Shown here in pieces: positions 1 through 64,000 of a stretch of 64,000 bases of DNA. The notes beneath the pieces are model-generated. The model saw nothing but the letters and a program-made list of their open reading frames with translations, searched no databases and was not told the origin of the DNA. Source of the DNA: Candidatus Iainarchaeum sp. (GTDB taxonomy: Archaea; B1Sed10-29; WALL01; JAGHAM01); NCBI GenBank assembly GCA_021161465.1, contig JAGHAM010000004.1:3035-67034 (forward strand), read 5' to 3'. Position numbers and translations under genes: made by a program. How positions within the stretch are numbered: position 1 is the first letter of the stretch; every line of letters begins with the position of its first letter.

Positions 1-41
1 TTGCTATGCAATCCGTCAGGTGAAATTCCCGGCTGGCGCAC

Positions 42-968
42 TTATCTCATCGCTTTCTTAGCATTAAGCTTGTTGGGATTGACTAATGTGTATACACTAA
101 TTTCTCTGCGTCCCACTGTGCCCCTGAGCCCCTTCCGTGGTTTTTCCTCAAGCACTCTTTCTCTTTTCAATCCAAAAGAGGAGGGGTTCAGCTTAAATTC
201 AGTAATTAAATCAGTTATCAGAAACCCACCTTTTTTGAGTCCATATACTATGTTAGCTAGAGCTGCTGCACCAAATTCTCTGGCATGTTGCAGATTTTCA
301 GATAGTTTCCTAGCTTGCTCCTCATTGATTGTTAGCCTAATTGGTTCCCCGGCTTGTATCCTCCTTACCTCTTTTGAATACTCCAAGAAATCTTTTTTGC
401 TTTTGAATAAGAAACTCTGATGGAGGTTTATACAAATGGCAAGGTCTGCTTTTTCAAGTGGGGCTGATACAACTATGTCCTGCTTACCTGCTCTTATGGG
501 GCCATTTCTATTCGGTAGTAGCTCTGGTGGAATATCCATCGCATAAACAGATACTGCCTTTACCTTGCCTGCTAGGTTCACCGTTTTCTTGCCTAACTCC
601 TTTTTTTCAATCTCTGGAAAGAAGTTTTTCAAATATTCTTTAGCTTCATCTTCTACAGCTAGTTTGATTTTCTTAGCTCTCAGGGATTTTATGTTCTCCG
701 TTTTGATATCGAAAATGTTTATCCTGTAATTTTTACCCTTTAGCACATTCGCTATTTCTAGATGTTCTGTCGGGTGGAACCCCTCACTTTGGCCTCCAGA
801 ACCAAATATATGCACGATTGGCTCTTTTGGAAGCGGAAGTTTTTTTAGTTCTTTTATTACCTTCCTGTTCCTACCAAAATAAGTGGTTGGAGATGCGAAA
901 GTCTTTCTTCTCACTCTCTCCCGTATACCTTTCTCTATAAGCTCTCCTTCCGGCATTGGAACCAACAA
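42..968 (-). CDS. conserved hypothetical protein (308 aa)
   Basis: Long ORF with a convergent/divergent arrangement relative to its neighbour. No family motif I can name with confidence (GSGGQSEG segment, basic N-terminus). The overlapping + strand ORF 1..420 is judged spurious. Confidence 0.4.
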   Translation of the reverse strand: MLVPMPEGELIEKGIRERVRRKTFASPTTYFGRNRKVIKELKKLPLPKEPIVHIFGSGGQSEGFHPTEHLEIANVLKGKNYRINIFDIKTENIKSLRAKKIKLAVEDEAKEYLKNFFPEIEKKELGKKTVNLAGKVKAVSVYAMDIPPELLPNRNGPIRAGKQDIVVSAPLEKADLAICINLHQSFLFKSKKDFLEYSKEVRRIQAGEPIRLTINEEQARKLSENLQHAREFGAAALANIVYGLKKGGFLITDLITEFKLNPSSFGLKRERVLEEKPRKGLRGTVGRREISVYTLVNPNKLNAKKAMR

Positions 969-1001
969 TCATTAAATACTTGCGTTTCTTAATAAAAGGT
1001 T

Positions 1002-1529
1002 ATGGGAATTTCAAATCTAATTTATGACTCCTGGATGAAGGATGCGCAATACAAGAAATATAGTGGGATATTACCAATGCTCAAGCGCGCTGGTGTGCAG
1101 TTTGGCAAGATGCTTGATGTTGGCATTGGCACTGGTTTATTTGAGGATTACCTTAAAGGTCAAGGCGCCAAATTCGATGCGATAGGCATAGAGCCAGACG
1201 AGAAGATGAAAAGGGAAGCGGAGAAGAAGGGTTACAAAGTTACCGTTGGGACTTCGGAGAGCTTGCCATTTGAGGATTCAACTTTTGATTTTGTGGCTTG
1301 CATCGATGCTCTCCATCTAGCAAAGGATAAAAGGAGAGCCATAACGGAGATGCTCCGTGTGCTGAGGCCGAGAGGGTTTTTGCTTGTGTCGCATTTTTGT
1401 AACACATTCAACGCTGGGGAAGTCACTAAAACTCTCGAGTCGGCTACTGAAGGGCTGAATATCGTTGACAAGAAGATGGTCGGCCAGAATGATGCTGAGC
1501 TTGCCGTTGCATTTCTCATTAGGAAGTGA
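1002..1529 (+). CDS. class I SAM-dependent methyltransferase
   Basis: Motif I 'LDVGIGTGLF' followed by an acidic residue and the 'LRPRGFL' post-II region typical of Methyltransf_11/25. Confidence 0.6.
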   Translation: MGISNLIYDSWMKDAQYKKYSGILPMLKRAGVQFGKMLDVGIGTGLFEDYLKGQGAKFDAIGIEPDEKMKREAEKKGYKVTVGTSESLPFEDSTFDFVACIDALHLAKDKRRAITEMLRVLRPRGFLLVSHFCNTFNAGEVTKTLESATEGLNIVDKKMVGQNDAELAVAFLIRK

Positions 1530-1954
1530 CACCAATGGGAAGGCCAGTACAAAGAAAGAAACAGGTAATTCGTGATGGAGTCATAATTTACGATATTCCA
1601 GAGCTAAATCTAGATGAGGATACCCGGAAGAAAGTTAAAGAAGTCCTTGAATGGCATGGAAATGAGCTTCTGAGAATAACACGAGAAATGCACGATGAGA
1701 TATCTAAAGTTAAGAAAAAGAGTTGGCAGGAGCATATGCGTGTTCAGTCTGAAAAGAGGCTACCAAGAACGAAAGAAGTTGAACTTCACAACAAGCTTGT
1801 GGAGAAACTGAATTCAATTAACCTTGGTGAGGAAAATCTGCGTAGGTTACGGGTTTTTCTAAGGGTTCATACTAACCATGCCATTGGCGAGGTATATACT
1901 ATCTTTAAGAGGGGTTACAAAAAGCCAGAAAGATTTGAAATAAGGATGAAATAA
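1526..1954 (+). CDS. hypothetical basic protein (142 aa)
   Basis: ORF whose start overlaps the stop of the upstream methyltransferase (ATGA-type coupling). Lys/Arg-rich. Confidence 0.4.
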   Translation: MTPMGRPVQRKKQVIRDGVIIYDIPELNLDEDTRKKVKEVLEWHGNELLRITREMHDEISKVKKKSWQEHMRVQSEKRLPRTKEVELHNKLVEKLNSINLGEENLRRLRVFLRVHTNHAIGEVYTIFKRGYKKPERFEIRMK

Positions 1955-1974
1955 CTTCTGGTGCTTAATCCTAC

Positions 1975-3009
1975 TCACCATAGAATCCTGAAACCCTTGG
2001 AGGTTAACACACCAGTGTGCTCCAGCCTTGCTCCCCCAATACCAGGTATAGCGAGACCTGGCTCAATTGTGAAGACCATACCTTTCTCTAGAATGTCTTT
2101 GCTTTCACTGCTTAAGCTTGGGTATTCGTGGATGTCAAGTCCAACACCATGACCAAGTCCATAGGGCCAGTATTTTGCGTATTTCCCGAAGAACTTGTTG
2201 GTTGCTTCGTAGAGTTCTCCTGCAGTCATCCCAGGCTCTACTATGTCGCGACCAAGCGCGTTTGCTTGCTCGACTAGCTCAAGGAGCTCTTTTTTCTTTG
2301 CGTTGGGCTTGAGACAGTAACTACGTGTAAAATCAGAGCAATAACCGTTCCAGCGCGAGCCCGTGTCAACTATAACGGTGTCCGTTGGCTTTATCCTCTT
2401 CTCAGTTGCTCCAGTATGCACCAGCAAGGTGTTCCTTCCTGAGGCGACTATTGGTTCAAATGCCAGCCCCGCGCCCTTGCGATAGTAAAAACTTGTGATG
2501 TCTGCGAAGATATCGCGTTCACGCTTTCCCTCCTGTATGCCATCTTCCGCAATTCTAAATGCTCTTTTGGTTATCGCGGCTGCCTTTCTCACAGCCTTCA
2601 GTTCTGTCTGGGTTTTAATTGCCCTAATCAACGAAAGCTCCTTGCTGACATCAACCAGCTTTGCACCAGGCAGATATTTCCTCAGCCGTTTTCTAACGCG
2701 TTTGAGTGCGTTTACACTAAAATAGTCTCCGTTAAATCCTATCCTCTTTCCCCCGGCTTTGCCCATAAGCTTGTAAGCTGTTTCCCGTTCTTCTCTTTTG
2801 TATTTCCTGACAGATGCTTTCTGGTTGTAGTCCCCTACAACAACAAAAGGAGACGAGTTAAATTGCCAGTAGAAGACTCCGGAAACAATAGCATCCACAC
2901 CAGCGTAATACTGGATGTTCCTATCAGGGTTGTCACCACTGCTTGCAATCAGCAGTGCATCACATTTGCCTTCAAGCTTCTCGCGAGCTTTCTTTAGAGT
3001 GGAGTTCAT
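1975..3009 (-). CDS. Xaa-Pro aminopeptidase / prolidase (peptidase M24)
   Basis: C-terminal pita-bread signature 'HGVGLDIHEYP', plus upstream metal-ligand Asp/His/Glu context typical of M24B. Confidence 0.75.
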   Translation of the reverse strand: MNSTLKKAREKLEGKCDALLIASSGDNPDRNIQYYAGVDAIVSGVFYWQFNSSPFVVVGDYNQKASVRKYKREERETAYKLMGKAGGKRIGFNGDYFSVNALKRVRKRLRKYLPGAKLVDVSKELSLIRAIKTQTELKAVRKAAAITKRAFRIAEDGIQEGKRERDIFADITSFYYRKGAGLAFEPIVASGRNTLLVHTGATEKRIKPTDTVIVDTGSRWNGYCSDFTRSYCLKPNAKKKELLELVEQANALGRDIVEPGMTAGELYEATNKFFGKYAKYWPYGLGHGVGLDIHEYPSLSSESKDILEKGMVFTIEPGLAIPGIGGARLEHTGVLTSKGFRILW

Positions 3010-3021
3010 AGTCTTTTTTTA

Positions 3022-4347
3022 GTGCTGGATGTTATTAGTCTTTTCGTTAGGCATAAGAATAAAATTATGGTTGTCCACAATACAGCCATGGCAGCTATAG
3101 CAAAATTTACCAAAGAGGAGGCACTTGATTACCACAAGAACAATTTTCCTGGGAACGGGAAGATAGAGGTAAGGAGCAAGGTGCCAGTCCAGACTTTCAA
3201 GGATTTGACTTTAGCTTATACGCCTGGTGTTGCAGAGCCGTGCAAGGAGATTCACGCTAACCCAGATTTAGTTCACGACTACACGACAAAGGATAACATG
3301 GTGGCAGTTGTCACTGATGGAACTGCAATACTTGGGCTTGGTGATATTGGTCCAGAGGCTGGTCTTCCTGTTATGGAGGGAAAATCCGTCCTGTTTAAGA
3401 GCCTGGCTGGCGTTGATGCATTCCCTATTTGTCTTTCAACTAAAGACCCCGATAAGATTATCGAAACTGTTGAGTATCTCGCCCCATCGTTTGGTGGGAT
3501 AAACCTGGAAGATATATCAGCTCCGAGATGCTTCTATGTTGAGGAAGAGCTCAAGAAGAGGATGGATATACCTGTATTCCATGACGACCAACATGGCACT
3601 GCCGTGGTTACTCTCTCAGGGCTCTTAAACGCGCTGAAGCTTGTTGGGAAGAAGATTAATGAAATAAAGGTTGTATTTAGTGGGGCTGGAGCCGCGGGAA
3701 TTGCGTGCTCAGAATTCTACATGAGCGCTGGTGTGAAGGACCTGATAATCTGTGACAGCAAGGGCACAATCTATGATGGAAGAGAGGAAGGTATGAATCC
3801 ATATAAGGAGAAGATAGCCAAGGTAACGAACAAGGAGGACGTTAGAGGAAACCTTGCGGATGCTATGAAGGGGGCAGATGTGTTTGTTGGTGTTTCCGCG
3901 CCGGGAATAGTGACCGAAGATATGGTCAGGTCCATGGCTGACGACCCGATTATTTTTGCATGCGCGAATCCCGTTCCTGAAATCATGCCAGAGAAAGCAT
4001 TGAAGGCAGGGGCCAAAGTTGTCGCCACAGGCAGGTCTGACTATCCAAACCAGATAAACAACGTGCTTGGCTTTCCTGGAATCTTCCGTGGGGCCTTAGA
4101 TGTCAGAGCCAGTGACATCAATGAGGAGATGAAGTTTGCTGCAGCCAGGGCTATAGCTTCATTGGTGTCCGAAGACGAGCTGAGGCCAGATTATATAATC
4201 ACCACTCCAATAGATAAGCGAGCAATGCCAGCTGAGGCAGCGGCAGTTGCTGAGGCAGCTATGAGAACCGGTGTGGCACGGCTAAAGGTTGACCCGGAGG
4301 AAGTTGCTGAGAGAACCAGGAAGTGGAGAACCCTGGAGCTGGAATGA
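3022..4347 (+). CDS. NAD(P)-dependent malic enzyme (malate dehydrogenase, decarboxylating)
   Basis: N-terminal 'LAYTPGVAEPC' and Rossmann 'VFSGAGAAGIA' motifs characteristic of small archaeal/bacterial malic enzymes. True start probably an internal Met (about 3067 or 3088), since the gene is divergent from 1975..3009. Confidence 0.75.
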   Translation: MLDVISLFVRHKNKIMVVHNTAMAAIAKFTKEEALDYHKNNFPGNGKIEVRSKVPVQTFKDLTLAYTPGVAEPCKEIHANPDLVHDYTTKDNMVAVVTDGTAILGLGDIGPEAGLPVMEGKSVLFKSLAGVDAFPICLSTKDPDKIIETVEYLAPSFGGINLEDISAPRCFYVEEELKKRMDIPVFHDDQHGTAVVTLSGLLNALKLVGKKINEIKVVFSGAGAAGIACSEFYMSAGVKDLIICDSKGTIYDGREEGMNPYKEKIAKVTNKEDVRGNLADAMKGADVFVGVSAPGIVTEDMVRSMADDPIIFACANPVPEIMPEKALKAGAKVVATGRSDYPNQINNVLGFPGIFRGALDVRASDINEEMKFAAARAIASLVSEDELRPDYIITTPIDKRAMPAEAAAVAEAAMRTGVARLKVDPEEVAERTRKWRTLELE

Positions 4348-5029
4348 GGATGGCTTGAACCCTTAAAGAGCTTGGCAAAAACAGAAGTACTAAATTTATT
4401 CCAAAAATGCTTAACGGAATTGAGCTACAGATAGAGCATTATCTCGATGAATTCCCAGGAGATGAGCCAATAGAGAAACCATGGGAAGCTGTAAAAAAAG
4501 CCTTTATCGATCCAATTTACAAAACAAAGAGTGAAGGAAATAAGAAAGGTATGGAGAGAATATACTAAAGACAGTAATTGGAAAGGGCTAATTAAAAAAT
4601 TAAGTGATTTTTCACTCGAAAAGGGCGTACATAAGAAAACCCCAATTGAGCCTTTTGATAAAACAAAATTAAAATTGGTGGCAATTGACTTCATTTCTTG
4701 AATTCAGGATCCTGTTTCACTCAAACTTTAAAAGGATAAGTTAAATGTAAAATTATGGTCCAATACGAATTCTGTTTGAATTTCAATGGCATAAGGCGTA
4801 TAGAACCAAAAGGTGTCAAATATGGCAGGCCTATCGAAGACTCGTTTGAAGAGATAAATTGTCCTTATTATTTGGAGAAAGGAGTTGCTGGATTAATGGG
4901 AATGAACCTGGACTTTCTCACTCTCGACGGTGAGAAAACCAACAGGACAACAATCTAACGAAAAGATATTTAAACCCCATATACCCAACTAAATATGGCT
5001 CAAGTTAAGTTACAAAAAGGTGAATCAAT

Positions 5030-6610
5030 ATGAAAAAACTTTTGACTCTCTCAATACTAACATTGTTCGCAATTGTTCTTATTGGCTGCGTGGAAGATCA
5101 GGGCCCCGGTCCTGGGTCTACGGGACAGGCGACCTTTGAAGTACTGGTTTCTGATCAGCCTTCAAACATATCTGACTTTGACTTACTTGAAGTAACTCTC
5201 TCGAAAATAAGGGTTTTCAAGTCCGGAGACAACACCGGCTTCGAAGAATTTTCTCCTGCAGTCGAAACATTTGATTTAACTCAGTTGCAGGGAGGCAATG
5301 CTTTAAGTCTTATCAACACAACCCTTCCCCAAGGAAACTACACCAAAATAGAATTTCATGTAACCAACATCACTGGAATCGTTGACAACGAGACCGTGGA
5401 AGTGAAAGTCCCATCAGAGAAACTTATGATAACCCAGGACTTCGAACTAACCGGCAACCAGACAACCTCTTTCGTCTTCGACATGACTGTTATCAAGAAA
5501 GGCACCGGTGACTACAATCTGCTCCCAGTAATCTCGGAGAGCGGCGTGGTCGGAAAGCAGGTTCAGAATGTCAAGAGAGTTAAAGCAACTGAAATGATTC
5601 AGAAGATGCAGGAAAAGAGAGAGAAACACGGACTGGCAAAGCAGAAGGAAAAACCGGAGACCCCAGGTAAAAATGAAACAACTCCCCCTGAAACTCCCAG
5701 GCCGAAAAAAGGTTCTTTCGAACTCCTGATTTCAGATGAGAACAATGCCATCGGAGAATTCGAGACCCTGACTGTCGACCTGAGTAAAGCCAGGGTTTTC
5801 ATGGCGGGAAACGATGATTCAGGAAACCAGACCAACACCAATGGAACCGGAGTTAACGGTAGCCAAAACAACAAGACTGGTGGACAGGGCTTCTCTGAAA
5901 TCGCTCTTGATGTTACAAGTCTTGATCTGACCACTCTCCAGGGCGACAACGCCCTCAGCGTTCTCAACACCACCCTAGAGACAGGAAAGTACACTAAAAT
6001 GGCACTCTATGTGGACAGCGCCTCTGGAACGGTCGACAACGAGACGGTAGATGTTAAAGTACCATCCGGAAAGCTTATGATAACTAAGAACTTCGAGGTA
6101 ATGGAGGGGGAGACAACCTCTTTCGTCTTCGACATAACGGTTATCAAGAAAGGTAACGGAGACTACAACCTCCTTCCAGTAATCTCAAAGAGTGGAGTCC
6201 TTGGAAAAGACGTTATGAGCGTTAATAGGACCAGAATCCGCAATGAGACTGAGGCTGGAAAGCCCAACGAGAAAGGCAACCAAACCCGTAACGAGACCGA
6301 GCAAATGGGCAAGGAAGAACGCTGCACTGAAAGCGGTGGAAATGTTACCACAGCAATGTGCTGCCTCTCATCAGAAGACTTCCCGAACACCTGTGTCATA
6401 GGTGCTTGTGGTTGCTCACCTGAAAACAGCCACGAAGTCGAGTTCTGTGACTGCGGTGAGGAAAAGTGCTTTAACGGTTCAGCGTGTGTGCCAATCGAGA
6501 CGGGCAATCAGACAGAACCCGGAAACGAAACTGTTCCCCCAGGCAACCAAACTGAATCAGGAAACGATACCGAACCGGGCAACCAGACCAATGGTAATCA
6601 GACTGCCTGA
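5030..6610 (+). CDS. secreted lipoprotein with tandem ~200-aa duplicated domain, Cys-rich module and NxT-rich tail
   Basis: Signal peptide plus lipobox-like 'LIGC'. Two internally repeated segments ('...TSFVFDMTVIKKGTGDYNLLPVISESGV' / '...TSFVFDITVIKKGNGDYNLLPVISKSGV'). C-terminal CxxC-rich block, then 'GNQTEPGNETVPPGNQTESGNDTEPGNQT' repeats. Confidence 0.6.
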   Translation: MKKLLTLSILTLFAIVLIGCVEDQGPGPGSTGQATFEVLVSDQPSNISDFDLLEVTLSKIRVFKSGDNTGFEEFSPAVETFDLTQLQGGNALSLINTTLPQGNYTKIEFHVTNITGIVDNETVEVKVPSEKLMITQDFELTGNQTTSFVFDMTVIKKGTGDYNLLPVISESGVVGKQVQNVKRVKATEMIQKMQEKREKHGLAKQKEKPETPGKNETTPPETPRPKKGSFELLISDENNAIGEFETLTVDLSKARVFMAGNDDSGNQTNTNGTGVNGSQNNKTGGQGFSEIALDVTSLDLTTLQGDNALSVLNTTLETGKYTKMALYVDSASGTVDNETVDVKVPSGKLMITKNFEVMEGETTSFVFDITVIKKGNGDYNLLPVISKSGVLGKDVMSVNRTRIRNETEAGKPNEKGNQTRNETEQMGKEERCTESGGNVTTAMCCLSSEDFPNTCVIGACGCSPENSHEVEFCDCGEEKCFNGSACVPIETGNQTEPGNETVPPGNQTESGNDTEPGNQTNGNQTA

Positions 6611-6615
6611 CTAAG

Positions 6616-7110
6616 GTGAGTCCAATACCTGAAGAGTTTTCCAGGGGATATCTTGGTGAGATAACTGTTAAGAAGGGACCCGTAAAAATCCCTTTGTCTG
6701 TTTACAGGAGAGGGTCCCTTCCCAGAGTAATTAAAGGAAAGCCCCCCTTGGAGAAAATACAGGAGCTCCTCCACAAACCCCCTCCATCTGAGGTTCACGC
6801 GGAGCCGAAAACCGCTGATGAGATATCTTCACTCATTCATAACCAACTTGCTATTCACCTGAAAGCACATCGTTTCATAGGTGAGAACTGGATTAAGACG
6901 CCTGTAGGTGAGTCTAAGGAAAAGCTGGCGGAGGAGCTTAACAAAAAGTTTCCAGATGCTGAGTTCGTGCATAAGGGCTACTGCGATGTGGACTTGTCTG
7001 GTAAGATTGTGAAGCTTAGCTTTCATGAGAGGACTAAACCTGAGAAGAAGACTCTCTCTGAACTAATAAGGTCCATCTCAGAGAGTGAATGGGAAATAGT
7101 TAAGGATTAG
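6616..7110 (+). CDS. hypothetical protein (164 aa)
   Basis: ORF with no recognisable motif. Confidence 0.4.
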   Translation: MSPIPEEFSRGYLGEITVKKGPVKIPLSVYRRGSLPRVIKGKPPLEKIQELLHKPPPSEVHAEPKTADEISSLIHNQLAIHLKAHRFIGENWIKTPVGESKEKLAEELNKKFPDAEFVHKGYCDVDLSGKIVKLSFHERTKPEKKTLSELIRSISESEWEIVKD

Positions 7111-7124
7111 CAGCATTTGTTGCT

Positions 7125-8060
7125 TTATACCAATGTCTTTCCTTTATCCATTATCAGCTTGTCATCAAACCAGATAGTTGGTTTATCTATTACAAAATCT
7201 TGATGGATATCAGCATCGATGTTGCCACTAAGGCTCTTTGAGTCGCCAATGGCTACATGGCAGGTGCCAAACACCTTCTCGTCCTCTATCACCTTTCCGC
7301 TTAACCTTGCACCGGGGTTTGTCCCTATTGCGAATTCTGCTAGGTATCTGCCGTTTCTTATACTCCAGAAATAATTCTTGACTTTTGGGTCAGTTATATT
7401 GGTCACGTAATTATTTCTGGCTATGAACTTGGTGCCTTTCATGCATTTGAACGTTGGGAACTGTGTGTTGTATGGCGACCAGTGGCCATTGAGGTTTTTA
7501 GGCACAAAAGCAGTTTCACCAGCTGGCAGGTTTGACAGCGAGCCTTTTTTGCTTATGTCCCCATCATCCAGTAAGAACCTCTTCCCACCAATTTCAGTGG
7601 TAAACTCGGTATTTTTTGCTTTTACTTTCACAACTTTGGTTTTATTCAGTAGACGCGCGAGCTTTTGGTTTTCCTTTTTTATCCAGCTGTAGTCTGCACT
7701 CATTCCACGAACGAACATCTCTTCTGTCATTTCGGGGAGGGTTGCGATTCGCGCTCCTCTCCTCTTAGCGGCTCTCACAGCATTGGTGTGCGTCAATGAG
7801 TACTTGGTTGGGCAGTAAAGAATGTCAGCTTTCCTCATGGTTTCTGCAACAAGTTTTGGTGGCTCAAGGCCATGCTGTCCAGTTGGTTGGATTACAAGCA
7901 TAAGTGCGTTGCAACTCTCACTCGCTGCTTTGAACAGCGCGTTGCCAACGTCTAGGGTTAGCTCGTCAGTTACAACTAATAGGAGTTCCTTCTTTCTGGG
8001 TTTTGATAGCAGAATTGCCTTGCGCGCTGCCTTCATCAGGGAATTAGATACAGATGCCAT
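7125..8060 (-). CDS. aminopeptidase-like protein (M29/AmpS-like)
   Basis: Segments 'AEFAIGTNPGA' and 'GTCHVAIGD...GNIDADIH' resemble thermophilic aminopeptidase (M29) signature regions. Assignment by eye only. Confidence 0.45.
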   Translation of the reverse strand: MASVSNSLMKAARKAILLSKPRKKELLLVVTDELTLDVGNALFKAASESCNALMLVIQPTGQHGLEPPKLVAETMRKADILYCPTKYSLTHTNAVRAAKRRGARIATLPEMTEEMFVRGMSADYSWIKKENQKLARLLNKTKVVKVKAKNTEFTTEIGGKRFLLDDGDISKKGSLSNLPAGETAFVPKNLNGHWSPYNTQFPTFKCMKGTKFIARNNYVTNITDPKVKNYFWSIRNGRYLAEFAIGTNPGARLSGKVIEDEKVFGTCHVAIGDSKSLSGNIDADIHQDFVIDKPTIWFDDKLIMDKGKTLV

Positions 8061-8149
8061 AGTTCTCTTACGAGTTAGTTATATTTATTTCATATGGAAA
8101 CTCTGGAGAACCACCTATTCTTTTATATCTTCCCGTCAAAACACCATGC

Positions 8150-8905
8150 ATGAAAAACTATCTGTTTGTTCTTGTGATAGCTGCTTTCCTAACTATGGGC
8201 TGTGTCAACAATGGAGAGCAGACTAATCCATCTTTAGGAAAGGGATATATAGCAGTTTATAACTTCAGCTCGCGTGTTGACTTGAACATGAATGGCACTT
8301 TTGTCCCATCAGCTTCCAGTGTGCACCCTATGACAGTAAGGCACTCAGGGGATAGGACGAAGGTGAGTATCGGCATAATGGGTTCTAATACGTCTCTGCT
8401 TGATAGTTATATAACCCCAGATGGGAACTTTACGTGCAGGAATTTCCCAATACAACAGTGTGTGAAAGATGAAATCACAGCAAGACCTCCAACGGAGATG
8501 GGCGTATATATGAAAGAACTCAAGGACAAAGGATTTTTAACGGTTTTGGCAACTAACACCCGAAAGGTAAATGGTTTCGATTGCAAGGAAGAGATTTACA
8601 CTGTCAACGATGTACCTGCTTATCTGAATTATATTAATTTCAATAAATCACAGGCGATTCCAATTGATGTTAAAATAGATGAGGTAAAAATGACCTACTG
8701 TGAGAAAGATGGTTTGACTGTTTCATATTCATCAGCATTAAATGCCGTTGTGAACAAGACATCCGCGCGGAGCTATCTCCTTAGCACAGGCACAAATGAG
8801 TCTGCTAATCCCATACCCGATTCCATAGTCTCAAATGTTTCTTATACTCTAATCTCACTTGATAAAGATGTTGAGATAGCTAATATGGAACTAACCCCGC
8901 CGTGA
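8150..8905 (+). CDS. secreted lipoprotein, hypothetical
   Basis: N-terminal hydrophobic signal with 'LTMGC' lipobox. Several NxT/S sequons. Confidence 0.5.
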   Translation: MKNYLFVLVIAAFLTMGCVNNGEQTNPSLGKGYIAVYNFSSRVDLNMNGTFVPSASSVHPMTVRHSGDRTKVSIGIMGSNTSLLDSYITPDGNFTCRNFPIQQCVKDEITARPPTEMGVYMKELKDKGFLTVLATNTRKVNGFDCKEEIYTVNDVPAYLNYINFNKSQAIPIDVKIDEVKMTYCEKDGLTVSYSSALNAVVNKTSARSYLLSTGTNESANPIPDSIVSNVSYTLISLDKDVEIANMELTPP

Positions 8906-8921
8906 TAGCCATTACAGAAAA

Positions 8922-9143
8922 CTAGTGTTTGATATCTTTTGGGCTTACTGTTGTGGGTTTCGCGCTCTCAGGGATTATTAGCTCAGAGGCAGGTCCAGAG
9001 GTTGGTTTTTTCTTGCTTGCACAGATGGTGCACAATCCTTCAGCGGTGTAGTGCTCTGCACAGACATGACGCCCGCATTTTGAGCAGGTGTATAAATGCT
9101 TTGCTGGCTTCCCACAGATGTCGCAGGTACCTGCTATTTCCAT
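8922..9143 (-). CDS. small zinc-ribbon protein
   Basis: Four CxxC pairs (CDICGK...CSKCGR...C..H...CTIC) within 45 aa. Confidence 0.5.
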   Translation of the reverse strand: MEIAGTCDICGKPAKHLYTCSKCGRHVCAEHYTAEGLCTICASKKKPTSGPASELIIPESAKPTTVSPKDIKH

Positions 9144-9175
9144 ACTTACCTTTATAAAAGCAAAACAATAAAACT

Positions 9176-10273
9176 TTGTTGGTTTTTATGGTCTCCTGGA
9201 AGCTTTTCAGCATCGCTGGAATCGATATAAAACTGCATTGGACAACTTTGCTTCTCCTTGGATTGTTTCTTGTCCTCAGCGTTAACTCATTCTTGATACT
9301 CCTTCTCTTGTTTATTTCAATAACTTTCCATGAGCTTTCGCATTCGCTGGTTGCAAAAGGCAACGGAGTCAAAATCAGCCAGATAATACTTCTGCCTATC
9401 GGTGGGATGGCCGTGATGAAGAATGCAGTGATAGACCCAAAAGTGGAGTTCAAGATGGCCATAGCGGGGCCTTTGTTCAACTTTGCAGTTTGTGGCTTAA
9501 TCCTAATCGCAGCATATCTGTCCGGCAGCAGCAACCTGATTTACTCCATGGGTTACTGGAACGAGAGGCTGGCAGGCGATATACTACAGGACATTGGACC
9601 GATGATGGTTTCATCATTGTTCTGGCTCAACTTCTTGCTGGGTGCATTCAATCTATTCTTCCCTGCGCTGCCCTTGGATGGAGGCAGGGTGTTGAGGGCA
9701 CTGCTGGCGATGGTTATGGACTATGTCAAGGCAACCAGGATTGCAACAGTTATATCAATGTTCCTTACTATACTGCTATTCTTGGTGTCTTTAGTGAGCA
9801 TGAACCTGATACTGCTCTTGATATCTATTTTCATATTCTTTGGAGCAAGGTCTGAGATGGAGTTTGCTGTATCCCACCGGTTGCTTAGAAAGATTCCAGT
9901 TTCAAACTTAATGAGAAAAAATTTTCTCATGGTTGATGAGAACACGCCTTTGGATGCTCTGGTTGCCGATATGATTGCGTCGAGGTCACTGGTGGCTTTC
10001 TCAAAGGAGGGGAAGAACATAACTGCAGTTTCGATATACAAGATAGGAGAGGTTCCAAAACAAAGATGGGGGCGGATGAAGTTCAAGGACCTGGCTGTGG
10101 TGATAAAACCTGTAAGCCCTGGTACGCAGGTGGTGACGGCTCTGACACGTATGGGTAAAGAGGGTTTTGAGGCTTTGCCTGTGGTTGATAACTATCATGA
10201 AGTAGTTGGCTGCCTTTACAAGAGAGATATTGACACAATTCTGGAACTCCTGAAAGTGACAAAGCTTTCTTAG
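9176..10273 (+). CDS. site-2 protease (peptidase M50) with C-terminal CBS domain pair
   Basis: Transmembrane HExxH 'FHELSHSL', 'ALPLDGGRVL' LDG motif, and a C-terminal CBS pair. Confidence 0.75.
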   Translation: MLVFMVSWKLFSIAGIDIKLHWTTLLLLGLFLVLSVNSFLILLLLFISITFHELSHSLVAKGNGVKISQIILLPIGGMAVMKNAVIDPKVEFKMAIAGPLFNFAVCGLILIAAYLSGSSNLIYSMGYWNERLAGDILQDIGPMMVSSLFWLNFLLGAFNLFFPALPLDGGRVLRALLAMVMDYVKATRIATVISMFLTILLFLVSLVSMNLILLLISIFIFFGARSEMEFAVSHRLLRKIPVSNLMRKNFLMVDENTPLDALVADMIASRSLVAFSKEGKNITAVSIYKIGEVPKQRWGRMKFKDLAVVIKPVSPGTQVVTALTRMGKEGFEALPVVDNYHEVVGCLYKRDIDTILELLKVTKLS

Positions 10274-10327
10274 GCTTCTGCACGACAGACAGTTTTTTTA
10301 ATCCTGATTCTCACTAATAACTGGCAA

Positions 10328-10734
10328 GCTGGGGTGGCGGAAGTTCACGAGCAGGCAAGCTCGAGAAGTTCAGTTCACGAGCAGGCAAGCTCGAGAAACG
10401 CAATCCGGTTCAACGCGCCGGCCTCGAGTAGCCGCAAAATCGGCTAGCGCTTTAGGCGTCTCACGCTCCGCGTGAGAGCACCAGGTGTGGCCGTAAAATC
10501 GGTTCACGCGAACCGTAAAATCGGTTCACGCTTTGGGTGTTGCGCTACGCGCAAGCACCAGGCGGATGATTAAGGACTTAGTCTAAACCTAAGTGAAAAA
10601 TAACAGGTGCTAGACTTTGTCCAAGTGCCTTACGCTATATGTAAGGCAGGCATCCTGAAAGCCGGTGGGCGCAAGCCCGTGCAGGTTCAAACTGTTTCGT
10701 CTCCGTATGAAACAGGAAATTCCTGCCCCCAGCG
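10328..10734 (+). tRNA. tRNA-Ser(CGA) candidate interrupted by three introns (D-loop ~62 nt, anticodon 37/38 ~231 nt, T-loop 59/60 ~29 nt)
   Basis: Perfect 7-bp acceptor GCTGGGG/CCCCAGC with G73. U8-G9 and a 3-bp D-stem GCG/CGC with a GGTTCAA D-loop remnant. Anticodon stem CCGGC/GCCGG, loop CTCGAG|A. Type-II variable arm TGGGCGCAAGCCCGT (GNRA hairpin). T-arm GCAGG-TTCAAA[intron]T-CCTGC. Hand fold only. Confidence 0.45.
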
Positions 10735-10775
10735 TACCCTTCAACAAACATGTATACACTATAGTAACTATATAA

Positions 10776-11018
10776 TTGGCTATAGTTAAGGTGTTCTGTA
10801 TGGCGACGACTATACAGATAAGCGAAAAACTTAGAGAGGAATTAGCAGCTAGGAAGCTCTACGAAAAAGAGAGTTATGAAGAGGTCATCAATGACCTGCT
10901 TGAGGACACTATGGAACTTTCAGAAGAAACCAAAAGAGAGATAGAGCAAGCGAGGAAGGAGATAAAAGAAGGAAAAGTTTACGCCATGGCAGAGATTAAA
11001 AAGGAGCTAGGGTTGTAA
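10776..11018 (+). CDS. small antitoxin-like protein (80 aa)
   Basis: Small acidic coiled protein immediately upstream of a RelE/ParE-like reading frame (10 nt gap). Confidence 0.4.
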   Translation: MAIVKVFCMATTIQISEKLREELAARKLYEKESYEEVINDLLEDTMELSEETKREIEQARKEIKEGKVYAMAEIKKELGL

Positions 11019-11027
11019 ATGTATGAG

Positions 11028-11147
11028 ATAATTTTCTCTGCCACCTCAAGAAAGAAATTGAAAAAGTTGGATAAGAACACTCAATCTAGAATCTTATCCT
11101 CTTTGGAGCGAATAAGAATTAGACCGGAATTTTTGTAAGACGCTTGG
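11028..11147 (+). pseudogene. truncated RelE/ParE-family toxin remnant (39 codons)
   Basis: Translation 'MYEIIFSATSRKKLKKLDKNTQSRILSSLERIRIRPEFL*' matches the N-terminal third of RelE/ParE toxins (..I.FS..A.K.LKKLDK..Q.RI...LE.L). Premature stop; not in the ORF track (<60 aa). Confidence 0.4.
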
Positions 11148-11468
11148 TCTTGAAGTTTCTCCAAAAGCAAAGCAATCACAAACCATGCCACTCTTGTTTC
11201 CATCGTTGTAATACCTAACATAAAATCCCTTTGGGCTTAAGTCATATGCTACAAATATATGTGGCTTCCAGACAATCTTGGGTGTAGGCTTGACTTTTGG
11301 GCTACTGGCTTCATGGGTTATATTTGCATCGTATACTTTGCCAACAACTTTTTCTGTAATTCCCTAGAGTGTTCACATCGAGAATGCTTGACAGACCCGC
11401 TACTAGGACAAACAAAATTAGGATAGTCAGAGCACCAATCACCAGAAACTGCTTTTTGCCTACCAGCA
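11094..11468 (-). pseudogene. frameshifted small secreted protein gene (candidate)
   Basis: Minus-strand ATG at 11468 gives a signal-peptide-like 'MLVGKKQFLVIGALTILILFVLVAGLSS..', which terminates after an A5 run. An 89-codon continuation without a start codon follows in another frame ('..VYDANITHEASSPKVKPTPKIVWKPHIFVAYD..'). Confidence 0.3.
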
Positions 11469-11511
11469 TAAACCTTTAGTAGACACCTCAATAATAAGTT
11501 TTCTCTCCATC

Positions 11512-11823
11512 ATGTTTTTAGTGTTAGTTAGCTATAAGCTGTGTATGTCCTCCAAGAGCGCAAGGATAACAGTGAAGGCTACGCCAGGGGCGAAAAACTT
11601 TAGCATTACCGGCTTTAACGAGTGGACAGGTGAGCTTGAGGTAAAACTGAAAAACCCGCCTCTAAAAGGGAAAGCTAACCAAGAGCTTATTCACGAGCTT
11701 GAGAAAGTGCTGAATGCTGAGGTCAGGTTGCTTTCCGGTGAAAAAAGCCGGAGGAAGCAAGTTGAGGTTTTAGGCAAGAGCCAGGATGAAGTGCGTGTCT
11801 TAATCAAGAGTTTTAAAGTATGA
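11512..11823 (+). CDS. UPF0235/DUF167 (YggU-like) protein
   Basis: 'ITVKATPGAKNFSITG...ELEVKLKNPPLKGKANQELIHELEKVL...VRLLSGEKSRRKQVEV' matches the DUF167 pattern (..v.a.P.a.kn.i.g.....l.v...app.eGkAN..l...l...l.....v....G..sr.K.v.i). Real start probably the internal Met near 11548. Confidence 0.55.
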   Translation: MFLVLVSYKLCMSSKSARITVKATPGAKNFSITGFNEWTGELEVKLKNPPLKGKANQELIHELEKVLNAEVRLLSGEKSRRKQVEVLGKSQDEVRVLIKSFKV

Positions 11824-11849
11824 GGGGTATAATCATATAGGGTGGGTTC

Positions 11850-12806
11850 ATGGAAAAACAGTTCATAAGTGAGCTTAAGACTAATGACACAGTTAACTCT
11901 TACTTTGCCGTCAAATACAAGCGCCCGGTTAAACCTTACAAAAAAGGTAATATGTTCAAAGTTGGTTTGTCTGACAAGACTGGTGAGATTGACCTAACTT
12001 ACTGGGGTGGCACCAACCAGGATAAGGTTAAGCAGCTGTGGAGTTCTTTTGATATTGATGACGTGGTTCTCGTGAATGGTGTTGTTAGCGAGTATCAGGG
12101 AGAGAGCAAGATAGATGTTAATGAAGGTGTCGGGAAAATATCAAAAACCAGCGAGTATAATATCGCTGATTTGGTTGCAGTCTCGGAGAGAGACCTTGAT
12201 GAGATGGCTTCAGAGCTAATGAGTAAAGTTGAGGAAGTGAAGGACCCTTATTTAAGCAAGCTTTTGCGCGCTTTCTTTGAAGACGCAAAGTTCATGGAAA
12301 AGTTCAAGAAAGCCCCTGCAGCCATGTATATGCACCATGCTTATGTTGGTGGGCTCCTGGAGCATACTCTACACGTCCTTAGCCTATGTGAGGCAATATA
12401 CAAGATATATCCCAAGATGGACCATGATTTGCTTGTGACTGGGGCAATCCTCCATGATATAGGGAAAACTAGGGAGTTTATGGTTGGAACCAGCATAAAA
12501 GTTACCGAGGAGGGGATGCTGAGGGGACACCTGGTTATAGGCGAGGAGATGGTTATAGAAAAAATGAAGGGCATCCTTGGATTCCCAGAGACGCTTATGA
12601 TGAAGGTCGCGCATATAATTTTAAGCCACCATGGCAATGGTGAGTTTGGTTCGCCTAAGAACCCACAGTTCCCAGAAGCAGCTGCAGTGCACTATGCTGA
12701 CGAAATGGATTCAAAGATTGATCAATATGTTAGCATAAAGGAGGATACTGACAGCACGGACTTTAGGATATACACAAAGAGGCTTGGCGAGCTTTACTTG
12801 AAGTGA
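11850..12806 (+). CDS. HD-domain phosphohydrolase with N-terminal OB-fold (YhaM-like)
   Basis: HD motifs 'HTLHVL...AILHDIGK' and 'HIILSHHG', preceded by an OB-fold-like N-terminal 100 aa. Confidence 0.65.
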   Translation: MEKQFISELKTNDTVNSYFAVKYKRPVKPYKKGNMFKVGLSDKTGEIDLTYWGGTNQDKVKQLWSSFDIDDVVLVNGVVSEYQGESKIDVNEGVGKISKTSEYNIADLVAVSERDLDEMASELMSKVEEVKDPYLSKLLRAFFEDAKFMEKFKKAPAAMYMHHAYVGGLLEHTLHVLSLCEAIYKIYPKMDHDLLVTGAILHDIGKTREFMVGTSIKVTEEGMLRGHLVIGEEMVIEKMKGILGFPETLMMKVAHIILSHHGNGEFGSPKNPQFPEAAAVHYADEMDSKIDQYVSIKEDTDSTDFRIYTKRLGELYLK

Positions 12807-12843
12807 ATTGCTTGTTTAATAGCCCACTAGCTACACATAAAAT

Positions 12844-12851
12844 TTTATATT
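12844..12851 (+). promoter_or_regulatory. TATA-box-like element upstream of alaS
   Basis: TTTTATAT about 45 nt upstream of the alaS ATG. Confidence 0.25.
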
Positions 12852-12896
12852 CTGTAGCACTTAATTCAACAAATCCGGTGCGAGAGTTGTAACGAT

Positions 12897-15587
12897 ATGC
12901 CAAAAAACAAGAAGGATGTCATGGAACTTCTTAGAAAGAAACCAGACGAGTACTGGAAAGTGGACCTATTCGAAGAAAGGGGATTTAAGCGCCAGAAATG
13001 CCCTTCCTGTGGGACCTACTTCTGGAGCATTAACGAGAGGGAGAACTGCAGCAGCCCGCCGTGTGGAGACTACGAGTTCATAGGAAAGCCGCCAACCAAA
13101 AAGAGCTTCGACCTGATTAAGGCTTGGCGCGCGATAGAAAAATTCTTCGTCAAGAATGGCCATACCTCAATAAACCGTTATCCGATAATATGCAGATGGT
13201 TTCCCGGACTTTTCTTCACTGTGGCAAGTATAGTTGATTTCCAGCGCTCTGTTGGCGGGAAGCCAGTTTTTGAGTTTCCAGTTGACCCATTGGTCGTTCC
13301 TCAACCGTGCCTGCGTTTTAATGACATACCAAACATAGGCGTGTCCGGAAGGCATATGAGCAGCTTTACCATGGTTGGACAGCATACAAAGAAATACTGG
13401 AAGGACAGGTGCATTGAGCTCGACTATGAACTAATGACCAAAGTTTTTGGAATCCCAGAAGACAAAATTGTCTTCACTGAGGACATCTGGGTTGGACCAA
13501 GCGCATTTGGGTCATCACTGGAGTATCTGGTGGACGGTCTTGAGCTGGGCACGTCAGTATTTACATCGTTTTGGGGGACTCCTGATAATTTCAAGCCAAT
13601 GGATGAGAAAGTGATTGACATGGGTGCAGGCCTGGAGCGGTTTACCTGGATTTCACAAGGTACCCCAACTATATATGATGCTTCATACGGGCCCGTGATA
13701 GCAAAGCTGAAGAAGACTGTAGACTACGACAAAGAGCTTTTTACCAGGTATTCAAGGTTAAGCGGCAGGATAGATGCAGATAAGATGAACCCGCGGAAGG
13801 CATTTGAGGGGGTTGCAGGCAAGCTTGGTGTTTCAGTAAAAGAATTAGAGACGAGCATAGGACCACTACAGGCTGTGTATGCAATAACAGACCATGCTAA
13901 GGCGCTAACGTTTGCCATAGCGGATTCTGGGTTGCCGAGCAATGTTGGCGGTGGCTATAACCTTCGTGTCCTCTTAAGAAGAGCCTTGAACCTGATAAGC
14001 AAATATAATTTGGATTTCACGCTGAATGATGTTTGTGAGAAACATGCTAAATACCTAAAGCCGGTGTATCCATCCCTTGCAGAGAACCTTGATGAAATAA
14101 ATGAAATCCTTGATGTCGAGAAGAAGAAGTATGAAAGGTCTCTTGACAGGGCCAGGCGGGTCGCAAGGACGATAGTGTCTAAGTCAAGAAAAGTCCCCAA
14201 GGACAGGATGATACAGCTTTATGAGTCTCAGGGGGTCACTCCTGAGTTGCTGAAACAGGTTGCTGAGAGTGAAGGGAAGGACATAGAAATAGCTGAGGAC
14301 TTTTATTCAAGCTTGACTGCAAAACATTCGAAGGATGCTAGCGCTGAGTTCGTTGAGGTCGATGCTCCAAAGACTGTGAACCTGTATTATAGCCAGCCAG
14401 AGGCAAAGGAGTTTACTGCTAAGGTCTTGAAGAATTTCAAATACCAGGGCAAAAACTGGGTCATACTGGACAGGACATTATTCTATGCTGAGAAGGGTGG
14501 CCAGGACCATGACACTGGCTGGCTTGATGGGAAAAGAGTCATAGATGTTCAGGATATTGGTGGGGTTGTTCTTCACCAAGCTGAACCATTACCGGAAGGA
14601 AAAACTGTCAAGGGCCAAATAGATTGGGATAGGCGTATTATCCTTAGAAACCATCACTCTGCAACACACATAATCAACGGTGCGTGCCGCCGTGTGCTTG
14701 GTAACCATATCTGGCAGGCTGGTGCGTGGAAGGGGATAGACAAGGCCCATCTTGATATAACCCACTATGAGAACCTCTCACAGGAGCAGATAGACAGGAT
14801 TGAGAAGCTGGCGAATAAAGTAGTGCAGGAGAATAGACCTGTGACACAGAATCTAATGCCAAGGACAGAGGCTGAGAGCAAATATGGGTTTAGGCTTTAT
14901 CAGGGAGGAGCTGTACCTGCTGCAGAGCTTTACATAGTTGAGGTTAAGGACTGGGATGTTGAAGCTTGTGGGGGGACTCATGTCAGCAGGACCGGCGTTA
15001 TAAAGAAAATAGTGATTTCAGGAACAGAGAAAATCCAGGATGGCATTGTAAGGGTTCATTTCCTAGCTGGTGAACCAGCTTTGGAGTATCTAAAGAAAAT
15101 GGATTCTCTGCTTAAGGAAACTGCAGGCCTGCTTGGTGTTAAGGAGAGTAAAGTTCCAGAATCAGTTAAAAAGCTGTTGAGCAAGTGGAAGTCAAAGCGT
15201 AAGGAGTTTGAGAGGTTTTTGAAGAAGACGGCAGAGGAGAAGTCAAATGATATAAATCCAATTGAGTTAGATGGAGTCAAGGCGTATGTTTCTGTTGTTG
15301 AAGGGGTAGACATGCTTGGTTTAAGGGAGGTCTCCAAAAAGTTAGGCAACGATGACTCGTTTGTTTTCCTTGTAAGCGACAGGGGTTTTGTATTTGCAGC
15401 TGCTGGAAAGAATGTTATAGAGAGAGGCATAAATGCGGGGAAGATTGTTAGGGAAATAACTGGTTCCTATGGAGGAGGGGGTGGAGGACCACCCGAGAAA
15501 GGGGAAGGTATGATAAAGGATAGCACCTCTTTGGAGCAGTTGGTTGATGATGTAAAGGGTAAGCTTAGGAGGGCTTTGAATGGTTAG
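12897..15587 (+). CDS. alaS: alanyl-tRNA synthetase (archaeal type)
   Basis: 896 aa. Archaeal AlaRS N-terminal catalytic region, editing domain HxxxH/CxxxH ('HHSATHIINGACRRVLG', 'ACGGTHV'), and C-terminal DHHA1-like 'GGGGGGP' region. Confidence 0.9.
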   Translation: MPKNKKDVMELLRKKPDEYWKVDLFEERGFKRQKCPSCGTYFWSINERENCSSPPCGDYEFIGKPPTKKSFDLIKAWRAIEKFFVKNGHTSINRYPIICRWFPGLFFTVASIVDFQRSVGGKPVFEFPVDPLVVPQPCLRFNDIPNIGVSGRHMSSFTMVGQHTKKYWKDRCIELDYELMTKVFGIPEDKIVFTEDIWVGPSAFGSSLEYLVDGLELGTSVFTSFWGTPDNFKPMDEKVIDMGAGLERFTWISQGTPTIYDASYGPVIAKLKKTVDYDKELFTRYSRLSGRIDADKMNPRKAFEGVAGKLGVSVKELETSIGPLQAVYAITDHAKALTFAIADSGLPSNVGGGYNLRVLLRRALNLISKYNLDFTLNDVCEKHAKYLKPVYPSLAENLDEINEILDVEKKKYERSLDRARRVARTIVSKSRKVPKDRMIQLYESQGVTPELLKQVAESEGKDIEIAEDFYSSLTAKHSKDASAEFVEVDAPKTVNLYYSQPEAKEFTAKVLKNFKYQGKNWVILDRTLFYAEKGGQDHDTGWLDGKRVIDVQDIGGVVLHQAEPLPEGKTVKGQIDWDRRIILRNHHSATHIINGACRRVLGNHIWQAGAWKGIDKAHLDITHYENLSQEQIDRIEKLANKVVQENRPVTQNLMPRTEAESKYGFRLYQGGAVPAAELYIVEVKDWDVEACGGTHVSRTGVIKKIVISGTEKIQDGIVRVHFLAGEPALEYLKKMDSLLKETAGLLGVKESKVPESVKKLLSKWKSKRKEFERFLKKTAEEKSNDINPIELDGVKAYVSVVEGVDMLGLREVSKKLGNDDSFVFLVSDRGFVFAAAGKNVIERGINAGKIVREITGSYGGGGGGPPEKGEGMIKDSTSLEQLVDDVKGKLRRALNG

Positions 15588-15737
15588 TGTGAGAAGTTCT
15601 GATTCGAGGAAAATTCTAAAGGAAGCCGGAGCAATCTTAGGAGTCAGCCCAGAAGAAGTCCCAAGGACTGTGAAGAAGCTATTGGAAGAAACCCACAAAT
15701 TAGAAAAAAGTATAAGACACCTTTAAATAACATAATA

Positions 15738-15745
15738 TTTAAATA
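15738..15745 (+). promoter_or_regulatory. TATA-box-like element (TTTAAATA) upstream of 15774/15777 start
   Basis: Archaeal TATA consensus TTTAWATA about 32 nt upstream of the ATG. A second copy lies at 15722-15729. Confidence 0.3.
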
Positions 15746-15773
15746 AATCAGCCCCTTATTCTATTTTGGTGAG

Positions 15774-18230
15774 TTGATGAAACACAAGATACTTTTTGGT
15801 ATCCTCATAGGACTATCAATCATGTTTTTGGTTGGTTGTGTTGGAGAACAAGGCGCTCCGAGTCACCAGAGCTTGGAGGTTTCTGTTTATGATTCCAACT
15901 CAAGTTCCCCTCTTGCTGGGACTCCTGTCATTCTTTATAATTCCTCCAACAAGGTGATTGCCACTAGTGTTACAGATTCTAGTGGCCATGCCTCGTTCGA
16001 TGTTTCTCCTGGCGACTATTATATCAAAGTAAATACAACAGGGTTCAATGAGAAGAGAAAAAGCGTTTCTATTGGCCCTATAGAAACCACCGTTGTTGAT
16101 GTGGGTGTCAGGAAACTTGGTGAATGCCTCGAGAAGTGGTCTTGCACTGACTGGGGCCCATGCACTAACGGGAAACAAACTCGTATGTGTATGGATGTCA
16201 ACGACTGTAATACAACATATAATAAGCCATCTGAGGAGCAGGCATGCAATTCTTTGGAGTGCTCTGCAAATTCAGAGTGTGATGATGATAACCCGTGCAC
16301 AACTGATAGCTGTACAGATGGCAAGTGTATCTACTCCCCCATAAAGTCATGCACCAGTGGTGATGGTTGTTGCCCATTTGGTTGTTCATATAACAACGAT
16401 AAGGATTGCCCAGAAGCTGACCAGTGTTCAACCAATACAGACTGCAACGACAATAACCCTTGCACTTTTGACAGTTGTGCTGGCTCACCAAAGGTTTGCA
16501 TTCATTCAACCATAATAAGTTGTTCTGACAACGATGATTGTTGCCCATCTGGCTGTAGTTATGTGGATGACAACGATTGCATGCCTGTTGATAAGTGTAA
16601 GCTCGATTCTGACTGCGATGATAATAATGCATGCACAGTGGACACCTGTTCAGGTATCCCAAAGGTTTGCCGTCATTCAACATTAACAGCATGTATTTCT
16701 GGTGATGGTTGTTGCCCAAGCGGTTGTAACCCGGCTGATGACGCTGACTGCAGGGAATGTGAGACAGACGGGAACTGCGATGATGGTAATCCCTGCACTA
16801 ACGACACCTGTGTATCCTGGGTCTGCGAGCACACAGTTTCTAGTGAGGGTTTATCGTGTGGTGAAGGGAAAGTTTGTTGTGGAGGAGAATGCAGGAGGGC
16901 ATGCTCTTCTGCCCAGGATTGTGCTGACTGGTTCGAGGATAACAATGAAAGCTTTGACTCCAACTGTACTGAATTCTCCTGTACCGACCCCGGCAACTGC
17001 TGTTATGCTAATTGCATTATAAGTGTTTCCCCGTGTGGTCCAGAGGACGGATGTTGTCCTTCTAACTGCAATTCTGAGGAGGACCCTGATTGTGAGACTT
17101 GTACTGATGAGTGCGATACTGAAGGCACGACCCAATGCAACGGTAACACCTTGGAGTCCTGCGGTAACTGTGATGGAGATTCCTGCCTTGAATGGTGCAA
17201 TCCTGACGACTGCAGTGACTGCTCCTGCGATTGCGGTAATTACTCCTCTGACCAGGATGAATCAGCGGTAAACTGCAGTGATGGAATAGACAATGACTGT
17301 GATGGCCTAATAGACTGTGATGACGTTGATTGTGTTTCTTATTGCGGTGAGTGTGAGCCTGGAGAAACCAAGGTTTGTGATAACCAGGAGGGAGTTTGTA
17401 AGGGTTCGGAGCAAACCTGCACTCATGAAGGAGACTGGCCCGGCTGTGTCTACACGTCAATTAATGGTTATGAGTCAGCAGAAGCCACCTGTGATGATGG
17501 GCTGGACAATGACTGTGATGGCCTGACTGACTGCGACGACCCTGACTGCAGTAATTCACCGGAATGCCAGGAGGACAGTTCTGTCAACTTTAAGGCGCGT
17601 TGCATAATGACTTATCCACCGGCGGGAGGTAATCAGTGTGATTTCTACTTTGACAATGTTGGAGAAGGTCATGTGCTCGAACCCTTCAAAGTAGATATGA
17701 AGACCAATGGAACTGCCAGACCATGGGGCCTAGGTAGTATTACTGTTAATCTGAAAGATGAAACCGGAGCCGGATGGACAAAACTCTTGAGATTGCCCTT
17801 AAACTCTTCTTACTGGACTGCTGAGGGAATATGCAGCAAAAACTCAGGCATAGAAAAAGTCGCGAAATGTGATTCGAGTGGTGAAGTACTGGAGGAACAT
17901 GTGTGCGGAGAAGGAAACGACTTTTCGGTTGGAATGGAAGACTATTTGAAGATAAAGCTTTCTGTTGACAGCCTAACGCTTTCCATTGAGGACGGTCTGA
18001 TGTATGAGTATGGTGGTTTCTTTGCTGGAGGGTCACAGTCCTTAGATGCTGAGATGGTTATACCAGGTAATTCTTATGTCATGGTAACTTGCGACTGGTT
18101 GGACACAGGCGAACTTCCATTGCTCTTGGAGATGGTTGTGGACCCTGATAACAGAATTTTGGAATCGGATGAAAGTGATAATGTCGATTCACTCTTCTTG
18201 ACAAGCGTAGGACAGACAAATTGCTTTTGA
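15774..18230 (+). CDS. large secreted lipobox protein: Ig-like/CarboxypepD_reg-like N-domain, ~6 Myxococcus-type Cys-rich repeats, MopE-like DNDCDG motifs, CARDB-like C-terminus
   Basis: Signal peptide 'LVGC'. Repeated 'CxDDNPCTxDxCxxGxCxH...CxSGDGCCPxGC...DxDC' modules. 'CSDGIDNDCDGLIDCDD' and 'CDDGLDNDCDGLTDCDD'. C-terminal '...VDPDNRILESDESDN' CARDB-like ending. Real start likely ATG 15777. Confidence 0.7.
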   Translation: MMKHKILFGILIGLSIMFLVGCVGEQGAPSHQSLEVSVYDSNSSSPLAGTPVILYNSSNKVIATSVTDSSGHASFDVSPGDYYIKVNTTGFNEKRKSVSIGPIETTVVDVGVRKLGECLEKWSCTDWGPCTNGKQTRMCMDVNDCNTTYNKPSEEQACNSLECSANSECDDDNPCTTDSCTDGKCIYSPIKSCTSGDGCCPFGCSYNNDKDCPEADQCSTNTDCNDNNPCTFDSCAGSPKVCIHSTIISCSDNDDCCPSGCSYVDDNDCMPVDKCKLDSDCDDNNACTVDTCSGIPKVCRHSTLTACISGDGCCPSGCNPADDADCRECETDGNCDDGNPCTNDTCVSWVCEHTVSSEGLSCGEGKVCCGGECRRACSSAQDCADWFEDNNESFDSNCTEFSCTDPGNCCYANCIISVSPCGPEDGCCPSNCNSEEDPDCETCTDECDTEGTTQCNGNTLESCGNCDGDSCLEWCNPDDCSDCSCDCGNYSSDQDESAVNCSDGIDNDCDGLIDCDDVDCVSYCGECEPGETKVCDNQEGVCKGSEQTCTHEGDWPGCVYTSINGYESAEATCDDGLDNDCDGLTDCDDPDCSNSPECQEDSSVNFKARCIMTYPPAGGNQCDFYFDNVGEGHVLEPFKVDMKTNGTARPWGLGSITVNLKDETGAGWTKLLRLPLNSSYWTAEGICSKNSGIEKVAKCDSSGEVLEEHVCGEGNDFSVGMEDYLKIKLSVDSLTLSIEDGLMYEYGGFFAGGSQSLDAEMVIPGNSYVMVTCDWLDTGELPLLLEMVVDPDNRILESDESDNVDSLFLTSVGQTNCF

Positions 18231-18243
18231 TACCAACTAAACT

Positions 18244-18251
18244 TTTAAATA
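18244..18251 (+). promoter_or_regulatory. TATA-box-like element upstream of leuS
   Basis: TTTAAATA about 38 nt upstream of the probable ATG at 18290. Confidence 0.3.
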
Positions 18252-18280
18252 AACTCCCACACTAATAAAAGGAAATCTAA

Positions 18281-21115
18281 GTGTTATCTATGCCAGCCTA
18301 CAAACACGAAAAGGTAGAGTTAAAATGGCAGAAAGAATGGGAAAACGCCGGGCTTAGCCAAGCCGATGCAGATCCAGAGAGAGAAAAGTACTTCTTGATA
18401 TTTGCCTATCCAGGAATCTCGGGCTTCCTTCATGTTGGCCATATGCGAGGCTACTCCTATTCTGACATCATCACTAGGTACAAGCGAATGCGCGGATTCA
18501 ACGTGCTCTTCCCAGCTGGCTTTCACGCCACTGGTATTCACGCTGTGGCGATAGCCGAGAAAATCAAGCGTGGCGATAAAAAATTAATCCAATATTTCAA
18601 GGACAATGGGGTTTCTGATAAGCAGATAGAGAAGTTCAAGGATTACAATGAGGTTGTAAAGTTTTTCTCAAAGGTTTACGTTGACGAGTACTGGAAACGC
18701 TTTGGGTTTCTCATAGACTGGAGGAGGCTTACGAGTACACTGCACCCAGGCTACCATAAGTTCATCCAGTGGCAGTTCAGGAAGCTGATGCAGCAGGGCT
18801 TACTAGTGCAGAAGGAGTACTATGGAGCTTTCTGTCCTCATTGTGGGCCGGTGGCAGTTGATGCAACTGAGACAGACTTGCAGAGGGGCGGAAATGCAGA
18901 GAAACTAGAGTTCACATTGTTGAAGTTCAAGTACGGAGATTCTTACCTAGTGGCTGCAACCTTAAGGCCTGAAACCATCTATGGCCAGACTAACATGTGG
19001 GTAAGGCCGGATATCAACTACGTGAAAGTTGAGGTAGATGGGGAGAAATGGATAGTTAGTGAGGAATGTTCTAAGGCTTTAACCGAGCAGGGAAAGAAAG
19101 TAAAGGTTCTGGAGGAAGTGCCTGGAAAAAGCATGATAGGAAAATACTGCCACGCGCCTGGCATAGATGGGGATATAATCATATTACCTTCTGATTTCCC
19201 CGACCCAAAGATAGGGACGGGCCTTGTTACTAGTGTACCTTCTGATGCACCTTACGATTACATCGCCTTGAAGGACCTACAGGGAAATCCAGGAGAGTGC
19301 AGAAAGTATGGGATTGACCCAGAGAAGGTTAAGGCGATAAAGCTGATACCAATAATCAAGTCCAAGGGCTATGGAGAATTCCCCGCAGAGGAAATTGTTG
19401 AGAGGATGGGTATAAAGAGCCAGCGCGAGACTGAGAAATTAGAGGAGGCTACCAAGGAGATATACAAATTGGGCTACCACACAGGGGTAATGCGCGAGAA
19501 CTGTGGGCCTTACGCAGGTATGCGAGTTGAAGAAGCCAAGGATGCTATGAAGGAGGACCTAATCAAGAAAGGTCTTGCCGACGTGTTCTATGCTTTCTCT
19601 GAGCCCGTGGTGTGCAGGTGTGGGAGAGATGTCGTCATAAGGAAGATAACTGACCAGTGGTTCATAAAATACAGTGATGAGTCTTTAACGGAGAAGTCAA
19701 AGCTGCATGCTGAAGGCATGAACATCTTCCCGGAGGATTACAAGAGGGAGATACCTGCGGTTCTGGATTGGTTCCAGGATAGGCCTTGTGTCAGACAGGG
19801 CTCTTGGCTCGGGACAAAGTTCCCATTCGATGAGAAATGGATTATAGAACCTATTTCAGACTCGACACTTTATCCAGCTTATTATGTTGTTTCTATCTAT
19901 GAGAACAATGGAGTAATCAAGCCAGAGGAGATGACCGAGGAATTCTTCGATTATGTTTTCTTGGGGAAAGGGGAACCAAAGAAACCAATCTGGAAGAGGA
20001 TAAGGGAGGATTTTGAATACTGGTACCCTCTTGATGTAAATTTGGGCGGCAAGGAGCACAAAACCGTTCACTTCCCTGCTTTCCTTATGAACCATGTTGC
20101 TATCCTACCTGGAACCTACTGGCCGAGGGGAATATTCGTGAACTGGTGGGTTTTGGGAAAGGCCGGTTCTAAAATAAGTAAGAGCAAGGGCGGGGCCGAG
20201 GCAATACCCGATATACTTGAAACTTACTCAGCTGACTCTATCAGGCTTTACTATTCTCATGTGGCTTCTCCGTTCCAGGACATCTATTGGGATGCTGACA
20301 CAGCCTTCAAGTACAAGAATGCTCTGGAACGTGCCTATGTAATATGTGAAACCCTCTCTGGACTGAAAGGCGGGAAATCAAGAATAGATAGCTGGCTGGA
20401 ATACAATTTCAATGAAAGCCTGAGGGAAGCAACTGACGCTATGGAGAACTATGACCTGAGAGTCGCCTCCGATGTAATTTTTTATGCCATACCGCGTATC
20501 CTCAACTGGTACCAGAGGAGAGGGGGAGAAAACACTAAGATGCTATCTTGGGTGTTGAGGGATTGGGTCAGATTGATGACTCCCTTCACCCCTCACCTTG
20601 CTGAGGAGATATGGCACTCGGTGCTTGGTGAGAAGAACCTAGTTTCGGTTGAGTCCTGGCCAAAAGCACGCGAGGTAGAAGCTGATGAGAGAGTGAATGA
20701 AGAAGAGGAGCTGCTTAGGGATATCCTAAGCGATACGCGTGATATATTCAAGCTGGTTGGTGGGAAGCCTTCAAAAGTTTTCATCTACACACCAGCTAAA
20801 TGGAAGTGGCAGGTTATTGGGAAGGTTAGGGGTAAAGAACGCGACTTCAAAGCATGCATACAGGCGGTAGCGGCTGACCAGGAGCTAAAGAAGGATGGGC
20901 CACGATTCATTAAGGCGATATTCAAGAAACTTCCTGGCTATTCGAGCAAACCCCAGATAGATGAGTATGATGGCCTAAAGAGCGCTGAGCTATTCCTCTC
21001 CGAGGAGCTTGGAGTTCCTGTAAAGGTTTTCAGAGAGGAGGACCCCAAGAAATACGACCCTACTGGGAAAGCATCTAAAGCGCTACCACTTTACCCTGCA
21101 ATATATGTAGAATAA
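18281..21115 (+). CDS. leuS: leucyl-tRNA synthetase (archaeal/eukaryal type)
   Basis: 944 aa. HIGH motif 'HVGHMRGY', KMSKS motif 'KISKSKG', CP1 editing insertion. Probable true start ATG at 18290. Confidence 0.9.
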   Translation: MLSMPAYKHEKVELKWQKEWENAGLSQADADPEREKYFLIFAYPGISGFLHVGHMRGYSYSDIITRYKRMRGFNVLFPAGFHATGIHAVAIAEKIKRGDKKLIQYFKDNGVSDKQIEKFKDYNEVVKFFSKVYVDEYWKRFGFLIDWRRLTSTLHPGYHKFIQWQFRKLMQQGLLVQKEYYGAFCPHCGPVAVDATETDLQRGGNAEKLEFTLLKFKYGDSYLVAATLRPETIYGQTNMWVRPDINYVKVEVDGEKWIVSEECSKALTEQGKKVKVLEEVPGKSMIGKYCHAPGIDGDIIILPSDFPDPKIGTGLVTSVPSDAPYDYIALKDLQGNPGECRKYGIDPEKVKAIKLIPIIKSKGYGEFPAEEIVERMGIKSQRETEKLEEATKEIYKLGYHTGVMRENCGPYAGMRVEEAKDAMKEDLIKKGLADVFYAFSEPVVCRCGRDVVIRKITDQWFIKYSDESLTEKSKLHAEGMNIFPEDYKREIPAVLDWFQDRPCVRQGSWLGTKFPFDEKWIIEPISDSTLYPAYYVVSIYENNGVIKPEEMTEEFFDYVFLGKGEPKKPIWKRIREDFEYWYPLDVNLGGKEHKTVHFPAFLMNHVAILPGTYWPRGIFVNWWVLGKAGSKISKSKGGAEAIPDILETYSADSIRLYYSHVASPFQDIYWDADTAFKYKNALERAYVICETLSGLKGGKSRIDSWLEYNFNESLREATDAMENYDLRVASDVIFYAIPRILNWYQRRGGENTKMLSWVLRDWVRLMTPFTPHLAEEIWHSVLGEKNLVSVESWPKAREVEADERVNEEEELLRDILSDTRDIFKLVGGKPSKVFIYTPAKWKWQVIGKVRGKERDFKACIQAVAADQELKKDGPRFIKAIFKKLPGYSSKPQIDEYDGLKSAELFLSEELGVPVKVFREEDPKKYDPTGKASKALPLYPAIYVE

Positions 21116-21138
21116 GATTGCCTAGAGTATACTAGCTA

Positions 21139-22326
21139 TCAGCGCGTTCGCTTTCTTTTTGGTTTAGCTATCTTAGCAAGGCGCTTTGCTAGGAGTTTTG
21201 TTTCACCGCTATATAATATATCTGAGGCACGGGTGGTTAGGTCCCTTAGCTCTTTTGTCCTTCCTGTTCTACCACCGCGGAATATCTCATGGACTACTCT
21301 ATCTAGTTCTCTCATTTCTGTGGTGCTTTTTGGCAACTTAAGTCCGGTTTTCTCCTCGATTTCTCTTGCCTGTCCACCAGCTATCTTCTTGCCAAGGACA
21401 TCTGTTAGCCCTCTTTTATACAGCCTTCTCACAGCGCTGAACATCTGTGGCCGTGTGCTTTTGGTTGCTATATATGTTGGTTCTTTGTGGCTGTCCAGCC
21501 TGGAGTTCATATTGTTTATCGCGTTTCTCATAGCCTCTATATCAATCATTTCAGATGGCGTTAGCAGTTTGTCCCTGTGCTTCTCAAGTATCTTCCTGGC
21601 TTCATTGATGTCTTTCCCATCAAGGTTTTGGAGGTACCCACTGTGGGAGGTTATCTTTCTCAGTTTTTTCATTTCGGTCTCTGATAAAACTATACCTTCT
21701 GTTTTCCTTGGTTTTCTGCGTGGTTTCCCTTGTGCTTTCTTCTTGCTTGGTTTCTTTCTGCTCGGCTTCTTAGTGCTTTTGGTTTTCTTCTTTTTAGGTT
21801 TTGAAACCTTAGGGGTTGGTTCAGGGGTGGCTAGTTGTTCCTTCTCTTTGAGTTTTTCTTCCAACTCTCTTATCTTATTAGTGAGGCTTTCTCTCTCCCT
21901 TTCGTGCTCTTCCATAAGTTCAGTCAGGCGTCTTTCTGCAAGTTTCATGATGGTTTCATTTTTAAGTTTGTCATGTCCCCTGTCAAGCATCCATCCCCAT
22001 GCAAACTGGCCTATTTTCTTCTCTTTTCCGGTTTGCAGCTGGTAGGCACGCTGGTCTTCTTCAGTCCTTATCCTGCTGAAAATGGGCCTATGGCTCCTGA
22101 AATAAGTTATGCCCTCTTCCGTTATCACTTCGCGCTCGTGTGGCCGCAGCACCTTGGCCATTACCCTTCCCCAAATATCTTTTCCAGAAACACGCTTAGC
22201 TCTTTTTTCAATGATTCTTGACATCCTTCTTTCAGGACTGAAAAATGAATATTTCTTTTTAATGATTTTACTATGCTCTCTAGCCTTGCCGGCATCATAT
22301 AATTCTATCTCCCCAGACCTTGCCAT
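21139..22326 (-). CDS. hypothetical protein with Lys-rich linker and helix-hairpin-helix-like C-terminal region
   Basis: Low-complexity 'KPKKKKTKSTKKPSRKKPSKKK' linker and 'LTDVLGKKIAGGQAREIEEKTG' HhH-like segment. Function not assignable. Confidence 0.4.
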   Translation of the reverse strand: MARSGEIELYDAGKAREHSKIIKKKYSFFSPERRMSRIIEKRAKRVSGKDIWGRVMAKVLRPHEREVITEEGITYFRSHRPIFSRIRTEEDQRAYQLQTGKEKKIGQFAWGWMLDRGHDKLKNETIMKLAERRLTELMEEHERERESLTNKIRELEEKLKEKEQLATPEPTPKVSKPKKKKTKSTKKPSRKKPSKKKAQGKPRRKPRKTEGIVLSETEMKKLRKITSHSGYLQNLDGKDINEARKILEKHRDKLLTPSEMIDIEAMRNAINNMNSRLDSHKEPTYIATKSTRPQMFSAVRRLYKRGLTDVLGKKIAGGQAREIEEKTGLKLPKSTTEMRELDRVVHEIFRGGRTGRTKELRDLTTRASDILYSGETKLLAKRLAKIAKPKRKRTR

Positions 22327-22329
22327 CTT

Positions 22330-23064
22330 CTAGGACCTCCTCCTGGTAGTTAAGAGCTCTCTTGGTATCGGCTCTACCATATACTCGCTTAATTTTTTCA
22401 ACTTGGCAAAGCTTTGAATCTCTCTTGGTATGTCCGCCTCTGGGAACTTAGTATAGAGTTGTTTCATAAACTCAGCGGATATGAACCCTTTTGATATCCA
22501 TTCTTCCTTGATGGTTTTTTGTATTGGAGTTTCAATTGGTGTTACAACTTTAAGTGATGGGCTCACAGGCTTGTCAGACGCGCTCTCAATCTTTTTCAGG
22601 GCTTTGTCTATCGTGTAATTGAATACAACTGTAGAATACTCATTGCTTATTGAAATTCCCCAGAGTTTTGAAATCTCGGGTGCCAGCCTTTCCTTTACGT
22701 TCTTTGGTAGCTCTTCAAATTTTTCTCTAATACTTATGAATTCTGGTTCATTGAATTCTTCCGGGTGCAATCCCTTAAGCTTCTTGAGAGCCATATAATA
22801 CTCTGCTGTGGATTTCCCACTTTCTAACTTTTTCGCGTATTCCAGATACTCAGAACGATTCTTTATGTTTTTTATAACATCACTAACGCTAACTCCTCTT
22901 CTTACTATTGGCGGGATGAACCGAAAATCTTCTTTTGTTATGGCTTCCTGTGGTTTCAATGATTTGTAGCTTCTGATGGCCCTAGCTGCCATCAACCTAT
23001 TGTCTAATTCGCTAATTTTCTCATCAAGCTCAACAAGCTTTGCATGGAGGTTATCCTTTTTCAT
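22330..23064 (-). CDS. hypothetical protein (244 aa)
   Basis: ORF 4 nt downstream of 21139..22326 on the same strand (likely operon). Confidence 0.4.
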   Translation of the reverse strand: MKKDNLHAKLVELDEKISELDNRLMAARAIRSYKSLKPQEAITKEDFRFIPPIVRRGVSVSDVIKNIKNRSEYLEYAKKLESGKSTAEYYMALKKLKGLHPEEFNEPEFISIREKFEELPKNVKERLAPEISKLWGISISNEYSTVVFNYTIDKALKKIESASDKPVSPSLKVVTPIETPIQKTIKEEWISKGFISAEFMKQLYTKFPEADIPREIQSFAKLKKLSEYMVEPIPRELLTTRRRS

Positions 23065-23288
23065 TTAAATCCCTTAACTCGGTATGCATTATTAAATATA
23101 CACGTTCTCATTTAAATATCTTTGCAATAATATTACATATGTATTCTTCCATTCTCCTATGCCATACTAAATCAGTCTGCCCGTCTGTCATCACAGCGTT
23201 AGCTCAGAACTCATAGGGCTCATCATCTGATGTTGATTGTCCCATAATTGGAATAAAAGGCTTCTGGTGATGTATCAGTTATTGACAA

Positions 23289-23837
23289 TCAATCCTTCCT
23301 ATGCTGTGTCTTCATCCCTCTGGTCCTGAAGAATCCTTTGTCATAAACTTTGCCATACTTTTCGTAAATTTGTTTTCCGCCATCTCTAAGCCAACCACCA
23401 CTAATCGGTAGCCCGTGTTTCTTGGCAGCATACCTAAGAAGTTTGGCTGCGAGGAACAGTGGCTTCTCCCTTTTCTTCTTGTATACACCTTCTTCAGTAA
23501 CATGACCACTGATAATTTTTGTATCTCTGAATTTTGGCCTGACGAATATTTCATGAACGAATAGTGTTTTACCTGCATTGCGGTTGATATCTTTTTTAGC
23601 GATGGGCTTGACTGTTATGAACCCTGAATACTCTCCCTTTGTTCTTTGCAGATAAGTAAAAATTTCGCCTTTGGTTTGAGATTCAGTTTTATTCTTAAGC
23701 CAGCCTTCCACTGCTTTTCTTGTAGTTGCATATCCTTTGTTTTCAACCCATTCCCGGCGCATCTTCTTTAGGGTTTCAATGTGTTCTGCATCTTCAGGAT
23801 CGAACAAGATATGCTCTACTTTACCTTTTCCACCCAT
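23289..23837 (-). CDS. conserved hypothetical protein, paralog of 32514..33077 (possible degenerate GNAT-like fold)
   Basis: Shares 'EYSGFITVKP', 'FVHEIFVRPKFR', 'LAAKLLRYAAKKHG.P..G.WL' and 'EKYG..Y..GFFR.RGMK..HRK' blocks with the 32514 protein. Confidence 0.5.
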   Translation of the reverse strand: MGGKGKVEHILFDPEDAEHIETLKKMRREWVENKGYATTRKAVEGWLKNKTESQTKGEIFTYLQRTKGEYSGFITVKPIAKKDINRNAGKTLFVHEIFVRPKFRDTKIISGHVTEEGVYKKKREKPLFLAAKLLRYAAKKHGLPISGGWLRDGGKQIYEKYGKVYDKGFFRTRGMKTQHRKD

Positions 23838-23871
23838 CTATATGCTTTATGAAGCAATGATATAAAATTGG

Positions 23872-24567
23872 TTACTCTGTTTTTCCAAAATCTGTTTTCA
23901 TCAGCTCATTTTTTGGTTTTCCCATTGCAATCATCCCAGCCAACACTGCAATCAACCCACCTTCTATCACACTAGCTACTAGTACGCCAAGTGCAAGACC
24001 AACTAGCCATCCAAGGAAACCTAGGATACCTGCATCCAATCCGAAGGAGTTAACAACAGCGCTAAAAGCTTTCCCTAAAGCCCTTCCTAGTTTATCAATT
24101 GAAAATCCACTGTATTGGAAAAACGTGTGGATGGCATTTATGAAGACAAAAATTATACTAAGCGCCTTACTAATCAAACCAATTATGAGTCCGAACAGAG
24201 AACCTGCAAAAAATGCTTGCTTGAGCGTTTCTCCATAATTTTTTACTGTGGTCCATCCTATCCAAAGCGTCAGCACCATGCACATGCTAGTGTAAAACCC
24301 AAGAGCTGAGCTACCTAACCAATCTCCTTGGAATATCGAGACACCTTCTCTCCACCCGCTGACTGGGACCACCAAGTTAACTACTCCCATAAAGATTGCA
24401 AAAGTTGCCCAAACAACAACTAAGAGCAAGGGAAGTTTCATTCTTCCGAATAGCTTGCCTATGTTTCCAGAGGATTTCTTAGGTTGAGTAGGGACATTGG
24501 GAGCAGTCTCTGTAACCATGACCTGAGGTTTTTTTATTTCAGTTTCTCCAACCATTACATTCACCAA
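23872..24567 (-). CDS. integral membrane protein, hypothetical
   Basis: Five or six hydrophobic helices. Co-directional with, and 35 nt upstream of, the 23289 gene. Confidence 0.5.
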   Translation of the reverse strand: MVNVMVGETEIKKPQVMVTETAPNVPTQPKKSSGNIGKLFGRMKLPLLLVVVWATFAIFMGVVNLVVPVSGWREGVSIFQGDWLGSSALGFYTSMCMVLTLWIGWTTVKNYGETLKQAFFAGSLFGLIIGLISKALSIIFVFINAIHTFFQYSGFSIDKLGRALGKAFSAVVNSFGLDAGILGFLGWLVGLALGVLVASVIEGGLIAVLAGMIAMGKPKNELMKTDFGKTE

Positions 24568-24665
24568 CTAACTAAAAACCAAGCTAATTTTTAAATTTTT
24601 TGGGTCATAGCCAAGGCAACTGTGAGATTCTTAACGTTATCTTTTTAAATTCAAAATACGTTTAG

Positions 24666-27644
24666 GTGATTATGATAACCCGAAATCTATGTGTTTTGCT
24701 GTTTTTCACCACTCTTTTGCTCTTTGTAGGATGTCTTGAGCCTCAGGAAACTGATAAAAATGTTCAGTTTTTAGTTTATGATACAACTCCAAGCAACGTT
24801 CTTGAGGGAGCTTCAATAACCATTTCAAATAGTTCTGGTGTATTTACCTCTCTCACAACAGATACATCTGGGGTTGTTTTTCTCCGACTTCCTCCAGGTG
24901 AGTACAGAGCCGAAGTTTCAAAGGAAGGATATCAAGGAAGACAGTTTAAATTCACAGTTTCTGGAAATACTTTCGTTACCTTGGATGCACCATTAGAAAG
25001 GATGAAACCATGTGTTGAAAACTGGTCCTGCTCAGAGTGGAGTTTATGTATCAATGGGACTCAAACTAGGAGTTGTATAGACAGTAATCACTGCAATACA
25101 ACTGAGAATAAGACTATTGAAGAGCAATCATGCACTCCACCTGAGTGCCAGATAAATTCTGACTGCAATGACAGTAATCCATGCACTACTGACTCTTGTG
25201 TAGATGGAACTTGCAAGCATGAAACGATAACCAAGTGTAAGTCCGGAGACAAATGCTGTCCAAGTGGGTGCACTCATGATAAAGACAGTGATTGCCTACA
25301 ATTAGTTCGATGCAACTCTACGTCTGACTGTGACGATGGAGATTCGTGTACACTTGACATTTGCTCAGGGAATCCAAGAGCATGTTCACATGTGAAGGTA
25401 ACTGCCTGTTCTGACAATGATGGTTGTTGTCCAGCGGGGTGTACTTACAAGGCCGATGATGATTGTGAACCAGTGGACGAATGTCAAACAGATGCTGACT
25501 GTGATGATAGCATACCCTGTACAAAGGATACTTGTTCAGGCGCTCCAAAAACATGTTCTCATGCCATGGTTACTCAATGCGTAGACAATGACAGTTGCTG
25601 CCCTGAGGGTTGTAGTTATCTCAACGACACAGATTGTCCTGAAACAGATGAGTGCTCAACGGATTCTGACTGTGATGATGGTGTGAACTGTACTCTAGAT
25701 ACATGTTCTGGAACTCCAAAGGCATGCCACCACACTCACATCACTACTTGTCAGTCTGGCGATGGCTGCTGCCCAGAAGGGTGCAACTATCTCAACGATA
25801 CGGACTGTCCAAATCTTGACCAGTGCTTAACCAATGCTGATTGCGATGACAACAACGTTTGCACTATGGATGTATGTAATGGAACTCCAAAGATGTGTTA
25901 CAACCTTCCTATTACTGAATGTCGGGATAATGATGGCTGTTGTCCATCTGGGTGTTCGTATGTGACCGATAACGATTGTAGTCAACAGGAGGTCACGGAG
26001 ACGCTTTATGTGGGAGACTTTGCTGTTGTTGGAGGCCTACCCATTTACCTACAATCAGTAACAAGATCATATATGCCCGGTGTGATTGGTAGTGCAACCA
26101 TGCTGGTTGGTGGGAAGAAACTTTCACTTAATGATGGTGATGCATTCCCTGGGGATGAGAACTGGAAAGTTAAAGTGACTACCGGTGCAACAGGCCAATG
26201 CCCGTCAGGTATGACCTGCAGCAATGGCTACATAGACTACATAACTCTGTACTATGATAAAACCCTCCAGCCATCGGATAAGGTAACAAAGATTGTTGGT
26301 CCAAATCCAAATCATTATTTCGAGTTGTCCTATGATGGTGATGAAGTTTCAAGAGGTGTATGGGACTCTGAAAGTGTGAGTTTGAAAGCAATGAACTATG
26401 GGTGCTTAGACAAACTTACATACACAGATGGAACGTATGAAAAGGCTTATGCGGTCGACATGAACTCCAATGATGGTCTTACCACAGCATTCCTTGCTGA
26501 TGGAAACGGCGGTGTTAGTGATGGTTCTAACCCACTAGATTTGCAAGAAGGAGATATCTTCTTCGTGGAGAACACGCCTGTTTATATAAACTCAATAGCT
26601 ATGTCTACTTCCCCATACAACTCCAAGGTAACCTTTACGGTCGGCTACGGAGCAACTGACGGCAAGACCTCTACCAAAGATGTTACTGGCGATGGGTGTA
26701 CAACTTCTGGTGGATGGGTATACTGTACCCCAACAATACTGGCGACGACCGTTGGCTTGAACTGGACCTTTAACATTTCGCAGTACTCTGAACCCATCCT
26801 CCATGTCCTAAGCGGAGCAGACAACGTACTCAACACAAAGTATGGTTCTTTGACTTGGCAGTCCGATAATCATGTCTTGTTTTCCAGCATGACTTTTAAG
26901 GATTCTTATAACCAAGAGTTCCTCGTTAAGCGACCGAGCTGTATGAGTACAGGATTGAAAGTTACAGATACGAGCGAAACTATGATATATGTTGACCAAT
27001 CTGGCACACATCCAGAATATGAATACAATAAATTCCATGAAACAGCTGGGGCTTGGATCGAGTCTGTAGATGATGACACGATAAAATTCGTTAATCCAGA
27101 ACATGCTCCAAGGACCGAGAGAGTTACGCTGTGTAAATTGGAGAGTGGCTCCTCTGGTTGCGAAATTAAAGATTTAGATTGGAATTATGGCATTACTCCC
27201 TCAAACAAGTTAGTCATTGACCACGATCAGGGTTTAGTTTTATCATCTTTCCCGTACAACGGTTCTGATTATGACTACAGCGAAACAGTCGTTGCGGGCG
27301 ATTCAACGATTCCCCTCTACTATGAGGAAGGAACCGATTTCCATGGTGTTTACTTCTCTGATCTCAAACCACAGAAGTATTATTATCGATTAGATTTCCT
27401 GGATAACTTCCCCATTGGTTTGGAGGCACATTCGCCAGAATTAAAATTTTTAGGTAGTGATTATACACTAACCAAAGTTGGTTCGACGGAGGTTGATCTA
27501 GTGGATGGTGCTAACTTGCTTTTGGGTGTTGGCTCTTGTCAGGATGTACCTTATCAAGGGCATACCTACAATCTATGTGTGATTAGTATAGGGTTTAATG
27601 ATGAAACTGAAACTGGATTTGCATCTATACGAGTTATTCAATAA
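24666..27644 (+). CDS. large secreted lipobox Cys-rich repeat protein (paralog of 15774..18230) with ~560-aa unique C-terminal domain
   Basis: Same architecture as 15774: signal 'FVGC', CarboxypepD_reg-like domain, 'ENWSCSEWSLCINGTQTRSC' module, six 'CxDxxxCTxDxCxGxxxxCxH...DGCCPxGC' repeats, then a large beta-rich domain. Confidence 0.7.
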   Translation: MIMITRNLCVLLFFTTLLLFVGCLEPQETDKNVQFLVYDTTPSNVLEGASITISNSSGVFTSLTTDTSGVVFLRLPPGEYRAEVSKEGYQGRQFKFTVSGNTFVTLDAPLERMKPCVENWSCSEWSLCINGTQTRSCIDSNHCNTTENKTIEEQSCTPPECQINSDCNDSNPCTTDSCVDGTCKHETITKCKSGDKCCPSGCTHDKDSDCLQLVRCNSTSDCDDGDSCTLDICSGNPRACSHVKVTACSDNDGCCPAGCTYKADDDCEPVDECQTDADCDDSIPCTKDTCSGAPKTCSHAMVTQCVDNDSCCPEGCSYLNDTDCPETDECSTDSDCDDGVNCTLDTCSGTPKACHHTHITTCQSGDGCCPEGCNYLNDTDCPNLDQCLTNADCDDNNVCTMDVCNGTPKMCYNLPITECRDNDGCCPSGCSYVTDNDCSQQEVTETLYVGDFAVVGGLPIYLQSVTRSYMPGVIGSATMLVGGKKLSLNDGDAFPGDENWKVKVTTGATGQCPSGMTCSNGYIDYITLYYDKTLQPSDKVTKIVGPNPNHYFELSYDGDEVSRGVWDSESVSLKAMNYGCLDKLTYTDGTYEKAYAVDMNSNDGLTTAFLADGNGGVSDGSNPLDLQEGDIFFVENTPVYINSIAMSTSPYNSKVTFTVGYGATDGKTSTKDVTGDGCTTSGGWVYCTPTILATTVGLNWTFNISQYSEPILHVLSGADNVLNTKYGSLTWQSDNHVLFSSMTFKDSYNQEFLVKRPSCMSTGLKVTDTSETMIYVDQSGTHPEYEYNKFHETAGAWIESVDDDTIKFVNPEHAPRTERVTLCKLESGSSGCEIKDLDWNYGITPSNKLVIDHDQGLVLSSFPYNGSDYDYSETVVAGDSTIPLYYEEGTDFHGVYFSDLKPQKYYYRLDFLDNFPIGLEAHSPELKFLGSDYTLTKVGSTEVDLVDGANLLLGVGSCQDVPYQGHTYNLCVISIGFNDETETGFASIRVIQ

Positions 27645-27665
27645 AAAGAAAGGAGGAGGTTAAAA

Positions 27666-28124
27666 TTAACCTCCCTTGGCGCAACCATGTGACATTTCCG
27701 TACCGGTGTTCAAGTCGGTCATTATATAACACACTTTTTCATTGTTCTTGTCAAAGTAGTAATCCCACTTCATCTTCTGTCCGCCTTGCTCATACATCCC
27801 AACAGCATGACACATTTGTTGCCCATCATACTCTCCAAATCCTTTGATTTCGAAGGACATGCTCTCGGTTTCTCCGCCTGCTCCACCGGCATAGTTCCAC
27901 TGTGCCCCTGGTGCACACCAATCACCTGTTCCGCTAGAGGTTCCACCAGTTTCCTGTTGCCCTCCAGTTCCTTCAGAAACAGTTTCTCCATTTGTACTGG
28001 TGTTCTGAGCATTCTCATTGTTGGACATTGATGGCTCTTGTGTTGTTCCTTTTGTGGATGTTCCAATGCAGCCCATCATGACTACTGCAAACAGTAGGAT
28101 AGTTATTGCTAAAATTGTTTTCAT
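27666..28124 (-). CDS. small secreted Gly/Thr-rich lipoprotein
   Basis: Signal peptide with 'MMGC' lipobox, then a low-complexity T/G/S-rich linker. Confidence 0.5.
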   Translation of the reverse strand: MKTILAITILLFAVVMMGCIGTSTKGTTQEPSMSNNENAQNTSTNGETVSEGTGGQQETGGTSSGTGDWCAPGAQWNYAGGAGGETESMSFEIKGFGEYDGQQMCHAVGMYEQGGQKMKWDYYFDKNNEKVCYIMTDLNTGTEMSHGCAKGG

Positions 28125-28198
28125 AAAGAAATCACCATTTGTTCCAAATTTTGCAGTTTATTCTTAATAAACCTGCTTCGCTTACACGTAGTAAAAAG

Positions 28199-28415
28199 GG
28201 CCGCGGCCGGGAATTTCCTACCCAACTCACAATCGTGTGTGGGGTTAGGAGGGGCGCAGCCCCTCTTTTTGAACCCGGGCCAGGGGATTTCTGCAAGATG
28301 CAGGATTATCGTCTACCCCCCATAGATGGATTGCGTAGCAATCCTCTGGGGTTAGAAGGGGCGCAGCCCCTCTTTCCACAGTCCCCTATACTAGCCAGGC
28401 TATACAACCGCAGCC
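28199..28415 (-). tRNA. tRNA-His(GUG) candidate with anticodon-loop intron (~85 nt) and T-loop 59/60 intron (~56 nt)
   Basis: On the minus strand: G-1 + acceptor GCTGCGG/CCGCGGC with C73. U8. D-stem GTAT/GTAT (G-U) with D-loop AGCCTGGCTA. Anticodon stem GGGGA/TCCCC, loop CTGTGG|A (anticodon GTG). Variable TGGC. T-arm CCGGG-TTCAAA[intron]T-CCCGG. Confidence 0.5.
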
Positions 28416-28447
28416 ATAGGTTAATTTTTAGAACAAGGTTGTTTAAA

Positions 28448-28699
28448 TTATTTCTTAAGTTTCTTGTAGCTGTATTCTACTTCATAGTGTTTCATCAACT
28501 TTTCAGCAATTTTTTGACCAGATTCTATCAGAGGTTGCCCGTACCTTTTGCCTATCCTTGTGCGAAATTCAACTTTACCAATAAATCTATAATGTTCTGG
28601 AGCAACTTTAAGGGCTTCCTCTTTAGATAATCCCAGTTCTACCCTTTTTCCGAACATTCTTGCTGCTTTAAAATCGTGTTCTTTAATCTTGGATTTCAC
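28448..28699 (-). CDS. hypothetical small basic protein (83 aa)
   Basis: ORF only. Confidence 0.35.
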   Translation of the reverse strand: MKSKIKEHDFKAARMFGKRVELGLSKEEALKVAPEHYRFIGKVEFRTRIGKRYGQPLIESGQKIAEKLMKHYEVEYSYKKLKK

Positions 28700-28727
28700 A
28701 GTTGCTTTATGTTAGTGAGGTTTAAGT

Positions 28728-29897
28728 TTATTTACGGGTTTTCATGAAATCTTCTATTCTGCTGAATGCTTCCTCTAGAACACCCTCTGGTGGCAGTGTG
28801 ACTATCCTAAAGTGGCCTCTTCCATACTCACCAAAGCCAGAACCAAAAACAGTTAGCACGTATTTCTCCTTCAACAAATCGAGAACCCATTTTTTGTCAT
28901 CAATGTTTCCATCCCCTATCTTAGGGAATGCATAGAAGGCTCCTTTTGGCTTAACACAAGGGAGCCCTATCTCATTGCATCTTTCATAGCAGTAGTTTGC
29001 CCTTTTCATTATCTTCCTTTTATTTTCTTCTAGGAAATCTCTTGGGCCATTTAACACTTCAGCCATCGCAAATTGAGCAGGCGTTGGGGCACAGAGATGG
29101 TTCCTAGCCTCCGCCGCGCAGGCATTGTAGAGCTCATCGCTGTTGTAAAATATACCATACCCTATCCTCCACCCAGTGGCGAAGAAGTTCTTGGACATAC
29201 CGTTCATTTGAACCACACTTGCACCAGCATCTACGGCTATCCTTGTTAGACAAGTGTATTTCTCAAACGTGAGTTCATCGTAAATCTCATCAGAAGTTAT
29301 GGTTAATTCGTTGTCAACAGCCAAATCAACTATTCCTTTAAGGGTTTCCTTTGAGTATACTGCTCCAGTTGGGTTGTTGGGGTTTATCACAGATATAATT
29401 TTAGTTTTAGGTGTAATCTTCTCTTTAATATCCTCCAAGTCAGGGTTCCACCCATTTCCTTCATCACATTTGTACTCTATGGACTTCCCACCAAAATATT
29501 TTGGGAAGGATAAATAAAGTGGATATGATGGGCTTGGTACTAGGGCCTCATCTCCTTTTTCGATGAGTGCACCAAAAACATACTGGATGAGCGGGCTTAC
29601 ACCATCGCCAACTATAACTCTTTCTTCGTCTACATCCAAATCATTTAACCTTTTTTCTCTTTTGGCAATTTCCCGTCTTGCTTCTGGTGTGCCACCACTG
29701 TCAGCATAGTAATTTTTACCTTCTCTTATCGCCTTTATGTATGCATCTTTGGCATATCCTGGAGCATCAAAGTCATATCCTCCCGGGTCGCCTATGTTTA
29801 ATTTTAGTATCTTGTGGCCCCCCTTTTCAAGCTCTCTCGCTGGGAGGACAACGTCTCTTATGGCGTATTCAAGTGTTGAAATCCTTTTGGCAATCAT
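28728..29897 (-). CDS. PLP-dependent aminotransferase, class I/II (aspartate/alanine aminotransferase family)
   Basis: 'NPNNPTGAVY', 'SKNFFATGWRIGY' (Lys-carrying SK motif), 389 aa. Confidence 0.8.
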   Translation of the reverse strand: MIAKRISTLEYAIRDVVLPARELEKGGHKILKLNIGDPGGYDFDAPGYAKDAYIKAIREGKNYYADSGGTPEARREIAKREKRLNDLDVDEERVIVGDGVSPLIQYVFGALIEKGDEALVPSPSYPLYLSFPKYFGGKSIEYKCDEGNGWNPDLEDIKEKITPKTKIISVINPNNPTGAVYSKETLKGIVDLAVDNELTITSDEIYDELTFEKYTCLTRIAVDAGASVVQMNGMSKNFFATGWRIGYGIFYNSDELYNACAAEARNHLCAPTPAQFAMAEVLNGPRDFLEENKRKIMKRANYCYERCNEIGLPCVKPKGAFYAFPKIGDGNIDDKKWVLDLLKEKYVLTVFGSGFGEYGRGHFRIVTLPPEGVLEEAFSRIEDFMKTRK

Positions 29898-29977
29898 ATG
29901 ACCACCAGTTCTCCATTTTTACATTTGGCCCTTAATAACTTATTGGTTTTTATATTGGATTTTCTTAAGCCCTATTT

Positions 29978-30907
29978 ATGTTTTGGAGATTGTCAAGTTG
30001 GATAGCAATCCTAATGCTTGGGTTGGTTGTTGGGATATTCCTAAATGAAGAGAAGAACAGGTTTGTGTTTAAGTTTTTGTTGGGTCTGGTCTTCGCAGTT
30101 ATCCTAAATCTATCTCTAAAATTCATCTTCAATATACCAAGATATATTGGCTTTGGGCCCGCCTTCCCCTCATTTCATGCACAGATGGCTTTTTTTATAG
30201 CTGTTATGGCATCGCTTGAAAAACCGAGGCTTGGATGGTTCCTGCTACCTTTAGCTGGCCTCATATCTTTTTCAAGAGTGGCTCTTGGCTTTCACTTGCT
30301 CGGTGAGGTAGTTGCGGGGGCTTTCCTTGGAACTTTAGTGGCTTATTGGTTTTTTAAGGTGAAGTTATCGGCTGTTTATCGTAAGGAGTTGGCAAGGCAG
30401 TTGGTTCATCTCTCTGGTATCCTGCTGGTGCCTTTGGCGATAATCTTGCCTGAAAAAATTGCCGGGGCGCTTTGCTTTCTTGCAGCACTTTTTATAATCT
30501 TTGCTCCATGGACACCAGTAGCCAGAATAGCAAAAGCCTTCCAGCGATTCAGGGAGAGAGGGTATAGGGGTGCATTCTACTTCTTCCTTGCTTCAGGGTT
30601 TGTCTTATTTGTTTTTCCATTTGAGGCTGCAGCTGCTGGCATAATTGCTTTAAGTGTTGGAGATTCTATTGCGACGATTTATGGAAGACACATTGGGAAG
30701 ATACATCTGTTCAAACATAAATCACTGGAAGGGAGCCTTGCTTGTTTTCTATTCGTTTATGCTGCAGTAGTGTTTATTTTGGGGCGTGAGCTAGCATTAC
30801 CCATTGCACTTACAGGCACCTTTGTAGAACTTTTTCCATGGTTTGATGATAATCTTTTGATACCTCCTGGTGTTGCCCTTGTCACCTACCTTGTACGTTT
30901 AATTTAG
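29978..30907 (+). CDS. membrane protein: N-terminal PAP2-like phosphatase domain fused to CTP-transferase/dolichol-kinase/CarS-like domain
   Basis: PAP2 motifs 'PSFHAQMAF' and 'SRVALGFHLLGEV'. C-terminal 'GDSIATIYGRHIGK....KSLEGSLA' signature of the CTP_transf_1 superfamily. Confidence 0.55.
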   Translation: MFWRLSSWIAILMLGLVVGIFLNEEKNRFVFKFLLGLVFAVILNLSLKFIFNIPRYIGFGPAFPSFHAQMAFFIAVMASLEKPRLGWFLLPLAGLISFSRVALGFHLLGEVVAGAFLGTLVAYWFFKVKLSAVYRKELARQLVHLSGILLVPLAIILPEKIAGALCFLAALFIIFAPWTPVARIAKAFQRFRERGYRGAFYFFLASGFVLFVFPFEAAAAGIIALSVGDSIATIYGRHIGKIHLFKHKSLEGSLACFLFVYAAVVFILGRELALPIALTGTFVELFPWFDDNLLIPPGVALVTYLVRLI

Positions 30908-30946
30908 CCCTGCAAAAGCTTAAATACCGCTTTTGAGTAGCATTTC

Positions 30947-31906
30947 ATGATGTTATCCTTGGGCAACGGGGTGCAGTATAAGGATTTGCTCTTTGACCCT
31001 ACCAGAAAGGCAGCTGATGGATTAGTGCTCATATCGCATGCACATTCAGACCACGCTAGGCAACATGATACGACTACAATTATGACACCAGAAACCTCAA
31101 AGATTACAGGGATAACAGGTAAGGTGTTGTCTTATGGGAAAACACACCAATTTGGGGAATTTAGGATAACGCCATACCCGGCTGGGCACATAATTGGTTC
31201 AGCACAGTATCTAGTTGAGGATGGCAAAACTATAGTTTATACTGGAGATTTCAGACTAAAGGATAGCATACTCTTTCCAGGGGCTGAACCCCTTAACTGC
31301 GATGAGCTTGTCATAGAGTCCACATTTGGCTCGCCAGAGTATACCTTTCCTGACCCATATGATGTTTACAAAGATATGTCAGGTTGGGTGTCTAAAAACC
31401 ACTCTAGGGGGCGGATAGTGCTAATTGGGGCATACTCCATTGGGAAGGCTCAAGAGATAACCCGAATGCTGAACGAATATACGGCTATAACCCCTCTGGT
31501 TCACCCGAAAATAAAAGCAGTGAATGATACGAGTGTGTTATCTGGTGTCAAATTAGGGGACTACCTGTCATTGGATTCTGAGGAAGCAAGGGAGATTTCA
31601 AGAGAGCCATTTGTTGCCTTGCTACCCCACAGGATGATTTCTAGAAATACTATCGAAAGTGTCATGCTACAGACAGGGCGAGATGTGGTTGCATGTGTCG
31701 CGACTGGGTGGGCCGGGCGTTTCAGCAGGTTTAAGGCATTTCCATTAAGCGACCATGCTGACTTCAATCAGCTCGTTGACTATGTAGAACACGCAGAACC
31801 CAAGAAGGTTTATACTACCCACGGTTTCGCAAAAACACTTGCAAGCCAGCTTAGTCATAAAGGATTCAATGCAAAGCCACTTGAAAAAGCCAACAGGCAG
31901 AGTTAG
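30947..31906 (+). CDS. metallo-beta-lactamase-fold nuclease (beta-CASP family)
   Basis: 'LISHAHSDHA' HxHxDH, 'YPAGHIIGSA', 'TGDF' and a downstream His/Asp beta-CASP-like block. 319 aa. Confidence 0.6.
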   Translation: MMLSLGNGVQYKDLLFDPTRKAADGLVLISHAHSDHARQHDTTTIMTPETSKITGITGKVLSYGKTHQFGEFRITPYPAGHIIGSAQYLVEDGKTIVYTGDFRLKDSILFPGAEPLNCDELVIESTFGSPEYTFPDPYDVYKDMSGWVSKNHSRGRIVLIGAYSIGKAQEITRMLNEYTAITPLVHPKIKAVNDTSVLSGVKLGDYLSLDSEEAREISREPFVALLPHRMISRNTIESVMLQTGRDVVACVATGWAGRFSRFKAFPLSDHADFNQLVDYVEHAEPKKVYTTHGFAKTLASQLSHKGFNAKPLEKANRQS

Positions 31907-31974
31907 GCAGCTTCCTTCAGGGGTGTAGTTTTTTATACCAGAACAAGATAACTCTTAATATTGAGGCGGTAGTT

Positions 31975-32478
31975 ATGGCTGAACTTAAGAAACAAGCGCA
32001 TTTCAAGGATATCCCCAAGATTGTTGTATTGCATGCTATTGAATCTATATCGGCAGCATTGATACAGGATGCGAAATACAATTATGGGAGAGAGTTTGGA
32101 TTTGATTCCAGCCTTGAGATGAAAGAGGCACAAGGCTTGGTTGAGTCATCAGTTAAATTTTTTCCATACACCTACAATTTCAGGTGGTTGGTTGCCCCTG
32201 ATGAAGGTGGTTATCTAGTTACGTTTATAGGCAAGACTCCTGGCAGCTGGTGGGAGTTTCTGTACTCAATGGACAAAAAGCTTGATAACCTCATGGAGAC
32301 ACAGTGGGCTGCCTTGATAAACTTTGGTATTGGCTATCTAACGGCTAAGTATTACACTAAGAGTGTTAAGTCGCCTGGCCCAACATCTCCACCAAAAGAG
32401 CACATAAAGAAGGCTAGAAACAAGCTGGTTCAGAAGATTGGTAAAGAACAAAAGAAGACACCCATCGATAAGAGATAG
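31975..32478 (+). CDS. hypothetical protein (167 aa)
   Basis: ORF only. Directly precedes paralog B. Confidence 0.4.
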   Translation: MAELKKQAHFKDIPKIVVLHAIESISAALIQDAKYNYGREFGFDSSLEMKEAQGLVESSVKFFPYTYNFRWLVAPDEGGYLVTFIGKTPGSWWEFLYSMDKKLDNLMETQWAALINFGIGYLTAKYYTKSVKSPGPTSPPKEHIKKARNKLVQKIGKEQKKTPIDKR

Positions 32479-32513
32479 AAACATATTAATAGTTTTTATT
32501 AATCAATCTTCTC

Positions 32514-33077
32514 ATGGTTTCTAAGAAGAGGATACACATTTTCAAGTTTAATCCAGATAGCAAAGAACATCTGCAAGCTTTAAGGGAACTAGTTGAGGAC
32601 AGCATGATGGACAGTGTTTTTGAAGATTACTTAACCAATGGTAAATCAGATAGACTGAATGGGCATTCGTCATGGGTAACGAGTATGAAGGCTCACCTAC
32701 AAAAGAAAGGCAAGGTAATAACCTATCTACAAAAGGTTGATGAAGAATACTCTGGTTTTATTACGGTTGAGCCAAAGAAGAAGGAGAAGAAGACGTTCGT
32801 TCATGACATATTTGTGCGACCAGAGTTCAGAGAAACATATGTTGAGGAATACCCAAAAGAGCTTGGCGGCCCACTCAAGAAAAGGCGTGAGCAGCCATTG
32901 ATGCTTGCAGCGAAACTTTTACGGTATGTGGCAAAAACCCATGGATTCCCACTTGATGGGATATGGCTCCCGCCACACGGTGAAAGGGCTAACGAGAAGT
33001 ATGGTGAAAAATATAACGCTGGCTATTTTAGATTACGGGGGATGAAAGCCAGACACAGAAAGAAAAGAGAAATCTAG
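32514..33077 (+). CDS. conserved hypothetical protein, paralog of 23289..23837
   Basis: See 23289. Conserved blocks are present throughout the length. Confidence 0.5.
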   Translation: MVSKKRIHIFKFNPDSKEHLQALRELVEDSMMDSVFEDYLTNGKSDRLNGHSSWVTSMKAHLQKKGKVITYLQKVDEEYSGFITVEPKKKEKKTFVHDIFVRPEFRETYVEEYPKELGGPLKKRREQPLMLAAKLLRYVAKTHGFPLDGIWLPPHGERANEKYGEKYNAGYFRLRGMKARHRKKREI

Positions 33078-33514
33078 TTTGAGAGGTCTATGGTGTGGCT
33101 TAGTCTCTCTCCTGTTTTTGGGTGGAACCCAAACAACACAAACTTGGCATTTTTCAAACCCTTTAAATCAACCTTGCCCTTCAGCTCTTTTAGGACTTCT
33201 TTTGGGTTTATCTTGGACGGTTCTTCAATATACCTAAGGAATAGGCTGCCATAAGCGACTCTCGGCTTTAGTGGTTTCTTTGACATAGCGGTTTCTTTTA
33301 TACCCTCAAAATAAGCTATGAAATATGGGTTGTCTTTTGTTGGCTCGTGACTGTATCTATTTATAGCTATTCTCTTGTCTCCAGTGTATCCTCTTGATGG
33401 GTCATTTATGAATTTGGATAGCTCAGAGGCTCTGCGCCAGCCTGGTCTCTTTCTCTCAAGCCTCTTTAGGTTTTCGAATACTACGCGCGTTTGTCCTCTG
33501 GGCTTTCCTGGCAT
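33074..33514 (-). CDS. hypothetical protein (146 aa)
   Basis: ORF with a basic N-terminus. Confidence 0.4.
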   Translation of the reverse strand: MPGKPRGQTRVVFENLKRLERKRPGWRRASELSKFINDPSRGYTGDKRIAINRYSHEPTKDNPYFIAYFEGIKETAMSKKPLKPRVAYGSLFLRYIEEPSKINPKEVLKELKGKVDLKGLKNAKFVLFGFHPKTGERLSHTIDLSN

Positions 33515-33566
33515 AGTTTAAAGTTGTGCTCAGTGATTTAAAAGCATTTGTGTTTTTAGGAGGTTT

Positions 33567-33956
33567 TCATCGTCTGTTTTTGGACCTTGTTATCTCGCTA
33601 ATCTCGACCAGGAGCGCGCCTTTGCATGCCAACCCTTTCTTTGCTTTCAGCTTTTTGCAAAGCTGGAACCATTTTCCCTCACTGAAGTATTTGCATTTTC
33701 CTGAGAATTGGTATCCCTCATAGTTCTTATCCCATGCAACTAAGGCCACATTGCTGTTGTCTTGGATATTCTCCAAGGTTGTTTTCATGTAGGTGTCACA
33801 CAAAAGTATCTTGTTTTTGCCTATTACTTTGTAGCAGGTAATTGCGATAACATGGGGCTTGCCTTTTTTCGTAGTAGCAAGAGCAATGGGTTTACCCTCT
33901 ATGAGTTCTTTAATGTGAGGGCTAATTTCTTTCATGACTACCATAACTAAAGGCAC
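33567..33956 (-). CDS. pyridoxamine 5'-phosphate oxidase-like FMN-binding split-barrel protein
   Basis: Size and pattern ('IALATTKKGKPHVIAITCYKV...KILLCDTYMKTT...VALVAWD') typical of PNPOx-like/flavin-reductase-like proteins. Confidence 0.5.
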   Translation of the reverse strand: MPLVMVVMKEISPHIKELIEGKPIALATTKKGKPHVIAITCYKVIGKNKILLCDTYMKTTLENIQDNSNVALVAWDKNYEGYQFSGKCKYFSEGKWFQLCKKLKAKKGLACKGALLVEISEITRSKNRR

Positions 33957-34063
33957 ATATATAAATCTTCTCGAGGCTGGTATGGTTAGTTCTATGCGTG
34001 CGGAGATGAGCTGGTGAGCTGCATTCGAAATGCTTAATTAGTTTCCTTTCTAAAAGTCAACAT

Positions 34064-35245
34064 ATGCTTGGAGAGGATTTTATTGATGTCGGGAAGAGAG
34101 TTAAGGAGGAAGGGCTCTCTAGGCTTAAAAAAATCCATAGTTATTATTTCCAATGCCTCAAGTTGGTTGATACAATTGAGGACCAGAAGTATAAAGCAGA
34201 GCAGCTGAAGGGGAGAGATTTAGTCATTAGGAATAAGCATGCTAAGAGGACAGCAAAAACCATAAAGAGGATAAACCAATTGTTTGGCGTGATAAATCAG
34301 TCATTCCTGAGGGGTGAGCTAAAAGATTTTGAGGGGAAAGCATTTGCTGTTGCAATCCAACAGTCACTGAAGGAAGGGGTTTCATCAATTTCTAGGCCAA
34401 CCTGTGCTACGTGCCACATACAAAGGCTTGAGCCCATGGCTGGAACCACGAGTGAAGCGAGGAAAGCCTTAAGCCAGCTGGATAAATTGGTTCTTTTGTA
34501 TGAAGACTACGAGAAGAAAAGGCAGGCTCTGGATAAGAGGATAAAGGGGCTTAAGGGAGATATACATAACATTGAGAATAAAATGAGGGAACTACAGAAA
34601 GTTAGCGAAACTCTAAAGGAAATAAAAGACAGTGATAAGCTGATTAAAGACTACGAGCAGTTGGGGCAGCTCTTGGAGAACTATGAGTCTATCAGAAGGA
34701 AGCGTTTGTCACTCCTTGCAACCAAACCTGTGCCGGATTTGGTGAAAGCATTTTATAGCGATAAAAAATCTGGTGAGATTGGTTTTCCTATACCAAATGA
34801 CGAGAAAGCTTTAAAGGAACTTTCTGCTGTTGCCAGTCACGACTGCCCCAACTTTTCTGCAGGACAGCTACTTGAGTGTCTAACTTACAATGATAAAAAG
34901 CTATCTCATATGACCCCAGAACCAACAAAACTAAAGCAACTAGTCTTGGATAACCATAACTGGCTTTCAAGCGTAGATGGGCTACCCAATTCTGACTTCC
35001 TAAAGTTAACTATGGAGAGCTCAAAGGCAGATGTGGAAAAGGCCGGAGAGTTTCTGAGGGTTGACAAGGAGCTAATCGATGAAATAAAGAATCTGGTAGA
35101 AACTGTTGATGCTAAAGAAGCTGTAAGGGCTAAAAGTTTAATCTTAAAATCAAAGCAGGAGTCTATGAGCCAGCTTAGGGAAAAATGGGAGAGCGCCAGC
35201 AAGGAGTTAGCTAATCTACTGAAGATAAAACAAAACTATTTCTAA
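34064..35245 (+). CDS. coiled-coil protein, hypothetical
   Basis: Long heptad-rich segments. No enzymatic motif. Confidence 0.4.
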   Translation: MLGEDFIDVGKRVKEEGLSRLKKIHSYYFQCLKLVDTIEDQKYKAEQLKGRDLVIRNKHAKRTAKTIKRINQLFGVINQSFLRGELKDFEGKAFAVAIQQSLKEGVSSISRPTCATCHIQRLEPMAGTTSEARKALSQLDKLVLLYEDYEKKRQALDKRIKGLKGDIHNIENKMRELQKVSETLKEIKDSDKLIKDYEQLGQLLENYESIRRKRLSLLATKPVPDLVKAFYSDKKSGEIGFPIPNDEKALKELSAVASHDCPNFSAGQLLECLTYNDKKLSHMTPEPTKLKQLVLDNHNWLSSVDGLPNSDFLKLTMESSKADVEKAGEFLRVDKELIDEIKNLVETVDAKEAVRAKSLILKSKQESMSQLREKWESASKELANLLKIKQNYF

Positions 35246-35247
35246 CC

Positions 35248-35781
35248 TCAAAGTTCTTTGACCACGAATTTTTTACCTTGCATTCCTTGTTTTGGGAACC
35301 CTAGGCAGATGGTCAGGTCCGCGTCAACCTCCAATTCTGTGCCAATACCCGTTGGCACATCGACACTTACGATGAATACGCCTGCTTTCTTCCTGGCGTT
35401 TATTTCATTGACCAAACCCCTTATTGGTTCTCGCAGTTCCCCTTTGATGCCTATCCCAAGCAGGCAGTCGACTATGCAGTCAAAGCCATCTATAGAATCC
35501 ACAAACCTATCTGGAGATAGCTTTTCTCTATTAATCTCGGCCTCTGTGGTTTTGGTTTCAAAAGGAGCATACACTTTCGAATCTGGCAGGTGTCGTGCAG
35601 CCGTGAAGCAATCACCCCCATTGTTGCCTGAGCCGCATATAAACACAATATTACTGCATACACCTTGTTTCATAAGCTTCTTTAGTTCCTCTGCCACAGC
35701 CTTCCCTGCGTGTTCCATAAGCTGTAGGTGGTCCTTGCCTTTCTCCCAGGCGCGCATCTCTTCAACTGTAACGAATTTCAT
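35248..35781 (-). CDS. NAD(P)H-hydrate epimerase (YjeF N-terminal domain)
   Basis: 'IVFICGSGNNGGDCFTAARHL' signature of the YjeF_N family. Confidence 0.7.
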   Translation of the reverse strand: MKFVTVEEMRAWEKGKDHLQLMEHAGKAVAEELKKLMKQGVCSNIVFICGSGNNGGDCFTAARHLPDSKVYAPFETKTTEAEINREKLSPDRFVDSIDGFDCIVDCLLGIGIKGELREPIRGLVNEINARKKAGVFIVSVDVPTGIGTELEVDADLTICLGFPKQGMQGKKFVVKEL

Positions 35782-36023
35782 TTTTCTCCCTTCTGTAACA
35801 TTCTAACCAATTCACTGAATTTTAGCATTCTGTGTTTTGGAAGTTCCTCCTCAAACTTACCTAAGTCCGCTTCTATGCTATTTGGTGATAGAAAGTGAAT
35901 CATACCTACTTTATAGTCAATCTTACCAGCCCGCATTCCATCTACCATAAGTTTTGCAGTTGGCTCCTCGGGCATGTGATTTATTGATTTATCTAATTTA
36001 AAACTTTTGCACAGATAATACAA
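35778..36023 (-). CDS. hypothetical small protein (81 aa)
   Basis: ORF overlapping the start of the YjeF-N gene by 4 nt. Confidence 0.3.
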   Translation of the reverse strand: MYYLCKSFKLDKSINHMPEEPTAKLMVDGMRAGKIDYKVGMIHFLSPNSIEADLGKFEEELPKHRMLKFSELVRMLQKGEK

Positions 36024-36124
36024 GTTGTAATGGTGTACCTACCATCCCTGTTTCATCTGCAGGATTTATTAATGATAGCTGTGTAACTAACACTTAGTGG
36101 TCAGGGATTAAAGGAGTTATAAAA

Positions 36125-36784
36125 ATGGCTGATATAGATTTAGAGGCTGCGAAGGAGAGGATTAGGAAAGCAGCACGTGGTGAGCGTAGTGAAACCACTG
36201 TTAAGCTATGGTTCGATATCCTGCCCAAAGATGTTCAGGAAAAACTTAGGAAGGATGATGAAATAAGGGATCTCCTACCGAAGTTATTTGAGGCCAAGCC
36301 AAAGGCGAGGCGCAGGTCTCCAAAAATCAAATTAGAGCCTGGCGAATTCTCATCGTTTATAGGTAAACATGCTGATGATATAGTGCAATCCTATGATGCT
36401 CTGGTTGAAAAGATAAAAGAGCGTGGTAGGGGCTACAAGTATCGGAAGCCAACATGGTCGGAGTTTATGGAAGAAATGGCCAATAGGGGTGTTCCTAAGG
36501 ATGTACTTAGTCGTATGCAGAAGAGTTTCGGAAATCAGGAGAGGTATACCGGTAGGAAACTAAAGTTCATGTTCCAAAAATCCGCGGAAATCAGTGATGC
36601 TATACTGGAAGTAGCCTATAAACATGAGGCTAAGGACTTTAGGGTGGAAAGAATGTCATTGAGAGAACTATCAAGGCACCCCCGCATAAAAACAGATATC
36701 ACTACGCTAAAAAGGAATCTAAGAAAGATGAAAGAGGTTCCCGTTGTAAAGAAGTTTATACAACACCATAAATACAGAGTGTAA
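36125..36784 (+). CDS. hypothetical basic protein (219 aa)
   Basis: ORF only. Confidence 0.4.
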   Translation: MADIDLEAAKERIRKAARGERSETTVKLWFDILPKDVQEKLRKDDEIRDLLPKLFEAKPKARRRSPKIKLEPGEFSSFIGKHADDIVQSYDALVEKIKERGRGYKYRKPTWSEFMEEMANRGVPKDVLSRMQKSFGNQERYTGRKLKFMFQKSAEISDAILEVAYKHEAKDFRVERMSLRELSRHPRIKTDITTLKRNLRKMKEVPVVKKFIQHHKYRV

Positions 36785-37039
36785 TTGTTCTGCTTATCTT
36801 CTAACTCTCTTCCTGTGCCCTAGACATTTCTGTCATCAATACCCAACGTTCTTGATAGTTTTGAGAACTTCTTCTCAACGTGTTTTTATCTATTCTTTGT
36901 ATCTATATACGTGCTCTCTTGCTAATTCCTGGGATTCACAGGTTAGTATTACTGAGGCAGACATTTTAAGTTGGTAAATGAAAAATCTAAGAGGCTATCC
37001 CTTCAGATGCAAGGTAAAAGACTATTTGTTCATAAATTA

Positions 37040-37969
37040 TTAAGGCAGGCTTGAAAAGTTACCAATCCCTGTCTTATCCATCCCTTTCACAAGTTCAACT
37101 AGACTCTTAATATCCCTTTCAACCTCTTCTGGTTTTGGTTTGCCGGCACTGATTACCGTGTATTTTCCTATACCTCTATCCGTAAGCTTTAGCTTAAAGC
37201 TTCGATTCACTAATGGTAAAATTGTCCTTCTTGTTCTTGAATCTAAGTAGCCTTTACATTTCACTTCATCGTTTGTTAAGACTAAAACTCTTGAATCAAA
37301 CTTTGCATCCCCCGTTTTAGCTTCATTAAATCCAGAAGGTTTCTTGATAAATGACTCTATTAATGGTTTTGGTTTCATGTGTATTAAGAAATCACCATCT
37401 GGTTCTTCGTCCTCCTCATACTTTGTTACAAGTATAGATGTTTCATATATATCCATAAGCTCCCCATAAGATATCCTACAGGGAAGCCTGCACAGTATAT
37501 TATAGTTATCTATCCTTCCAGTTAGGATGTTAACACTTTCATCTTTGCCTTTAATCCTATCCCTCAAGCTTGATTTCTTTTTGTACACATATACTGTTCC
37601 ACCAAAGTCTCTTGCAATCCTAATCAATCTTTTTATGACCCTCCAATCATTTTCAATGCCTACGGTAAGAGTCCATGGGAAAACGATAATGAGTATTGAT
37701 AAGAGTAACAACCAAAAAACAATCTGTAGGCCTTCATTGCTCAAAAGTTTTGAACCATGAGCTATACTGTTGTAAACTACTAGAGACCCGAAGGAAACCA
37801 AAAAAATGAAAATCAGCGTAAGCTTTATTCTTGATTTCATTTTTTCTTTCTTTGAAACAGTTCTAAATACGTAGTCGCCTCTAAGGTCATATAATTTTGA
37901 GTCATCTGGAATCTCTATATAAACATTCCCAGCTAATACTCTCTTCATGGAATAATAGGAAACGTCCAT
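37040..37969 (-). CDS. membrane-anchored hypothetical protein
   Basis: Two N-proximal TM helices and a soluble C-terminal domain. Confidence 0.45.
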   Translation of the reverse strand: MDVSYYSMKRVLAGNVYIEIPDDSKLYDLRGDYVFRTVSKKEKMKSRIKLTLIFIFLVSFGSLVVYNSIAHGSKLLSNEGLQIVFWLLLLSILIIVFPWTLTVGIENDWRVIKRLIRIARDFGGTVYVYKKKSSLRDRIKGKDESVNILTGRIDNYNILCRLPCRISYGELMDIYETSILVTKYEEDEEPDGDFLIHMKPKPLIESFIKKPSGFNEAKTGDAKFDSRVLVLTNDEVKCKGYLDSRTRRTILPLVNRSFKLKLTDRGIGKYTVISAGKPKPEEVERDIKSLVELVKGMDKTGIGNFSSLP

Positions 37970-37977
37970 ACTTTAAA

Positions 37978-38766
37978 TTATTTAGTCCTCTTTCCAACAT
38001 TTTTAATGGTTTCGAAAGCCCTGTTTGCGAATTCATCGCTTACCTGAATCCAGTGTGTTAGCCACTCACCAACACTCATAGCTGGCTGGACTACAGTTTT
38101 AACAGCTTTGCTACTGTTTATGCCTTTAATAGTTTTGGCTGTTTTTGATATCTCTCCACCACGCGAGGCAACCCTCCCTGTAGCAGACAATCCTCTTGCT
38201 GATACTCCCTGACCTTTAACCAAAGCGCCTTGTGTTTTTGCTAGAGCACTTTCAGTCCTAACAGCAAGGCCTTCAACTCTGGTTACCATACCCTGAAGTC
38301 TTGCCAGCCTTGTTATAACAGCAAGGCCACCAAGGATAGGAAGTAGTTCAGTCACAAGTATAAACCCATCTATGCCGTCAGCCGTGTTTTCGTTTCCATG
38401 GTAAAATTCAACCGAGCGCCAGAGCAGGTATGCAATACCTGACGCGCTGAGTAAGATTGTGCCTACCATTATTACTTGCTCATCTTCCAGAAAACTTGCC
38501 CAGACTAAAACAAAGGCGCCAGAAACAGCTAAAGTAGTCATAGCCTTGTATGGCTCATAAAGTGATTCTTTCAAGAAATTTCCCATGCGGTGCAGTTTAA
38601 AGACAACTCGTAATGCACCAAGAACAAGCATTAAAATCCTGCTGATAGTCCTCAAGGGGTGTCTTATCACCCAGAAGATACCCTTAACTAGCTCAATGAG
38701 GGACTTCCCCCATCCTTTAAAGACGCGAACCACGCCACGCGCGAATCGCCCCAAAACTTTTTGCAT
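37978..38766 (-). CDS. integral membrane protein, hypothetical
   Basis: Multiple TM helices. 8 nt upstream of the 37040 gene on the same strand. Confidence 0.45.
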   Translation of the reverse strand: MQKVLGRFARGVVRVFKGWGKSLIELVKGIFWVIRHPLRTISRILMLVLGALRVVFKLHRMGNFLKESLYEPYKAMTTLAVSGAFVLVWASFLEDEQVIMVGTILLSASGIAYLLWRSVEFYHGNENTADGIDGFILVTELLPILGGLAVITRLARLQGMVTRVEGLAVRTESALAKTQGALVKGQGVSARGLSATGRVASRGGEISKTAKTIKGINSSKAVKTVVQPAMSVGEWLTHWIQVSDEFANRAFETIKNVGKRTK

Positions 38767-38980
38767 TCAATATTATTGCATAGTTTGCCTATAAAAAGAT
38801 TATCTCCGTTGAGAGGAATCATCGAAGTAGGCTTATAAGGACCATGAGAAACTGCAACATTGACGGAAGATTTATATTGTTACATAAAATAGGACTTGAT
38901 CTAAGTTGAGGGCGTAGATCTTCACGTGCGTGAGTAGGTTCCTTCTCTATTAAATTCAACTTCGAATAAAATTAGGGTAT

Positions 38981-39607
38981 ATGTCTTCCAGTATCCGTTC
39001 TGAAAAACGAAGAAGATTTGAATTTGCCAGTTTCCTGTTCTTCTTTCTCTCTAGTGCTTTATTGGCGATGCCAGTATACCCTATATCCCACGAGCTCGGT
39101 CACTACATAATTGCTTGCTCGTTCGATTGTTCCAAGGTTGAAAAGTTGAACATACTTTTAACATGGAATTCGCTCTTTACACCAAGAGGCAATATGTATG
39201 TTAAATTCAGGGAGGATTATCCTTTTGGGTATCCCACATGGCAATCGATTTTAATAGCAATAGGGGGATTCTTAGCAGAAGCAACGGTGATACTCTTAGG
39301 TTCGCTTGCTTTTCTGCTCATTCGAAATTTCAGACTCCGTCAGTTTTTATTTGGCTTCATCTTCTGGGGAATGCTTGAGACCACCTTGGTTTCTCCTTTG
39401 ACACTCCCAAGTGCATTAGTGGATTTTGCTGTGGTGCTTAAGACAGATTTTGGTCTTAGTGGGATTACCCTCTCTGGAGCATTATTACTTATCTTCACGG
39501 CTATACTAGTTCTCTGGCTTATACTTGCAGTTAGGTTGATAGAGAAAACTAAGCTTGAGCCATTAGCGACTTTGCTGTCAAAAATAAAGAAGAAAGCACG
39601 TTGGTAG
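38981..39607 (+). CDS. membrane protein with HExxH motif (possible intramembrane metalloprotease)
   Basis: 'ISHELGHY' HExxH located next to a TM helix. About 5 TM segments. Confidence 0.4.
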   Translation: MSSSIRSEKRRRFEFASFLFFFLSSALLAMPVYPISHELGHYIIACSFDCSKVEKLNILLTWNSLFTPRGNMYVKFREDYPFGYPTWQSILIAIGGFLAEATVILLGSLAFLLIRNFRLRQFLFGFIFWGMLETTLVSPLTLPSALVDFAVVLKTDFGLSGITLSGALLLIFTAILVLWLILAVRLIEKTKLEPLATLLSKIKKKARW

Positions 39608-39647
39608 TACTGTGTCAAATCTATCCTGCAGTACCATTTGAGACTTT

Positions 39648-41138
39648 CTAGTTTCCTTTCATTTCCCACAGCTTCGTGCAGATGTCTTGAACCTTGACGC
39701 GCACTTGTTCAGTGGAGTCGCGCATGCGGATTGTTACCGTGTTATCCTTTAAAGTGTCAAAGTCGATGGTTATGCCAAATGGAACCCCTATCTCGTCAGC
39801 TCGCGCGTATCTCCTGCCAATGCTACCCGTGCCATCGTAAAACACTCTGAACCCAACACTACCGAGCATATTGTAAACTTCCCTGGCCTTTTCTGGCAAT
39901 CCGCCCTTATTGACTAGTGGATAGACGCTAACGTCATATGGCGCTACAACACTTGGTAGCTTAAGGTAATTATATTTGTGCTTCTCATCTGGCTCTGCGA
40001 GGGAGTTGTCTAAAATCAAGAAAACATTTCTGTCGACACCAAAAGAAAGTTCCAACACGTGTGGCAGGCACTTTTGGCCATCTCCATAACTAACTTCCAT
40101 AGTTTCGCCAGTGATCTCCTGATGGCCTTTTAAATCGTGGTCAGTCCTATAATGGAACCCAGCAACCTCAACCCACTTGTCTAGTGACGGCGAGTAGCAC
40201 TCAAGGTCGATGTGATACTTGTTGTAAAATGCTTTCTCTTTCTCACTGAGCTGGTGAAGTCTGAAGTTGTCCTTATTGAAACCCATGGACTCCATAAACT
40301 GGCACATTTTGGCTAGATGGAACACAAAGAAAGGTTCCATCCCAAGCTTCTTGGTAGCTTCCTTTCCAGTTATCATTATAGGATTCTTTGTCCCTTCCAG
40401 TAAGATGTTCATCTCCTGTTTCTCCACATGGTCAAAAGGAACTTCTGGTAACTTGTCAGGGTCGAAGAAGATTTGTAGTTCAGCCTGGGTGAATTCCCTG
40501 GCGCGCAACACCCCCTGCCTTGGACTTATCTCATTCCTGTAAGCCCTGCCAACCACGGCAAGGCCTAGGGGCAGCCTCTGGCGGTTCACCCTGAACTCGC
40601 GCTTGAATGCGGCATATGCTCCCTGGGCAGTTTCAGGTCTAAGATATGCAGTAACTATGTCATCTCCAGTTCCAACCTGAACTGGGAACATCAGCGTAAA
40701 AGTTTTTATCTCCTTGAACTCTCCCCCACATTTTGGGCAACGGATGTTGTGCTTTTTTATGAGCTTGCTAAGTTCTTCGGCAGTGACGCCTTCAAAGGTT
40801 TCGTGAAGCACATCCTCAACTATATGGTCGGCCCGCACGCGCTCACCGCATTTAGAACACTCAGCCACCGGGTCGAAGAAATGTTCTAAATGACCACTGC
40901 CCTTAAAAACCTTTTCAGGCATTATGGTGGTTGGTTCTATCTCATGGAAATTGTCGTTTAGAGCAAGGAAAAAAGTTCTCCAGTAGTTCTCCCATCTATG
41001 CTTTATCTCACTCCCAATACTGCCGTAATCATAAAATCCGGATATGTTGCCATGGAATTCACTATTTGGGTAAATTACTCCTCTTTGTAGCAGGATTTTG
41101 TTCAGAAGCTCAATGCGATTTATGTCCTTGTTGGGCAT
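39648..41138 (-). CDS. glyS: glycyl-tRNA synthetase (archaeal/eukaryal alpha2 type)
   Basis: 'FHGNISGFYDYGSIG' class II motif-1 region typical of GlyRS, plus a Zn-ribbon-like CxxC...CxxC insertion. Confidence 0.85.
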   Translation of the reverse strand: MPNKDINRIELLNKILLQRGVIYPNSEFHGNISGFYDYGSIGSEIKHRWENYWRTFFLALNDNFHEIEPTTIMPEKVFKGSGHLEHFFDPVAECSKCGERVRADHIVEDVLHETFEGVTAEELSKLIKKHNIRCPKCGGEFKEIKTFTLMFPVQVGTGDDIVTAYLRPETAQGAYAAFKREFRVNRQRLPLGLAVVGRAYRNEISPRQGVLRAREFTQAELQIFFDPDKLPEVPFDHVEKQEMNILLEGTKNPIMITGKEATKKLGMEPFFVFHLAKMCQFMESMGFNKDNFRLHQLSEKEKAFYNKYHIDLECYSPSLDKWVEVAGFHYRTDHDLKGHQEITGETMEVSYGDGQKCLPHVLELSFGVDRNVFLILDNSLAEPDEKHKYNYLKLPSVVAPYDVSVYPLVNKGGLPEKAREVYNMLGSVGFRVFYDGTGSIGRRYARADEIGVPFGITIDFDTLKDNTVTIRMRDSTEQVRVKVQDICTKLWEMKGN

Positions 41139-41287
41139 GAAAACCCCCTGCTTAGAATAAGGAAGGAGAATTATTTAAGGATGGTGGTGGAGTTAGAAGT
41201 GTTGGATAATCATTTTATCAATACTATACTTAGATGGGATATCCTAATTCATATAGAAGTCGCGAATATAGATGAGCACATCTAATC

Positions 41288-42187
41288 CTATTTAATTCGT
41301 CGTTCAGATTTGGTGCTCCTATTCTTCAGGATAATAATAATTATTACTATAATCAATACTAGGAATGCAAGTGAGAACAAGATACCAATCACTAGGACAT
41401 ATACCCAAATACCCGAGAGCCAGTCGTTGTTGGTTGTTACATCATTTGGCATTGGTTTTTCAGGATACCAGCCACTGTTTGAGTAATCCTCCTCAGACCA
41501 ACTACTGCTGGAATATGTGTCATACGAATCATTAACAATACTGTACTCAACTCTATCTATGTACAAGGGTTTTCCCATAGAATGTATTCCCTTGCAAGAT
41601 CCTTGTGCGTTTGAGAAGGTATCCCAATGGTCTGTCCCACCTCCAAGCCAAAATCGAAATCCACCATAGTAATCAGTAAAATCAGATTCTAAACTTACAT
41701 TTTCTACTTCTCCATCAATACTTATACATCCCACACCCTTACTAATCCATACCCTAATATCATAAGTTCTCCCTGTTTCAATCTCTTCATAAGCGGTATA
41801 CCTTGTCTTATATCGATTTCCAGCTCCATCATAGAAACCAGCCCTGATGCCATTTTCACTTACGCTGTCTGTGTCCCAGCTATATTGCATGAACACTTCT
41901 TTTCCATTTCTTCCTAGCAAACCAAATTTGGCTGATGTAGCATATACTTCTGGGGTAGAGTTATCCACTTTGAAGGAGAAAGAAAATGAGGGTTCGTTTG
42001 TTTGAATCATATTTACTGGTGGCACATATGCTTGAATGTTATATGGGGCCCTTGTACACTTCCAGTTCCAGTTATACTGTTTATATCCTACCTTAACCCA
42101 ATTATATTCGGATGTATTGCCTTTTAGGACTGCAGCATAGCTAGTTGCTACCAGAAATATTGCAAGGAGAAAGGCAAGCTTTTTCAC
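41288..42187 (-). CDS. secreted protein with C-terminal TM anchor (lectin/LamG-like beta domain?)
   Basis: N-terminal signal 'LAIFLVATSYA'. C-terminal 'ILFSLAFLVLIIVIIIIILKNRSTK' anchor with a basic tail. Confidence 0.5.
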   Translation of the reverse strand: MKKLAFLLAIFLVATSYAAVLKGNTSEYNWVKVGYKQYNWNWKCTRAPYNIQAYVPPVNMIQTNEPSFSFSFKVDNSTPEVYATSAKFGLLGRNGKEVFMQYSWDTDSVSENGIRAGFYDGAGNRYKTRYTAYEEIETGRTYDIRVWISKGVGCISIDGEVENVSLESDFTDYYGGFRFWLGGGTDHWDTFSNAQGSCKGIHSMGKPLYIDRVEYSIVNDSYDTYSSSSWSEEDYSNSGWYPEKPMPNDVTTNNDWLSGIWVYVLVIGILFSLAFLVLIIVIIIIILKNRSTKSERRIK

Positions 42188-42264
42188 CAGTTAAAAAATA
42201 ACAATACAATATTTAAACTTTCCCCTTTTATCCTTTGATGGATGATAGTTCTAACTACAAATAA

Positions 42265-44208
42265 GTGGAAACAGTTAAAAAGCTTGCTCTACATAACCCC
42301 TGCACTATAAAGGGGATAAAAATGCGAGTTAGTGTTGTTGCTATTCTTATGATTTTTTTTGCTGTCATTATGGCAGGTTGTGTTAACGACAATGGAGGAA
42401 GTACTGTAGGAAATAATGTTTCATGCGACCCTCCATTGAGAGTAATTGGCGGCCATTGCTGCCTTGACCAGGATAACGATGGTGTGTGTGATACCAATAT
42501 TTCCAATCCTGTAAGCACACCTGTTGCCAATGAGAGTCCTATCAGCAATGGAAGCGCCCCTAATGTAACCCAACCAGTTGAAAACCATACAGGAAACCAG
42601 ACAATTAATGGAACAGGCCCTGGGAACAATACACACCAGCCAAATGGGACAGTTCCATCTGTTGCAAATAACACTGGGAATGAATCGAATGCGAGTATCA
42701 ATGGAACTATAGGGAATACAACAAATGGAACGAGTGCACAAGAAACGCCAGCATTCAGCGTTCGATGCCATCTACCTTATATAACTGATAATGATGGCTG
42801 CTGCCTGGATGCAAATGAGGATGGAGCCTGTGACGAGATAGAAGATGCTGCACCATGTGGAGATGGTGTCTGCACTGAAGATGAGATGGATAGTTGCTGT
42901 ACTGATTGTGGTTGCCCTGAAAACCAAACATGTATAGATGATGAGTGCATATCCACCATTAATATATCAGTAACTGCCATCAATCTCTTCAAGACTCCAA
43001 AAATACCACCTAGTTTTTGTGGAGATGGCATCTGTGGCAGTGGGGAGACGACAGATAATTGCTGCACTGACTGTGGGTGCCCAACAGGTATGTTCTGCAG
43101 CAGTGATGGTTGTAAAGTTTTCACCATCCCCAACCAAATACACGGATTCATCCCCTTAGGCCCGACAAACACGACAAACGACACGGGAACTCCATGGATT
43201 GTTGTTACGATTGATGAAATACAGATGCACACATCTGGTGATGGCAGTGGTCCAGGGGAGTTGATGTTCTACAGCCAGACGAAGAGTGGTAATGTTACCC
43301 AACTAGTGAAATGGCCAGTTGGTGGTTATAAAGCCATCTGGAAGGACAGTGTTCTCCTTGCCGGGAAGAGAGAAGCAGTTCCTCTTTTTGCACTTCCGGA
43401 GGCAAGCATGGGTGATTCACTTGATATACACATGTTGTTTGGAGAATCAGATTTGCCTAGCGTTTTGCCATTTATTGGCTGCGACCTTACTATCCCTCAG
43501 GTAAAATCTTTGTTCCATCTAAGTGATTGCAATAAGGATTCTGATGACCCCATATGGGTCGTGCTGCTTTCCAACACAATATTCAAGCCATTCCTTGCCT
43601 TGGTGGATGCGATAGGTGGTAACCACTGCCACACAAATGATTTCCTTGGTGAGTTGCACACTACAGTTACTAGCCCAAGTTGGAGCATTGGTCAGCAACA
43701 TGTTGATATGAATGATCTTTCAGTCAATTATACCATCAGGCGGGTGTATGTGCACCCAGATGATAAATTGACACTTAAACTTAAAGGTGTGAAGATAATT
43801 GATGATGCTGATAGTGGCAATAATCCCGGCGAAATCTTAGGATGGGGCCGTTTCGCTTCTGCCCTCACTGCAAGCTCCTTTGGAACAGGCATGTACGAAG
43901 ACTATCAGAAAATCTTCGACTTGGGGCAACGTCAGGTGGAAGGTCCGGCTAATCTGAATGTGGACTTATCTGGGGATAGCTATACAGCTGTGGGCAAACC
44001 ATTCCTGTATGCAGAACTAGACCTGTTTGACAGAGATTCTAGATGTTCCCAACCAAATGGCATGAAGTACACTTGCTATTACTCACCGAAGGTGGAGGAA
44101 GTTGGTATAACAAGCTTGTTGCTATTCCAGAATGATAGTTCAGGTGAATTCACCATTGATAGTGGTGGGGTTGGAAGCGCTGAGACGACTTGGGAACTGA
44201 GCAAATAA
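42265..44208 (+). CDS. secreted Cys-rich protein with very sequon-dense linker and repeated 'CCTDCGCP' modules
   Basis: Signal/lipobox 'MAGC'. About 25 NxT/S sequons within about 100 aa. 'SCCTDCGCPENQTCIDDEC' and 'NCCTDCGCPTGMFCSSDGC' repeats. Confidence 0.6.
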   Translation: METVKKLALHNPCTIKGIKMRVSVVAILMIFFAVIMAGCVNDNGGSTVGNNVSCDPPLRVIGGHCCLDQDNDGVCDTNISNPVSTPVANESPISNGSAPNVTQPVENHTGNQTINGTGPGNNTHQPNGTVPSVANNTGNESNASINGTIGNTTNGTSAQETPAFSVRCHLPYITDNDGCCLDANEDGACDEIEDAAPCGDGVCTEDEMDSCCTDCGCPENQTCIDDECISTINISVTAINLFKTPKIPPSFCGDGICGSGETTDNCCTDCGCPTGMFCSSDGCKVFTIPNQIHGFIPLGPTNTTNDTGTPWIVVTIDEIQMHTSGDGSGPGELMFYSQTKSGNVTQLVKWPVGGYKAIWKDSVLLAGKREAVPLFALPEASMGDSLDIHMLFGESDLPSVLPFIGCDLTIPQVKSLFHLSDCNKDSDDPIWVVLLSNTIFKPFLALVDAIGGNHCHTNDFLGELHTTVTSPSWSIGQQHVDMNDLSVNYTIRRVYVHPDDKLTLKLKGVKIIDDADSGNNPGEILGWGRFASALTASSFGTGMYEDYQKIFDLGQRQVEGPANLNVDLSGDSYTAVGKPFLYAELDLFDRDSRCSQPNGMKYTCYYSPKVEEVGITSLLLFQNDSSGEFTIDSGGVGSAETTWELSK

Positions 44209-44250
44209 AACCAATGTGGAGGATGGGGGGCAAACGTAGTGTTTTGGGAA

Positions 44251-45363
44251 CTACCTTCCCCTCCCTTTATTTTTAATCAAGGCGCGGTAAACCTGACTTA
44301 GCTTCAAGGGCCTTCCAGCTATTGGATTCTCCCTATGAACCTTATACTTTTTCGATAGCCTCTCAAGCTCTGGGATTTCAAAACCTTGCGCGGTTGTACC
44401 CTCAAGTATTAATTTTCCAGTGTTTACGTTTATTTTTCCAAGAAGCCATCCATCGATATGTATTTCGGCCTCAATACTGTCTGCTAGGTCTTTGTAATCT
44501 TTAATATTCCTGATGCTGTCTTCAGTCCCGGCACTGAAGAGCTCCACTTTCCCATACCTCTCTAACGCTGGCTTTATATCATCAAAGAATATTTTGGATA
44601 CTCCTCTTGCATGCTTTTTAAGCTCTTTCATTGTTTCGTTATGGCTTTTCTTGGCTTCCTCAACGTCTGGAAGGTTAAATAGTTCAATCCCTCTTACCTC
44701 AGTTGGGTACTCCTCAATTCTCTTTACCCTGCCCCTTTTGGTTGATATGGCTGTTTTCCTCATAGTTATAGATGAATCTTCTCCGATGGGCCAGAAGTCC
44801 GGTACCCCTTCAAGCTCGCGCATTCTTCTCTGCAGTTTTGTAAGTGCTTTCTCAAGTTTTTTGCTTCCCTTATACTTCTTGAACAAAGGGTAGTTGTGTT
44901 TTGTAACCGCTGCAAGATAAGCTATTGGCCTTAACTCTTTTTTTATCTCTTTTATCTCGTTTATGAGACTCTTCTCTAGTTCTTTGTCTCTTGGTTTTGG
45001 TAGGAAACTACCTTCGGTGTAGAGCCAGAGGCGAGGGTTAGTTGGCGAGAATGAGAAGACTTTCCTAACTTTTGATTCCCAGCTGCGTTTCTTTTTATTT
45101 ATGTATTCCAAGCTGAAAAGAGATAAATCCAAGTCATGGTGCTCTATTGGCTCTTTCAGCGTTTCAATGGTTACCATCCTGTGCGTGGCTTTCTTTGCTT
45201 CTTTCAGTACATCTGGAGAGAGCTCTTTCTTGTTCTCTTCAATTGCCTTCTTAATTATCCCAACCCTATAATGGCTAATAGTGTACCTATTCTTGTCCCA
45301 AAGATGCTCTAAAGACTTCTCATGGGTCTTTAGCTTCTTATGGACTTCACGCCTGTAAGCCAT
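44251..45363 (-). CDS. hypothetical protein (370 aa)
   Basis: ORF only. Charged, helical. Confidence 0.4.
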   Translation of the reverse strand: MAYRREVHKKLKTHEKSLEHLWDKNRYTISHYRVGIIKKAIEENKKELSPDVLKEAKKATHRMVTIETLKEPIEHHDLDLSLFSLEYINKKKRSWESKVRKVFSFSPTNPRLWLYTEGSFLPKPRDKELEKSLINEIKEIKKELRPIAYLAAVTKHNYPLFKKYKGSKKLEKALTKLQRRMRELEGVPDFWPIGEDSSITMRKTAISTKRGRVKRIEEYPTEVRGIELFNLPDVEEAKKSHNETMKELKKHARGVSKIFFDDIKPALERYGKVELFSAGTEDSIRNIKDYKDLADSIEAEIHIDGWLLGKINVNTGKLILEGTTAQGFEIPELERLSKKYKVHRENPIAGRPLKLSQVYRALIKNKGRGR

Positions 45364-45444
45364 GTATATATTTTTGCATACTTCTTTTAAACTACTTTCT
45401 CCGCTGCAAGTTTATGGGCCACATAAAAATTTAAATACGCCTTT

Positions 45445-46575
45445 ATGCATAAGTGGAATTCCATGTTCTCGGGGGGTTTAAAGAAAGCAGTTAAGGTATT
45501 TGTTTTTCTTGCTGCAATCTACACCTTCCTTTTAAGTATCCATCTGTTGTCATCTGGGCTTAAGAGGCTCGGCAGTGGCTTCGTTAAGTCACTTATAAGC
45601 TCAACTTCCGACCCATTGACCGGGCTTTTTGTTGGTATCCTAGCGACGAGTGTCATCCAATCTTCTTCAGCTACAACTTCCATGGTGGTTTCTCTAGTTG
45701 CGGCAAATCCTGCGTTCCTACCAAACGCTGTCCCTATAGTTATGGGTGCGAATATTGGCACGACTGTGACGAATATCCTGGTTTCCTTTGGCCATATGAC
45801 CAGGAGAAAAGAATTCAAGAAAGCTCTTGCAGGAGCAACCGTTCATGATTTCTTCAATCTAATAGCGGTGACTATTTTGTTCCCAATTGAATTGTTATTT
45901 CATCCTTTGAGAACTATGGCAATTTTCCTTGGCAATGAATTTGCTGGGCTCGGTGGGTTGACTATGGTTTCTCCATTGAAGCTTGTGCTTTCCCCTGCTT
46001 CTGATTTTATAGTTTCGTTTTTGTCCCAGCTTCAACCGCTGTGGTTTGCTAATGCAGCGGTAATAGCTGCCGCAATAGGTTTGTTGATATTCTCGCTGAA
46101 TACTATTGTCCAGTTAACGCGTCGCTTTGCTGAGGCAATCCAGGAGAACATATTCGATAAATACCTCTTTAAAGCAGCGCTCCTTTCGTTCCTTATAGGC
46201 TTGCTTCTAACTGCCATAGTGCAGTCTAGTTCTGTCACTACGTCCATGTCTGTTCCACTGGTTGGTTCTGGTTTGATAACTGTAGAGCAGGTGTTCCCTT
46301 ATGTGCTTGGGGCAAATGTGGGTACAACTGTGACCGCTCTCCTCGCTGCACTTGGAACTGCTTCAAAAGAGGCTGTGCAAATAGCTCTTGTACATTTACT
46401 TTTTAATGTGGTTGCTATTTGTTTAATTTACCCGTTCAGGTTTGTTCCTATCTCACTTGCGAAACGGCTTGGAGAGCTAGCATCCGAGAAGAGGAAGTAT
46501 GCAATAGCTTACGTGGTGACTGCTTTTTATATAATTCCAATCATTTACATAATACTAACAAATTGGGGTGGTTAA
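45445..46575 (+). CDS. Na+/phosphate symporter (NptA/PNaS family)
   Basis: Two 'GANIGTTVT'/'GANVGTTVT' repeats characteristic of Na/Pi cotransporter II-related proteins. Confidence 0.75.
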   Translation: MHKWNSMFSGGLKKAVKVFVFLAAIYTFLLSIHLLSSGLKRLGSGFVKSLISSTSDPLTGLFVGILATSVIQSSSATTSMVVSLVAANPAFLPNAVPIVMGANIGTTVTNILVSFGHMTRRKEFKKALAGATVHDFFNLIAVTILFPIELLFHPLRTMAIFLGNEFAGLGGLTMVSPLKLVLSPASDFIVSFLSQLQPLWFANAAVIAAAIGLLIFSLNTIVQLTRRFAEAIQENIFDKYLFKAALLSFLIGLLLTAIVQSSSVTTSMSVPLVGSGLITVEQVFPYVLGANVGTTVTALLAALGTASKEAVQIALVHLLFNVVAICLIYPFRFVPISLAKRLGELASEKRKYAIAYVVTAFYIIPIIYIILTNWGG

Positions 46576-47241
46576 GTGGTTTTCAAGGATATTGTCGATG
46601 CTTTTACCAAGAGCAATATGGTGAAACAGACCTATGAGGAGGTTGGTGAGATGCACCATGAACTTGAAAGGATGTTTAAGGAGGCAAGGAACTGTCTGGT
46701 TGGTGGTGGCACTATCAATAAGGTTGTAGAGGAGGATGTCTTGGTGAACAAAAAACAAATTCATATTAGAAAACAGATTATAAACTACTTAGCGATGAAT
46801 TCTGCCCCAGATGTAACTGCAGCATTAGAGTTAGTTGAAATAGCTAGTGAATATGAGCGCATTGGGGACTACTGTAAAAATCTATCTCAGCTTGAAACCA
46901 TATATGGTATAAATTTGTCCAATGATAGTCCAAGCAAGAAAATTATCGAGATGACAGATTTGATAGAGGAGGAATTCCATTTAGTCCACGATGCTGTGAA
47001 ATATGAGGATGAAAAACTGGCTAAAAAGTGTGAGAAGCGCCACAAGGAGATGAAAGTCCTTCATCAGGAACTTATAGAGTGCATAAAAAAACATCCTGAG
47101 ATGAAGGCTGTCAAAGCCGCAGTGTATTCGTCAGCTGGGACCTACTGCAGGCGAATAAGCGCGCACCTTAAGAATGTATCCACAGCTGTGACGAACCCAT
47201 TCCCAGAGATGGGTTTCAGGCTTGGCAAATATACCGACTAA
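46576..47241 (+). CDS. PhoU-like phosphate-uptake regulator domain protein
   Basis: Start abuts the stop of the transporter. Helical PhoU-like repeats with 'E.ERIGDY' motif ('EYERIGDYCKN'). Confidence 0.55.
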   Translation: MVFKDIVDAFTKSNMVKQTYEEVGEMHHELERMFKEARNCLVGGGTINKVVEEDVLVNKKQIHIRKQIINYLAMNSAPDVTAALELVEIASEYERIGDYCKNLSQLETIYGINLSNDSPSKKIIEMTDLIEEEFHLVHDAVKYEDEKLAKKCEKRHKEMKVLHQELIECIKKHPEMKAVKAAVYSSAGTYCRRISAHLKNVSTAVTNPFPEMGFRLGKYTD

Positions 47242-47265
47242 CTTGCAAAACACATAAGCCTTTTT

Positions 47266-48126
47266 ATGTTAACAGTGAAAAATATAATGTTGGTATTCAT
47301 GGACTTTAAAAAACTCAGAGAGAAGGCATTTAAGGAAACTATTAATGAAGTTCGCAAGGAGAAGAAAGAAACTGATAACCTTGTTGTCCAGGCTGTTGAG
47401 GCGATAGATGAGCTTGATGATATCACGAATATCATAGTTGAGAGAGTGAAGAACTGGTATGCCTTCCACTACCCAGAGCTTGAAAAGCTCGTGAAGGATC
47501 CTATGCTATACCTGCTTATAATAAAGGAGATTAAATCGAGAGACCAAATGCTCGCTGAAAAACTCGAGAGGTTTGTCGGGCCAGAACGGGCAAAAGCTAT
47601 TGCAGAGAAAGCTGTTGGGTCTATGGGGGCCGAGATTGTAGATAAAGACCTGCAAAGGCTTGTACATCTGGCAGAGCTTGGGATTCATGCAAGACAAGAA
47701 AGGGATGAGTTGGCCGATTACATAGAAGAGAGGACAAAAGAAATCACACCAAACCTTCATGCTATGCTTGGTGGTATGCTTGCTGCAAGGCTTATAGCGA
47801 GAGCAGGTTCACTTGAGCGGCTAGCTAAAATGCCTGCCAGCACCGTGCAGGTACTGGGCGCGGAGAAGGCATTGTTTGCACATCTGCGTAGGGGTGTTCC
47901 TTCTCCAAAGCATGGTTTGATATTCCAGTTCCCACAGATAATCCAGTCCCCAAAGAAGCAGCGTGGGAAGATATCCAGGGCGCTGGCTGGGAAGGTTTCC
48001 ATAGCAGCCAAGGAGGATTTCTTTGGAAATAAGGATATAAGCAAAGAACTAATTCAAAGCTTTGAAAAGCGGGTTGAGGCTATAAAGGAGGGAGCATCAA
48101 AGAAGAAGGGTGGCAAGCATGAATGA
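47266..48126 (+). CDS. Nop5/Nop56-family C/D box snoRNP protein (short archaeal form)
   Basis: Nop domain 'MLGGMLAARLIARAGSLERLAKMPASTVQVLGAEKALF...HGLIFQ'. True start probably the Met at about 47299. Confidence 0.8.
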   Translation: MLTVKNIMLVFMDFKKLREKAFKETINEVRKEKKETDNLVVQAVEAIDELDDITNIIVERVKNWYAFHYPELEKLVKDPMLYLLIIKEIKSRDQMLAEKLERFVGPERAKAIAEKAVGSMGAEIVDKDLQRLVHLAELGIHARQERDELADYIEERTKEITPNLHAMLGGMLAARLIARAGSLERLAKMPASTVQVLGAEKALFAHLRRGVPSPKHGLIFQFPQIIQSPKKQRGKISRALAGKVSIAAKEDFFGNKDISKELIQSFEKRVEAIKEGASKKKGGKHE

Positions 48127-48775
48127 AATCTTTCATAATGTTTTCCGTGAAGGCAACAAACTTTACACAAAGAACTTAGTTCCTGGGCAACGGGTTTACG
48201 GAGAAAAACTTTTGGAAACTGGCCGGGGAGAGCTGAGGGAATGGAACCCAAACAGGTCCAAGCTGGCTGCGGTGATACTAAAGGGCTTGAAAACGTTTCC
48301 ACTCAAGCAAGATTCAAAGGTGCTCTATCTCGGTGCTGCCCAGGGAACCACTGCATCACACGTTAGCGATGTAGTGGACAAAGGTTATGTTATCTGTGTT
48401 GATGTATCCTCTAAGGCTATGGAGGAGCTGATACCTCTGTGCGAATCCCGCCAGAATATGCTTCCGGTTCTTGGAGATGCTAACAGGCCTGGAGAGTATG
48501 CTAAGTATACTCTTGGAATTAATATGATTTATCAGGATGTTGCCCAACCAAACCAAGCTAAAATACTGCTAAAGAACGCTTCACTGCTTGATCCAGGGGA
48601 GTACGCTATCTTATGTATTAAAAGTAGGTCAATAGATGTTGCAGAAGACCCAAAGAAAATCATCAAAAAAGAGTTGGAATCCGTTTCTGATGGTTTTTTT
48701 GTGAGAGAGGTGATTGACCTCGAGCCATACCACATGGACCATGCACTAGCTGTGTGTGAGAAAAAACTTAGTTAG
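48110..48775 (+). CDS. flpA: fibrillarin-like rRNA/tRNA 2'-O-methyltransferase
   Basis: 'VLYLGAAQGTTASHVSDVV' SAM-binding motif of fibrillarin. Start overlaps the Nop5 stop. Confidence 0.85.
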   Translation: MASMNEIFHNVFREGNKLYTKNLVPGQRVYGEKLLETGRGELREWNPNRSKLAAVILKGLKTFPLKQDSKVLYLGAAQGTTASHVSDVVDKGYVICVDVSSKAMEELIPLCESRQNMLPVLGDANRPGEYAKYTLGINMIYQDVAQPNQAKILLKNASLLDPGEYAILCIKSRSIDVAEDPKKIIKKELESVSDGFFVREVIDLEPYHMDHALAVCEKKLS

Positions 48776-49737
48776 GCCAGGTTATAGTCAATTATGCGCT
48801 TCATCATCACGAAGGGCTGTGCTCCACCAATCAAGCTATCACCGATGTAAAAGGAGGGGGCTACTATGGCTCCTTCTTTTATTGCCAGCTGGTAGTCTCC
48901 CTGTACTGTGCTTACCTTTTCCCCGTTTCCAAAGCATGTGTTGAACTCTTCCATATCGAGACCAACCTTCATAGCATAGCTCTTTAAGTCTTCGTCAGAC
49001 AGTGCATCCTTCAAAGATTCTGGATCCCAGTTATCATAAAGCACATCATGATATTCCCAGAATTTACCTTGGTCATAAGCGCATTCTGCTGCCTCTGCTG
49101 CCCTTTCTGACCTAGGGTGTATGCTTGTGAGCGGGAAGTTGATGAATACATATTTTGCCTTGCCAGTGTCAACATAATCTTTTATGATTTTCTTGTAGGT
49201 TGTTCTGTAGAAGTTCCTGCAGTATGCACAGTCGAAATCACCAAATTCAACTATCGTGAGCTTTGCTGACATATTTCCCTTTATGGGCTGTCCATCAAGG
49301 TTTATCTTCGATGGCGACAGTTCAGGTGTCATTAAAACAAAGTATATCTTTTCTATCTTTAGGGTTCTGTCATCCACCCTGACTTCTATAATCTTTAGGC
49401 CTTCGTTTGTTTTAGCTTCATAGTCTACAAGCCATTTGCCATTAGCGAAATTGTATCTGGTATTTTTTATTGAACCGCCGTATCTAAGGCGTGTCAGAGT
49501 ACTTAGCACAAGATGGTTCACATCATTATTTGTCCTTATTGGAAGGATTATGTTGGAAACAGACGAGGAGGGCACATTCATGTTGCATACCCTCTCCTCT
49601 TTTAGCACTTGACTGGTTCCAGCAAGTATGCCAATCATCAGGGTTGCTGAGATAAATACAATTATCAAATACCATGTTCCCGGAGGTATATCCCATGGAC
49701 ATTCTTCGCTCAGCAACTTCTTGAGCTTTTCCATCAT
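48772..49737 (-). CDS. membrane-anchored thioredoxin-fold DsbA-like oxidoreductase
   Basis: 'FGDFDCAYCRNFY' CxxC active site, with an N-terminal TM helix. The ORF-track N-terminal extension to 49818 overlaps the tRNA 3' exon and is probably not translated (start at 'MMEKLKK'). Confidence 0.6.
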   Translation of the reverse strand: MMEKLKKLLSEECPWDIPPGTWYLIIVFISATLMIGILAGTSQVLKEERVCNMNVPSSSVSNIILPIRTNNDVNHLVLSTLTRLRYGGSIKNTRYNFANGKWLVDYEAKTNEGLKIIEVRVDDRTLKIEKIYFVLMTPELSPSKINLDGQPIKGNMSAKLTIVEFGDFDCAYCRNFYRTTYKKIIKDYVDTGKAKYVFINFPLTSIHPRSERAAEAAECAYDQGKFWEYHDVLYDNWDPESLKDALSDEDLKSYAMKVGLDMEEFNTCFGNGEKVSTVQGDYQLAIKEGAIVAPSFYIGDSLIGGAQPFVMMKRIIDYNLA

Positions 49738-49757
49738 GTTATTACTCCATTTGTAGG

Positions 49758-50188
49758 TGGGCGCGAAGGGACTTTCCACCCCAATAGGGGGTTTGAGGCG
49801 CACCAACCTTCCCTGCACACATGGATTTGATAACCTTCTATCTCCATGCAGGTACCCTCTGCAGGGTTAGAGGTTCGTCCAGACCATAAGTCTAAACGTG
49901 TGCACCCTTTTCTTCCTGCGTATCGGGTGGCCTCGTGCCACCCCTGCAGGTTTAGAGATTCGTTCTAGACTGTAGGTCTAGAACGGGTGCAACCCTCCTG
50001 GTGCAACCAATCTTCCTACAATCGGGATACGGATGATATTCCATCCCCATGCAGGTTTAGAAAGGGTGCAACCCTCCTGGTGCAACCAATCTTTCGAACC
50101 CTCGGCCTCAGGTTATCCTCAGCCACGCTGAGTGTACCAGAACGGGCCTTATAAGACCTGCGCTCTGACCTGGCTAAGCTACGCGCCC
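49758..50188 (-). tRNA. tRNA-Ile(UAU)? candidate with anticodon intron (~35 nt) and very long (~320 nt) T-loop 59/60 intron
   Basis: Minus strand: acceptor GGGCGCG/CGCGCCC with A73. UA. Canonical D-arm GCTT-AGCCAGGTCA-GAGC. Anticodon stem CAGGT/ACCTG, loop CTTATA|A. Variable AGGCC. T-arm GAGGG-TTCGAA[intron]T-CCCTT. The intron carries two 28-nt direct repeats. Confidence 0.4.
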
Positions 50189-50296
50189 ACATTTATGGTT
50201 TAGCGCTTTATATATTTAAAACCTACTTTAGTGATTATCTCCTTTATATTCGTTTTACCAGCACTTTTTTAATGTAGTTAATCTTAATTTTCCCCT

Positions 50297-50932
50297 ATGG
50301 TGTTTTGGGATCTTGAATCAAAACGTCAGTCAATACATCTGGTTTTTGGGGTATTGTTTGCATTTATTGTGTACATGTTGAAACCCGAGCAGAGCTTTGC
50401 ATTTTTACTTGGTGGGGCAGCTTTGACTCTCCTGTTATCGTTGGAGATATCTGAGGGTAGGAAGGTTCCTGTGTTTTACTGGGTTGTTAGGCATACAGAA
50501 AGGGCGAACAATAAACCAGGCAGTGGGGTGACGTGGTACTTCTTTGGAGTTTTGCTGACATTCTCAATATTTTATTTCTATTTCAATGTGCCGAAGGAGA
50601 TAATTGTAGCATCCATGTTGATTCTCGCTATTGGGGACTCAGTTTGCACAGGGCTTGGGAGAAAGCTTGGCAGAAGGCTCCTACCCAAGACACAGACAAA
50701 ATCATGGGCGGGTAGTGGGCTCGGATTCTTATTTTCATTCTTAGGCGCGTCTGTGCCCCTGGCTAATATTTTCCCGCCAGAGCAAACAGTGACCATCGCA
50801 CTGATTGGTGCAGCTGTTGGGATGCTAACAGAAGCATATCTAAGGAAGCTCAATGATAACTTAACTATCCCAGTAGTTTCATGTGCTGCGATGAGCTTAG
50901 CAGCTTATTGGCTTGGTTGGATTGCAATTTAA
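50297..50932 (+). CDS. membrane protein of CTP-transferase/dolichol-kinase/CarS-like family
   Basis: 'GDSVCTGLGRKLGRRLLPKTQTKSWAGSGLGFLF', the same signature as the C-terminal half of 29978..30907. About 6 TM helices. Confidence 0.45.
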   Translation: MVFWDLESKRQSIHLVFGVLFAFIVYMLKPEQSFAFLLGGAALTLLLSLEISEGRKVPVFYWVVRHTERANNKPGSGVTWYFFGVLLTFSIFYFYFNVPKEIIVASMLILAIGDSVCTGLGRKLGRRLLPKTQTKSWAGSGLGFLFSFLGASVPLANIFPPEQTVTIALIGAAVGMLTEAYLRKLNDNLTIPVVSCAAMSLAAYWLGWIAI

Positions 50933-50995
50933 GATAATAGTGTCTTAGCCGCCACCTTGACAGCCCTCATCATAAAGGCGCCACAAGATTGCACT

Positions 50996-51481
50996 CTAAG
51001 GTAATGGTGTCTTAGTGAGATCAGCCCGGGTTACCAATCCTAGCAGTTTGCCATTCTCCACCACAGGCAGATGTGTTAACTTCTTTTTGGACATTATATC
51101 AGCTGCTTCAGTAACATGCATCTCAGGCTTTGCGGTTACTGGACTTTTGTCCATAATGTCTTTCACTCTATTGTGTTTCAGTTTGCTGAATTCATTTTCC
51201 GCTTCATCTATCTCCGCCCACAGGTCTTCAGCTACTTCAATTACATCGAACGGTGAAGGCAGAATAAGCTCGGCTCCAAACTCATGGACTTCCATGAACT
51301 TTAGAATTTGTTCGTTTGTCAGCAGCCCTACGAGTTTGCCTTCCTCAACCACTGGTGCCCCGCTTATTTTTTCTTTCTTAAACTTTCTTATTGCATCAAC
51401 TATAGGCTCATTTGGGCTTAGCGTTATTGGTTCTTTTATCATTACATCCTTGACCAGCATGAAGAATATAACGCAGCACAA
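50996..51481 (-). CDS. CBS domain pair protein
   Basis: Two CBS repeats ('ISGAPVVEEGKLVGLLT', 'LTHLPVVENGKLLGLVT'). Confidence 0.7.
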   Translation of the reverse strand: MCCVIFFMLVKDVMIKEPITLSPNEPIVDAIRKFKKEKISGAPVVEEGKLVGLLTNEQILKFMEVHEFGAELILPSPFDVIEVAEDLWAEIDEAENEFSKLKHNRVKDIMDKSPVTAKPEMHVTEAADIMSKKKLTHLPVVENGKLLGLVTRADLTKTPLP

Positions 51482-51714
51482 CTATTAAAAACTTTTGGGG
51501 AGAAAGAGCAGACGATTTTTATGAAGCGGAGCTGTCCTCCTGATCATACTATCACCCTCTTGCTTACTATAATGGGGGCAAATCAATTGTGACATGATAA
51601 GGACAGAACATATAAAGGAAAATTGCATCGAAGACGTTAGGTCAGCGAAAAGGTAAGAAACACTTAAAAAGCATGGAGTCTAAAATATATGAGTAATTCT
51701 GTAAAGGTGTTCAA

Positions 51715-52005
51715 ATGAAGGTTAAAGACTTACAGGTTAGAAAATCTGTTGATTCTATCGAATTGGAGATAGTTAGTATTGATGAGCCGAGGACTTGGTC
51801 GAACCCACGTGGTTCTGGAAGGGTTGCTTCTGCAACGGCTAAAGATGATACTGGTGAGGTTAAACTGACTCTCTGGAATGATGACATTGACAAGGTCAAG
51901 AAAGGAGATACAATAGTCATAGAAAATGGATGGGTTGGAGAGTTCCAGGGAGAGAAGCAGTTATCCACAGGAAGGTACGGGAAGCTCACGGTTAACCCAA
52001 AATAA
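51715..52005 (+). CDS. single OB-fold nucleic-acid-binding protein (SSB/RPA-like)
   Basis: 96 aa, 'VSIDEPRTWSNPRGSGRVASATAKDDTGEVKLTLWND' OB-fold pattern. Confidence 0.5.
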   Translation: MKVKDLQVRKSVDSIELEIVSIDEPRTWSNPRGSGRVASATAKDDTGEVKLTLWNDDIDKVKKGDTIVIENGWVGEFQGEKQLSTGRYGKLTVNPK

Positions 52006-52033
52006 TAAAAAACATCACCGGTAAAACAATCTT

Positions 52034-53701
52034 ATGCTTGAGTTTAGAAAGCAGGTAGCTGTTGCCTTGTCAAAGGCCTCTGGCGTTGAAGTCAAGCCCA
52101 GGGAATTGACCATACCACCAAATCCAGAGTTAGGTGACTTATCTTCTAATGTGGCTTTTCAGCTTCCTGGGAACCCGAAGGAAAACTCGGAGAAGATAGC
52201 TGGGAGGATAAAACCGAGAGGGCTTATTTCTAAAGTTGAAACCAAGGGACCTTACATAAACTTCTTTCTAAACTGGGCCGAATTCAATCGATTGACCATA
52301 GCTACTGCACTGAAACACAATTATGGTAAAAACACGGACTACACAGGGAAGACAGCAATGGTTGAATACAGCCAACCAAATCCAAATAAGCCTCAGCATG
52401 TTGGGCATTTGAGAAATAACCTTCTAGGCATGGCAGTTTCAAATATACTGGAAGCTAACGGTTGGGAGGTTGTTAAAGCTAATCTTATAAACGACCGTGG
52501 CATCCACATATGCAAGGCCATGCTTGGATACCTCAAGTGGGGGGAGGGCAAAGAGCCCAATGAAAAGCCAGACCACTTCGTTGCTAAGTTTTACCAGCGC
52601 TTTGTCATGGAGGAGGCTAAGGACCCTGAGCTAACTAAGGAAGCCCAGGAGATGTTGAGGAAGTGGGAAGCAGGTGACCCACAGGTAAGGGCGCTATGGA
52701 GGAAGATAGTAGATTGGGCCTATAAAGGCTGGAACGAGACTTACTCCATGACAGGGACTGAGTTTGACGTTTGGTTCTACGAAAGCGAGACGTATCTGGA
52801 TGGAAAGAGGATTGTTGATAGTGGTTTGAAGAGAGGGGTGTTCAAGAAGGCTGATGATGGGAGTGTTTATGCAGAACTTGAACCAGAGTTGCCGAATAAA
52901 ACAGTGCTCCGTTCAGATGGAACTTCTATTTACATAACTAACGATTTAGCTCTTGCAAAGAGAAAGTTTGAGAGCTATCCGTTGGATAAGAGTATTTATG
53001 TGATTGGCTCCGCTCAAAATACTTATATGAAACAGCTTTTCAGGATTCTAAAGCTGCTTGGTTTTGAGTGGTCGGATAAGTGTTGTCATTTATCCTATGG
53101 TATGGTTTCATTGCCAGAAGGGAAGATGTCTTCAAGGCTTGGCAGGATGATTTACGCTGATGACTTGCTGGATGAAGTTATCAACCTGGCGGAGAAGGAA
53201 GCCGAGAAAAAGGGTATCAGCGAGGATGTTAAGGAGACGGCTAAGCACGTTGGGCTGGCTGCTATCAAATTTAACTTTCTGAAGGTTAACCATAGGAAAG
53301 ACATATTGTTTGAGAAGGAAAAGGCAGTTTCGTTTGAGGGAGATACCGGGCCTTATGTGCAGTATGCCCATGCTAGGTGCAATCAAATAATTGAAAAACT
53401 TGGCAGCTATGGAAAGCCAAATTACTCCAAGCTGACAACACTCCACGAGCGCGAACTCGTGAAGAAGATAAGTGAGTTCCCTGAGATTGTGAGGGAGTGT
53501 GGGGAAACTCTTGAGACACACCCTATAGCTAATTATCTGCTTGAGCTGACGCACACGTTCTCTGATTTCTATGCTAATTGCCCCGTGATACAGTCCAGAG
53601 GCTCTTTAAGGGCAGCTCGTGCTGATTTGGTGAAAGCAACTAAGGGAGTTCTATCTACTGGATTAAGCTTGCTTGGTATAAAACCATTGGAGAAGATGTG
53701 A
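52034..53701 (+). CDS. argS: arginyl-tRNA synthetase
   Basis: 'YSQPNPNKPQHVGHLRN' HIGH region. C-terminal DALR anticodon-binding-like region. 555 aa. Confidence 0.85.
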   Translation: MLEFRKQVAVALSKASGVEVKPRELTIPPNPELGDLSSNVAFQLPGNPKENSEKIAGRIKPRGLISKVETKGPYINFFLNWAEFNRLTIATALKHNYGKNTDYTGKTAMVEYSQPNPNKPQHVGHLRNNLLGMAVSNILEANGWEVVKANLINDRGIHICKAMLGYLKWGEGKEPNEKPDHFVAKFYQRFVMEEAKDPELTKEAQEMLRKWEAGDPQVRALWRKIVDWAYKGWNETYSMTGTEFDVWFYESETYLDGKRIVDSGLKRGVFKKADDGSVYAELEPELPNKTVLRSDGTSIYITNDLALAKRKFESYPLDKSIYVIGSAQNTYMKQLFRILKLLGFEWSDKCCHLSYGMVSLPEGKMSSRLGRMIYADDLLDEVINLAEKEAEKKGISEDVKETAKHVGLAAIKFNFLKVNHRKDILFEKEKAVSFEGDTGPYVQYAHARCNQIIEKLGSYGKPNYSKLTTLHERELVKKISEFPEIVRECGETLETHPIANYLLELTHTFSDFYANCPVIQSRGSLRAARADLVKATKGVLSTGLSLLGIKPLEKM

Positions 53702-54634
53702 GTGCCAAAGCTGTCCGATTTAGGTGAACGTGAGGTCATCAGAAGGGTTCGGAGACTTCTGAAGAGGCCAGGCATATTGACTCAGCTTGATGAGGATGCT
53801 GAGATATTCAAAACAAAAGGCTTTTTAGCGGTGACAACGGAGTTGCATGTTGCAGGCACGCACTTTAGAAGTTCAAGTCCTGTTAGTGTAGGAAAGCGCG
53901 TTGTAGTTTCAACACTCACTGACCTGCTGGCCAAGGGCGCGCTACCACTTTATTTCATGACTAGCATCGGCTTGTCTAGTGATACCGACTATGAGTTTGT
54001 GAGAAAGTTATACAAGTCTATGTCCGACTCTTTGAAAGAATTTAACGCGTTTTTAATCGGTGGTGACACAGTTGAATCCAACCAGTTGGTCATCGGCACC
54101 ACAGCGATAGGCAGGGTGAAAGGGAAACCCTTGTTGAGAAAAAATGCCCGGGTGGGGGATAAGGTGGTGGTTACAGGCGAGATAGGTAACGGCGCGCTTG
54201 GCTATCTGCTCTTGAAAAAAGGGCTGGCAGGACCCAGGAAGTTTGTGAGGGCACAGCTTGAGCCGAGTGTGGACTTTAGGCTCTGCAAACGTTTGATGTC
54301 CAGGGCTAATGCTGGCATAGACATCTCAGACGGTCTCGCTTTTCAACTGGCAGAGGTTGCGAAACAATCGGAGAAGAGAATAACTATTTTCGAGGATGAA
54401 TTACCAGTGGACTCACACTTGCCAAAGCTTTGCAAAGAAAACAACTTCAACTTGGACGAGGTGCTTTTTCACATAGGAGATGATTACCAGGTGCTTTACA
54501 CGATGCCTAACCCACCGAAGGGCGCGCTTGTTATAGGAGAAGTTGAGCGCGGGAGTGGATTGTTCATAAAAAGAAAGACAGGTGAAATCCAGCCGTTGAA
54601 TGGTGAAGGCTGGGAGAGTTTCAAGCGTCATTGA
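53702..54634 (+). CDS. thiL: thiamine-monophosphate kinase-like (AIR synthase-related family)
   Basis: 'LSDLGEREVIRRV', 'DDAEI', 'VTTELHVAGTHF', 'STLTDLLAKGALPL', 'IGGDTV', 'VGDKVVVTGEIG' fit the ThiL pattern. Start abuts the argS stop. Confidence 0.6.
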   Translation: MPKLSDLGEREVIRRVRRLLKRPGILTQLDEDAEIFKTKGFLAVTTELHVAGTHFRSSSPVSVGKRVVVSTLTDLLAKGALPLYFMTSIGLSSDTDYEFVRKLYKSMSDSLKEFNAFLIGGDTVESNQLVIGTTAIGRVKGKPLLRKNARVGDKVVVTGEIGNGALGYLLLKKGLAGPRKFVRAQLEPSVDFRLCKRLMSRANAGIDISDGLAFQLAEVAKQSEKRITIFEDELPVDSHLPKLCKENNFNLDEVLFHIGDDYQVLYTMPNPPKGALVIGEVERGSGLFIKRKTGEIQPLNGEGWESFKRH

Positions 54635-54664
54635 TTTAAACTACATATACTAAAATTTTAGGGC

Positions 54665-54831
54665 GGACGCGTAGCCTAGCCAGGATTGTTCCGTGGCAAC
54701 AGCTCATGGAATCCTGATAGGGCACCGGCCTTCTAAGCCGGCTATCGGGGGTTCAAAATAAGGAGGAGGGACACGTTCCCTCCTCCCTTATAAGCCCTTC
54801 TCCTTTGCGAGTGAGTTTCCCTCCGCGTCCG
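54665..54831 (+). tRNA. tRNA-Arg(UCU) with D-loop intron (~32 nt) and T-loop 59/60 intron (~60 nt)
   Basis: Acceptor GGACGCG/CGCGTCC with G73. U8 A9. D-stem GCCT/GGGC, D-loop AGCCAGGA[intron]TA. Anticodon stem CCGGC/GCCGG, loop CTTCTAA. Variable CTATC. T-arm GGGGG-TTCAAA[intron with 12-bp hairpin]T-CCCTC. Confidence 0.6.
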
Positions 54832-54872
54832 CTTCTTATTGTTATTTAAGTTACAATGAACAAAATAACATT

Positions 54873-55613
54873 ATGCCCGGGAAGCTTGGTCATTCGATTT
54901 ATACAGGTGAAATGAAGCTTAGGGAAAGTTTGATAGAGCATTTTGGGAAGCCTGATGATTACAGTGGAAGCTTGGTCGACTACAACAAGCTTCATGAGAA
55001 GACTATACAACTAAAAATAGACAATCTTTTGAAGAGGCTGAAGTCAAAGGGAGTTCTAAATGAGGACAAGACTGTGAGAATCTTGGATATAGGCTGCTGG
55101 AAGGGCCAGGCGCTTTCTGAAGTAAAAGATTACATAGAAAAGAAAGGTTTTAATGTGGAAGCTTATGGTGTAACACTCGTTAAGCATGACAAGCAGTCAG
55201 CAATGAAAAATGGCTTGAAGATAGTGACTGCGGATGCTGAGAGATTGCCGTTTCCAGATAACTATTTCCACTTGGTCTTATCAGTACATTCTATAGAGCA
55301 TATGTATGACAAGCTTAAGGTTATTGAGGAGGCCCATAGGGTTTTAGCACCGGAAGGGCTTGCCACACTCCACGTGAGAACTCGAAGTTTTGCTACGGAC
55401 GAAGGAAAGCCAATAAGCTTGCGCGTGCTGGCAGAGCGCATACCATCTGGAAAGTTGGTGAATCTGCAAAAGGGTTATTCAAACTTAATTGAATTTACCA
55501 AGAGAAGGGGAGAGAAGCTTAACTTCCATCTTAAAATGGTCAAGTTCGCTAGGAAATCGCCTTCCGGGGGCAGTGTTTCCTTCTATGGACCAGACCGAAA
55601 AGAATTTAAATGA
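54873..55613 (+). CDS. class I SAM-dependent methyltransferase
   Basis: 'RILDIGCWKGQA' motif I, 'LKIVTADAERLPF' and 'LAPEGL' motifs (Methyltransf_11-like). Confidence 0.6.
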   Translation: MPGKLGHSIYTGEMKLRESLIEHFGKPDDYSGSLVDYNKLHEKTIQLKIDNLLKRLKSKGVLNEDKTVRILDIGCWKGQALSEVKDYIEKKGFNVEAYGVTLVKHDKQSAMKNGLKIVTADAERLPFPDNYFHLVLSVHSIEHMYDKLKVIEEAHRVLAPEGLATLHVRTRSFATDEGKPISLRVLAERIPSGKLVNLQKGYSNLIEFTKRRGEKLNFHLKMVKFARKSPSGGSVSFYGPDRKEFK

Positions 55614-55632
55614 TTTTTGCTTTATTGATGGT

Positions 55633-55929
55633 ATGGGAATTGGTAGGTTCGAGAAAAGGCTAATAGCTTCAGCTAAGCTAGCCAGCATGGAGAAGTACGG
55701 TTATTGCTATTCTGAGGATTTGGCTGTAGTTAAGGAGTACTTGCGCGATGAGGTAGAGATTGAAGAGTCTGAAGGCAACAGGGTTACTGTAACACGAAAT
55801 GGGATTTCATTTGAAATTGACGTAAGGGGCATGGTGCCTAAGAAAACAGAGGTTGCCAGTTGGGCTATCCAACCTGCAGAGGAAAGAAGAGGTAAATGGG
55901 TTTCAGTTTTTGACCCCGCAAACCACTGA
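55633..55929 (+). CDS. hypothetical small protein (ORF 55489..55929 trimmed to a non-overlapping Met)
   Basis: The track ORF overlaps the methyltransferase by 125 nt. An internal Met near 55633 gives a non-overlapping 98-aa product. Weak. Confidence 0.25.
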   Translation: MGIGRFEKRLIASAKLASMEKYGYCYSEDLAVVKEYLRDEVEIEESEGNRVTVTRNGISFEIDVRGMVPKKTEVASWAIQPAEERRGKWVSVFDPANH

Positions 55930-55980
55930 AGGATGCTCTCCTTTGCTAGCAAGGACTGCAGCTTTGTTTATCTGTAGAGG

Positions 55981-58314
55981 TTAGTCCTTCTCTATTACCT
56001 TGCCTGTCATGCTATCTAGAACTAGTTCTCTGTTTCCGCTTTTTGATGAAAATATGGCGTAATAAACCGGTTTGTATATGAAGGACTTGTCCCTTATCTT
56101 AACCTCACCAAACAGTGCAGGTATGTCCGAAACAGAACTGTCTGGTATGGTTGGCTTTTCTGTGATTCCTGTGCTTTTCTCCATTACGAGTTCAGTCTCC
56201 AGCGATGTAAACTCAGGTGTTACTAACTTTTCCGGCAGGTTAAAGTCATATTTGAGCGAGTAAACGCCTTTTTTATCTTTCTTGAGCTTCCCCTCATCAA
56301 CGAGCTCATCGCTCTCCTTCATAGTGTCTGCTTCGCTTAACCCCGAGAACTTGGACAGGCTCTTAACACTTGCCTTCTTGCCTTTCCTGAGTGCGACTAT
56401 CACCTTTCTTTTTTCGGGAGGCATTTCCAAAAGTTTCTTCACACCTTTGGTTGTTGTTAAGTTGCCATTTTTTATCCCGATTATCTCTCCGGTGATACCA
56501 TCTATATAGCATACACTCCTCCTGAAGCCACCCTTCTCAAAGTAATCGTATTCCAGCTTGTATATTGGCGAATATCTAACTCCAAACTCCTTCAGGTTCT
56601 CCTCATTTCCAACCAACCCAAACAGCTTTTTCCTCCTCTTTGATTCAAGAATCACCCTAGCTTTGTCTTCATCTATTTTGCCCTTAAGCACAAGCACTTC
56701 CTCAACATCAGTTCCCTCAGGAGAGGGTTCATAACTTTTTGGAACAAGGTAATCGCCGTCAAGCTTGTAGTCTCCAGCTGTGAGCTCTTGGACAAGGTCC
56801 TTACTTTCTATCTTGGTTTTATACCTCTTGTTTATTGTCCTTACCAGTTGGTCGACCTGCCTGAGATGGACCCTTTTGAAGTCTCCAATCCTTTTGATAA
56901 GGGTTTTAATCAGGAAGTCTTTAACTTCCTCTGGCTTTATGCCTTCCTCAAAGCTGACTGACCTAGCTTCCCTACCCTCATGCTGGGAGAACCTTGGTCT
57001 TACTTTCATGACAAAAGCCCTTGAAGTGGAATCGCTTCTGTCGCCGACGAGGCAGTGACCTATCGGGAGTGACCTTATGAATTTTGAATGCTGATACTCT
57101 TTTGGTATCATGGTAGGCATCCTTTTCAAGACTGCTTTCAAGTCATCATCGAAGACAAGCTTATGGCATAGCAGAATATCTAGTTGTGAGAGCACTTTGG
57201 TGTCTATTGCAGATGGTTGCTGGGTTGCAAACACCAGTGAGCAACCAGGCCTCCTGCCTTGTTTTACATACTCTATCAGTGGGTCGCTTGCGGGTGTCTT
57301 AGCACCGCTTGGTATCAGGGTATGTGCCTCATCTATGAAGAGCCAGGTTGGTGGGATTCCGGTTTCAAGCATGTCCTCCATCTCCACCGCAAATTTCTTC
57401 ATGGAGGTCTTCCTGGCAGACAGTTTTCTGGCGTTTAAGATTTTTCTGGCAAGGATTCCTATTACCAGGGAGGAAACTTTTTCCTCAAGGAAGCTTATGT
57501 CTATTATTGATACTTCCCCCTCCCTACATAACTCTATTAGCGGTGTTCCTGTTTCAGTAAACACTCCCCATGATTTGGCTGCTTCGAACCTTGAGATTAT
57601 GGCTCTCCTCGAGCTCTTGCTGAAACCTTTCTTCCCGGACACTATCTCCTCGCTTTCACTTAGGCAGGTTATTATGTCATCTATACTGTAAACCTCCGTC
57701 TTTGGAGGCAGCCTTTTCCCATCTTTAGTTGTATAACCCTCCCTAACATTTTCAAGGGTTTTTTCAAGTAGTAAACCCTTTGGGGAAAACCTGTCAATAT
57801 CAAAGGTAATGCACCAGTCATCTACAGTTAAGTCTGCTGGCCTGAGTGCAAAGCTTCTGTCGTAAGTGTCCTCTGGAAGTGTGTTTCTTACACCATGTGG
57901 CACAAAGACAGACACGTTGTCCACCCCTTTTGGGGTTTGCCCCATTCTCACAAGCTCGTCAAGCTCGCGCTCTTCCTGGTTTGGGTGTTTCATCGACCAG
58001 TAGATTCCTATTGGATCGATTATGACGCTAGCGACGTTTGGATTTTTGAAAACTAGTTCCTCTGCGATTACACCCAATGAATAGCTTTTGCCGGAGCCTC
58101 TCGCCCCAACTATGAATACCACGTGTGGTGCTATAGCATCCATATACACAAAGCTGCCGTAGTTCTCCTGCTCAGCTATCTTTCCCATCAGGAGCGCGCC
58201 GTCTCGCTTGTATTTCTCGTGTATGCTCTTATCTCTCCCTATAAAGAAGGCTCTGCCTGAATCATCTGTTAATGCTTTTAATGGCTCATTTACTCTTGGG
58301 CTAAATGTGGGCAT
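55981..58314 (-). CDS. HerA/FtsK-like DUF87 P-loop ATPase with ~300-aa C-terminal extension
   Basis: Walker A 'GARGSGKS', 'VIIDPIGIYW' (DUF87 'DpeGEY'-like), Walker B 'WLFIDEAHTL'. 777 aa. Confidence 0.65.
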   Translation of the reverse strand: MPTFSPRVNEPLKALTDDSGRAFFIGRDKSIHEKYKRDGALLMGKIAEQENYGSFVYMDAIAPHVVFIVGARGSGKSYSLGVIAEELVFKNPNVASVIIDPIGIYWSMKHPNQEERELDELVRMGQTPKGVDNVSVFVPHGVRNTLPEDTYDRSFALRPADLTVDDWCITFDIDRFSPKGLLLEKTLENVREGYTTKDGKRLPPKTEVYSIDDIITCLSESEEIVSGKKGFSKSSRRAIISRFEAAKSWGVFTETGTPLIELCREGEVSIIDISFLEEKVSSLVIGILARKILNARKLSARKTSMKKFAVEMEDMLETGIPPTWLFIDEAHTLIPSGAKTPASDPLIEYVKQGRRPGCSLVFATQQPSAIDTKVLSQLDILLCHKLVFDDDLKAVLKRMPTMIPKEYQHSKFIRSLPIGHCLVGDRSDSTSRAFVMKVRPRFSQHEGREARSVSFEEGIKPEEVKDFLIKTLIKRIGDFKRVHLRQVDQLVRTINKRYKTKIESKDLVQELTAGDYKLDGDYLVPKSYEPSPEGTDVEEVLVLKGKIDEDKARVILESKRRKKLFGLVGNEENLKEFGVRYSPIYKLEYDYFEKGGFRRSVCYIDGITGEIIGIKNGNLTTTKGVKKLLEMPPEKRKVIVALRKGKKASVKSLSKFSGLSEADTMKESDELVDEGKLKKDKKGVYSLKYDFNLPEKLVTPEFTSLETELVMEKSTGITEKPTIPDSSVSDIPALFGEVKIRDKSFIYKPVYYAIFSSKSGNRELVLDSMTGKVIEKD

Positions 58315-58349
58315 CGCTAATATATACTGAAGGGTAATATAAATAAACT

Positions 58350-59342
58350 ATGGCCTTGAAGAGGACTACTATTGAGTTGGCCAATGAGCTTATAGACTGG
58401 TATGCTAAATCAGGCAATTTGCACAGGAAGGTTTCGCTTGAGGCTTTCAGGGATGCCTATAATGTTAGAACAAGCTATGAAGGTCTTAAAGATCTAATGC
58501 TACAGCTATCATATGCATCTATCCCACTCGAGGGCGGTAAATTCGATTTGAGGAAGGTTCCAAAGACGCACAGGAGAAGGGTTGAGGCATTACGGGAGGA
58601 ATTAAAAAAAGGCAACATAGACATCAAGCAAGCCGAAGCCGCTGCCCGCAAATTTTTAGCTCATCCGCTTGGCGAGAGGATGAGGGACTTGAATCCAATG
58701 GAGGATGAAGAAATCGAGAGGATGCAAAAGCGGTTTGAACTGAGCATGAATAAGGCAATGTCCATATTGACAGAATCTATGAACGCGCATCCTGCTAGGG
58801 CATATAGCATAATGTGGAAGGCACTTGGGGGGAAAATACATGATGAAATACCAATTATAATGAGGAGTTCAAACAAGGGGGAGTTAAGGGATTATTTGAG
58901 AAAGTTTTGGAACGTTAGTTATCTCAAGGCTGATGCCTTTGTCCAGTACAAGAAGGCCGACAGCCATATAATAGACCTATACAAGAACCATTTGGATGAT
59001 ATCCCAGATGAAGCGTTGAGACACACCGTAGAGAACCTATATCGCAGCGTTAGAAGGTACCCATGGGGCAAGCGCAAATCTGCAATCCCTACCAAATCTA
59101 AGGCCGGGATGTCTAAGAGAGATTTTATCAATGGCTATAAATCCTTTGGCATTGAAATAAGGTTGAAGCCTGAAGAAGCGAAATTACCAGAATACAAAAA
59201 GAAGCTCATATTGTTTGGTAGGCATCTCAATGCTGGAACCGCTATATACAAAGAAGCTATGAAGAAAAGAAAAGAGATAGGCCCATTAATTAGGGCTAAA
59301 GAAAAAATGAAATCTGCCCATAAGCGGGCAGAATTAAAATAA
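58350..59342 (+). CDS. hypothetical basic helical protein (330 aa)
   Basis: Divergent from the DUF87 ATPase (35-nt spacer). No motif recognised. Confidence 0.4.
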   Translation: MALKRTTIELANELIDWYAKSGNLHRKVSLEAFRDAYNVRTSYEGLKDLMLQLSYASIPLEGGKFDLRKVPKTHRRRVEALREELKKGNIDIKQAEAAARKFLAHPLGERMRDLNPMEDEEIERMQKRFELSMNKAMSILTESMNAHPARAYSIMWKALGGKIHDEIPIIMRSSNKGELRDYLRKFWNVSYLKADAFVQYKKADSHIIDLYKNHLDDIPDEALRHTVENLYRSVRRYPWGKRKSAIPTKSKAGMSKRDFINGYKSFGIEIRLKPEEAKLPEYKKKLILFGRHLNAGTAIYKEAMKKRKEIGPLIRAKEKMKSAHKRAELK

Positions 59343-59359
59343 AAGAAAAAGAGGAGGGT

Positions 59360-59728
59360 TTAATCTTCTTCCTCCAAGACTTCCTCTTCAATTTCTAAGG
59401 TTTCTTTACCTGTTTCAGGTGATTCTTCCTTTGCTTTTTCCTCCTTCTTCTCAGCTTTCTCTTTTATTTCCTTAGCTGAGCTTATCTCTTCAACAGGTTC
59501 GCCGCTGTCTTCACTCATTTTTAAAACAGAGTCTGCAAGCGATTTGGCTATTCCACCCTCGTCAGGGAAACCAAGACCTCTCTTATATCTCCTTTGCCCA
59601 TCAGGGGTGAAGTATCCCTTGGATAGTGAAATGAAGTAATTTCCATTTACTTCTTTTCTCGCTACTTCAATGAAGTTGTTCGTTCCATACTTTATTTCTT
59701 CTGCCTTAATTGTTGTGTATTCTACCAT
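59360..59728 (-). CDS. hypothetical protein with acidic C-terminal tail
   Basis: 122 aa, 'EKKEEKAKEESPETGKETLEIEEEVLEEED' tail. Confidence 0.4.
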   Translation of the reverse strand: MVEYTTIKAEEIKYGTNNFIEVARKEVNGNYFISLSKGYFTPDGQRRYKRGLGFPDEGGIAKSLADSVLKMSEDSGEPVEEISSAKEIKEKAEKKEEKAKEESPETGKETLEIEEEVLEEED

Positions 59729-59806
59729 TCTGTCTCACCTTGGTTGTTAGTGCGTTGTTTTTGAATCTATCTGTTTAAAAAACTTATCTCTAAGGTTTGC
59801 CTAGGG

Positions 59807-60871
59807 GTGTTCAACAACATAAATCCTTTTATTCTCGGAAATCTACAAATTCCAAGGGAGTTTATGTGGGACTACGAACCTAAAATCATTAAAGATGAAA
59901 AGCCATTGTTGGAAGCCTTTGTGCCTGAGCATGTGTTGCACAGAGAAGGGCAGAAACAGCTTTTGGTTAGCGCGCTGAAGCCAGCTTTAGCCGGGCGCAG
60001 GGCAGTGGACTCCTTCTTCTATGGGCCCTGCGGAACCGGTAAGACGCTATTGGCAAGGTGGCTTTTGAACGAGTTAGAGAGCCATTCATCCAAGGTGCAG
60101 ACTGTATACGTTAACTGCTGGAAAAACAACACGGCGTACACCTGCCTTTCGTCTATACTCAAGGAGTTGGGGGTTTTTACCACATACAGGCAGGCAACTA
60201 GTGAACTGTTAAAACAGCTTGAGGTGGAAGCTAGGGAGAAAGCAACAGTGGTATGTCTTGATGAGGTGGATTCTTTGGAGGACAAGGAGCTTCTCTATAG
60301 CATGTCACGCTCTGGTGTTGCCTTGCTTTTGATATCTAATGACCCCTATGCACTGGTTGACTTGGACTTAAGGATAAAGAGCTCTTTAAGACCGGAGCCT
60401 GTTGAGTTCCCAGCGTATAAGACTGTTGAGATATTCGATATACTGATGCAGAGGAGGTCATACGCGTTTGTGCCAGGGACTGTTGATGATATAGTCCTTA
60501 AGCTAGTTGCTAGGCTATCTGATGGCGATGCAAGGGTGGCCTTGGAAACATTGAGGCGTGCTGCTTTGCTTTCCGAAGAGCGCGGTGAAGATAAGGTCAC
60601 AAGCACAAGTGTGAAGGAAGTGTTTAAGACTACAGGAAACCTTCGCAAGAGTGAAGCCCTAAAGCGCCTGAACGAGCATGAGAAGGCCTTGTACCAGATA
60701 ATTGAGGGCAAGAAAAAAATATCCACAAAGAGGTTGTTTGAAGAGTACACAAAGATAGTAGAAAATCCTGCTACAGATAGGACTTATCGCAATTATATGA
60801 ACCATCTGGTCAAGCTTGGGCTGGTTAAAGCTACTGGTGAGCTTACAGGGAGAAAATACGAGCTAGTTTGA
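59807..60871 (+). CDS. cdc6: Orc1/Cdc6 replication initiation protein
   Basis: 'FVPEHVLHREGQ', Walker A 'GPCGTGKT', Walker B 'VVCLDEVDSL', C-terminal winged helix. Probable start at the Met near 59867. Confidence 0.8.
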   Translation: MFNNINPFILGNLQIPREFMWDYEPKIIKDEKPLLEAFVPEHVLHREGQKQLLVSALKPALAGRRAVDSFFYGPCGTGKTLLARWLLNELESHSSKVQTVYVNCWKNNTAYTCLSSILKELGVFTTYRQATSELLKQLEVEAREKATVVCLDEVDSLEDKELLYSMSRSGVALLLISNDPYALVDLDLRIKSSLRPEPVEFPAYKTVEIFDILMQRRSYAFVPGTVDDIVLKLVARLSDGDARVALETLRRAALLSEERGEDKVTSTSVKEVFKTTGNLRKSEALKRLNEHEKALYQIIEGKKKISTKRLFEEYTKIVENPATDRTYRNYMNHLVKLGLVKATGELTGRKYELV

Positions 60872-60924
60872 TCGATATAGTCAAGTTTTTTAATTCCTTG
60901 TTCCCTTAGGTATACTGGTGTGTT

Positions 60925-61494
60925 ATGCCAACGCATGAAAAACCAAAGGAGTTCCGAAAGCCTGAGAGGAGATGGCCAACAAAACTCGCGAGAATACAAA
61001 TACATGTTTCGGACCCAGAAGGATTAAAACACGTTGGGGTCAGGGGTTACAATGTTCTACAGATTTCTAAAAGGGGCTTATCTCCTGCACCGCTAACGAC
61101 ACCATCAACACGAGAGGTCGAAGAGGAATTCATAAAGAAAGCTAAAAATTTTGGTGTATCAAGCAATCGTTCAAAGATGCCTTCACTCCAACTCAAGGAG
61201 AGAGTGGGTAAAGACATCATAGCCCATACGGTTGTTGAAACGGGGAAAGGTAAAGCTTTTGTAGCAGAATGGACCCGAAAACACTTGGACTCAGAAACAG
61301 ATAGAAGAAGTGGAGTGGAGCGTCTTGTTGTTTTCAACGACCATCCGGAAATATACCAGAAAGTTCTTGAGAAAGAGGGTATTGAAGGCGTACTTAAACT
61401 ACTTGAGGCCCATAACAAAGGTAGGACATTATGGGAGAAGCTTATAAAGCCAAGGATAGACAGGACTAAACGAAACACTCTCGTAAAACTTTGA
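60925..61494 (+). CDS. hypothetical protein (189 aa)
   Basis: ORF only. Confidence 0.4.
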   Translation: MPTHEKPKEFRKPERRWPTKLARIQIHVSDPEGLKHVGVRGYNVLQISKRGLSPAPLTTPSTREVEEEFIKKAKNFGVSSNRSKMPSLQLKERVGKDIIAHTVVETGKGKAFVAEWTRKHLDSETDRRSGVERLVVFNDHPEIYQKVLEKEGIEGVLKLLEAHNKGRTLWEKLIKPRIDRTKRNTLVKL

Positions 61495-61517
61495 TGACAA
61501 AAAAGAGAAGTGTGTGA

Positions 61518-62267
61518 ATGATAGTTGGGATAGACCCTGGGACAACAGTTGGGTTTGCTGTCCTTGACTTGGATGGAAATCCAGTGAAGGTAGGCAGCTT
61601 TAAGAATAAGTCCATTGACGACCTGGTGAGGATTCTATCTAGCTATGAGCCTGTTCTGGTTTCATCTGATGTTGCTAAGGTTCCAGAAGCTGTTAAAAAG
61701 GTGGCCATTGCATTTAATGCAACTGTTTTTCACCCAACTGAGAACTTGCAGATTGAGGAGAAGGTAAAGTTGATTAGAGGCCATAGCGTTTCTAATGTTC
61801 ACGAGCGTGATGCTCTTGCAGCTGCCATTAAGGCTTACAAGCATTACTCCTCCAAGCTAAGGAAAGCTAAAAAGCTTGCAGCGGAGAGACAAGAGGATAT
61901 ACTCCGCGCTGCCCTGCGTGAAGTTAGGTTGTCGGATGTAGCTGAGCCACACCCGGCAGATAGCAAAGAAAACACTGCTGGGATAGCGGAGGTCAGAAAG
62001 GAGCTCGGCATTGAGAAGAAAAAAGCAATCGAGCTGGAGAGGAAAAACAAAGAGCTAAGAAAGAGGCTTGCAGTGGCAAATAAGAAAATTTCGGTGTTAG
62101 AAAGAAAACTTGCAAGGGTGGAGAAATTTTCACAAAAAGAGGAGGTTGCCAGAGAACACAAGGAAGAGAAACATGCCTCCATCACCGAGTTGGAACCTGA
62201 TGAGGTCGAGAAACTATTCTTAGAGTATAAGAAAAACCCTAAGAAGATAGCTAATCTAGGGCAATAA
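61518..62267 (+). CDS. RNase H-fold YqgF/RuvC-like protein with C-terminal coiled coil
   Basis: 'MIVGIDPGTTVGFAVLD' resembles the YqgF/RuvX/RuvC N-terminal catalytic strand. C-terminal heptad-rich region. Confidence 0.4.
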   Translation: MIVGIDPGTTVGFAVLDLDGNPVKVGSFKNKSIDDLVRILSSYEPVLVSSDVAKVPEAVKKVAIAFNATVFHPTENLQIEEKVKLIRGHSVSNVHERDALAAAIKAYKHYSSKLRKAKKLAAERQEDILRAALREVRLSDVAEPHPADSKENTAGIAEVRKELGIEKKKAIELERKNKELRKRLAVANKKISVLERKLARVEKFSQKEEVAREHKEEKHASITELEPDEVEKLFLEYKKNPKKIANLGQ

Positions 62268-62415
62268 GTATCACTATTTCTGCAACTATGAAGAAGACTG
62301 AAAACCAAGCAACCATTTCTGGTGTTATCTCTATCCCACCACCAGAGGTATCAAAATATCTAACCAATCCTGCGGCACTGGTTGGCCCCTGCACTGGGTT
62401 TGACTTAATCTTCAT
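62251..62415 (-). CDS. secG: preprotein translocase subunit Sec61beta
   Basis: Manual translation (not in the ORF track): 'MKIKSNPVQGPTSAAGLVRYFDTSGGGIEITPEMVAWFSVFFIVAEIVILIALD'. The '..AGLVRYFD.....I.P..V...S..FI' pattern plus a single C-terminal TM helix is typical of archaeal Sec61beta. Confidence 0.6.
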   Translation of the reverse strand: MKIKSNPVQGPTSAAGLVRYFDTSGGGIEITPEMVAWFSVFFIVAEIVILIALD

Positions 62416-62426
62416 TTAAACCAAAC

Positions 62427-63947
62427 TTATTTAGCTGTTTTCTTGTTTAAATCTTTTTTGTTTTTGCTATGGTGTTTTTTATGCTTCTTCTTGTAGTAAA
62501 AGAACAGTATCACAACTACAATCAACAGTATCACACCAACAACTATCAAAGCAATCACAACCCCAGCTATCAGTCCAAATTCACCTAGTATTGGATGGGC
62601 TTCTCCTTCTGTTTTGAAACCTATATAGAAGGTTGTGCTGTTCTCGCTGTCTGCCCGGTAAACACGCAATGAACCCTTAACTGGCTTGAAGGCCATAGTT
62701 TCATTTGAGATGGCTACCTTACGACTATTAAACTTGTAGTCATCTTCACATTCGGGTGTGTTTGCACTGCAGAACACGAAAGAGCTGTTTTCAGGTAGCC
62801 AGTCAATTCCCTGGACGTTTATCTGGTCTTTTATGTCACCCAAAGTTAAGGAGCCTTCCGTTGTGAAGTCGAGGTTTGCTGAAGCTGGCTCTCCGGGAAG
62901 GCTTTGATTCAACAAAGAGAGTATCGCTGAGAGTGTTGAGTTTTCATCAGGGGACAAAATTCTATAAAGCTTGCAATTGTCAGAGCAGGCAGTTAAGTTA
63001 TCTGTACCATTCTCCTTGTCACATTCTTCTCCATCAACAACAAGCCCATCTCCACATATTGGCACGAGAGAGTTGCAGTCCTTACATTCAAATCCGGGTG
63101 TGTAATTCTGTGATGCACTGGTTTGCTTCGTGTCGCATAACTCACCCTCAACAACAAGCCCATCTCCACATATTGGTGTCATGTTCATACAATCGCTGGA
63201 GCATTTGAAGCCTTTGGTTACATTGCTCTTATCACACACTTCGTCACCAGCTATTATACTATCCCCACAGGTAGTTTCAAGCTTGCAGTCTGATGTGCAA
63301 TTGTAGCCATATGGCACGTCTTTATCACCATCACACTCTTCCCCATTTTCTTTGTCTACTTTACCATTCCCACAATAAGGGGGCACCTCAAGGTAGGCTT
63401 TTGTGCTCATGTCATAAACCTTGTCTAGAGGCATCTTGGTTATTGTCTCTCCATTTATTGTTATGTCCTTTATCTCCCATGTATACTCTCTGTCTCCTAT
63501 TGTATCCGCACCCATAAACACTATGGTTAAGTTGTCAAAGAGGCACTCTGTTGACTTTATGTCCATTTTAATGGTTTTCCACTCATTGTTTTTGAAGGCC
63601 TCCTCTTTCGGGTCGCCATTGGTGTAACTATCTACTGCTGGTCCGTCTGCAATCCTCCCTGGCAATAGCAAGTTTTGTGAACCCGAACTACAAAATACTC
63701 CATAGGCCTCCTGTGTGCTGCCAAGCCAGTTGCACTCAAAGTGAACATGGCATAGGTGACTTTGTGAGGGGTAGGGGAGAAATGAAAAAGTGTTGGTTAT
63801 GAAACCCGGCTTTTCAACCGTTGCATTTTCATATCCATAGATAAATCCAAAGAAGTTTGGCCCATCGTTGTTTTCACCTTCACCAGTCTTCACAGCCAGT
63901 GCATGGTTGTCGAAGTCCAAATCTATATTTGGGGCATTTACCCTCAC
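62427..63947 (-). CDS. secreted Cys-rich Myxococcus-repeat protein with C-terminal TM anchor
   Basis: Repeats 'PICGDGLVVEGELCD', 'PICGDGLVVDGEECD', 'CGNGKVDKENGEECD', 'TCGDSIIAGDEVCD'. C-terminal 'GVVIALIVVGVILLIVVVILFFYYKKKHKKHH'. The 5' end lies near the window edge. Confidence 0.65.
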   Translation of the reverse strand: MRVNAPNIDLDFDNHALAVKTGEGENNDGPNFFGFIYGYENATVEKPGFITNTFSFLPYPSQSHLCHVHFECNWLGSTQEAYGVFCSSGSQNLLLPGRIADGPAVDSYTNGDPKEEAFKNNEWKTIKMDIKSTECLFDNLTIVFMGADTIGDREYTWEIKDITINGETITKMPLDKVYDMSTKAYLEVPPYCGNGKVDKENGEECDGDKDVPYGYNCTSDCKLETTCGDSIIAGDEVCDKSNVTKGFKCSSDCMNMTPICGDGLVVEGELCDTKQTSASQNYTPGFECKDCNSLVPICGDGLVVDGEECDKENGTDNLTACSDNCKLYRILSPDENSTLSAILSLLNQSLPGEPASANLDFTTEGSLTLGDIKDQINVQGIDWLPENSSFVFCSANTPECEDDYKFNSRKVAISNETMAFKPVKGSLRVYRADSENSTTFYIGFKTEGEAHPILGEFGLIAGVVIALIVVGVILLIVVVILFFYYKKKHKKHHSKNKKDLNKKTAK

Positions 63948-64000
63948 CTTTGCAGTTAGTTCCCATGAATTGCCTGCAGGGTGTGGGATTATCGTTGAAA

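Follow-up and report, generated by a model that had tools for sequence, protein, structure and literature searches.

Integrating elements classically target tRNA genes, and archaeal plasmids do carry Orc1/Cdc6 initiators and ATPases of the HerA superfamily; archaeal replication origins usually adjoin orc1/cdc6. A functional analogy within that superfamily is offered by FtsK/SpoIIIE, a motor with a C-terminal winged-helix gamma domain. In the Thermoproteales, introns spread among tRNA genes by "intron transposition". The introns of archaeal tRNA genes have been reviewed (PMC4090602), undetected disrupted tRNA genes have been predicted in DPANN (PMC5829648), and DUF460/COG2433 has been described as an archaea-specific, RNase-H-like, resolvase-like family whose average length points to additional domains (Majorek et al. 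2014, PMC3985635).

In the window (the whole 64,000-nucleotide stretch that was analysed), the first-pass annotation had listed, downstream of a tRNA-Arg, a methyltransferase, a HerA/DUF87-like ATPase with a divergent basic protein of 330 aa, Orc1/Cdc6, a RuvC/YqgF-like protein and small hypotheticals, and it wavered between an integrated element and the chromosomal cdc6 neighbourhood. All of these genes, the basic protein (p330) among them, were recovered in the ORF list at the coordinates given, several with family profile matches, and the RuvC/YqgF-like protein belongs to the DUF460 RNase-H-fold family; the intergenic regions, which had been put at <140 nt, measure 17-78 nt within the block. 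We consider it highly likely that the 54.6-62.4 kb region is no island but chromosomal DNA passed down vertically in a Diapherotrites (Iainarchaeia-like, DPANN) archaeon. It would comprise a functional tRNA-Arg(UCU), a one-gene variable slot 3' of this tRNA, occupied in this genome by a methyltransferase (MTase), a lineage-conserved p98-HerA-p330 unit, and a divergent p122-Orc1/Cdc6 pair followed by an orphan ORF, a predicted DUF460 RuvC-like nuclease and Sec61beta (Table 1).

Table 1. Coordinates of the features of the block and its flanks (window numbering)
Feature	Position	Strand	Evidence and remarks
Arginyl-tRNA synthetase (ArgRS), left flank, syntenic	52034..53701	+	ORF; orthologs adjoin block in L002, L006, L004
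ThiL/AIR-synthase-like, left flank, syntenic	53702..54634	+	ORF; AIRS/AIRS_C orthologs at same position in L002, L006
tRNA-Arg(UCU), two non-canonical introns	54665..54831	+	exon 1 54665-54686, exon 2 54719-54757, exon 3 54818-54831
Intron 1, D-loop after position 20a, 32 nt	54687..54718	+	BHB read from sequence
57-nt repeat: T-loop and first 50 nt of intron 2	54751..54807	+	identical in same-genome tRNA-Ser(GCU)
Intron 2, T-loop 59/60, 60 nt	54758..54817	+	BHB geometry shared with other tRNA genes
Class I SAM-dependent methyltransferase (MTase)	54873..55613	+	PF08241 E=3e-16; lineage-specific, variable slot 3' of tRNA
p98, small conserved, convergent with HerA	55633..55929	+	orthologs beside HerA in L002, L006; no family match
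HerA-subfamily DUF87 ATPase, 777 aa	55981..58314	-	PF01935 E=3.4e-16; DUF87/HerA_C
HerA/p330 putative divergent promoter region, 35 nt	58315..58349		CGCTAATATATACTGAAGGGTAATATAAATAAACT; two opposed TATA-like boxes
p330, all-alpha basic, 330 aa	58350..59342	+	no family; conserved divergent partner of HerA in close clade
p122, conserved domain of ~60-70 aa and acidic tail, divergent from cdc6	59360..59728	-	orthologs in L002, L003
p122/cdc6 spacer, 78 nt	59729..59806		GC 0.37; SD for p122 and TATA/AACTTATCTC putative promoter motif
Orc1/Cdc6 replication initiator homolog, 354 aa	59807..60871	+	TIGR02928 221.6 bits vs cutoff 181.3; Cdc6_lid, AAA_22
p189, orphan ORF	60925..61494	+	no family match
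DUF460/COG2433 RNase-H-fold (RuvC/YqgF-like), coiled-coil C-terminus	61518..62267	+	PF04312 E=6.4e-35
Sec61beta, right flank, syntenic	62251..62415	-	PF03911 and NF002318; position kept in L002, L003, L014
DUF4215 cysteine-rich-repeat membrane-anchored protein, right flank, syntenic	62427..63947	-	PF13948; orthologs in L002, L003, L014

The related genomes compared, all of them MAGs or metagenome contigs with HerA proteins 57-72% identical to that of the window, have in common the order ArgRS-ThiL-tRNA-Arg-...-p98-HerA-p330-p122-Cdc6-DUF460-Sec61beta-DUF4215. L002, a 1.17-Mb contig (HerA 70% identical), is collinear with the window from ArgRS to DUF4215; L006 (72%) retains ArgRS-ThiL...tRNA-Arg-x-p98-HerA-p330, and L003 (57%) retains HerA-p330-p122-...-Cdc6-...-Sec61beta-DUF4215. 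The block is not rigid, since in L014, which keeps HerA-p330-DUF460-Sec61beta-DUF4215, the p122-Cdc6 pair is absent from it.

The tRNA-Arg is a real gene, as the first-pass annotation had it, but two introns that interrupt it had been overlooked. Because of these unusual introns the gene is invisible to standard tools: ARAGORN and Rfam detected zero tRNAs anywhere in the window. When splicing was enumerated, removing both introns gave a canonical 75-nt tRNA-Arg(TCT) cloverleaf, and the fold of the pre-tRNA has a z of -5.05. Intron 1 shows a central helix (CAGG/CCUG), 3-nt bulges (AU|U, AU|A) and an inner helix (GUUCC/GGAAU), and is absent in the tRNA-Arg orthologs of L002, L006 and L004. In intron 2 the T-stem serves as outer helix, the H helix UUCA/UGAG is paired at four of four positions, and bulges AA|A and UU|U precede an inner hairpin; its position and geometry recur in the tRNA-Arg genes of L002 and L006, in tRNA-Ser of L027, in tRNA-Ile of the window and in tRNA-Arg(CCU) of L136. 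The orthologs in L002 and L006 lie at the same syntenic position and carry compensatory changes in acceptor stem and H helix, and ARAGORN accepts all five related tRNAs once they are spliced. Thus read, the transcript would undergo two splicing reactions by the archaeal splicing endonuclease, presumably EndA, one at a bulge-helix-bulge (BHB) motif in the D-loop and the other at a BHB motif at T-loop 59/60. A second hidden tRNA, Ile(UAU), with a T-loop intron of 321 nt, was also observed in the window. Like other non-canonical archaeal tRNA introns, those of the window lie outside 37/38, occur several to a gene and have BHB-type splice motifs, and like other disrupted archaeal tRNA genes theirs escape the standard finders. 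The spread of archaeal tRNA introns has its likeness here too, a near-identical intron being found at one and the same site in different tRNA genes within a genome: 50 nucleotides of the T-loop intron of tRNA-Ser(GCU) are identical to tRNA-Arg intron 2. What differs is the Diapherotrites-type genome in which they occur, and an intron family, ranging from 37 to 321 nt, that is specific to T-loop 59/60, which in the T-arm corresponds exactly to 37/38. The motif is relaxed rather than a strict hBHBh', owing to extra nucleotides between the inner hairpin and the central helix.

The AF2 model of the 777-aa ATPase (pLDDT 83, C-terminal domains ordered) shows a true HerA fold, with a HAS-barrel (residues 1-60) and an ATPase domain (about 60-445) followed by a winged helix (461-527), an alpha/beta domain (536-621), a MarR-like winged helix (625-690) and another alpha/beta domain (700-777); the family profile matches AdcR/MarR at 641-735. 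There are 779 homologs, the majority of full length, and both the Walker A (G70-S77) and the Walker B (D328/E329) motif are invariant. The C-terminal extension that had been called unusual is real, but it is a conserved family feature, present in hundreds of DPANN homologs, rather than something peculiar to this locus. With archaeal HerA, the end-resection translocase of HerA-NurA, the protein shares the HAS-barrel, the RecA-like fold and the Walker motifs (best Foldseek matches HerA-NurA 9x1m, E=3e-18, and HerA 4d2i, with E values reaching 3e-18 among the HerAs of T. kodakarensis and S. solfataricus), and as with all solved HerAs there is a conserved adjacent candidate partner gene. In contrast, it is only 14-18% identical to the solved HerAs, reaches 49 bits where the NCBIfam HerA equivalog demands 800, has no NurA, Mre11 or Rad50 next to it, and adds a conserved C-terminus of ~320 aa made of two (winged-helix plus alpha/beta) modules, while its candidate partner p330 is all-alpha and not an RNase-H-like nuclease. 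It also resembles FtsK/SpoIIIE as a putative pump of the same superfamily whose C-terminal winged helices could, by analogy, give sequence or orientation targeting; unlike FtsK/SpoIIIE it lacks a transmembrane N-terminus and any FtsK-specific family match beyond a weak PHROG one (E=1e-4), and its fold is nearest to HerA. p330, 100% identical to J7L23_00915 of the 'Candidatus Diapherotrites archaeon' MAG (locus tags J7L23_) from which the window derives, has orthologs in L002, L003, L006 and L014 that are adjacent and divergent to HerA every time; its AF2 model (pLDDT 65) gave no fold match. The equivalent HerA/p330 spacers of L002 and L003 measure 34-36 nt and likewise hold two TATA-like boxes, which we read as probable promoters. 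Outside the close clade no neighbours of HerA are conserved, so the functional link of HerA to p330, DUF460 or Cdc6 is one of lineage-specific adjacency only.

The window's Orc1/Cdc6, with orthologs in L002 and L003, resembles known initiators in scoring above the TIGR02928 cutoff and in its AAA+ and Cdc6 lid domains; it differs in being short, in a C-terminal winged helix that falls below the Pfam cutoff (E=0.0037), and in having neither ORB nor DUE adjoining its gene, which in L014 is not found here. We infer that it is the (or a) chromosomal initiator. The motifs of the p122/cdc6 spacer are common to L002 and L003 and look promoter-type. The p122 family comprises 103 clusters, with only a weak PUR/PC4-like hint; p189 has no orthologs in the related loci except in L001, a scaffold from the same population, and searches assigned no fold to p330, p98, p122 or p189. 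The DUF460 protein, with orthologs in L002 and L014, begins with the IVGIDPG first-strand aspartate motif like other members matching PF04312, yet is just 249 aa long and ends in a coiled coil.

Should the whole 54.8-62.3 kb be a plasmid- or virus-like element integrated at the 3' end of tRNA-Arg, with Cdc6 and a HerA/FtsK-type ATPase on board, it would recall tRNA-targeting elements of the SSV or pNOB8 type, since the block sits directly 3' of the tRNA and holds their typical cargo; moreover, haloarchaeal plasmid Cdc6 proteins are ~33% identical to that of the window, and synteny with L001 at first seemed broken exactly within the tRNA. Unlike such elements, however, the block shows no integrase and no att duplication: TTTCCCTCCGCGTCCGC, from the tRNA-Arg 3' end (54816-54832), is the sole copy in the window, and family searches found neither an integrase, none having been seen in the first-pass annotation either, nor matches to mobile-element families. 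Its composition is native (tetranucleotide correlation 0.91-0.93, window mean 0.908 +/- 0.038). There were no phage matches, the best plasmid match was 31% identical in the ATPase core only, and neither plasmids nor viruses offer close relatives; genes of the HerA subfamily are widespread, single and chromosomal, and nothing on plasmids or in phages has their full architecture. Finally, the genes around the block are housekeeping ones, and block and both flanks are syntenic in L002, L003, L006 and L014. Conserved synteny in relatives, which the annotation itself had named as the argument against a mobile element, refutes this reading, to which we attach almost no probability, and the chromosomal cdc6 neighbourhood holds as a description. 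As for L001, its match to the window begins only at 54751, and its breakpoint inside tRNA-Arg is very probably a chimeric join, a mis-join mediated by the 57-nt repeat common to tRNA-Arg and tRNA-Ser. One may also consider L001, with the 5' part of tRNA-Ser and the 3' part of tRNA-Arg, a genuine recombinant chromosome present in part of the population and formed through homologous recombination of the identical introns, the repeat being a plausible substrate and the rest of L001 being 99.4% identical to the window across 7 kb. This is unlikely, because the fused gene yields no foldable tRNA (acceptor GCUGGGG vs CGCGUCC and T-stem GCGAG vs CCCUC are unpaired), so that both tRNAs would be lost, because the repeat lies inside a native tRNA-Ser in L027 while L028 terminates exactly at the repeat end, as one expects where an assembly leaves a repeat unresolved, and because several N gaps interrupt the L001 scaffold. 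Such assemblies, as this scaffold shows, can err at this very spot. Vertical inheritance of the block is compatible with a recent, lineage-specific acquisition of the MTase only, at a tRNA-adjacent hot spot in an otherwise ancestral block, which is no true alternative and to which we give slightly less than an even chance. No MTase ortholog was found in the related loci, where the slot between tRNA and p98 holds a 222-aa ORF in L002 and a 236-aa one in L006, neither matching the MTase, and the 5' side of the tRNA also varies (nothing in the window, a 301-aa gene in L002, three beta-helix paralogs and a 139-aa gene in L006). Since the genes directly flanking the tRNA differ among genomes, small insertions or deletions occur at this tRNA. 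On the other hand, the MTase lacks flanking repeats, it does not stand out in composition at 5-kb resolution, and the three proteins in the slot might conceivably be orthologs that have diverged extremely far.

Two functional readings of the block can be weighed in the same way. HerA and p330, with or without DUF460, might form an anti-virus defence system of HerA and effector, like Sir2-HerA, DUF4297-HerA or TdpAB; there are weak matches to PADLOC HerA models (best E=1.8e-21, partial), the solved bacterial structural relatives are mostly defence complexes with HerA bound to an effector, and p330 evolves fast. Yet the scores are far under the family cut-offs (38 bits vs 850 for the NCBIfam antiphage HerA model), the best structural matches are archaeal repair HerAs and p330 has no recognisable effector domain, while the HerA gene, conserved and single in hundreds of DPANN genomes, is syntenic rather than island-like in position and contains inteins in some copies, as is typical of core informational genes; we therefore find a defence role very improbable. 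Somewhat better placed, though still doubtful, is a chromosomal origin beside cdc6, in the p122/cdc6 spacer or overlapping coding sequence, with HerA, p122 and DUF460 as origin-associated replication or segregation factors. It would fit with the divergent p122-cdc6 pairing kept in L002 and L003, an SSB-like OB-fold gene 8 kb upstream, and the position of HerA at most ~36 kb from a contig end in three contigs >1 Mb. However, the cdc6-flanking spacers (78 and 53 nt, GC 0.37 and 0.34) are full of SD/TATA-type motifs and hold neither a repeated ORB-like element nor a DUE, as the first-pass annotation had noted, the absence of ORBs being weak evidence because no ORB consensus is established for DPANN. 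Furthermore, cumulative GC skew, a check it had proposed, tracks gene strand without inflection at 59-61 kb, and cdc6 is not at this place in L014; positive evidence for its suggestion of an origin here was not obtained.

Within the vertically inherited block, p98-HerA-p330 would be a lineage-conserved unit in which a hexameric HerA-type dsDNA translocase shares a divergent promoter with p330, and by analogy with the solved HerAs, all of which operate together with a bound partner, HerA may be a DNA pump targeted or regulated via its own winged-helix domains and working with p330. The HerA/p330 pair and the shared T-loop intron family are the modest points of interest of this locus.

The combination of a tRNA gene, a Cdc6 protein and a HerA-type ATPase resembles an archaeal integrated plasmid, and the first-pass annotation had proposed either an element integrated 3' of the tRNA-Arg gene or the chromosomal cdc6/origin neighbourhood. 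Here the combination belongs to the native chromosome, and the locus (about 54.6-62.4 kb, tRNA-Arg through Sec61beta) is an ordinary conserved chromosomal block. All the genes that had been listed were found where they had been placed, and their family assignments stand (ORF calls, Pfam, NCBIfam; see table, in which p330, p122 and p189, like p98 in the text, are named by length in amino acids). The wider window is housekeeping in content, with AlaRS, another class-I aminoacyl-tRNA synthetase, peptidases, Nop5/fibrillarin, PhoU and an SSB-like OB-fold protein (96 aa, 51715-52005, plus strand; PF21473, E=9.7e-9), which lies directly upstream of ArgRS. The same window holds both the Nop5 and fibrillarin genes (47266-48775) and a candidate C/D-box sRNA (23170-23230, minus strand), whose C, D', C' and D boxes are clear and which falls under the Rfam gathering thresholds (best 30.1 bits, E=0.022). 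A 1.2-kb stretch at 10284-11511 is without long ORFs; it contains only short ones, including one of 80 aa at 10776-11018, and nothing in Rfam matches it.

Features of the tRNA-Arg/HerA/cdc6 block and its flanks (window positions; residues for protein domains)
Feature	Position	Remark
Arginyl-tRNA synthetase, ThiL-like protein	upstream of block	
tRNA-Arg exon 1	54665-54686	
tRNA-Arg intron 1	54687-54718	32 nt, D-loop
tRNA-Arg exon 2	54719-54757	
tRNA-Arg intron 2	54758-54817	60 nt, T-loop
tRNA-Arg exon 3	54818-54831	
Class-I SAM methyltransferase	54873-55613	
HerA, 777-aa DUF87/HerA_C ATPase	55981-58314	minus strand
HerA first C-terminal winged helix	residues 461-527	AF2 model
HerA first C-terminal alpha/beta domain	residues 536-621	AF2 model
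HerA second C-terminal winged helix	residues 625-690	AF2 model
HerA second C-terminal alpha/beta domain	residues 700-777	AF2 model
p330, 330 aa, without family	58350-59342	divergent from HerA
p122, 122-aa ORF	59360-59728	minus strand
Orc1/Cdc6	59807-60871	TIGR02928, 221.6 bits vs cutoff 181.3
p189, 189-aa orphan	60925-61494	
DUF460 RNase-H-fold protein	61518-62267	PF04312
Sec61beta, DUF4215 repeat protein	past DUF460	

The strongest evidence against a mobile element is synteny, since the block and both of its flanks are found in the same order in four related loci from MAG or metagenome contigs, conserved order being the outcome that the first-pass annotation had itself named as telling against mobility. 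On the 1.17-Mb contig L002, whose HerA is 70% identical, the order is ArgRS-ThiL-301aa-tRNA-Arg-222aa-p98-111aa-HerA, continuing as HerA-p330-p122-PKD-Cdc6-DUF460-Sec61beta-DUF4215. L006 (HerA 72%) has ArgRS-ThiL-...-tRNA-Arg-236aa-p98-HerA-p330, and L003 (HerA 57%) has HerA-p330-p122-...-Cdc6-...-Sec61beta-DUF4215. In L014 (HerA 72% identical) the order is HerA-p330-DUF460-Sec61beta-DUF4215 and the p122-Cdc6 pair is absent (L014 1749-4896); with DUF460 directly beside p330-HerA there, Cdc6 is evidently not linked to the block in every relative, and the older unit may be HerA-p330-DUF460. Apart from that absence, variation is small and is limited to single genes either side of the tRNA and to the orphan p189. 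The tRNA-Arg is flanked in L006 (3132-8303) by the 236-aa protein and, across from it, by a 139-aa protein and three beta-helix surface proteins that are paralogs of one another, in L002 (13099-14870) by the 222-aa and 301-aa genes, and in the window by the methyltransferase only.

Other results agree in rejecting integration at tRNA-Arg. The direct repeat of the tRNA 3' end to which that proposal had pointed was not recovered, as a search with the 17-mer that allowed up to 3 mismatches hit nothing but the tRNA, and blastn-short with the whole tRNA region found no partial tRNA copies in the 64 kb. The earlier remark that an integrase is missing holds, and extends to recombinase, transposase and phage integration families among the block proteins (Pfam, NCBIfam, PHROGs); no complete defence system was recognised. 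The composition of the block is not deviant (tetranucleotide r=0.91-0.93 vs a window mean of 0.908 +/- 0.038; GC 0.43-0.45). No phage relatives of the HerA ATPase were found, its best plasmid match (31% identity) covers the ATPase core only, and the ~33% identity of Cdc6 to haloarchaeal plasmid Cdc6 is generic similarity only.

A junction resembling an integration boundary is present in a scaffold from the same population (L001; ENA ERZ23499370 scaffold_1657), which is 99.4% identical to window 54751-61728 and carries unrelated genes upstream of the equivalent of 54751, so that the break falls inside the tRNA. There (L001 4780-5010) the 5' part of a tRNA-Ser(GCU) is fused to the 3' part of the tRNA-Arg(UCU). 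The two genes share an identical 57-nt repeat, consisting of the T-loop and 50 nt of intron. The gene adjoining tRNA-Ser in L001 belongs to the same MAG (J7L23_01555), and further contigs with this gene settle the question. We regard a real Ser-Arg recombinant as improbable and L001 as very probably a chimeric join through the 57-nt repeat, with no att junction, because a native tRNA-Ser exists in the same genome on contig L027 (~2500-2790, minus strand), contig L028 (1-309) stops precisely where the repeat stops, L001 has several N gaps, and the halves of the fused tRNA are unable to pair. In the native gene the first 50 nt of the T-loop intron are identical to tRNA-Arg intron 2, and past this identity the gene runs on into a 3' T-stem and acceptor of its own. 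The cause had also been sought in split or trans-spliced tRNA halves, an idea dropped once this locus was found. After the native tRNA-Ser, L027 63-2464 carries MazE/ParE-like and AbiEii-like toxin-antitoxin genes, which may mark a region beside that tRNA that is variable or mobile. Introns that are nearly the same in different tRNA genes act as dispersed repeats able to fuse unrelated loci in metagenome assemblies, and fusions of the kind seen in L001 produce false synteny breakpoints that mimic integration junctions.

The tRNA-Arg gene itself is invisible to standard searches of the 64-kb window, in which neither ARAGORN, also with anticodon-loop introns allowed, nor Rfam, at gathering and permissive thresholds, reports any tRNA. 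At 54665-54831 the two acceptor halves nevertheless match (GGACGCG/CGCGTCC), a D-arm is present, and the anticodon arm, with anticodon TCT, is perfect; the D-loop and T-loop are each broken by extra sequence. The tRNA was reconstructed by hand and by enumerating two deletions, with every product put to ARAGORN; tRNA-Arg(tct) was called in 11,752 of the 14,119 accepted products. Intron/exon boundaries were set by alignment with orthologs, where L002 and L006 carry the T-loop insertion alone and no insertion is found in the HerA-carrying contig L004, whose tRNA-Arg adjoins ArgRS. The spliced tRNA-Arg(tct) is a 75-mer with a canonical cloverleaf that ARAGORN accepts, and the fold of the precursor is far more stable than that of shuffled sequence (z=-5.05).

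Both introns match archaeal bulge-helix-bulge (BHB) geometry, and splicing is predicted on that basis. In intron 1 a 4-bp central helix (CAGG/CCUG) lies between two 3-nt bulges, AU|U and AU|A, which carry the splice sites. Intron 2 has a central helix UUCA/UGAG, in which U54-A57 pair with UGAG close to the intron 3' end, 3-nt bulges AA|A and UU|U60, again with the splice sites, and the T-stem as outer helix; located at 59/60, it corresponds exactly, within the T-arm, to an intron at 37/38. In intron 2 the inner-helix part of the motif is relaxed, and in intron 1 the outer-helix part. No EndA gene lies within the 64-kb window.

The BHB geometry of intron 2 recurs in four more genes, namely the tRNA-Arg of L002 and L006, the tRNA-Ser(GCU) of L027 and a tRNA-Ile(UAU) in the window, and the spliced forms of five related tRNA genes, as well as that of the window tRNA-Arg, are all accepted by ARAGORN. 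Within a sample of 3-5 genes, covariation is seen in the H-helix (A57-U in the window vs G57-C in L002 and L006) and in the acceptor (G5-C68 vs A5-U68 in L006). The tRNA-Ile(UAU) (50188-49759, minus strand) has a ~35-nt 37/38 intron and a 321-nt T-loop (59/60) intron with internal direct repeats (50000-50014 and 50079-50093); it too was missed by ARAGORN and Rfam, and ARAGORN accepts the form spliced in silico. Since the called GTG start of the ORF at 48772-49818 (minus strand) overlaps its 3' exon, this ORF probably begins further downstream. A contig from an unrelated JGI metagenome, L136 (543-741, plus strand), contains a tRNA-Arg(CCU) with a 37/38 intron, the same acceptor and D-arm as the window tRNA-Arg(UCU), and a homologous T-loop intron (the hairpin plus TTTCTAAACC), so the 59/60 intron family is common to several tRNA species in this lineage. 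L136 was the only real relative from a 17-mer metagenome scan, nearly all of whose 120 matches were chance hits in unrelated coding sequence; an intron-2 hairpin scan of genome and metagenome contig collections, which do not include this population, gave 0 matches.

Turning to the ATPase, HerA has 779 homologs with 40-72% identity, from Diapherotrites/Iainarchaeum, Micrarchaeota and some Hadarchaeota and Thermoplasmata MAGs. Since most are full length, the C-terminal extension that the first-pass annotation had called unusual is real and is a family trait rather than a peculiarity of this protein. Some homologs have inteins or extra HTH domains, with intein/LAGLIDADG homing-endonuclease insertions in homologs P0098 and P0109; inteins are typical of conserved informational proteins. 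The Walker A (G70, G73-S77; GARGSGKS) and Walker B (D328/E329; FIDEAH) residues are invariant in 26/26 sequences. In the AF2 model (pLDDT 83) a HAS-barrel is followed by the ATPase core and then the C-terminal modules, and the family profile matches the MarR-type repressor AdcR at 641-735. The HAS-barrel and RecA-like ATPase fold are shared with solved HerA structures, and by Foldseek the N-terminal ~490 residues match HerA hexamers at 14-18% identity (E=3e-18 to 1e-12), including T. kodakarensis HerA-NurA (E=3e-18) and S. solfataricus HerA. In contrast, the protein scores far below the cutoffs of the NCBIfam HerA equivalogs (48.9 bits vs 800 for NF040937, 46.1 vs 970 for NF040819), and thus forms a distinct subfamily with no orthology to repair HerA; the operonic NurA, Mre11 and Rad50 of HerA systems are likewise absent from the block and related loci.

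To our knowledge, all solved HerAs are dsDNA pumps that work together with a bound partner. By analogy, the 777-aa protein would be a DNA translocase, targeted or regulated through its own winged-helix modules, and p330 its likely partner. A comparison of 20 loci revealed no neighbours of the subfamily that are conserved beyond the close clade. The p330 protein is confined to that clade and fast-evolving; it matches J7L23_00915, from a MAG labelled 'Candidatus Diapherotrites archaeon', at 100% identity, which marks the source as a DPANN archaeon. Its AF2 model is all-alpha and of low confidence (pLDDT 65); sequence and profile searches of PDB, permissive Pfam and Foldseek of the model gave no assignment, and a winged helix is no more than suggested by the N-terminal helix-helix-helix-hairpin. 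The p122 family (~103 clusters) combines a conserved ~60-70-aa domain with an acidic tail. Its profile had no PDB match, and the sole Pfam match was a weak one to DUF3276 (PUR-alpha) in 1 of 52 members (E=0.0018); this hints at a PC4/PUR-like ssDNA-binding fold, which direct profile comparison did not support (hhalign against an approximate human PC4 sequence gave the expected register at a non-significant probability of 0.35%). Searches for a family or fold of p189 and p98 found nothing. The DUF460 protein (PF04312, 120.2 bits vs cutoff 28) belongs to an archaea-only, resolvase-like RNase-H-fold family (PMC3985635).

The other initial proposal, a chromosomal cdc6 neighbourhood, is acceptable as a description, while evidence for an origin was not found. 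By its profile matches the Orc1/Cdc6 protein has the AAA+ module, lid and C-terminal winged helix (TIGR02928 spans residues 27-349, Cdc6_lid and AAA_22 are above cut-offs, and the winged helix alone is sub-threshold, PF09079 E=0.0037), and the orc1/cdc6 gene expected beside an archaeal oriC is present. As first described, spacers are short (17-78 nt in the block) and have no repeated element; the cdc6 flanks show one weak inverted match (18 nt, 83%) overlapping promoter-/terminator-like A/T runs, and the absence of the ORB or mini-ORB repeats (at least two and usually inverted) expected between genes at an archaeal oriC is a weak negative, there being no known DPANN ORB consensus to compare against. 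Nor is there an AT-rich DUE next to cdc6, again in agreement with the initial description: the flanking spacers have GC 0.37 and 0.34, and the 25 most AT-rich 120-nt windows are all elsewhere, neither inside nor beside these spacers; the one touching the block is at the Sec61beta/DUF4215 junction (62401, GC 0.27). The 78-nt p122-cdc6 spacer (GC 0.37) has, besides a Shine-Dalgarno (SD) sequence serving p122, a TATA/AACTTATCTC motif that L003 also has. In the 35-nt HerA-p330 spacer two TATA-like boxes are opposed, a pattern also present in the equivalent spacers of L002 and L003. Cumulative GC skew tracks the coding strand with no inflection at 59-61 kb, 64 kb being too short to show a polarity switch. 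The most AT-rich non-coding stretch of the window, 4347-5030, was considered as an alternative origin and has no repeat array. An origin may be close by, though there is no sequence sign of one in the window. On all three megabase contigs with a HerA-subfamily gene, L002, L004 and L005, this gene lies only ~19-36 kb from the contig start, a placement that could be due to chance or to an assembly break recurring nearby.

One may also consider, as a long shot, that the lineage-conserved cluster of p98, HerA with its two winged helices and p330, with the p122-Orc1/Cdc6 pair and DUF460 linked to it in these genomes, forms an as yet undescribed machine for chromosome maintenance in Diapherotrites-type DPANN archaea. 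It is just as doubtful that HerA would serve in it as a self-targeting DNA pump, an FtsK-like analogue, or that a new all-alpha partner and a RuvC-like nuclease would work with that pump, and a role in replication-coupled segregation, resolution or repair near the replication origin is equally unlikely. Nothing in this analysis shows the HerA subfamily doing anything unexpected.

Thus, the mildly interesting features of this conserved block are a HerA subfamily with tandem winged helices and a lineage-specific partner, and the 59/60 T-loop intron family. The former is widespread in DPANN and uncharacterised, and is a reasonable target for work on genome maintenance in reduced archaea. As for the latter, ARAGORN and Rfam miss tRNA genes of this DPANN lineage, among them both in the 64-kb window, because several non-canonical introns interrupt them, so that estimates of completeness and codon capacity for such MAGs will be too low. 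Increased tRNA gene disruption has been reported in DPANN, with undetected disrupted genes to be expected (PMC5829648); the interrupted genes described here are of this known kind, and the underestimated tRNA sets are in line with that expectation.
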